IMG/VR virus record: IMGVR_UViG_3300025635_000121 | Coordinates: 1-29,617 of that record | From: a virus | Lineage: Duplodnaviria > Caudoviricetes | Direction: 5' to 3' (one strand) | Length of the DNA stretch: 29,617 nt | Part shown: positions 1-29,617 of the stretch, piece after piece | How positions within the stretch are numbered: position 1 is the first letter of the stretch | Layout of the letters: each line of letters starts with the position of its first letter | Program-made: the position numbers and the translations under genes | Notes under the pieces: generated by a model | What the model was told of the DNA's origin: nothing | Database searches by the model: none | Seen by the model: only the letters and a program-made list of their open reading frames with translations

Positions 1-4
1 CCGC

Positions 5-1159
5 ATGGAGGGTGAGACGGATGACATGTATCAGTTCCGCGTCGGGAAGCAGAACCAGACGGAGTTCAAGAACGTCATCGCTCCGCTCACCCCCGGCGCG
101 ACGACCGGTGGGAGCACTGCTGGCAAGTCACCAACGGGCGACACTCCTCCCAAGTTCGACGTGTTAATGAACGTGAAAGACCCGCTCATTGACACTGCCG
201 CCCAGAGCGCCTTGAAAGGAGCGCAGCAGACGGGCGAGCAAACGCAGAGCCTCTTCTCGAAGTATCTCGCCGAGATGACTGGCCGGGAACGCTCCGCCAA
301 GAATCGCCTCGACACCGAGCTAAAGACCTACGACACGGCGGCGACGAACCTTGAGAAGTCGCTGGCAGAGAACCTCAAGCAGCAGGAGGCGGGACTGGCC
401 AAGGCACGGGAGGTCAACCTGCAAGCTCTTCGTGGGGCTGACGAACGCTACTCCCTCGGAATGGGTCCGCTTGGGACGGGCCGTAGCGGCGAGCAGGAAC
501 GGACTTTTGCTGATTCCTACTACCGGGCTGTCCTCCCCTACGAGCAGCAGATGGCCGCACTTGGCCGGGAGAACATCGGGGCGGTCAACGCGGCACGTTT
601 GCAGACGGCTCCTTTGGCAAGGTCGGCTGAACAACAGTATCTCGCATCGCTTATCACCCCAGCACAGGCTGCCAGCGCACTCCGCAGCGATGAACTCCGC
701 AACCTTAGTGCCGCCAGCTCGTTGCTGGCGAGCAATCGCTTCTACACGCCTTACTCGGATGACCCTCGGTTGATTCCTAATTTGGGTGTCCCGCAGGCGT
801 CTTACCGGATGCCAGAGATTCCGAACTACTCCGCCTACCCGACTCCACAGGCGCGTTACCTTCCGCAATCTGAGAGTGTTCGCGCTCCTCGCAGCCGCGC
901 CAGCGGGACCGCTCCACGGAGTCAGGCTGAGATTGACTACCGGAATGACACTGGCTACTGGCCGCAGGAAGACCCGAACTTCAACACCATGCTCTACGAG
1001 AGCTACGGTGGCCGGATTGGTGCGCAAGGCGATTCGTTTGCTGACCGCCGCGCCCGCGAAGTGGCGATGGCACGTGGACGGGCGGACATCGCCCGCGAGC
1101 AATGGATGGCCCCACCTCCCGCCTACGACCCTGAACTGGAACGCGGTTACTACGAGTAA
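5..1159 (+). CDS. putative internal virion/ejection protein (possibly 5'-truncated by the window edge)
   Basis: 384-aa ORF, rich in Ala/Gln with a helical coiled-coil-like middle and no Cys. The frame is open to the window start. It is first of three coupled + strand genes ending in the giant protein, a layout typical of podovirus core/ejection genes. Confidence 0.6.
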   Translation: MEGETDDMYQFRVGKQNQTEFKNVIAPLTPGATTGGSTAGKSPTGDTPPKFDVLMNVKDPLIDTAAQSALKGAQQTGEQTQSLFSKYLAEMTGRERSAKNRLDTELKTYDTAATNLEKSLAENLKQQEAGLAKAREVNLQALRGADERYSLGMGPLGTGRSGEQERTFADSYYRAVLPYEQQMAALGRENIGAVNAARLQTAPLARSAEQQYLASLITPAQAASALRSDELRNLSAASSLLASNRFYTPYSDDPRLIPNLGVPQASYRMPEIPNYSAYPTPQARYLPQSESVRAPRSRASGTAPRSQAEIDYRNDTGYWPQEDPNFNTMLYESYGGRIGAQGDSFADRRAREVAMARGRADIAREQWMAPPPAYDPELERGYYE

Positions 1160-1164
1160 AGCCT

Positions 1165-2076
1165 ATGTTCGTCTTTGGAGAAACCCCCGCACAGGCAGCC
1201 CGTATGGGCTACGACATCGCGCAGCAGAACCGGCAGGCACTCACCCGCGCCAACGAGCTTGGTGCCGACTACGCTTTTCGCACGAACCAGCTTGAGAACG
1301 CTGCCGCGCAGAATATGGCGGCGTTGTCCCGCGCACAGCAGCAAGAGCAGAACCAGCTTGCGCGGGAAGCGTTCATGTTCGGCGAGCAGCAGAAGCAGAT
1401 GGCTCGAAGGGATGCGATGGCGAAGCTGGAATTCGACACCAAGCGCAAGGATGTGGAGCGTGAGTTCGCCTTTGCTGAGAAGCAGTTCAAGGCGGACGAG
1501 ATGGAGGCTTCCAACGAGGCTGAGAACACTGGGATCACCCTTGCAGAAGCTCTTGCCCGACTCAACCCCGCAGCGGCAGAGGCGCGAAGGGCGCGTGATG
1601 AAGCGGCAGCGGCGGAGGCGGCTATCATCAACAATGCCCGCAGGATTGGCTACGGCTATGACGAGGCCAAGAGGAGAATCATCGGCAATGGCCAATACCG
1701 CACTGCTGATGACTACAACCGCGAGTTGGGCGAGGCGCGGATGAACCTGAAAGCGGCTAAAGAGGCACTCATGCCGATTGAGAGCGAGCTTGCGATTGCT
1801 GAACGGCAGGCACGGCAGTTCAAGTTTGCCATCTCGCCAGAAGCTATCACCGACATCACCCGCAGGAAGTCCTACAAGATTGGTGCTCCTGTGGCTATGC
1901 CGCCTCCTACTCAAACTGCCGCACCTCGGGTCATGCCGGAGATTCCGGGTCCGCTTGATGATCGGGGAATGCTGTCAGCGGCAGCTCGCTACATTCCCGG
2001 TCGGGTGTATGGCGGGAAGCGATATTTGGGTGGACCTCCTACGGATCGGACTAGCTGGCAAACCGTTTCAAACTAA
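1165..2076 (+). CDS. putative internal virion/ejection protein
   Basis: 303 aa, A/E/Q/R-rich and helical, no Cys. Ends in the motif GRVYGGKRYLGGPPTDRTSWQTV. TAATG overlap with the giant ORF. Confidence 0.65.
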   Translation: MFVFGETPAQAARMGYDIAQQNRQALTRANELGADYAFRTNQLENAAAQNMAALSRAQQQEQNQLAREAFMFGEQQKQMARRDAMAKLEFDTKRKDVEREFAFAEKQFKADEMEASNEAENTGITLAEALARLNPAAAEARRARDEAAAAEAAIINNARRIGYGYDEAKRRIIGNGQYRTADDYNRELGEARMNLKAAKEALMPIESELAIAERQARQFKFAISPEAITDITRRKSYKIGAPVAMPPPTQTAAPRVMPEIPGPLDDRGMLSAAARYIPGRVYGGKRYLGGPPTDRTSWQTVSN

Positions 2077-5000
2077 TGGCCTTTGAATTCACACCCCCTC
2101 CAGTTGACTCACTGGAGCCTGAAGCATTTACTCCACCCCCGCTGGATTCACTGGAACCGATGACTGAGCGGGATAGTCGTTGGCTCAAGCTGAATGCCGA
2201 GCGAGAATCTGCCAAAGTCGAGCAGGACATTACAGATGACAGCTCTGCCTTACGCCGAGTGGTGGCCGATCCAGCTATCGCGCTGGCCAAGGGTGTGATC
2301 AGTGTTCCTGAAGCAGCAGTTGGTCTTGCGGACATTGTGAGCAAGGGCCGTGCTGGTAAAGCTGTTGAAGACGCTGGCTTCAAGTTTCGTGAAGCGAAGG
2401 ACATCCTCTCCTCCTACCAGACAGGGGAGCAGCAGATGGCACAGGGTCGAGTAGCGCAAGCTAAGGGATTTATCCCGACGGTTCAAGCCTTGGTGGAAAA
2501 CCCGACGGTTGCTGCTGAATCCATGATTGAGTCGCTTCCGTTGATGTTTGGTGGTGGCGCACTTTCACAGGCAGCCCTGAATGGCGTAAAAAAGCTCGGG
2601 CCTAAGTTTGCAGCGTGGGCAGCCGGTGCGTCCGCCCCGGTTGTGGCTGGTGCTGTTGGCGAAGGTGTTGTTGGCGCAGGCTCCGCTGCGGAGAACATCC
2701 GCCAGCAATCTCCCGACAGGTTGCTGAATTGGGAGCAGGCCGGATACGCTGCCGCAAGCGGTGTCGGAACCGCTGCGCTTGGCGTTCTTGGCGGAAAAGT
2801 TGCCCAGAAACTCGGACTGGAAGACATCCAGACTGCGCTCGCCAGAGGTGGCACCCAAGCAGCGCAGAAGGCGGCTCTTCCGAAGTTCAAAGCCATCGTC
2901 GCCGGAGCCTTGCAAGAAGGCGCGTTGGAAGAGCTTCCACAGTCTGCGCAGGAGCAGATGTTCAGCAACCTCGCTCTCGGCAAGCCATGGAATGAAGGTC
3001 TTGCAGAGGCAGCCGCTCAAGGGTTTGTTGCTGGTGCTGCTATGGGTGGCTTTGCGCAGCTCGTCTCGGGACGTGGCCAGCCAGCAGCAACTCCTCCTCC
3101 GCTGCCTGCCCCAGCTCCAGCCGCGCCGGTCGCACCCACTCCCGCTCCGGCACCGCAGGTAGCCGCTCCTCAAGCGAGCCAGCGGGTGAGCGTTCCTATT
3201 GAACCTCCCCCGATGCCCAAGGTGAGCGGGTTGATGTTGAACCAGCCACTCTCAACGTGGAGCACCTCGCCGTCGTCTCCGAACATCCTCGCTCAATCGC
3301 CTGACTCTTTTGGCATTGGCAACAAGGTGGTGAAGCTGTCCCAAGCTGGCGGCGGTTTCGGCAAGGTCGGCACTGTCACGGCGATGACTGGTCCGAAGGT
3401 GGACGGGAACCCCAACGCGACTGTCACGGTCAAGTTCGATGACGGGACCACCACTGTCAGCGGTTTCAAGGAGTTCGGATTCCTTGAGAACGTCCAGCAG
3501 GCAAAGGCCATGTCGGAAGCTGCTCGCGGCAAGCCTTTCGAGTTTCCGCTTCCCCCTCCGACTCCAAAGGTTGCTCTACCAGAACCACCGGCCAAGGTGG
3601 ATTCCAAGCGCACCGTTCCGCTGGATGCTGCTGAACAGCTTCAACAGCGCATCAATGCGGCAAGAGCTGCTGGAGATGTGGCCACCGCTCGCAGGCTGGC
3701 TGCTGAGCTGGACCTGCTTGGCACTCCTCCGGCAGTCACCCCCAGGCCCCGCCGCACAGCCATCACCCCGGCAGCGCAGGCCGCAGCACCGAAGCGGACG
3801 GCGGCACTACCAGAAGCCCCCTCCCTCCCGGAACCCCTAGAAGGTCAACCCTACGACACGCGCCTCGCCACCCGCCCTGAAGCGACCATGCCAGCGCGTC
3901 CCGTGGGAGAGCTTGGCATCGAGCGTGGCAGGGTGTCGCCCGTGGACCCCGACTTGGCGGCTGCTGTGGAGGACATCCGTGGGGGTTACGCGGAGAGGAC
4001 TGCTAGGGAGTTGGAGCGGGAGGTGGCGAAGGCTGCGCTGTATCCTTGGCAAATGAATCGGGCAGACTTTGTGGAGGAGGTCAACGCAGGTGGACCGTAT
4101 AGAATCGCGGCTCGGAAAGGCTCAAGGAGCGACAAGGTGATGCGGGAAGCTGCCGCCATAAACCACAAGCAGGCAGTCATTGATGCGCTGGAAGCTGGCA
4201 AGCCCGTCCCTCCCGTAGTCCTCGCGGACTATCCCGAGCTGACGCAGAAGGGGGAGGCTGCTCCGGCTGCGGTGAAGCAACCCTGGCAGATGACGCGGGC
4301 GGAGACGATTGCCACCGCAAAATCGAACCGCTCTGACAGCAGTGGAGACGAGCCTGTGCTTGTCGTTGACAAGACCACTGGCAGTCCGGTCACGGAAGTT
4401 AAGCGAAGCCAAGTCGCCAAACTGAACACGAAGAAATACGAGGCTAGGGAACTTGGCGGTGAGCCGCTTCGGAAAGTTGATGCAGGTATAGACGATGGAT
4501 GGATTGGCAACGTATTGCAGCGGCATAAACAAAATGTCGAAGCCGCCCTCCGCGAAGGCAAGCCCGTCCCTCCCGCAGTCCTCGCGGACTATCCCGAGCT
4601 GAAGCAGAAGGGGGAGGCTGCTCCGGGAATGGCTAGACGGCAGGAGGCTCCTGCTTCCAGCCTTACTCCAGCCGAGCGAGCTACTCCGGCTGGCCAGAAG
4701 AAGATGGCGTCGGAAGCTGCGTCAGTAGCGACTGTCAGCATCCTCAATAAGAGGGTCCGCGAGAAGTCGCCGGGAGACGCTTGGGACGACAAGCAGATAC
4801 AAGCTGCTACCGGGAATCAATCCTTACTGAACTCCATTCGGGACGACCTCCTGCCTATCTACAACCGGCTTTACAAGAAGTCTGAGCCGACATCGGCTCC
4901 TCTAGTAGAAGTCCCCGACAAAGACCTCATTGCCAAGACTCCACCGGCGCAGCGCGTGGACATTGACAATGGAACCCGAGTGCAGGAGTTCCGAGTCAGG

Positions 5001-8000
5001 AAAACCACTAGCGCGGAGATGGGTGAGCAATGGTCAAACTATTACACGACTCCTTGGGTGGTGGAGCGCAGGACCGTCAGACGCAACCTTGATACAGGTG
5101 AAGTGGATAACGGCGAGTGGTCGCCCTTCGCTCGTGGTGAAACCCGCCAGAAAGCCATTGAGGATGGGCTTGGTGACACCACCTTCATGCAAGCTGAGAG
5201 CGTGGACAACACCCACAAGAAGGTCGTAGCGAAGGAAATGTTTGCGCAGCAGTGGCGGGTGGATAAGAAGAAGCGACTCGATGAGGCCGGTCGAGATGTA
5301 AGGCAGGCGGAAAACGCTCTGATTGCCGTCAAGGAGGATGCCAACAAGGCTTACAAGACAGCCCTCAAGCGAGCGAAGCTCTTCGAGGCTGCTGGCAAGA
5401 ACGAAGCTGATCCGGTCAAGATCAAGGCCATCCAAGAGAAGCTCCAGAAGGAGTGGTTTCCAAAGCGAGATGCCGCCGAAGCTGCTCTCAAGAAAGCCAA
5501 CGAGAACACGAAAGCCATCGAATCAGAAACCCAACCTCCCTATGCCCCTCAAGAGCAAGCGTCAGTGGAAGTTCTTCGCAATCAACCACCCGGAACTCCT
5601 GCACAAGTGGCAGAAGGAAAGCCCGGTGAAGTATCGCAGGCTGCCGGACAAGGTGAAGCGCAAGCGCAGCAGGGTAGGGTGACTACGCCCGCTAAAGGCG
5701 CGTCAAGAAAGCGAGTAAAGCAGGAAAAGCCAACAGCAGCAGAGCGAACATCTGTGGACCCAAAGACGGACGAGTTGCTTGGCTCAAACGAGCGAGGTGA
5801 GCCGATCTATTGGAGCGACAATGCGAAGACACACTACGCAATTTCGGACGGAAGGATTCGCACCGCGCCGTGGACAGCAGGGCTTCCAGAGAGTGCTCTC
5901 AAACGACTCGAAGAGCTAATTCAAGGGCGCGACCCACAACTCTCCCTCGGGCAAATCCCCTCCGCCCGCCCCGCCCAGTCGCTCTCCAAGATGCAGGTGG
6001 AGCAGGCGGTGCGAGAGCTATTCCCTGATAGGAGCACCCCGCCGAACTTTCAGGTCACGCACAACTACGGGAAGGTCTTCAATGGCCGCGAGGTGCGTGG
6101 CTGGTATGACCCCGCTACCGGGACGATCTGGCTGAACGCCGCTTACCTGCGCTCTCCTCAAGAAGCTCGGGCGGTGTTCGTGGAGGAAGCCTTCCATGCG
6201 ATCCAGAACGACAAGTCCGTTCAGAAAGAGCTTTCAAGGTTGGTCGCCTCGCTCACCCCAGAGCAGCTTGCTGAAGCGAGGTCGGCTTACGGGAACATCT
6301 CCGAGGAACAGCTCCGCATGGAGGCCGTGGCGGATATTCTGGAGAAGCAGCAGTTGACGCAGGAACAGCGCGGGATGATCGCCCGACTGTGGGATGCCGT
6401 GCTGGGTGCTATTCAGAGGCTCTACGGAAAGTTCACCGGGAAGGTCTTCACGGAGAGGGATGCGCAGGATGTGCTGGCGAAGGCTCTGAAAGCGGCGGCT
6501 GCTGGGCGACGCACCAATGTTGGAGGGCAGACTATCTTTGCGTCGAATGCTGTCGTGGTGCCACCTAACAAGCGCGATGAGGCGTTCTCACTCACTGCCC
6601 ATCATGGAACGCCGCATCAGGTAGATAAGTTCACCACCGGCAAGATCGGCACCGGTGAAGGAGCGCAGGTGTATGGCTGGGGGCTTTACTTTGCGGAAAA
6701 CGAGCAGGTGGCGAAGGAGTATCAGAAAAGACTTAGTGGAAAGTGGACTGTTTCACGGGTTCAGAACCCGCGAACAGGAAGGTGGTCTTGGGTGGCGTCA
6801 GAAGGTGGATTGCGTGGGGCAATCCATGAATTTACCACTGAGGAAGAGGCGCGTAGGTTTGCTTTTGGAGGCGGTTCTACCTACACCGTCACCTTGAACG
6901 TGGAGCCGGATGAGCTGCTGGACTGGGACAAGCCGTTGAGCCAGCAGAGTGAGAAGGTGCGGAAGGCGATAGTCGCCGCTGGAGCCGCGCCGGAGTTGAT
7001 GGCGACCATGGAAGGTGCGCAAATTTACCGGGAGCTGATGGGTGGAATGTTCGCCTCCGACTTCGACTATTTGAAGGGCGAGGCCAGAAAGCGCACGGAG
7101 CGGCTGGTGTCCCTCGGCATCAAAGGTATCCGGTATCGTGACCAAGGCACACGGTTCGCAGTGCCGCAGAAGAACTACCACATCATTCCGGCGAAGCAGG
7201 GAACCAGCTTCATTGTCAACCGTGGAGTCAATGGCCAAAGGCTTGGAGAGTTTCCGTCTTACGAACAAGCCGAAGCGTGGGTGCTCGCACAGCCTGACTC
7301 AAACCAGCCCACCTACAACTACGTCATCTTCAATGAATACGACATCAAGATTACCCACGCCAACGGCCAGCCGGTGACAGTTAAAGAAGCGCAGGCTGAA
7401 CAAGCCCTATCAGTCGGCCCCCTCCAGAACCAACTCGACCAGCAATACCTCGCAGCGGTCCAGCGCGGCGACATGCAGGAGGTGCAAAGGCTGGTGGATG
7501 AAGCTGCGAGGGCTGGTGGATGGAATACTAAGGCATACAAGTCAATGCCTGATTCCGACTGGAGAAACGGGGAGCCAATCAATGTAATTGATTCCACTAA
7601 CGGGCCGTGGGCTGGCTTCTTTACGGATTCCAAAGCTGTGGCTGAAAGGTTTTCCAGAATAATGCGGCATCCAGTGCGCACCGCCTTCCTTAACTTGGGA
7701 AGGGTGTTTGAAATTGATGCAACTGGAAAGGCTGCTGGTGAGCTTCAATTCGACATCCGTGACGATAGCGGGCCTTACAGGCAAAAGAACAACAAGGTCG
7801 CCCTTGATGCTATCAATTCCGGGGACTATGACACAGTGGTTCTCAGGAATACAGTTGACGAAGGGACCGTATTTGTCCCAATCAGCTCGAACCAAATAAA
7901 GTCCGCCGACCCCATCACCTATGACGACGCCGGAAACGTCATCCCCCTCTCACAAAGATTCCAGCAGGAGTCGCCGGACATCCGGTATTCGCTGGGTGGG

Positions 8001-11000
8001 CCAGTCAAAGGAATAGCCAATGAAAACGCAGCGTGGGAAACTAACCCGGCAAGAGTGGCGGAAAATCTGCGAGGAAGCCCGCAAGTTTTACGGACCTCAG
8101 ATGAGCAAATTAACGAGGTTCTCACTCGTGCCAATGAGCTTGGTGTGGCCCGTGAAAACACACGAGCAGAACAGGCCAAGCGAGAAAACCAACTGGATGC
8201 CGATGTTCTCGGATTACGTTCTGGCTCCAAACCGTCGGCTGAACCGTCTTTTTCGCCGGTTCGGGTATTCCTTTCGACAGATACAGTCAATGCGGCAGCC
8301 GGGAGAAACGCTGCGATTCTGGCCAATAGACTCCTTCAGCGAGAAGCGGGCAGTCAGGACAATGCACCACAGGATATTCTTGGGGGCGATTTCATATCAA
8401 CCCTTGCTGGGAAGTCCAAGCTGGTCTTTACGATTCAACCAAGGGGGAACTCGGCACAAGCAGAGACATACTACGTCCCCGGCGTTGGCCCGGTAGTGGT
8501 TATCAACTCAGATGCGATTGCCGGATACGACTTCTCCAACCCTTCCGCTAGGGCAGCCGTGGATGGTTTTCTTGCTGAGGAAATCATCCACTCAGCCGCG
8601 CTTCAGGTCGCCACCGATTCCGATGTTGAAGCGGTCTGGGCATCACTTTCCGACAAGGAGAAGAAGGCCACCGAACGCAGCTACAACCGGCGCAAGAACC
8701 TTAAGAATCTTACCCCCATCACGCTTGGCCACGAATACCTCCGCATGGTCATTCAGGAGCGGATGTTCGGGAAGACCACCGAGCAGGTGGAGCTTCGCAT
8801 TACAGAGCCGGTAAAGAAGTTTCTCCGCAAGCTGCTGAACTTCATCAAGGAGGCTTTCGGGAAGAAGCCTGAGAATGACATCGCTCGGCAGCTTGTCTCC
8901 CGCATTGAATCCGCGCTGAACGGCGAGCTTCCGAGGCAGTCGTCCATCATCCCTTCAGGAACCTCGCTGGCCACCAACATCTCGCAATCCGACGCCACCG
9001 AAGTCCAAGGCCGCGCCATTGAGCCTTCCCTCGTGGCTGCTGCTTCACGAGCCGTGGCAGACCTCGGCAGAAAGCAAGTTGAGGAGTTCGAGCAGGCGGG
9101 CAGGCAGCTTGAAGGACTGGCCTACGAGAGCAAATCGTTCAGGGATGCACGCTCTGAGCTGAACAATCTGGTGAGCCTCCATGAAGGTAGGCTCCGGCAG
9201 CTTCCACAAGACCGCGTGACGGATGACATGCGGGCGAACATCCGCGATGGCGTCTCCATCGAGAACGGCCAAATCGTTGTTGGTGATGAGCTGGTCACGA
9301 AGCTCGCTCAGATGGGAGTCCAGTTCCGGCCTGAGCTGGTGAAGGCCATGCAAGCGGAAGTCTATTTCGAGCAGCAGGCGCGGAGGCTCGTGGACAACCT
9401 CGGCAAGCTGGCCACCCTGAAAGAGCTTCTGGACTACTACACCCGCATCAAGGCTCCGGCAGATGAAATCCTGAAGCTGGACAAGCTGATTGCCGCTAAG
9501 GAGAAAGTGGTGGCAAGCCTCACGCCAGCTACCACCGACCGTGGCCGTGGACAGCAATCCATCGGAGAACGTGCTGGTGAGATTGTCCTTGCGACCGCTT
9601 CCAAGGTGGAGCTTCAGTCGAAGCGTGATGCGCTCACCTTGGAGCCAGTGCAGGAGTTCTTCGGCAAAGGCATCACCGAACTGCGCGACCTGTCGGAGAA
9701 AGCTAAAGCTGCGGCTGACCTGACTCGTGCCATGATGGATTCCTCCACGTCCATCTCCGAGGTGGCACGCCTTGGGGAGATTTACGACAAGTGGGCTTCG
9801 TTCGATGCGACCGTGAAGGATGCGTTGAAGAAGGGCACGCTCACGGATGAGCAGCGGACTTCCGTTCTCACCAGCTTGCAGCGGTCCTTTGATGAGTTCG
9901 ATGTTGCGAAGTCGCAGATGGACGACCTCTTGAACTCCGAGGAGAAGGGGTTGCTCAAGGACATCCGGCTGGCGGAAGCTGACATCGCTGATGCCAAGGT
10001 GACGGAAGGCATGTCGGAGATTCTTGTCAAAGACGCCCTTAAAGCCGCCAAGGGGGAGATGGGGTTGACTGGCACTGTTGGGGATGCTTCGCGAATTGAA
10101 AACGTCGAGAAGCTCACCGACGCCATCACCACGCTGGCAATGAACCTGGGGCGAACGCTCGACCAGAACCGCTGGCTATACGACTTCCTGATGGCTCCCG
10201 GTGCCATGCCTGCCTTTGGGGCGAACATTCAGCAATCCCTCTTCGTTACCGACACAGCCCTGAGAGAGATTCTGAAGGTGGTCCAGCAGTCACCATCCCT
10301 TGCGAGTGCCATCGTGACGCTCACCGATGATGCTGCGGCGAAGCTGGCGAACAGTCCGCCGAACCAGATGCAGTCCATTGCTACGCTGGCTACCAGCGGG
10401 AACCCGGTGGGGATGGCTTTGGCAGCGAACCTCACCAGCCAGATTGTCCAGCAAGCCAACGCGCAGGGCACCAAGGCGAACGCTGCTAGGCAGACCGCAG
10501 CACGGCAGCTTGCCCAGAGTGTCCTTCGACTGCGCACCTTGCAGCAGGGTCAGGCGTTGTTCAACCAGACCGCCAACTCTCCGGCCTTCCAGCAGTTGCG
10601 GAGCGCGGTGGCTGCGGGTGCTTCTGAAGCGCAGAAGATGGTGGTGCTCGGACCGACGGGTCCAGTGCTGCGGGGCTTCAAGTCTGCCGCAAAGGAGTAT
10701 CAGCCGGAGCTGAAGATCAACGTCGAGTCAGATGCGCTGGAGCTACAGAAGACTCGGGACAAGGTGTGGAAATACCTCCAGAACGCCGAGCAGTATGTCG
10801 CCGACTACGAAGCGGCTGCGGCTCTCCATGCAGCGAATCCAGCGAATCCTTCACCCTCACAGCTTGGCTTCGATGTCGCCGACTACAATGGTCTGAAGCA
10901 CGCCATTGAGAACGACATCTGGCCGATGTTCCTGAACATGGGCGACATGGACGATGCTGCCAGAGCGGGGCAATACCTGACTCCTGTGGCGGTGCGGAAG

Positions 11001-14000
11001 CTGATGAAGGCTCCCATGTTCATCAAGGAGGTCTTCAGCCAGTATGAGCAGATTGGCAAGATGGTCGGAGGGTTTGCTGGTAACACATTCCGCCAGCAGA
11101 TTGCCAAATACAAACGCGGCTACCTGAACGCTAAGAGGGTGGCCTCGCAGTTTCAAGACCTGCCCAAGCTGCAATCGGCTGCGATGCGGTCGCACAACAT
11201 CAAGAACGAGGAATCCTACCGGAGACTCTTCAACGAGATGGCGCATTACGGACGCCTCTTTGGCTCCCCGCTGAGGACTGGCTTCAAGCTGCCAACATCA
11301 CAGCAAGTCGTCACCAAGGAGGACATGGAGTTTCTAAAGCGGACTCTGGCCTTTGAAGAGAAGCTTCGCAGGGAAGTCACCGAGATTGATCCGGTCACAG
11401 GCGTTCGCTACATGCGCGGCGGGAAGGAAATCACCCGAAAAGGTTCCTACGTCGGCGACGCCGGTATGCCGCGCCACCTGAACCGTGGGGCCACGCGTTT
11501 CATTGCGGATGTCATCAACGCTTACGCTGATACTCCGAAGGGGTTCACCTCTTCCACAGACCTTTCCTCCAGCAGCACAGATGAGGTGGTCAAGTATTGG
11601 AACGAACACCTCGACACGCTCAAGCAGCACATCCTCGACAGCACGCGCACCGACCGGACCTTCAAGCAGTCCGCCGAGATGGCGGCTGCGGAGAAGCGGA
11701 TTGCCGCACGGTGGCTGGCCGGGAACATGGATCAGGTGAACAGTGTGCAGGACTTGGTGGACCTGATTGCCGCTGAGATTCCTGTCACGAGCGGGAAGAA
11801 CCCGCTGGACACCGCTCGGGAAGGACTCAACAACGAGCTTCTGCAATACGTCAGCCATGCACAGCGCATCCAGAAGGAACGCGCCGACGACAACGCAAAG
11901 AACAGCGGACTCTCCATCGCACTGTCATCCGACAACGAGTTCACCAAGCCTGCGGCCAACTTGGAACTGCCGTCGGAATACTACGACTACGGGGCAGTCA
12001 GCGGCATTGACCGCATCACGGCACTCTCTCGGGCAAACCACTCCGCGCTGGTTGACTTCGCCAACTCCCTCCGGCTTGCCATCACGGAATTGCAGAACCG
12101 GGTTGACCGGCTTAAAGAAGCCAAGACAGACAAGGATCGGGCAGCCATCTTGGAGAACTACAAGGGCAACCCGCAGGAGATGCAGGATGTGCTGGATCTG
12201 CTGAAGACCTCCTTGAAGAACTTCGAGGACAGCTACCGGGCGGGTGGCCCAGACATCGTGCCGACAAGGCTTGGGCAGAAGCTCTTGAAAGCGATTGTCG
12301 GAAGTGTTCTGGCCAAGTTTGAGCTTGCTGCCCGCAACCTTTCCCAAGGCCAGATTCAGGTGCTCACGAATGCGTGGGCGATGAAATACATGAGCGCATC
12401 ACTGGCTGCATGGAAAGCCCTGACGAATGTTCCCCGTGGCGTGGTCAACACGGGCTACCTCGTGGCGCGGAACATTGCTGGATTTGCCGACCGCCGCCTT
12501 GGACGCGACCCGCAGTTTCAGCGCACTCTCAAAGGTGCTGTGGACATGCTCGCGGATGGCATCTTCAAGTCTGCCCAGCTTGCGCTCCTGAAGCCTCGTG
12601 TCGGTGCGAAGAATGTGCGGGCCAGCTTTGAGCGCGTCAGTGACCTTGGCTTCGATGTCAGTGATGACTGGTGGCAGGTTGCCAAGCAGGCGTGGGCGGA
12701 AAGCGGTCAGTTCCGCAATCAGCTTGAGATGAACGAGGCCACCAAGACCCGCACTGGTCGTGCGTTGCATTTCCTTGAACGCATTGCGAACACTGGACTG
12801 GATGCCACCAACGCCTTTGTTCGCGGCAGCGTGCTCGAAGCGAGCGACCTGAACATGAACGCCCTCTCGCTTGGCTTGGTTGGCAACATGGAGAAGCGCC
12901 TTGGAGAAGTGGCGATGGTGTTCGGAAAGCGGCTCACCGATGCTGGTGTCACAGAGATTGATCCGGCGAACCCGGATGCGATGCTGAAACCCAACGAGTG
13001 GCTGCCTTCTCTGAACCAGCAGACCGCCGTGAACTCCTTGGCAGAGGTCCGCAAGTTCCTCGAAAGCAGCGCTTCCTCGGAAGGTTTTCAGTTGGAGAAG
13101 AACCTCCTGCAATACTATCAGGACACGATGGCTGGGAAGCCTGCTGAGATTTTCAACCAGCGAACCTTTGATGCGGTCCAGCGGAGCATGATTGCGGAGA
13201 ACAACGCCGCGCTCCCCACCAACCGTGCCAGTGCTGGCCAAGCCTCAACGCTCTGGCGCACGCTACTGACACTGCAAGGCTATCCCGCTGACGCTTTTCT
13301 GAAGCTCCTGCGCATCTCCACTGGCGGATCGCGGGACCGGAAGAAAGTGCTTCAAGCCGCGAGCAAGATCACTGCGGCTCTTGGATTCGCCGCCATCGCA
13401 ATCCTCTTCCAAGGTGCAGGCGATGCTGGAAGCGAGTGGATCAAGCGCAAGTTCCAGGGAAAGCGAGCCGACCGGCCTACTCCATTGGACGCAGACTTCT
13501 ACACGGACCCGGACCACCTGATGCGGGCGATGGGTAACTATCTACTGTTGAGCACATACTACTTTGGAGACACCATCAGGGGCGCTTACGGATTTGTTGA
13601 TGGAAGGTCAACCATTGATCCAAACCAGAAGGTGTTCGCTGTCGCCACTGTCTCACAAATCCTGCGCGATATTGTGAGCGGTGCCAAGATTGCGAAGAAA
13701 GGCGGCAGCGTTGAGGAAGTCCTCGCACCACTCCGTAGGTCAATCACACGGCTCACCTTCGGAGCGCCTGAGCTTGAATACATGCTCGGCAAGGAGCGCG
13801 ACAACACTGAAGCAGCCAGAAGGGGCATGATGGAAAACGCCAAGGCTAAAGGCTTTGAGCTGCCAGCACCCGGCTTCGGGGGCACCGTCGGCCTGACGAA
13901 CATCAAGCGCAAGGCTCTCAGCCAAGCCGTCAGCGACATGGACATCGCCCAACGCAAAGGCGACGCCGAAGGCTATGCCAAGGCGAAAGCCGCCGCGCAG

Positions 14001-14507
14001 AAGCAGCTCACCGAGCTGGAAGCATACTACCTCAAGCAACGCCTCGAAGCGGGTGACTCGCCCGAGGTCGCTGCCAAAACTGCCAAGTCATCGGTCTGGT
14101 CGGATTATCAGGACAACAACCCTGTCACCGCAGCTCTTGGCGGGAAGCGCCCGACAGCGGAGCAATACAAGCAGCTTGTGGAAAGCTCCACCGGGGAGCG
14201 TGGTGAAGTCATCCGCCAAGGCATCAAGGCGTGGCAGGACGGGGCGCAGGCGCTCTTTGGCAAGCCGGGTAACATCACCAAGGAGGATGTCGCCGAGAAT
14301 CGCCCTGGGGGCACCGTGCGTGAGCCCTCCTACGGGCGCGTCTCGCTGACTGGCGGGGTGTCGGGCCGGATGAAGTCTGTGGGGGTTTCGCCTAGCCGTG
14401 GCCGTCGGGCGAAGATTCGCCGCATCAGCCTCACGGGTCGTCGTCGGAAGATTAGCCCAATTAGGAGCCGCAGGAAAAAGATTCGCCGGGTGCGATTGAC
14501 GGCTTGA
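2076..14507 (+). CDS. giant (4143 aa) polyvalent internal virion/DNA-ejection protein with ART-like and zincin-like modules
   Basis: Uninterrupted 12.4-kb ORF. N-terminal Gly/Ala hydrophobic helices, Pro-rich linkers, a modular centre (HGTPH..KIGTGEGAQVYGWGLYF; YLAAVQRGD..QIKSADPITYDDAGNVIPLSQRF..DIRYS; two EExxH motifs), a long helical C-terminal half with a hydrophobic segment (ITAALGFAAIAILF) and a basic tail. Confidence 0.85.
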   Translation: MAFEFTPPPVDSLEPEAFTPPPLDSLEPMTERDSRWLKLNAERESAKVEQDITDDSSALRRVVADPAIALAKGVISVPEAAVGLADIVSKGRAGKAVEDAGFKFREAKDILSSYQTGEQQMAQGRVAQAKGFIPTVQALVENPTVAAESMIESLPLMFGGGALSQAALNGVKKLGPKFAAWAAGASAPVVAGAVGEGVVGAGSAAENIRQQSPDRLLNWEQAGYAAASGVGTAALGVLGGKVAQKLGLEDIQTALARGGTQAAQKAALPKFKAIVAGALQEGALEELPQSAQEQMFSNLALGKPWNEGLAEAAAQGFVAGAAMGGFAQLVSGRGQPAATPPPLPAPAPAAPVAPTPAPAPQVAAPQASQRVSVPIEPPPMPKVSGLMLNQPLSTWSTSPSSPNILAQSPDSFGIGNKVVKLSQAGGGFGKVGTVTAMTGPKVDGNPNATVTVKFDDGTTTVSGFKEFGFLENVQQAKAMSEAARGKPFEFPLPPPTPKVALPEPPAKVDSKRTVPLDAAEQLQQRINAARAAGDVATARRLAAELDLLGTPPAVTPRPRRTAITPAAQAAAPKRTAALPEAPSLPEPLEGQPYDTRLATRPEATMPARPVGELGIERGRVSPVDPDLAAAVEDIRGGYAERTARELEREVAKAALYPWQMNRADFVEEVNAGGPYRIAARKGSRSDKVMREAAAINHKQAVIDALEAGKPVPPVVLADYPELTQKGEAAPAAVKQPWQMTRAETIATAKSNRSDSSGDEPVLVVDKTTGSPVTEVKRSQVAKLNTKKYEARELGGEPLRKVDAGIDDGWIGNVLQRHKQNVEAALREGKPVPPAVLADYPELKQKGEAAPGMARRQEAPASSLTPAERATPAGQKKMASEAASVATVSILNKRVREKSPGDAWDDKQIQAATGNQSLLNSIRDDLLPIYNRLYKKSEPTSAPLVEVPDKDLIAKTPPAQRVDIDNGTRVQEFRVRKTTSAEMGEQWSNYYTTPWVVERRTVRRNLDTGEVDNGEWSPFARGETRQKAIEDGLGDTTFMQAESVDNTHKKVVAKEMFAQQWRVDKKKRLDEAGRDVRQAENALIAVKEDANKAYKTALKRAKLFEAAGKNEADPVKIKAIQEKLQKEWFPKRDAAEAALKKANENTKAIESETQPPYAPQEQASVEVLRNQPPGTPAQVAEGKPGEVSQAAGQGEAQAQQGRVTTPAKGASRKRVKQEKPTAAERTSVDPKTDELLGSNERGEPIYWSDNAKTHYAISDGRIRTAPWTAGLPESALKRLEELIQGRDPQLSLGQIPSARPAQSLSKMQVEQAVRELFPDRSTPPNFQVTHNYGKVFNGREVRGWYDPATGTIWLNAAYLRSPQEARAVFVEEAFHAIQNDKSVQKELSRLVASLTPEQLAEARSAYGNISEEQLRMEAVADILEKQQLTQEQRGMIARLWDAVLGAIQRLYGKFTGKVFTERDAQDVLAKALKAAAAGRRTNVGGQTIFASNAVVVPPNKRDEAFSLTAHHGTPHQVDKFTTGKIGTGEGAQVYGWGLYFAENEQVAKEYQKRLSGKWTVSRVQNPRTGRWSWVASEGGLRGAIHEFTTEEEARRFAFGGGSTYTVTLNVEPDELLDWDKPLSQQSEKVRKAIVAAGAAPELMATMEGAQIYRELMGGMFASDFDYLKGEARKRTERLVSLGIKGIRYRDQGTRFAVPQKNYHIIPAKQGTSFIVNRGVNGQRLGEFPSYEQAEAWVLAQPDSNQPTYNYVIFNEYDIKITHANGQPVTVKEAQAEQALSVGPLQNQLDQQYLAAVQRGDMQEVQRLVDEAARAGGWNTKAYKSMPDSDWRNGEPINVIDSTNGPWAGFFTDSKAVAERFSRIMRHPVRTAFLNLGRVFEIDATGKAAGELQFDIRDDSGPYRQKNNKVALDAINSGDYDTVVLRNTVDEGTVFVPISSNQIKSADPITYDDAGNVIPLSQRFQQESPDIRYSLGGPVKGIANENAAWETNPARVAENLRGSPQVLRTSDEQINEVLTRANELGVARENTRAEQAKRENQLDADVLGLRSGSKPSAEPSFSPVRVFLSTDTVNAAAGRNAAILANRLLQREAGSQDNAPQDILGGDFISTLAGKSKLVFTIQPRGNSAQAETYYVPGVGPVVVINSDAIAGYDFSNPSARAAVDGFLAEEIIHSAALQVATDSDVEAVWASLSDKEKKATERSYNRRKNLKNLTPITLGHEYLRMVIQERMFGKTTEQVELRITEPVKKFLRKLLNFIKEAFGKKPENDIARQLVSRIESALNGELPRQSSIIPSGTSLATNISQSDATEVQGRAIEPSLVAAASRAVADLGRKQVEEFEQAGRQLEGLAYESKSFRDARSELNNLVSLHEGRLRQLPQDRVTDDMRANIRDGVSIENGQIVVGDELVTKLAQMGVQFRPELVKAMQAEVYFEQQARRLVDNLGKLATLKELLDYYTRIKAPADEILKLDKLIAAKEKVVASLTPATTDRGRGQQSIGERAGEIVLATASKVELQSKRDALTLEPVQEFFGKGITELRDLSEKAKAAADLTRAMMDSSTSISEVARLGEIYDKWASFDATVKDALKKGTLTDEQRTSVLTSLQRSFDEFDVAKSQMDDLLNSEEKGLLKDIRLAEADIADAKVTEGMSEILVKDALKAAKGEMGLTGTVGDASRIENVEKLTDAITTLAMNLGRTLDQNRWLYDFLMAPGAMPAFGANIQQSLFVTDTALREILKVVQQSPSLASAIVTLTDDAAAKLANSPPNQMQSIATLATSGNPVGMALAANLTSQIVQQANAQGTKANAARQTAARQLAQSVLRLRTLQQGQALFNQTANSPAFQQLRSAVAAGASEAQKMVVLGPTGPVLRGFKSAAKEYQPELKINVESDALELQKTRDKVWKYLQNAEQYVADYEAAAALHAANPANPSPSQLGFDVADYNGLKHAIENDIWPMFLNMGDMDDAARAGQYLTPVAVRKLMKAPMFIKEVFSQYEQIGKMVGGFAGNTFRQQIAKYKRGYLNAKRVASQFQDLPKLQSAAMRSHNIKNEESYRRLFNEMAHYGRLFGSPLRTGFKLPTSQQVVTKEDMEFLKRTLAFEEKLRREVTEIDPVTGVRYMRGGKEITRKGSYVGDAGMPRHLNRGATRFIADVINAYADTPKGFTSSTDLSSSSTDEVVKYWNEHLDTLKQHILDSTRTDRTFKQSAEMAAAEKRIAARWLAGNMDQVNSVQDLVDLIAAEIPVTSGKNPLDTAREGLNNELLQYVSHAQRIQKERADDNAKNSGLSIALSSDNEFTKPAANLELPSEYYDYGAVSGIDRITALSRANHSALVDFANSLRLAITELQNRVDRLKEAKTDKDRAAILENYKGNPQEMQDVLDLLKTSLKNFEDSYRAGGPDIVPTRLGQKLLKAIVGSVLAKFELAARNLSQGQIQVLTNAWAMKYMSASLAAWKALTNVPRGVVNTGYLVARNIAGFADRRLGRDPQFQRTLKGAVDMLADGIFKSAQLALLKPRVGAKNVRASFERVSDLGFDVSDDWWQVAKQAWAESGQFRNQLEMNEATKTRTGRALHFLERIANTGLDATNAFVRGSVLEASDLNMNALSLGLVGNMEKRLGEVAMVFGKRLTDAGVTEIDPANPDAMLKPNEWLPSLNQQTAVNSLAEVRKFLESSASSEGFQLEKNLLQYYQDTMAGKPAEIFNQRTFDAVQRSMIAENNAALPTNRASAGQASTLWRTLLTLQGYPADAFLKLLRISTGGSRDRKKVLQAASKITAALGFAAIAILFQGAGDAGSEWIKRKFQGKRADRPTPLDADFYTDPDHLMRAMGNYLLLSTYYFGDTIRGAYGFVDGRSTIDPNQKVFAVATVSQILRDIVSGAKIAKKGGSVEEVLAPLRRSITRLTFGAPELEYMLGKERDNTEAARRGMMENAKAKGFELPAPGFGGTVGLTNIKRKALSQAVSDMDIAQRKGDAEGYAKAKAAAQKQLTELEAYYLKQRLEAGDSPEVAAKTAKSSVWSDYQDNNPVTAALGGKRPTAEQYKQLVESSTGERGEVIRQGIKAWQDGAQALFGKPGNITKEDVAENRPGGTVREPSYGRVSLTGGVSGRMKSVGVSPSRGRRAKIRRISLTGRRRKISPIRSRRKKIRRVRLTA
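2088..2159 (+). repeat. tandem peptide repeat FTPPP(V/L)DSLEP x2 at the giant protein N-terminus
   Basis: FTPPPVDSLEP-EA-FTPPPLDSLEP; the copies differ mostly at synonymous codon positions. Confidence 0.9.
4197..4266 (+). repeat. 70-bp direct repeat, copy 1 (encodes GKPVPPVVLADYPELTQKGEAAP)
   Basis: 68/70 identical to 4557-4626; spacing 360 bp, in frame. Confidence 0.95.
4557..4626 (+). repeat. 70-bp direct repeat, copy 2 (encodes GKPVPPAVLADYPELKQKGEAAP)
   Basis: 68/70 identical to 4197-4266. Confidence 0.95.
5980..6500 (+). other. zincin/MPTase-like module 1 inside the giant protein (EEAFH variant)
   Basis: RGWYDPATGTIWLNA...VFVEEAFHAI...MEAVA...RLWDAV fits the polyvalent-protein metallopeptidase pattern, with the first His of HExxH replaced by Glu (6183-6197). 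Boundaries approximate. Confidence 0.7.
6594..7355 (+). other. ADP-ribosyltransferase-like module 1 inside the giant protein
   Basis: AHHGTPHQVDKF..GKIGTGEGAQVYGWGLYFAE..A.EY ... GIKGIRY.D ... NYVIF: the HG(T/S)/GLYF/YVIF pattern of ART domains in phage polyvalent proteins. Confidence 0.7.
7440..7992 (+). other. ART-PolyVal-like module 2 inside the giant protein
   Basis: YLAAVQRGDM..VQRLVDEAARAGG...AGFFTD..VA.RF...AFLNL...GDYDTV...NQIKSADPITYDDAGNVIPLSQRF..DIRYS. The usual AYHGT is replaced by AYKSM. Confidence 0.65.
8420..8930 (+). other. zincin/MPTase-like module 2 inside the giant protein (EEIIH variant)
   Basis: YYVPGVGPVVVINSDA...FLAEEIIHSAA...GHEYLRM...KKFLRKLLNFIK; EExxH at 8577-8591. 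Boundaries approximate. Confidence 0.6.
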
Positions 14508-14532
14508 CAGCCCGCCAAATCTGGCGGATGGT
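14504..14532 (+). promoter_or_regulatory. putative sigma70-type promoter with palindromic operator in the spacer
   Basis: TTGACA (14504-14509, overlapping the giant ORF stop), CCGCCA-aatc-TGGCGG (14512-14527), weak -10 GATGGT at 17-nt spacing. A near-identical element lies at 25606-25628 on the - strand. Confidence 0.55.
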
Positions 14533-14556
14533 TTGAGTAAGTTGAAAACTTACGGA

Positions 14557-14802
14557 ATGCCAATGCTTAACCCTCAAGAAGAAATTGATGCAGGTATTCA
14601 ATATGAGGAAAATGGGGCGAAGGCTTGGAATGTCATGGTAGAGCAGTGTAATGGGATGATCAGGGGGGCGTTTGTGTATGCAAACTCGATTGAATCGGCT
14701 TGCGAGATTGCTCTCGCGTCTAAGTGTGACGAAGGCGAGCGAGTTCTTAAATGCAATCCAGTAAGCGTTTTCACAGCAAAGCGCCTCGGACTACTGAAGT
14801 GA
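14557..14802 (+). CDS. hypothetical protein (low-GC)
   Basis: ORF open from TTG 14533; ATG 14557 or 14563 is the more plausible start. AT-richer than its neighbours. Confidence 0.55.
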   Translation: MPMLNPQEEIDAGIQYEENGAKAWNVMVEQCNGMIRGAFVYANSIESACEIALASKCDEGERVLKCNPVSVFTAKRLGLLK

Positions 14803-14806
14803 AGTA

Positions 14807-15055
14807 GTGGCGGAATCGCATACAAACATGAAAGTTCCATTCAGCTCAGAATACTTTGAAAAACTGGAAGCGGAATACGTCGCTGGAAATAAGCAGATCG
14901 ACAAAGAGAAAAAGATTGCCGATAGAGTGCTCTTCCTCCTTTCAGATCTGAAAGTTTCCGAGGTTGAGAAAATCTTAATTCATATTGTTCTTCCAGCCGT
15001 AAAGAAGAATTCCAAATTCCGACCATGCAAGACCCCTACAAACCACGCGGCCTGA
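14807..15055 (+). CDS. hypothetical protein (low-GC)
   Basis: 82-aa ORF (alternative ATG at 14828), K/E-rich and helical, overlapping the next gene. Confidence 0.55.
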   Translation: MAESHTNMKVPFSSEYFEKLEAEYVAGNKQIDKEKKIADRVLFLLSDLKVSEVEKILIHIVLPAVKKNSKFRPCKTPTNHAA

Positions 15056-15468
15056 CGAAACTCTGGGGCGACCTCCCCTCAATGGCCAAGGCGCAGGCGA
15101 ACAGCGGGAAGAAGAACGCTGTGGCATCCGCTCAGAGATTCACCCGGATGTGCCCCATCTGCGGGCTGATGTATGAGCGCTCCAAGCTGTTCACCGCGCC
15201 GGAGCTGAAGATGGCTGAGTGCAAAGGGTGCAAGGAGAAGTTGGCCGATGGGAGCGTCGCCTTCATCACCACCTCGCGGAGATACGCCATCGTGAAGTTC
15301 AACCCAGCACTGAAAGAGCGCCTCATGGAGTTGAGCCATGTGGAGAACCTTCCGGTGGATGATGCGGTGTTCATCGCCAAGCTCGCCAATGCAGCTCCCG
15401 GTGGGACTGTCACCTTGAACGACGACGAGATGAACGCGCTGGAGAAGTTCCATGCGCAGGGGAATTGA
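15025..15468 (+). CDS. zinc-ribbon protein
   Basis: CPICG...CKGC pair; codon usage resembles the high-GC backbone. Confidence 0.7.
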   Translation: MQDPYKPRGLTKLWGDLPSMAKAQANSGKKNAVASAQRFTRMCPICGLMYERSKLFTAPELKMAECKGCKEKLADGSVAFITTSRRYAIVKFNPALKERLMELSHVENLPVDDAVFIAKLANAAPGGTVTLNDDEMNALEKFHAQGN

Positions 15469-15469
15469 T

Positions 15470-15742
15470 ATGGAATCTTCACAAGGAGGGCTATCGGATT
15501 GCCCGGAGAAGTGGCGTTCTGTGCAGCACATAGCCAGTCGTTTGGGGTATGAACTAGTGACTGGCATGAACCCACCACTCCACGGTGTAACTGTCGGCTG
15601 GAGAGGGCATGGCACAACCTTGAGCGACCACGGGGAATACTTACTATTCCACTATCACGGCGGGAACAGGACAATACGAACAGAGCGCCAACTTCGTCGA
15701 GTGACAAAGTTTCTCGACTACTCATGGCGATACAACGAGTGA
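15470..15742 (+). CDS. hypothetical protein
   Basis: ATG 1 nt after the previous stop; 90 aa; fills the gap in the operon. Confidence 0.45.
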   Translation: MESSQGGLSDCPEKWRSVQHIASRLGYELVTGMNPPLHGVTVGWRGHGTTLSDHGEYLLFHYHGGNRTIRTERQLRRVTKFLDYSWRYNE

Positions 15743-16092
15743 CCATGCCAACCCTCCCACAAGTCATTGACGAGGTTCCTCCCTTCATCGTCGCCGCGAT
15801 GGCGAAGGTGGACCGGAAACCCCTCTCCAGGAGCCAGCTCGCAGAGCGTTCCGGCCTGTCCTTGCGCATGGTGGAGCGGTTGGCGGTGAAGACCTCTTGG
15901 GAAGGCGTGAACGTGGATGTGTGCGGAGCTTTTGCCGACGCTGCCTGCGTGGACCTCTTCAAGCCGTTCAAGGTGCGGAGGTTCCTGCTGGCTGCGGCTG
16001 TGTCGGAGAACCCGCTGAAACACCTTTCACCGGCTGCTAGGAAGACTTTTAATAGGTGCTTGGAAAAGTGGATTAAGAGGCAACTGCTATGA
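15739..16092 (+). CDS. XRE/Cro-like helix-turn-helix protein
   Basis: LSRSQLAERSGLSLRMVERLA is a typical HTH. Start is GTG 15739 (GTGA overlap) or ATG 15745; ATGA overlap with the next gene. Confidence 0.7.
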   Translation: MTMPTLPQVIDEVPPFIVAAMAKVDRKPLSRSQLAERSGLSLRMVERLAVKTSWEGVNVDVCGAFADAACVDLFKPFKVRRFLLAAAVSENPLKHLSPAARKTFNRCLEKWIKRQLL

Positions 16093-16988
16093 ACAGACTG
16101 AGCGACAGCGACAAGAACTTCGGGCCATTCACACTAGGCAAGTGGCACAAGTCATTCTCTGCCTACATCAACAGCGGTGGCGACGAGGGACGGGAGTCCT
16201 ACCTGATGCTGACCGCTTTTGGATTGGCCTTGAGGATTCGTGTTTTCGATTGGTTGTGCCGACCGTGGCGCGAGAAGTGGGTGGAGTGCAACTGGGACGC
16301 TGAGACAGTTAAGCGGCTTGGCAGCAGTGGGTATTGGAAAATCCACGAACGACGATTTGGATTCAGCCTGTCCGACATGGGAAACGGCTACGACTTCCTT
16401 CAGTGCTTTTTCGGGCCGCAGACGCACGACAGCTCGACGACTAAAAGCTGGTCGAAGCATCTGCCATGGAAGCAATGGGACCACGTAAGGCACAGCCTCT
16501 ACACTCCAACCGGAGCGCACTTTTACACCGAGCGTCGCGGTGCAGACTTCAGGGAGTTTTTCGATAAAAAGGAAGAGTGCCCGAAAGTCCACTTCGGATT
16601 CGAGGACGCCGACGGCGAACTAATCGTGGCGACCTGCTGCATTGAGGAACGTGAGTGGCACAAGGGGTCGGGGTGGTTCAAATGGCTTCGCTGGTTCTAT
16701 GCACCGAAAATCTGCCGCAGCTTGGACTTGGCTTTCAGTGCGGAAGTCGGTCCTGGAAAAGGCTCATGGAAGGGTGGCACCATCGGCCACGGAATAGATA
16801 TGCTTCCCGGCGAATCTCCCAAGGAAGCATTTCAACGCTACTGCGCGACAGACCACCGGCACAAAGGGAGACAATACAATCTTCGGTTCATTGGGGCGTG
16901 CAATCCACCTCCGCCACGCCACCACCCGCAAGATCCTCAACTGGAAATCAAGAAGCCATCACCCGAGCATCCACCTGAAAGCGACTGA
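16089..16988 (+). CDS. hypothetical phage protein (Trp-rich, beta-rich)
   Basis: 299-aa ORF with motif EVGPGKGSWKGGTIGHGIDMLPGE; its 3' end overlaps the convergent tail gene by 41 bp. Confidence 0.7.
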   Translation: MNRLSDSDKNFGPFTLGKWHKSFSAYINSGGDEGRESYLMLTAFGLALRIRVFDWLCRPWREKWVECNWDAETVKRLGSSGYWKIHERRFGFSLSDMGNGYDFLQCFFGPQTHDSSTTKSWSKHLPWKQWDHVRHSLYTPTGAHFYTERRGADFREFFDKKEECPKVHFGFEDADGELIVATCCIEEREWHKGSGWFKWLRWFYAPKICRSLDLAFSAEVGPGKGSWKGGTIGHGIDMLPGESPKEAFQRYCATDHRHKGRQYNLRFIGACNPPPPRHHPQDPQLEIKKPSPEHPPESD

Positions 16989-18894
16989 GCGTGAACACCG
17001 CGCCCACGGGCGGAATCACCTCGCCAAGATCGTTCTTCCCGATCACCGACAACTCGAAGTAGAGGAAACGTCCGCAGTAGTTGAACATCCAATTCTCCGA
17101 CTTCACCGGCCTGACATTTGCAGCCAAGTATTGAGCAGTCGTCCGGTCGTCTGGGCAGCGGATCTCCTTGTCAGTCATCCGATGCCAGAGCACCTCGCAG
17201 GAATCCCCGTCCGTGGTGAACTCCGCCTGCCATTCCGGGGCGAAATCGTCTGTCTCATACCCGAACGCGAGAGGCTTCAGGTAAGGATTGGCGTCTCGCG
17301 CCTGATAACTGGTGCCGATGCGCAGCCGCCAGTAGTTTGAGTCGCCGAGCAAGTCCTGAACGGTCGGCTCCATGAGGAACTGCCGGATGGACTTCTCAAA
17401 ATCCATGTTCCCCAGCGGGAACATCCCACGAACGATGCTGAAATAGCCGTCGTTGACGTATTCCCCGACGAACGGGACGTAGTTGCCGAGCGAATTGAAC
17501 GAGCCTTCTCCCGTGGCAGCGTTCTCGCAGCGTTCCCGGCTGTAACTCGTGCCGAGCTGCTTGATGGAGTAGTCCTGAGCGGAGGCTCCGATGAAAAGCT
17601 GCTGCTGATTGCACTCAGCGCAGAAGTCATCAATGGTTTTCCCGCCGATGTTGGCGCAGAGGGAGAGAAAATCGTCGGTGCAATACTCATCGAGCCACTC
17701 ATCGAGGGTCTGGCGGCGGTCGCTGCGGTAGTTGGCGAATACGGTGAACCCGTGATCAATGATGTCGGCGGTATTGATCCGCAGATTCGCCTGAATGGTG
17801 CGGAAGTTGAGGCATCCCTCACCGCTTTTCGGCCAGGACCACAGGATTGTCTTCAGGTTCGGCCAGTATTCACCCACAGGACCAGAGCAGCAGCTCGTGT
17901 CGAGGGTGTTGATGACCAGATTCGAGGAGCGCCATAGCCATTCAGGCTGCTCAGGCTCGGCCAGATAGACGTTCCACTTGTAGAACGCATCACGCCCAAG
18001 CCAGTAGAGGTTGTTTCCGTCGCTCACCAAGGACTGCGGATAGACGAGGCACTTGTCCCGGTTCGTTGGCTCGGTATAGACGCGAGCAAACCCGAACGAG
18101 ATGCCATTCACGAAGCACCGATAGATGCTCTTGTCAGTGAAGATGACCAGATTCCCCTGCAACTCCCGCGCTGCAAGGATGGTTTCCGTGTAGGGCAGGT
18201 CTTGAAAGTTCGCCACTGTGGCCGCTGAAGGCACCCACGTCAGCGGATTGTTCACACCGCTCCACCGAACGCGGCTCGTGTAGCGCGTGCCATCCTGAAC
18301 CACGTTCATCAGGAAAATACACCCGTTGAAGCTGGCTGCGACCGCTGCTTGGGTCACTTTCAGCGTGTTTAGGTCGGCGACTTCGTTCAGGGCGGAGTCG
18401 CCACAGCCTGCCGGGAGGGTTCCCAGCGTGTAGCGCTGCGGCTTGTCGGAGTTGTTGGTGAAAATGACCGTGTTGCCAGCCTGCGCCACGGACCACCGAA
18501 GTTGGTTGCTGGTGTTCCCGGCACCGAAATCCCTGCCAAGGTAGGTCCAGTCCCCGCTGCTCTCGCTCAGGATGGCGAGTGAGGAGCGATTGCCCCGGAT
18601 GAGCTTCCTGACACCGATGTTGTTGGTAGCCTCGTAGAGCAGCGTAAAAGGCTCCCTGAGAGGCGACAGGTCCAAACAGTCTCCTTGGTCGTGTCCATCC
18701 TGATTGACATAAGGCGAGGCATCTGCGAGCAGCCGCTCCCATCCGTAGCCTCGGGCGAGCTTGTCATTGTCGTCCACCATCATGTTCAGCTTGAAGCGGA
18801 ACGAGTTGGCGGGTGCATCCTCCGGGTTGGAGCGCGAGTCCATCGGCCCAAGGAGGGGCCGCAGGATGATGGACTTGTAGGGCGTGGTGGCCAT
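16948..18894 (-). CDS. tail nozzle/head-closure beta-propeller protein (P22 gp10 / T7 gp12-like)
   Basis: Likely start MATTPY at 18894 (TAATG overlap); 648 aa. Motifs RVRWSG.NNP.TW, GNLVIFTDKSIYR, SLVSDGNNLYWLGRDAFY and the C-terminal GRFLYFEL fit this class. Confidence 0.7.
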   Translation of the reverse strand: MATTPYKSIILRPLLGPMDSRSNPEDAPANSFRFKLNMMVDDNDKLARGYGWERLLADASPYVNQDGHDQGDCLDLSPLREPFTLLYEATNNIGVRKLIRGNRSSLAILSESSGDWTYLGRDFGAGNTSNQLRWSVAQAGNTVIFTNNSDKPQRYTLGTLPAGCGDSALNEVADLNTLKVTQAAVAASFNGCIFLMNVVQDGTRYTSRVRWSGVNNPLTWVPSAATVANFQDLPYTETILAARELQGNLVIFTDKSIYRCFVNGISFGFARVYTEPTNRDKCLVYPQSLVSDGNNLYWLGRDAFYKWNVYLAEPEQPEWLWRSSNLVINTLDTSCCSGPVGEYWPNLKTILWSWPKSGEGCLNFRTIQANLRINTADIIDHGFTVFANYRSDRRQTLDEWLDEYCTDDFLSLCANIGGKTIDDFCAECNQQQLFIGASAQDYSIKQLGTSYSRERCENAATGEGSFNSLGNYVPFVGEYVNDGYFSIVRGMFPLGNMDFEKSIRQFLMEPTVQDLLGDSNYWRLRIGTSYQARDANPYLKPLAFGYETDDFAPEWQAEFTTDGDSCEVLWHRMTDKEIRCPDDRTTAQYLAANVRPVKSENWMFNYCGRFLYFELSVIGKNDLGEVIPPVGAVFTLSRFQVDARVMAS

Positions 18895-20138
18895 TACACA
18901 ACAAAGCCCCAGTAGATTTCCCCTTGGGGACCACCGTTTCCACCAGTGGCGAACGGAAGTGCGCTTCCATTGGAAGCGCGGTCGGAACCTCCGCCCGGAT
19001 AATACGACCCGTAGTAACCTCCAGACGGCACACCCGGATTGGTTCCCTGCGGCCACCGCCTAAAATAGTAGTCGGCTCCCGTGTAGCCACCATTACCACC
19101 GCTGGCAGCGCTGCCAGCAATGCCGGTAAATTGAGTGACGGCTTGGAAGTATGTTCCGTTATATGTGGACGAACCGCCAGCCCCACCGGCACCATTGTAA
19201 ATTCCACCACCACCACCAGCCGCACGAGCTATCTCAATCCAAGGATCGCCATTTGCAGCTCGGTAATACAGCACGGCGTCCCCACCAGCCGTTCCGTTTG
19301 CAGAGTTTCCACCTCCGGTTCCAGACGCCGTAAATTCAGCGTAGAACTCATTTCCAGCAGCAACGCTGACTTCACCAATCAGCACCCCACCGCCACCAGC
19401 ACCGCCACCAGCGTTTGTAAGGCTGCCGCCACCGCCACCGCCACCAGCGCCGAAAAGCGAGAAGACAAACTTTGAGAATCCAGCCGGAACGACGTAGGGG
19501 GATGCTGGATTGATATAGGCAGCTAGTCCGCCAAACGTGTAGTAGGTGTAGTTGTAATAACGCCTTCCAGAAGCGACGTTCGACTTTGCGCTGAAATTTC
19601 CAGTCCCGTCGTGCCCGACCACCCAGTAATAGAGGATGTCGTTATCGCTCGTTCCAGAGAAGTCGTAATCAAGAAAAAGAATGTAATCGCCACAGTCGTA
19701 AAGCTGCTCACCTGAAACCGGCAGCCATTCAACCGTCGCATCATCCGGCTCGGTTGGAGCTAGAATAAGAGTTGCTGTGGCTGGGTTGTTGACAGTGTTC
19801 CGATAGACAGAGAACGAGGTAACTCCGGTCGGCTTCGTCCACCGCATCCGATACGCCTCACCATTGTAGTGGCGATACGCGATTGGCATTATCAGGTCCG
19901 CTACCGCAGTTAGCGATTCAGATCCTCCTCCCGTGGTTGAACTTCCACCGCCACCGCATCCAGTGGCGCACACGCGGTTTGTGTATGCGGTCGTAAAAGT
20001 CCCATCCTCGTTGAAGATGTAAGCCTGATTGTCAGAGGTCATCTGAACCACTCGGAACACCTTTGCAAGCGCCTCGCAAACGCTGTCGCCTGGGTTGACT
20101 ACTTGAGCTGCGAATTCGGATGGGGGATGAAATGGCAT
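18894..20138 (-). CDS. Gly-rich tail fibre/decoration protein with Fn3-like domain
   Basis: Likely start MPFHPP at 20138 (TAATG); 414 aa. Fn3-like W..P...SVYRN...YYWVVGHD..GNFS..SN, then a glycine-rich domain (GAGGGGGGG..GGGAGGGG..A.GGGGG). Confidence 0.75.
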   Translation of the reverse strand: MPFHPPSEFAAQVVNPGDSVCEALAKVFRVVQMTSDNQAYIFNEDGTFTTAYTNRVCATGCGGGGSSTTGGGSESLTAVADLIMPIAYRHYNGEAYRMRWTKPTGVTSFSVYRNTVNNPATATLILAPTEPDDATVEWLPVSGEQLYDCGDYILFLDYDFSGTSDNDILYYWVVGHDGTGNFSAKSNVASGRRYYNYTYYTFGGLAAYINPASPYVVPAGFSKFVFSLFGAGGGGGGGSLTNAGGGAGGGGVLIGEVSVAAGNEFYAEFTASGTGGGNSANGTAGGDAVLYYRAANGDPWIEIARAAGGGGGIYNGAGGAGGSSTYNGTYFQAVTQFTGIAGSAASGGNGGYTGADYYFRRWPQGTNPGVPSGGYYGSYYPGGGSDRASNGSALPFATGGNGGPQGEIYWGFVV

Positions 20139-20374
20139 TACGCGCTTGTAGTTGAGGATGAAGCCGACCCGCCACCACCACCTCCGCAGTTGGCGCTGCA
20201 AATCAGATCGGTAAAACCTTCAGTCAGAGAACCGTCCTCATTGAACTGGCAGGCTGTGTTTTGGTATTGAAGGGATGTCCACCCAAGAAGAATCGCCCTA
20301 ATCTCAGCGCAGGTTGGATTCCCCGGATCGGCAGGGGTCAAATCTGCATACTGCGATGGAAGCGGACAGGACAC
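20138..20374 (-). CDS. small protein paralogous to the fibre N-terminal domain
   Basis: 78 aa, GTG start. Shares P.PS.(Y/F)A..PG...C...FNEDG(S/T).T...C...CGGGG..SSTT with the next gene. Confidence 0.75.
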   Translation of the reverse strand: MSCPLPSQYADLTPADPGNPTCAEIRAILLGWTSLQYQNTACQFNEDGSLTEGFTDLICSANCGGGGGGSASSSTTSA

Positions 20375-20382
20375 GCATGGCC

Positions 20383-20410
20383 ACTATGCCACGTAGCCTT
20401 TATCGTTCAA
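20383..20410 (-). promoter_or_regulatory. possible promoter for a leaderless transcript of the fibre/tail genes
   Basis: - strand TTGAAC-N16-CATAGT, ending 8 nt before the GTG at 20374. This is one of the few intergenic gaps in the operon. Confidence 0.3.
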
Positions 20411-21345
20411 GTCCAAAACCTCGGCATCCCAAACCGCTCCAGATACTCCTCCAAAGACCGCGTGAAGACCCTCTCTGCGAAGACTCGCTCAATCTCGATG
20501 TTGGACTGGTCGTTTCTGAATAGGTCCATCGCAATCTTGAAGTCCTGTGCCGGGAGCGCGTGCTGGTGCATCTTCGCCACCATGAACGCCGTGGCGTCTT
20601 CTGGAAAGAGCGTGGCCGCAATCATCAGCTTGTTGTAGAGCGTGGCGGCAATCTTGTAGGTGTAGGTGGTGGCGGTCCTGAACTGGTGCCCTATCCGAAC
20701 ATCCGTCATCTGCCTGCATTCACCACCAGCCAGCCAGACCTTCAGCGAGAGGTAAGGCTCCGAGGAACCCCAGTGGCGAAGCATCCTCATGCCACCAATC
20801 TTGAAGAAGAGGCTGCGGGGCATGAAGTAGGCGGCTCCCAGGACGCAGGGTATCACGTCGTTGTTTGCCGGGTGCCGCTCTTTCGGAATCCACACCGGCT
20901 CAATGAACTGCATCAAGTGCGGCTTGTTCTTGTTCGGCCCGAAGAAGTTCAAGGTGGCCCCGTTGTAAGTCTTGCTCTCCGGATTCATCTGCATGTTCTC
21001 CGCGTTCAGGTGGACGCAAGTGCAGCCCCAGAGGGTGTCGTCGCTGGACTCCAACCTTTCAAGCGCCTTCTCATACCACCCCGGCTCAAAGCGCATGTGG
21101 GCGTCTATGATGAGCAGATGCTTCCGGCTGGCCATCGTGGCGGCGATGTGGCGGGCTGGCCCTACCCCAGCTCTCCCGTGGACGGTCCTGAACACGACGT
21201 TCTTATCGTCCAGTTGAAGGGGTTGGTCGGAGCCATCATCCAAAACTACCACTTCAGGAAGGTCGCCAGCCGTCTCCCTGATGGAGCGAATCGTGGCGTT
21301 CGCTTCCTCTTGGTCGTTCCGGCAGGTGATGCAGACGGAGATCAT
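20407..21345 (-). CDS. GT-A glycosyltransferase resembling polypeptide GalNAc-transferase (GT27/GT2)
   Basis: Start MISVCIT at 21345 (ATGA); 312 aa. Motifs VVLDDGS, GVGPARH, IIDAH (DxH), GAAYF..R..F..IGG, WGSSE.YLSLKVWLAGG, RIGHQFR. Confidence 0.8.
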   Translation of the reverse strand: MISVCITCRNDQEEANATIRSIRETAGDLPEVVVLDDGSDQPLQLDDKNVVFRTVHGRAGVGPARHIAATMASRKHLLIIDAHMRFEPGWYEKALERLESSDDTLWGCTCVHLNAENMQMNPESKTYNGATLNFFGPNKNKPHLMQFIEPVWIPKERHPANNDVIPCVLGAAYFMPRSLFFKIGGMRMLRHWGSSEPYLSLKVWLAGGECRQMTDVRIGHQFRTATTYTYKIAATLYNKLMIAATLFPEDATAFMVAKMHQHALPAQDFKIAMDLFRNDQSNIEIERVFAERVFTRSLEEYLERFGMPRFWT

Positions 21346-21995
21346 GCGCTCGCCGTGGAGTTTTTCACAATCACACCACCGATGAATGCGGTAAATGCTG
21401 GCGGGATGCACTCCTTTAATCCCTCACAGCTCATCCAATCTATGCCGTAAGCTGCTGGCGCGTTTTTTACGCTCTTAGGCTTCATTCCGAGAGCGAATCG
21501 CTTCTCCCTACTCGCCTTGCTTGCAGTCGTAACGAGCAGTGGGATTTGCGAGTGGTCGCACGCGCTCGGCGCTGCAATGTGGAAGTTTGTCTCAAAGTAG
21601 CGGTGCCGTTGCGTCCGCAGTCCAAACATCGAACCGCAAAGCATCACCGGGTTTTCTAGTTCGTGCCGTGCGCCAGCTACGTTCTCAATGACGTATGGCT
21701 TCCCAAGCTGTCGGAGCATATCCCGCAGTTGTGGAATCAGCTTCGGATATTTGGGCTTATGAGCGTCCGGCGTCAGGTGGCTGTATCCTTGGCACGGCGG
21801 CGAGGCGTGAACAGCATCGTATTCACCCCCATGTTCAGCGAGGTATTCCAGCGCATCATCGCACACGAAAGCGAATGGATAGCGAGGCTGCTGCTCAATA
21901 TCAATTCCAGTCACGTCGAATCCGGCTATGTGGTATCCCATTCCAGCACCACCCTCGCAACAAAACAGGTCCAGCATCTTCATCTTTGTGCTCAC
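21342..21995 (-). CDS. DNA (cytosine-5) methyltransferase, short phage type
   Basis: Motif I LDLFCCEGGAGMG, IV SPPCQ, VI ENV, VIII QRHRYF, X IPPAFT. Start GTG 21995 (GTGA) or ATG 21983. Confidence 0.85.
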   Translation of the reverse strand: MSTKMKMLDLFCCEGGAGMGYHIAGFDVTGIDIEQQPRYPFAFVCDDALEYLAEHGGEYDAVHASPPCQGYSHLTPDAHKPKYPKLIPQLRDMLRQLGKPYVIENVAGARHELENPVMLCGSMFGLRTQRHRYFETNFHIAAPSACDHSQIPLLVTTASKASREKRFALGMKPKSVKNAPAAYGIDWMSCEGLKECIPPAFTAFIGGVIVKNSTASA

Positions 21996-22192
21996 TGCTT
22001 GCACCTCCTCAAAAGGTAATCCCTCGCAGCCACCATCTCCAGACGTTCCTCCACCAACTCCTCGTAGCGTTCCTTCTGCTCGGCATCCCACTCGCCGCAC
22101 ATCTCCCCTAGAGCAGCCGCTATCTGCTCGTGCTCATGGTCTATCTCGGACAGAACTTCTGCGACGGTGGATTGCAGGGTGAGTTGGTTCAT
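21992..22192 (-). CDS. small acidic coiled-coil hypothetical protein
   Basis: 66 aa, E-rich, with start/stop overlaps on both sides. Confidence 0.65.
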   Translation of the reverse strand: MNQLTLQSTVAEVLSEIDHEHEQIAAALGEMCGEWDAEQKERYEELVEERLEMVAARDYLLRRCKQ

Positions 22193-22905
22193 GGATGCGC
22201 TTTCAGATATTCCCGCGTGAGCTGCCAGTAGTCATGCTGCCAGCGTGGATGCAGCGTCACCTTGCCGCGTTTCGGCATGGCCTTCATCACGAGACGCTTT
22301 ACGGTCTGCATCCCATTGAGCTGCCCCGGTCGGTCTGGCCCCGTGCGGGAGATGTTGCTGGAATGCCAGCGGTAGAGGAATCCGGTGTCCTCCGGTCGGC
22401 ATTCCACCCGCGCTCCACCATGACGATTCGCCAGCAGCCGCCTGAAGCCCTTGTCCTCCCCGGAGTTCTCGTGCGGGAACCCACCAACAGACGCCCAAGC
22501 CGACTTCCTGAAAAGCGACTGGTTGGTGGCTTGCTCGGCCATTCCGATGATTCTCCCGTTGCGAAGACAGAAGCGGCGGTCCTGCCGAATCCAGTCCCGG
22601 CCTTCCAGCCTGGATACCAGCCATGAGAGGTATCCCGGCAGGATAATGTCGTCGTCGTCGAGGTTGAGGATTAACTCCCCTTCACACTTCTCAATGCACT
22701 TGTTCCTGGTTTCCCCGAGAGTGGCCGGTCTGGAGTAGGCATTGATAACGCGAACACCTGGAGCAGTGCAGACCAAATGCTGCCGCTCGTAGGTGTTGTA
22801 GATCACCATCTCCTTGCTGGGATAGTCCTGCCGGAGAAAGCTCTCGATGGCTTCTTCCAGCATCCCCGTGCGGGCGTATGTGAGCGTGGCGCAGGAGATT
22901 TTCAC
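22189..22905 (-). CDS. family 2 glycosyltransferase
   Basis: Start GTG 22905 (KISCATLTYAR). Motifs EAIESFLRQDYP, LGETRN, LDDDD, GGFP..NSGED. Confidence 0.85.
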   Translation of the reverse strand: MKISCATLTYARTGMLEEAIESFLRQDYPSKEMVIYNTYERQHLVCTAPGVRVINAYSRPATLGETRNKCIEKCEGELILNLDDDDIILPGYLSWLVSRLEGRDWIRQDRRFCLRNGRIIGMAEQATNQSLFRKSAWASVGGFPHENSGEDKGFRRLLANRHGGARVECRPEDTGFLYRWHSSNISRTGPDRPGQLNGMQTVKRLVMKAMPKRGKVTLHPRWQHDYWQLTREYLKAHP

Positions 22906-23165
22906 TTTGCGATTGCTACAGGGATTACGGTTGTTGAACCGCCAACCCGGACCATCTGGGTCCATTCTTCCAGCGTTATTCCTGCCGGGTTTCCGGTGTG
23001 GCGACACCAAGTAGAATACGCTTTCGGAAACTCAACTCGGTTGCGGTATTCGTTGACGCCGATCAAGTAGAGAATGAACATGAATATGCAGACAGTCAGG
23101 CACAGGTTTTCTTGGCAAAACTCTACAAAGAACTTCACCTCCGATTTGAGCTTTTCAATTTTCAT
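22902..23165 (-). CDS. small membrane protein
   Basis: 87 aa with one hydrophobic stretch (LCLTVCIFMFILYLIGV); GTGA coupling to the next gene. Confidence 0.55.
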   Translation of the reverse strand: MKIEKLKSEVKFFVEFCQENLCLTVCIFMFILYLIGVNEYRNRVEFPKAYSTWCRHTGNPAGITLEEWTQMVRVGGSTTVIPVAIAK

Positions 23166-23199
23166 AAGTTCGGTTTAGAGCTTGTTGCGCAGGAGCTTT

Positions 23200-23862
23200 T
23201 CACAGCTTGGCAATTTCTGGAGCAGCCACCTCCACAAGCCAATTTACAAGGTCCGTTGGATAATCGAAGTCGCGTGATTTTCCGGGAATATCAACGTAGC
23301 GGTCAAGCGGGGTTGGGTGTTTTGGGAATGGATAAATCTCACCGGGGGAAGCCTCCAATGGTAATCCGTTCCAATGCCGCAACATTCTCCAAGAGCCGCC
23401 AACCGTCTCCCCCCTTCCCTCCATTTGCAAAACGGCTTCCATGCTCGATTTCCAGCGAAGCAGTTCGGATTTTGCGCAAAACGATGCTAGTATTTCGTAA
23501 TAAGCAATGTTTCCAAACCACAGGCTCTCATCCCGACACAGCCCGCAGATTTTGTCCACAGCAGCGTTTTCAAAGAAAACATCTCCGTGAACAAACAGCA
23601 CGTTTCCGCTACCATCCCATAGCCGTTCCGAAGAGGCAAACTTATCGGTGTTTTTATCTCCCGGAACAGGCTTGTGAATGGTGGCCTCATTCGCCGAAAA
23701 CCCATCGCCAACTATCCACACTTTTCCATGCTTGGAAAACTGCCGCACGGTTCGGTGAAGCAGAGGCTCTCCAGACACATTGATCAACTGCTTGGGAACG
23801 CCGGTGAAGTTTCCCCACCGAGAGCCAAGACCCCCACACAAAATTAGAATCTTCTCGATCAT
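23200..23862 (-). CDS. NTP-transferase (sugar-/choline-phosphate nucleotidyltransferase, LicC-like)
   Basis: ILCGGLGSRW...PKQLI.V.GEPLL.RT.RQ, HGDV, DFDYP.D. Confidence 0.8.
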   Translation of the reverse strand: MIEKILILCGGLGSRWGNFTGVPKQLINVSGEPLLHRTVRQFSKHGKVWIVGDGFSANEATIHKPVPGDKNTDKFASSERLWDGSGNVLFVHGDVFFENAAVDKICGLCRDESLWFGNIAYYEILASFCAKSELLRWKSSMEAVLQMEGRGETVGGSWRMLRHWNGLPLEASPGEIYPFPKHPTPLDRYVDIPGKSRDFDYPTDLVNWLVEVAAPEIAKL

Positions 23863-24608
23863 CGGATAAGCATTGCTGGGTTAATGAACACCTTGCCGCC
23901 ACGCTTTCGGATAGCTTGATTGAACGCTACGTGCTCCACATCTCCTCCATGAAATGTGCTTCTCATGCTGTATCTACACCCATCTATGGCAGACGTTCTG
24001 TAGATGCCGAGCCCGTTAAAAGCCGACTCAACCTCAATCGGTGGCAGGTGCCTCGGTATCGCTTTTTTGTGAGTGTGGATGAATTTATCTATCGCCTCCT
24101 CACCACTCATGGAAGACGGCCTACCATGAACCATCTTCCAGCAATCGTATGGACACCACTCCGAACGCAGTGCCCAAATGTCGTAATACTTGGTTGTGTT
24201 CGCAGTCATCGCCGCCCATCCGTCATGCTTAAAGCTGCTAAGAATGCTTTCTGTTGGAATTGGCTCCTGGCATATCCCGTCCATATCCAGCACTATCAGA
24301 AAGTCCTTCCTTTCTTTCCACAGCTCGTCTAGGCAGGCGTTCCGACACTCCGGCAAACGCTCCGTCCTGCTTTTTAGCCGACTAGCCATGCCGTCAAGGT
24401 TGACAACCCTTCTGGAATCGCCGCCGCTGCTCCACGCTTTTAGGGCTCCCAGAGTTCCATCCTCGTTGTCATTCGTGACAACCACATAAGAAGCGTCTTT
24501 GAACAACCCACCTATAGAGGCGAAGTTCGCCAAAACGCCGGGAAGATGTTTTTCAACGTTCCGCGCACAGCCGCAGACCTGAACAGAGTGTTTTGATGTA
24601 TCTATCAT
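23859..24608 (-). CDS. GT-A glycosyltransferase (CAP59/GT69-like motifs)
   Basis: Start ATG 24608 (ATGA). Motifs GCARN, ND..DGT, CRN..L, IVLDMD, YYDIWALR, VESAFNGLGIY, VEHV, KVFINP. Confidence 0.75.
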   Translation of the reverse strand: MIDTSKHSVQVCGCARNVEKHLPGVLANFASIGGLFKDASYVVVTNDNEDGTLGALKAWSSGGDSRRVVNLDGMASRLKSRTERLPECRNACLDELWKERKDFLIVLDMDGICQEPIPTESILSSFKHDGWAAMTANTTKYYDIWALRSEWCPYDCWKMVHGRPSSMSGEEAIDKFIHTHKKAIPRHLPPIEVESAFNGLGIYRTSAIDGCRYSMRSTFHGGDVEHVAFNQAIRKRGGKVFINPAMLIR

Positions 24609-25471
24609 AAGGCCCACTGGCAAATTTCTGGAAGCATTCTTGCACAGTCAAAACGTGAAGCGTCTGCACGCTGCGCCGCCGCATCGCGCTCCACAACATC
24701 CCATCTAACCCTCTTCACTTCCACAACAGCAGCATCCACATCGCTCGCCTCGAACCGCTGCAAATCCAAGACGTAGCAACCGCAGGAAGCGGCCTCCAAC
24801 GGGCGCGGCATGGAGCGATCAATCTCACCATGCCCGCTCCTGAGATTTATCACACCGCAAAACGCATTGTATAACGCAATGAGCATTTCAGGGTCCGATT
24901 TCGGACACTTCACATCAACAACCAGCCCGTGATTCTTCAACGCCTTCAGAATTGCCATCCGCTGCTCACCGTATGCTGTTCCAACAAACAGGAACAGTTT
25001 TGTTCTATCCGAAAATTCGGTAGTTTTGCGACACTTTTCAAATGCGAATGGGAACGCTCCAATCTTCATGGTTGGCAACCCGGTCAACTGCAACTGCCTG
25101 TATTCCTCCGAATTTGCGCCCCTATCAAATCCGACAAGATGCGTTGCACACGCCACCGCGTTGGCAAATTTATCACAGAATTCAGGTCTGGCCCTTTTCG
25201 CAAATACTAGCTCATTGGCTAGAAGTATTCTCTTTCCTCGAAGAGACTTAAACGCAGACCGCTTTTCAGCAGAGTCAAAAAGCCAGCCAAGTTGAGTTGT
25301 TCCACCAAAGAAAACACATCTCGCGTCGCTCGCTCCACATGCAGCGATCACCTCAGAAACATTGTTGTGACCACTTTCGATAGCAACCCCAAGGCCGCGC
25401 TCCACTATCACGTCTCCAACCCACGAAGAGCACGACGCTGGCTCATTTGCAGGGTAAATGAAAACTATCAC
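24605..25471 (-). CDS. GT-B glycosyltransferase-like protein (CgeB/Glyco_trans_1_2-like)
   Basis: FLFVGTAY..QR..IL..L...LYN....INL...MPRPLEAASCGCYVL; GTG start. Confidence 0.6.
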   Translation of the reverse strand: MIVFIYPANEPASCSSWVGDVIVERGLGVAIESGHNNVSEVIAACGASDARCVFFGGTTQLGWLFDSAEKRSAFKSLRGKRILLANELVFAKRARPEFCDKFANAVACATHLVGFDRGANSEEYRQLQLTGLPTMKIGAFPFAFEKCRKTTEFSDRTKLFLFVGTAYGEQRMAILKALKNHGLVVDVKCPKSDPEMLIALYNAFCGVINLRSGHGEIDRSMPRPLEAASCGCYVLDLQRFEASDVDAAVVEVKRVRWDVVERDAAAQRADASRFDCARMLPEICQWAL

Positions 25472-25524
25472 AATGGAAGTCTGGCGGAATTGACTTAGGC
25501 TAACATTCCTGAAATGGTTTCCCC

Positions 25525-25597
25525 AGCGTCAATCATTCGCGCATGTTGGTTGATGTTAGCACCGGGCAGGCTTGTCAGATGGACTGCCCGGTGCGTT
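25525..25597 (+). ncRNA. candidate cis-antisense small RNA (SymR/ptaRNA1-like architecture)
   Basis: + strand TTGACT (25490-25495)-N17-AATGGT, then GTTGGTTGATGTTAGC running into a perfect 11-bp stem GCACCGGGCAG/CTGCCCGGTGC (25559-25569/25584-25594). It lies opposite the - strand leader. Ends are estimated. Confidence 0.4.
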
Positions 25598-25599
25598 CC

Positions 25600-25628
25600 A
25601 TCTAACCGCCAGCTTTGGCGGGTGTCAA
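25600..25628 (-). promoter_or_regulatory. putative promoter with palindromic operator (copy 2)
   Basis: - strand TTGACA-c-CCGCCA-aagc-TGGCGG overlapping the stop of the upstream GT; the 16-mer is 15/16 identical to the one at 14512-14527. The -10 box is weak. Confidence 0.55.
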
Positions 25629-26182
25629 GCGCGTTTCTTACTTCGATAGCGATAGTAGTAGATCGTCTGCGGGATGTTTCCTTGGGTCCTCAAGAAGGGT
25701 TGAACGCGCTTGCTGAAGTCGTGGTCTTCCCCGAAGCTCTTCTCGGGGAATCCAGCTCGCAGCGCCAAATCGCGGCGGATTGCGTTCAGATGGTTCGGCA
25801 TCCTCCAGTAGATGCCATCCTTCTCGTGCCACTCCTTGCAGGTGACTGTGTGGATGAACGGCTTCGGGTTCTTCCCGTCGGTGGTAATCTCACCGCGCAG
25901 CTCGGCGCAGTCCGGCTTCGAGTGCAGAGCTTGCAGGACGAGCTGGACGTAGTTCGCTGCCACCTCGTCGTCATCATCCACAAAGGCGACGTATTCCCCT
26001 CTGGCCCGCTTCAGCAGCGCATTACGCTTGGCTCCGATGCAGACATTCTTGCCGCGATTGTCGGTCAGAATTTCGACTGGGAATCCGCGAGCCTGCTTTT
26101 CAAGCGATGCCATCAGGCGACGCAGAAACATCGCACGCTCTGGCAGGGTGCAGATGAGGATGCTGAGAGTGAAGGGGCTCAT
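25625..26182 (-). CDS. family 2 glycosyltransferase
   Basis: Start ATG 26182 (ATGA); 185 aa. Motifs LSILICTL.ER, IGAKRN.LL..A.GEYVAFVDDDD, FGED. Confidence 0.85.
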   Translation of the reverse strand: MSPFTLSILICTLPERAMFLRRLMASLEKQARGFPVEILTDNRGKNVCIGAKRNALLKRARGEYVAFVDDDDEVAANYVQLVLQALHSKPDCAELRGEITTDGKNPKPFIHTVTCKEWHEKDGIYWRMPNHLNAIRRDLALRAGFPEKSFGEDHDFSKRVQPFLRTQGNIPQTIYYYRYRSKKRA

Positions 26183-26835
26183 TTGGGGAAGCCAGCAGCC
26201 TTCCTCCGCTCGTAGTTCGGTTTGTCCACACACCACAAATTGCTGTTGCGAATGAATGTGGCATCCTTGCCTGTCTTTGCCCACTCGTGCTTGAACAGGC
26301 ATAGCGGAGACTTGACCGATTTGCCATCCCTCTCAGTCACATCTTGGAACTCGTTATCGCAAAACTCCGAACGATACGAGGGGTGGTAGATGTAACCCCA
26401 CGAGTCGATCAGCTTCTTCCCCGCTATCGGCATCGTGTTCAGGCCATGCTTGTTAAGGCCGTCGTCGAAGTGCAGGCAGCCGTCCAGATTCGGAAAGTGC
26501 TTCATCATCAACTGCTCGATGGTGACATCGTAGTTGCGCACCTGTGGCACCATGTCGTCGGAAGCGAGGATGAGCACGTCGTAGTCGCCCAACTTGTCGA
26601 AGTTCGCGTTGACAGCCTCAATCTTCCCCTTCGACGCGCCGGTATAAACCTTCATGTCACGCTGCCGGGAGATGAACGCCTGCACGTCGGCGGCGTGCAT
26701 CGTCCGGTCGTCCTCGTCAATGGACACCACGAAGCGGACCGGATTGCGGCGGGAAAGGAATGCCCGATACTTCTGCACCTGCCGGATGAATTGCCCCGGC
26801 CTGCCCCTGGTGGGATACTTGATTACGAAGCGCAT
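26179..26835 (-). CDS. GT-A fold glycosyltransferase
   Basis: KYPTRGRP, SIDEDD, KIEAVN, ILASDDM.P, FCDNEF, FKHEW. Confidence 0.75.
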   Translation of the reverse strand: MRFVIKYPTRGRPGQFIRQVQKYRAFLSRRNPVRFVVSIDEDDRTMHAADVQAFISRQRDMKVYTGASKGKIEAVNANFDKLGDYDVLILASDDMVPQVRNYDVTIEQLMMKHFPNLDGCLHFDDGLNKHGLNTMPIAGKKLIDSWGYIYHPSYRSEFCDNEFQDVTERDGKSVKSPLCLFKHEWAKTGKDATFIRNSNLWCVDKPNYERRKAAGFPK

Positions 26836-27025
26836 GTTGTTCTGTCAGATACTTGTCGTTCCGGGCTGTGCATCGGTCGCATCTAAACCGCCCGTCTTGG
26901 TTTAGCCGAATCTGTAGCAGGTCGAACTGGTCGTGGCAATCAGCGCATTCGTTCAGCGTCTCCTGCTCGTCCACTCCAATGATAGGCACTCGAAAGCCGT
27001 GGAATGGGACGAACGAAATCTTCAT
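26717..27025 (-). CDS. small zinc-finger protein
   Basis: Start MKISFVP at 27025 (TGATG overlap); CADC...CDRC. The 3' end runs 119 bp into the next gene. Confidence 0.55.
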   Translation of the reverse strand: MKISFVPFHGFRVPIIGVDEQETLNECADCHDQFDLLQIRLNQDGRFRCDRCTARNDKYLTEQHALRNQVSHQGQAGAIHPAGAEVSGIPFPPQSGPLRGVH

Positions 27026-27147
27026 CAGCCTGACGTGGTGCTGGTTGAATCCCCGCCAGTGGTGCTGGTGGCGTCTCCGCTGGTGGTTGTCGCCACACTG
27101 GTTCCGGGCGTCTCGCAGGGGGTTTCTATGATTCGGTCGAAGCGCAT
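27025..27147 (-). CDS. 40-aa Ser/Thr-rich peptide (not in the ORF track)
   Basis: MRFDRIIETPCETPGTSVATTTSGDATSTTGGDSTSTTSG*. Starts 6 nt after, and in frame with, the upstream stop; its TGA overlaps the next ATG. Confidence 0.6.
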   Translation of the reverse strand: MRFDRIIETPCETPGTSVATTTSGDATSTTGGDSTSTTSG

Positions 27148-27153
27148 TTTGTC

Positions 27154-29538
27154 TTATATCCACGCATGGGTTCCATCATCATACAAGGCCAGCGTCCACA
27201 CTGGAAAGAATTGAGGCGGCGGACTAAGAACTCCAGTTGAGTAGTTAGTGGACGGAACCGCACCGTGAGCTGATATTGTAAAGTCAACCGAAACGCTTCC
27301 TCCAGTTACGTTCGCAAGCGCATAGGTATCTGGAGTCGTGCTGTATTGGCCAACAAACGTATCGTTAAATATCAGATCGGGCCTTGTAAGGACAACCCAT
27401 GTCCCGTTGAAAACATCCAGATTCCCAAATCCTTGAATGTTTAACCAAACTATTGCTGGGCTCGGAGGAGGTGCCTCTGTGGTGGTTGCAGTAGTGGTCC
27501 CCTCAGTCGTAGTCCCAGCAGTAGTCGTCACCGCAGGCAACTCCGGAAGCACCACGCAGCTACCGTCTCCAACAATCCCGTTGGCAGACACACCGGAAAG
27601 AACCACCACATCGCCGGGTGCATATTTGGTTCCCGGCGTGAAGCCGACCTCACTCAGAGAAACGCTGCTGCCATCCGAGCTGACAGCATTCACCTGACCA
27701 AGAATCCACTGGCCATCCAGCACGAACACCACCCACGTTCCCGTCACGACCACCGCTGGAACAATCGTCCCGTCAGGTCCGAGCTTGCTGCCGATGTTGA
27801 AGCTGTAGGAAAGCTCGTTGTTGGAGTTCGCTTCCAGAACCGTGCAACCGGATGTCGCGTCAGGCGGGTCGCACTCAATCTTGTGCGTGACGTAGAACTT
27901 CTGGCCGTTGGTCAGCTCGATGATGAGCTTGTAGAACTTCCCATTGCTGACCACACCAACCGACTCACCAAACAGCTCCCATGTGTGAGGGCCGTCACCG
28001 GGCTCGTTTAGGTTGTCCGTGTAGGCGCTGTTGATCTGCCCACCATCGTCGAGCACCAGAGGATACGACTGGAAGGCCACCCCAAGGTTTTCCACGGGGA
28101 AAATCTCATACTGCGTCGCCCACGAGCGGCCTGTAGTCCACAACCCGTCGGAGTCTGTCTCATACATCTCCAACTGCTTCACGACCGCGCCATCCGCAAA
28201 GGCGAAGTCCAACTGCCAGTTGATGTCAGAACTTCCGTCAGGAGTGAACACGAACCACTTGCCTGCCCGGTCAGTCGTTGTGCAAAGCACATCCAGCACG
28301 GGAGCGGAGACTGCCACGGTAGCGGCGTCAATGTAGTCGCTGGAGTTCTCCGGTGAAGGGCACACCCCAAGGAACGCCTTGGCGGTGATGTTGTAGCCGG
28401 AAGCCAACTGGAACGGCCCCGTGTAGCGGTAACTTGCCCGAGTCGGCTCTGTGCCGTCCGTCGTAAAGTAGATGTCCGCGCCATCCGTTGCCGACGTGAT
28501 CGTGACCCACGTTGGGTAGGTGACAATCGCTCCCGCAGGCGGGTCGAACTCAGGAGCTTCGATGTCAGGGCATCCCGGCACACCATCTCCAGTAGCCCCG
28601 TTGCCAGGTGATTGCAGGGTTGCCGGAGTCGGCTCGCCGTCAATCGTGATGTCGGCCTGCCGCGCATTACTGCCCTCGCAGCCACGCACTCGGGTTTCCT
28701 CGCGGCAATCCCGCATGAGACCGCGCAAGGCCATGATCCAGTCCTTCTCCGCCTGCGCTGCCGCCACGTCGTCCCGCTCGTAGTCTTTCAGGTGGTTCCA
28801 GAGGACGTAGTAGCGCACGGCTCGCTTGAGCTGTGCGTTGTCCACCACGAGGTCGAGGTCGTCCCAGTCGGCTTTGATGCCGTCCCACTCCACAATCACC
28901 GTCTCAGTGCTCTGGAGCCACGGCGCAAGGTAGATGCGGCCCCGCTCCAGCGACCAGACACCATGCCGGGAGCGACCCCAGCGGGAATCCGTGGAGGCTT
29001 GCGGCTGGTAGTGATGCCCTAACGGGAGCGCAGGGCTGGCAAGATACTCCGCGTCCGTCGGCGTCGGGAAGTTCCCCTTCTGGCACGAAGCTCCGGGGAA
29101 CCCGAACAGACCGCTGAAGTTGGCGTTCCCACCGCAGCTACTACACGAGGCAACCTGCTGCTGATACTTGAGCAGCTCGCAATGCGGAACCTGCTTGTAG
29201 TAGATGCGAGAACACCACTGGTCAGGGGCCGCCGCCGATTCAAGCTGTGTTGCCGGATCAATCTGGTCAATGACGGACAGGCGGCGAATTGTGTTGGCGA
29301 TGCTTCCAGCAACCAACGCACCGGGAGCCTCCATCACGTTCAGCCCGCAGTTGTAGAACCGCGAACAGGCCCGGTAGAGCTGGCTGTTATTGTATTGGTA
29401 GCAGTCCGCCCAACGCTGGATCTCAATCAACGCTTCCGTGAAGAACTTGTTGTGCGGGAGAATCAGGTTCTCCGCCTCTCCCTGTGGCCACAGGAGCGGC
29501 TGCAACTCGGACTTCAGGTTGGCGTAGGTGTAGGGCAC
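27154..29538 (-). CDS. head-tail adaptor/tail tubular A-like protein fused to CHB_HEX_C/Ig-like modules and a Thr-rich linker
   Basis: 794 aa. Adaptor-like N-terminal ~290 aa (IYLAPW..TVIVEW...AVRYYV), then PEFDPPAG..VTITSATDGADIYFTTDGTEPT..S.RYTGPF..ITAKAF (CHB_HEX_C/Fn3-associated), beta-rich domains and TTTAGTTTEGTTTATTTEAPPPSP. Confidence 0.7.
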   Translation of the reverse strand: MPYTYANLKSELQPLLWPQGEAENLILPHNKFFTEALIEIQRWADCYQYNNSQLYRACSRFYNCGLNVMEAPGALVAGSIANTIRRLSVIDQIDPATQLESAAAPDQWCSRIYYKQVPHCELLKYQQQVASCSSCGGNANFSGLFGFPGASCQKGNFPTPTDAEYLASPALPLGHHYQPQASTDSRWGRSRHGVWSLERGRIYLAPWLQSTETVIVEWDGIKADWDDLDLVVDNAQLKRAVRYYVLWNHLKDYERDDVAAAQAEKDWIMALRGLMRDCREETRVRGCEGSNARQADITIDGEPTPATLQSPGNGATGDGVPGCPDIEAPEFDPPAGAIVTYPTWVTITSATDGADIYFTTDGTEPTRASYRYTGPFQLASGYNITAKAFLGVCPSPENSSDYIDAATVAVSAPVLDVLCTTTDRAGKWFVFTPDGSSDINWQLDFAFADGAVVKQLEMYETDSDGLWTTGRSWATQYEIFPVENLGVAFQSYPLVLDDGGQINSAYTDNLNEPGDGPHTWELFGESVGVVSNGKFYKLIIELTNGQKFYVTHKIECDPPDATSGCTVLEANSNNELSYSFNIGSKLGPDGTIVPAVVVTGTWVVFVLDGQWILGQVNAVSSDGSSVSLSEVGFTPGTKYAPGDVVVLSGVSANGIVGDGSCVVLPELPAVTTTAGTTTEGTTTATTTEAPPPSPAIVWLNIQGFGNLDVFNGTWVVLTRPDLIFNDTFVGQYSTTPDTYALANVTGGSVSVDFTISAHGAVPSTNYSTGVLSPPPQFFPVWTLALYDDGTHAWI

Positions 29539-29540
29539 GT

Positions 29541-29617
29541 TCAGGCTGCTACAGGCTCAGGAGCTTCCGCAAAGCGCTGCTTGCGAGGCCGACCCAGCCG
29601 GACTGGCTTCGGAGTGG
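29541..29617 (-). CDS. 3' end of an upstream gene (partial) with a GRPRK motif
   Basis: ...TPKPVRLGRPRKQRFAEAPEPVAA*, stopping 2 nt before the next GTG. Confidence 0.55.
   Translation of the reverse strand, partial: TPKPVRLGRPRKQRFAEAPEPVAA

Follow-up and report, generated by a model that had tools for sequence, protein, structure and literature searches.

A predicted virion O-glycosylation locus with a polypeptide GalNAc-transferase-like enzyme in an uncultured podophage lineage

The window, the whole stretch of 29,617 nt analysed here, is a podophage fragment in which six glycosyltransferase (GT)-like genes and one nucleotidyltransferase gene lie between putative adaptor and nozzle genes. 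All seven enzyme ORFs listed by the first-pass annotation are present on the − strand, and their placement between the adaptor and the fibre and nozzle genes is borne out by the ORFs. The translational coupling that it had proposed holds for part of the block: of the 15 junctions, nine are overlaps of 1 or 4 nt, five leave gaps of 6 to 153 nt (8 nt at the C5 DNA methyltransferase junction) and one is a 119-nt overlap, where a 102-aa ORF runs into the next gene. Likely starts differ from those of the longest ORFs for GT25625 (26182), GT23859 (24608), GT22189 (22905), GT20407 (21345), the fibre (20138) and the nozzle (18894), each GT being named by the lower coordinate of its gene. The downstream edge of the cassette is formed by the putative tail nozzle (16948..18894, − strand, 648 aa), which matches 8zkk, nozzle gp16 (E 0.0024), and 9nwi_Y (6e-7). 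Depth in 30/30 bins in two other DNA runs supports the assembly. The RNA run X12 has contigs over 25/30 bins of the stretch, which is not taken as expression because such an RNA run can contain DNA; positions 23260-25379 have no cover in X12 and X8, a gap that is compatible with a swapped module, though not proof of one.

The block also contains genes not listed by the first-pass annotation, all on the − strand: a C5 DNA methyltransferase (21342..21983), a 66-aa ORF (21992..22192) retained in close relatives, an accessory 87-aa membrane protein (22902..23165) present in one of 18 loci, and the accessory 102-aa ORF (26717..27025), which has two CxxC pairs (CxxC..CxxC) and gave no match in a PHROG search. 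The methyltransferase is a passenger gene at a hot spot for insertions and, being absent from all 18 close loci, is ruled out as a member of the pathway proposed below. A 52-aa ORF at 26940-27098 was rejected as a wrong-frame reading, since that stretch is tiled by the 40-aa and 102-aa ORFs.

The last GT of the block, a soluble 312-aa protein encoded at 20407..21345 (− strand), has a catalytic domain like that of the polypeptide GalNAc-transferases (ppGalNAc-Ts; GT27/GT60) and is the predicted initiating enzyme. All 16 matches in a PDB sequence search were ppGalNAc-Ts or 8uhv, the Toxoplasma GalNAc-T3 (best E 1.9e-10), and Foldseek with its AF2 model (pLDDT 96.6) returned a ppGalNAc-T in every row among the matches listed (best E 3e-20, TM 0.68-0.78). 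Pfam GT2 scores above its cut-off; the GT60 family PF11397 falls below its curated one (E 0.0018, 18.2 vs 21 bits). The residues D81 and H83 (D81-x-H83) and H220 are invariant in 50/50 aligned homologs and align, as counted from the alignment, with D224, H226 and H359 of GalNAc-T2. In GT27, Mn2+ is bound by the DxH motif and a C-terminal His, according to the available text of PMC11074326 and PMC4202792, and that of PMC7185993 describes DxH as confined to GT27 and GT60, both of which carry out polypeptide Ser/Thr O-glycosylation. The 312-aa protein has no lectin Pfam match that would mark a ricin-B domain, its modelled C-terminus is helical, and no Golgi membrane anchor was found in it (maximum 19-residue hydropathy 1.22); nor does it have a GenBank phage match. 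WGGEN is the defining donor-binding motif of GT27 ppGalNAc-Ts; the protein has WGSSE at this place and its family mostly WGxDE. Ser occupies the position equivalent to GalNAc-T2 E334, where 31 of the 50 homologs have Asp, so that more than one donor sugar is conceivable.

The other six enzymes, likewise on the − strand, fall into a conserved core and a swappable mid-block module. Core members are a GT-A-type enzyme of 218 aa (26179..26835; PHROG glycosyltransferase, 1e-12) with homologs in Streptomyces phages, a GT2 of 185 aa (25625..26182; Pfam GT2 above cut-off) whose top GenBank row is Che8 gp108 (38% identity to its GT domain over 193 aa, E 1e-30), and a GT2 of 238 aa (22189..22905; Pfam GT2 above cut-off), homologs of which stand first among the clustered GTs of distant relatives, some of them lacking the GT27-like gene. 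The module consists of a nucleotidyltransferase of sugar-phosphate or polyol-phosphate type (23200..23862; NTP_transf_3, 2e-8), a putative CAP59-like GT-A enzyme of 249 aa (23859..24608; CAP59, 7e-5, below cut-off) and a putative GT-B enzyme of 288 aa (24605..25471; Glyco_trans_1_2, E 0.011, below cut-off). The last is a weak call. Its PDB sequence search was empty, and 40% of the members of its look-alike cluster are T4 glucosyltransferase. Of the roughly six GTs first claimed, family assignments are thus supported for 25625, 22189, 20407 and 26179, and those of 23859 and 24605 are the weakest. No membrane segment was found in any of the seven enzymes. Four GTs are kept in 6/6 close contigs and the module in 2/6, so that the nucleotidyltransferase, invoked by the first-pass annotation as an activated-donor enzyme, is present but belongs to the exchangeable part. 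Among strains 91-97% identical the middle of the block is occupied by three different central modules, those of sister strains encoding GT15-, GT25- and GT10-like enzymes and O-methyl- and pyruvyl-transferases.

Four Ser/Thr tracts had been quoted from the flanking genes, and all are present; when each protein was shuffled within its own residues, the adaptor tract proved significant (10/15 S/T, p 0.003) but those of the 78-aa protein (p 0.36) and the fibre (p 0.31) did not. The 794-aa candidate acceptor at 27154..29538 (− strand), called an adaptor by its position after the capsid gene, comprises a conserved N-terminal region of ~295 aa with no database match, an Fn3-associated domain, the Thr tract at about aa 671-692 and a hypervariable C-terminal domain. 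A 40-aa peptide (27025..27147, − strand; 45% S/T overall), another candidate acceptor, is a conserved N-terminal anchor with a bare Ser/Thr/Gly tail; in relatives the same anchor is found on the large VWA appendage protein encoded next after the adaptor, and in one locus (L008) the peptide is fused to a BNR-repeat domain. The putative fibre (18894..20138, − strand, 414 aa) joins its anchor through a Gly/Ser/Thr linker to a variable Gly-rich C-terminus, and its N-terminal anchor has a 78-aa paralog (20138..20374, − strand) that ends in a Gly/Ser/Thr tail and is also a candidate acceptor; anchor-only fibre paralogs end tail-less in two records without the GT27-like gene. It is only in the window's subclade that the adaptor, 40-aa and fibre tracts are typical. 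Scanning downstream of the capsid gene for tracts was discarded as a discriminator, as separation was poor (4/17 gene-positive vs 1/18 gene-negative records).

Across the lineage, the best acceptor candidate from sequence comparison is the C-terminus of the major capsid protein, the gene for which is not on the window's own contig; the acceptor role first given to the adaptor, 40-aa and fibre tracts is thus retained at subclade level only. Pfam, PHROG and PDB sequence searches failed to identify the relatives' capsid protein, which has no GenBank phage match; a fold search succeeded, and assigned it an HK97 fold. From 182 capsid matches, 80 were kept. With a post-core trait definition that was chosen after the data were seen, an S/T run of at least three occurs in 16/18 records with the GT27-like gene vs 0/23 without it. 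The exceptions, G018 and G015, carry the gene and have no tail at this position, and in G012, where the capsid protein has gained a C-terminal domain, the run is retained as an internal linker. When the last 16 capsid residues are taken instead, the counts are 15/18 vs 5/23 for runs of three and 13/18 vs 0/23 for runs of four. In one set of 10 records at least 90% complete, the gene occurs in 0/10 and the tail in none. The association is not significant after phylogeny, because it comprises just three independent contrasts (two concordant, one tie; sign test p 0.5). The expected co-occurrence of tracts and GT clusters divides: Thr tails track the GT27-like gene, but the GT clusters are not bound to the tail and are carried by many relatives without this enzyme (a GT2 match in 6/15 gene-negative records, with a GT22189-like gene retained in G041 and G043). 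Outside the lineage, a tract of at least 11 S/T in 15 residues occurs at 7/17 viral loci with weaker GT27-like homologs vs 3/42 control loci, the controls coming from one lineage and L042 and L043 being one clade; at L031 the gene immediately upstream contains a long Thr run.

We consider it quite probable, from sequences and models, that the block is a phage pathway for O-glycosylating its own particle, in which the GT27-like enzyme would initiate and the other predicted GTs extend. A coat of mucin-like sugar chains on the particle is likely, because the locus encodes a mucin-initiator-like enzyme and the relatives have a Thr run at the capsid end. The original proposal of an O-glycan built on virion Ser/Thr linkers by an initiating and several extending GTs gains support from the ppGalNAc-T-like gene, the Che8 gp108 homolog and the Thr tails. 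The pathway would start from the 312-aa product, with its GT27/GT60 fold and motifs, and from the Thr run that comparison places at the capsid C-terminal position in gene-carrying relatives, to which the window's subclade adds the tails of the adaptor, the 40-aa and 78-aa anchor peptides and the fibre linker. Late in infection, a HexNAc (GalNAc or GlcNAc) would be transferred in the cytoplasm from a UDP-sugar supplied by the host, an inner core would be built by the three conserved GTs, and the swappable central module would vary the outer glycan in the manner of a serotype locus; more speculatively, the sugar coat may shield the particle or tune adsorption. A more sweeping version, to which we give slightly less than even credence, is that a phage family of small, soluble, lectin-less relatives of eukaryotic mucin initiators places HexNAc-O-Thr on a Thr tag of every capsid subunit and on carrier peptides, with a swappable serotype-like module diversifying the outer sugars. 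Mucin-type O-glycosylation would then be widespread among prokaryotic viruses, because GT27-like enzymes accompany mucin-like tracts in unrelated phages.

Other readings of the same genes are less probable. The pairing might be limited to the GT27-like gene and the Thr tails, yielding a single sugar or short modification, with the other GTs making up a distinct pathway of older origin that has a different acceptor or initiator. This would account for loci where the GT27-like gene lies ahead of the nozzle with no adjacent GTs (L029, L030, L033), where a GT cluster occurs without it (G041, G043) or where the two are far apart (G012, G029); we nevertheless judge it unlikely, as most gene-positive loci form one co-directional run of a GT22189-like cluster and the GT27-like gene from adaptor to nozzle, the four GTs persist in every close contig, and the homology to Che8 gp108 suggests glycans on the virion. 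It is more doubtful still that the targets are LPS, capsule or surface proteins of the host, remodelled by the enzymes during infection as in superinfection exclusion or serotype conversion, a reading proposed for cyanophage GT clusters in the available text of PMC12801897. Many cassette families do resemble LPS/EPS enzymes (GT9, GT25, GT10, pyruvyltransferase), but the enzymes here are soluble and the Thr tail pattern would be left unexplained. Serotype-conversion (Gtr-type) cassettes belong to temperate phages with an integrase and a membrane-bound GT or flippase; no membrane GT or flippase was found, and the five near-complete genomes have no stand-alone integrase, a single recombinase-like domain lying in a 3315-aa frame of G008.

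Least probable of all, and in our view very improbable, is that the enzymes hypermodify phage DNA bases and the tracts are plain flexible linkers. DNA glucosylation by phage GTs is known (available text of PMC12619734), and the C5 methyltransferase within the block and the T4 glucosyltransferase members among the GT24605 look-alikes would suit it. Against this, the methyltransferase is missing from the close loci, the block sits among late structural genes, and nothing follows the capsid-end, 40-aa and 78-aa tails, hence there is nothing for them to link. A thymidylate-synthase-type hydroxymethylase was found in 0/5 near-complete gene-positive genomes, in a search whose control was positive in 10/14, and a TET/JBP dioxygenase in 0/5 of the same genomes, in a search without a positive control.

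Returning to virion O-glycosylation, the closest known system is that of the mycobacteriophages Che8, Corndog and Myrna, reported by Freeman et al. 2023 as cited in the available text of PMC11256854, PMC12363180, PMC12619734 and PMC13445384; there too the GT cluster is phage-encoded, and glycans are reported at capsid and tail-tube C-termini. Besides the homology of GT25625 to Che8 gp108, the likeness extends to a methyltransferase that accompanies the GTs in sister strains. In contrast, the lineage described here is one of podophages whose capsid protein has no GenBank relative, it has six GTs rather than three, its cassette is embedded among tail genes, and its predicted acceptor is a Thr run, where in Che8 the capsid and tail-tube proteins each have one Ser as the last residue. 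The initiators also differ: no homolog of the essential Che8 enzyme gp110, which has been called a predicted polypeptide GalNAc-transferase, was found, a comparison with the GT27-like family giving a probability of 0.2%. By sequence, virion O-glycosylation here likely involves an initiator unrelated to gp110.

With eukaryotic GT27 enzymes the phage protein shares the GT-A fold, the DxH and C-terminal His, and the WG..E..S.K/RVW and GH.FR stretch; it differs in having no ricin-type lectin domain or Golgi anchor, in its identity of about 20% and its altered donor-binding motif, and would work in the bacterial cytoplasm. The GT60 polypeptide alpha-GlcNAc-transferases of protists and some prokaryotes, which are lectin-less, have DxH in common with it, the sequence-profile comparison giving the weak PF11397 match. 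Large cyanomyoviruses (S-SCSM2R) resemble the present phage in gathering many variable GT families in one block; their GT and nucleotide-sugar clusters are read as host-surface or DNA modification, and the available text mentions neither an acceptor tag nor a GT27-like gene for them (PMC12801897).

Host signals bearing on the first-pass view that the lineage does not look actinobacterial are mixed: GenBank homologs of the two core GTs 25625 and 26179 are all in actinobacteriophages, five MAG contigs come from five non-actinobacterial groups and are possibly mis-binned, and no Shine-Dalgarno motif was found before the window's genes.

In the literature covered, reports of glycosylated phage virions are confined to mycobacteriophages, though Freeman et al. 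2023 may list GT-bearing phages or ppGalNAc-T-like annotations that matter here, and an uncultured podophage lineage would extend virion glycosylation beyond them. The ppGalNAc-T-like protein can be tested together with its candidate acceptor, a short Thr tag within reach of peptide synthesis; a soluble enzyme of 312 aa could serve bacterial glycoengineering and would be informative on how mucin-type O-glycosylation arose. For the phages themselves, the fact that strains 91-97% identical hold three different central modules suggests that glycan variation is under selection, in waters without antibodies as an obvious pressure.

The block at 18894-29538 is a real feature: the genes and Ser/Thr tracts placed there by the first-pass annotation are present, with gene starts corrected, within a minus-strand run that extends from the 794-aa putative adaptor (27154-29538) to the 648-aa nozzle (16948-18894). 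Of the six glycosyltransferases (GTs) proposed, three score above the Pfam cut-off for GT2, a fourth matches a PHROG glycosyltransferase family and two are weak calls, while the nucleotidyltransferase at 23200 has family support at its N-terminus only. Translational coupling, originally described as extensive, concerns 9 of 15 junctions, which overlap by 1 or 4 nt, and among the tracts only the adaptor's exceeds shuffles of the protein that carries it (p 0.003). A gene for a DNA methyltransferase lies in the block as well, together with three small ORFs. No Shine-Dalgarno-like motif was found in the 18 nt preceding any gene checked at 18894-29538, which may hint at a host phylum not using that motif.

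The putative initiating enzyme is the 312-aa product of the minus-strand gene at 20407-21345. All 16 matches in a PDB sequence search are polypeptide GalNAc-transferases, and a fold search with its AF2 model (pLDDT 96.6), which returned 401 chains at E 0.001 or better, gave the same family in every row among the best-ranked matches listed (best E 3e-20). Residues D81, H83 and H220 are invariant across 50 aligned homologs, 49 of them picked from among 120 matches listed. GT27 and GT60 are described as carrying DxH in place of DxD, both performing polypeptide Ser/Thr O-glycosylation (PMC7185993), and GT27 as combining a membrane-anchored catalytic domain with a lectin (PMC11074326, PMC4202792). 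Unlike GT27, the phage protein has neither membrane anchor nor lectin domain; it is predicted to work as a GT27/GT60 enzyme without being classed as a GT27 member. Because the WGGEN motif position reads WGSSE, no donor sugar is assigned. The family is a large one, with 1178 cluster representatives matching at E values of 1e-30 or better, and the literature searched, judged by titles and abstract openings, yielded no paper on a phage enzyme of the ppGalNAc-T type or on capsids tagged with Thr.

The strongest of the candidate acceptor patterns is a Thr tail on the major capsid protein, whose gene lies outside the window and is present in close relatives, where the protein, with a confirmed HK97 fold, ends in TTTPAD. 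The GT27-like gene is present in 18 and missing from 23 of the records scored, all of which hold both capsid and nozzle genes; the 23 include identical pairs. Left out were fragments lacking a nozzle, G062, whose nozzle gene is cut, and two records, G051 and G054, that stop 3-6 kb past the capsid gene, short of the point, 15 kb downstream, at which the closely related G029 carries the enzyme. A Ser/Thr run of at least 3 at the post-core position occurs in 16/18 gene-positive versus 0/23 gene-negative records (Fisher 1.5e-9), a definition adopted after an initial one based on the last 16 residues, under which runs of 3 occur in 15/18 versus 5/23 and runs of 4 in 13/18 versus 0/23. Mapped on the capsid tree, each trait has three changes, and the three independent pairs comprise two concordant and one tied (p 0.5); the match is tight, yet statistically not independent of kinship. 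G018 has the enzyme without a capsid tail, its appendage protein bearing a Pro/Thr-rich tract instead; in G015, also enzyme-positive, the capsid Thr run lies further along an extension. Tyr-rich capsid ends (YxDLY, DYYY) are frequent in gene-negative relatives (L138-L147, L150, L159-L165, L170, L181-L184), several of which hold other GT clusters, and a different linkage chemistry on such tails is conceivable.

Small anchor peptides form a further group of candidate acceptors. The first 12 or so residues of the 40-aa peptide (27025-27147; 45% Ser/Thr) correspond to the N-terminus of a large VWA appendage whose gene comes after that of the adaptor in more distant relatives, the remainder being only a variable Ser/Thr tail; in the relative L008, this start and tail run into a BNR-repeat domain, in two tandem copies. 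The 78-aa protein (20138-20374) is a copy of the anchor of the putative fibre (18894-20138) ending in a tail; copies without tails are known from two gene-negative loci, L072 and L168, and from the gene-positive L027. Non-capsid tracts are mostly confined to the window's subclade (4/17 gene-positive versus 1/18 gene-negative records). Among viral loci that carry weaker homologs outside the lineage, 7 of 17 have a tract of at least 11 Ser/Thr per 15 residues, versus 3 of 42 control loci, and the capsid family is absent from all seven of those 17 records tested. One such locus, L031 of a 204-kb phage, encodes a virion-like protein of 428 aa (8414-9700) with a very long, almost pure run of Thr, directly upstream of a GT27-like gene with DAH, WGSEE and GHKFR motifs and then a GT cluster. 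Small proteins with long terminal Ser/Thr/Ala tails were also observed in phages with distant DxH-type GTs (L042, L043, L044, L046, L048).

The cassette combines a stable frame with an exchangeable centre. GT26179, GT25625, GT22189 and the GT27-like gene are retained in all six close contigs spanning the block, and the central GT24605, GT23859 and nucleotidyltransferase genes in two of them. Alternative modules comprise a TylF methyltransferase with GT15- and GT25-like genes (L001, L004, L009), a WbqC-like set (L013), GT10-like and pyruvyltransferase genes (L026), and dehydrogenase, transketolase-like and FkbM genes (L008); the zinc dehydrogenase and split transketolase/E1-like genes of the last (8014-10276) suggest that a branched or unusual sugar is made. 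The GT27-like gene usually lies directly upstream of the nozzle, in relatives down to 29% nozzle identity, mostly as the last gene of the GT cluster; it is absent at L067, L068, L071 and L072, where whole-record searches also gave no match. Between it and GT22189 lies an insertion hot spot (window 21342-22192; also L001, L005, L013, L022, L036), carrying a C5 methyltransferase in the window and other methyltransferase-like genes elsewhere; L036 also has a dNMP kinase-like gene close by. In distant homologs (P0036, P0038-P0041; L071 3-1052), the adaptor-like domain is fused to a metallophosphoesterase domain (PF00149), which replaces the Fn3-associated part.

GT25625 is 38% identical to Che8 gp108, a GT of the mycobacteriophage virion glycosylation system, and its 63 matching GenBank records are all actinobacteriophages; the capsid protein of the window's relatives has no GenBank phage match. 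Sequencing runs containing the phage mostly carry freshwater labels. At 29.6 kb, the window is an estimated 43% complete; most of the complete relatives span 70-78 kb, and several carry terminal repeats. Its plus strand encodes a 4143-aa polyvalent protein (2076-14507) with two ART-PolyVal matches and an Acb3-family CBASS inhibitor (16089-16988; PF25187, E 6e-58). A tyrosine-recombinase-like match lies inside a 3315-aa frame of the relative G008. Among 18 close loci, only L012 has an identical copy of the Acb3-family gene, and a 79% identical copy sits within the GT cassette of distant L091 (6258-7103).

The enzymes might instead modify phage DNA, an explanation against which stands the lack of a thymidylate-synthase-type gene in all five near-complete gene-positive genomes; a search of these five for TET/JBP enzymes, run with no positive control, gave no match. 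Or they might convert the host surface, although they are soluble and no stand-alone integrase was found in five near-complete genomes. GT2 matches occur in 6/15 gene-negative records, and in G041, G043, G032, G033 and G042, which have no Thr tails, GTs cluster with sugar-modifying genes; the GT clusters of this lineage therefore extend beyond the tail system, and two separate pathways rather than one are possible. Virion O-glycosylation is nevertheless the probable function of the block.
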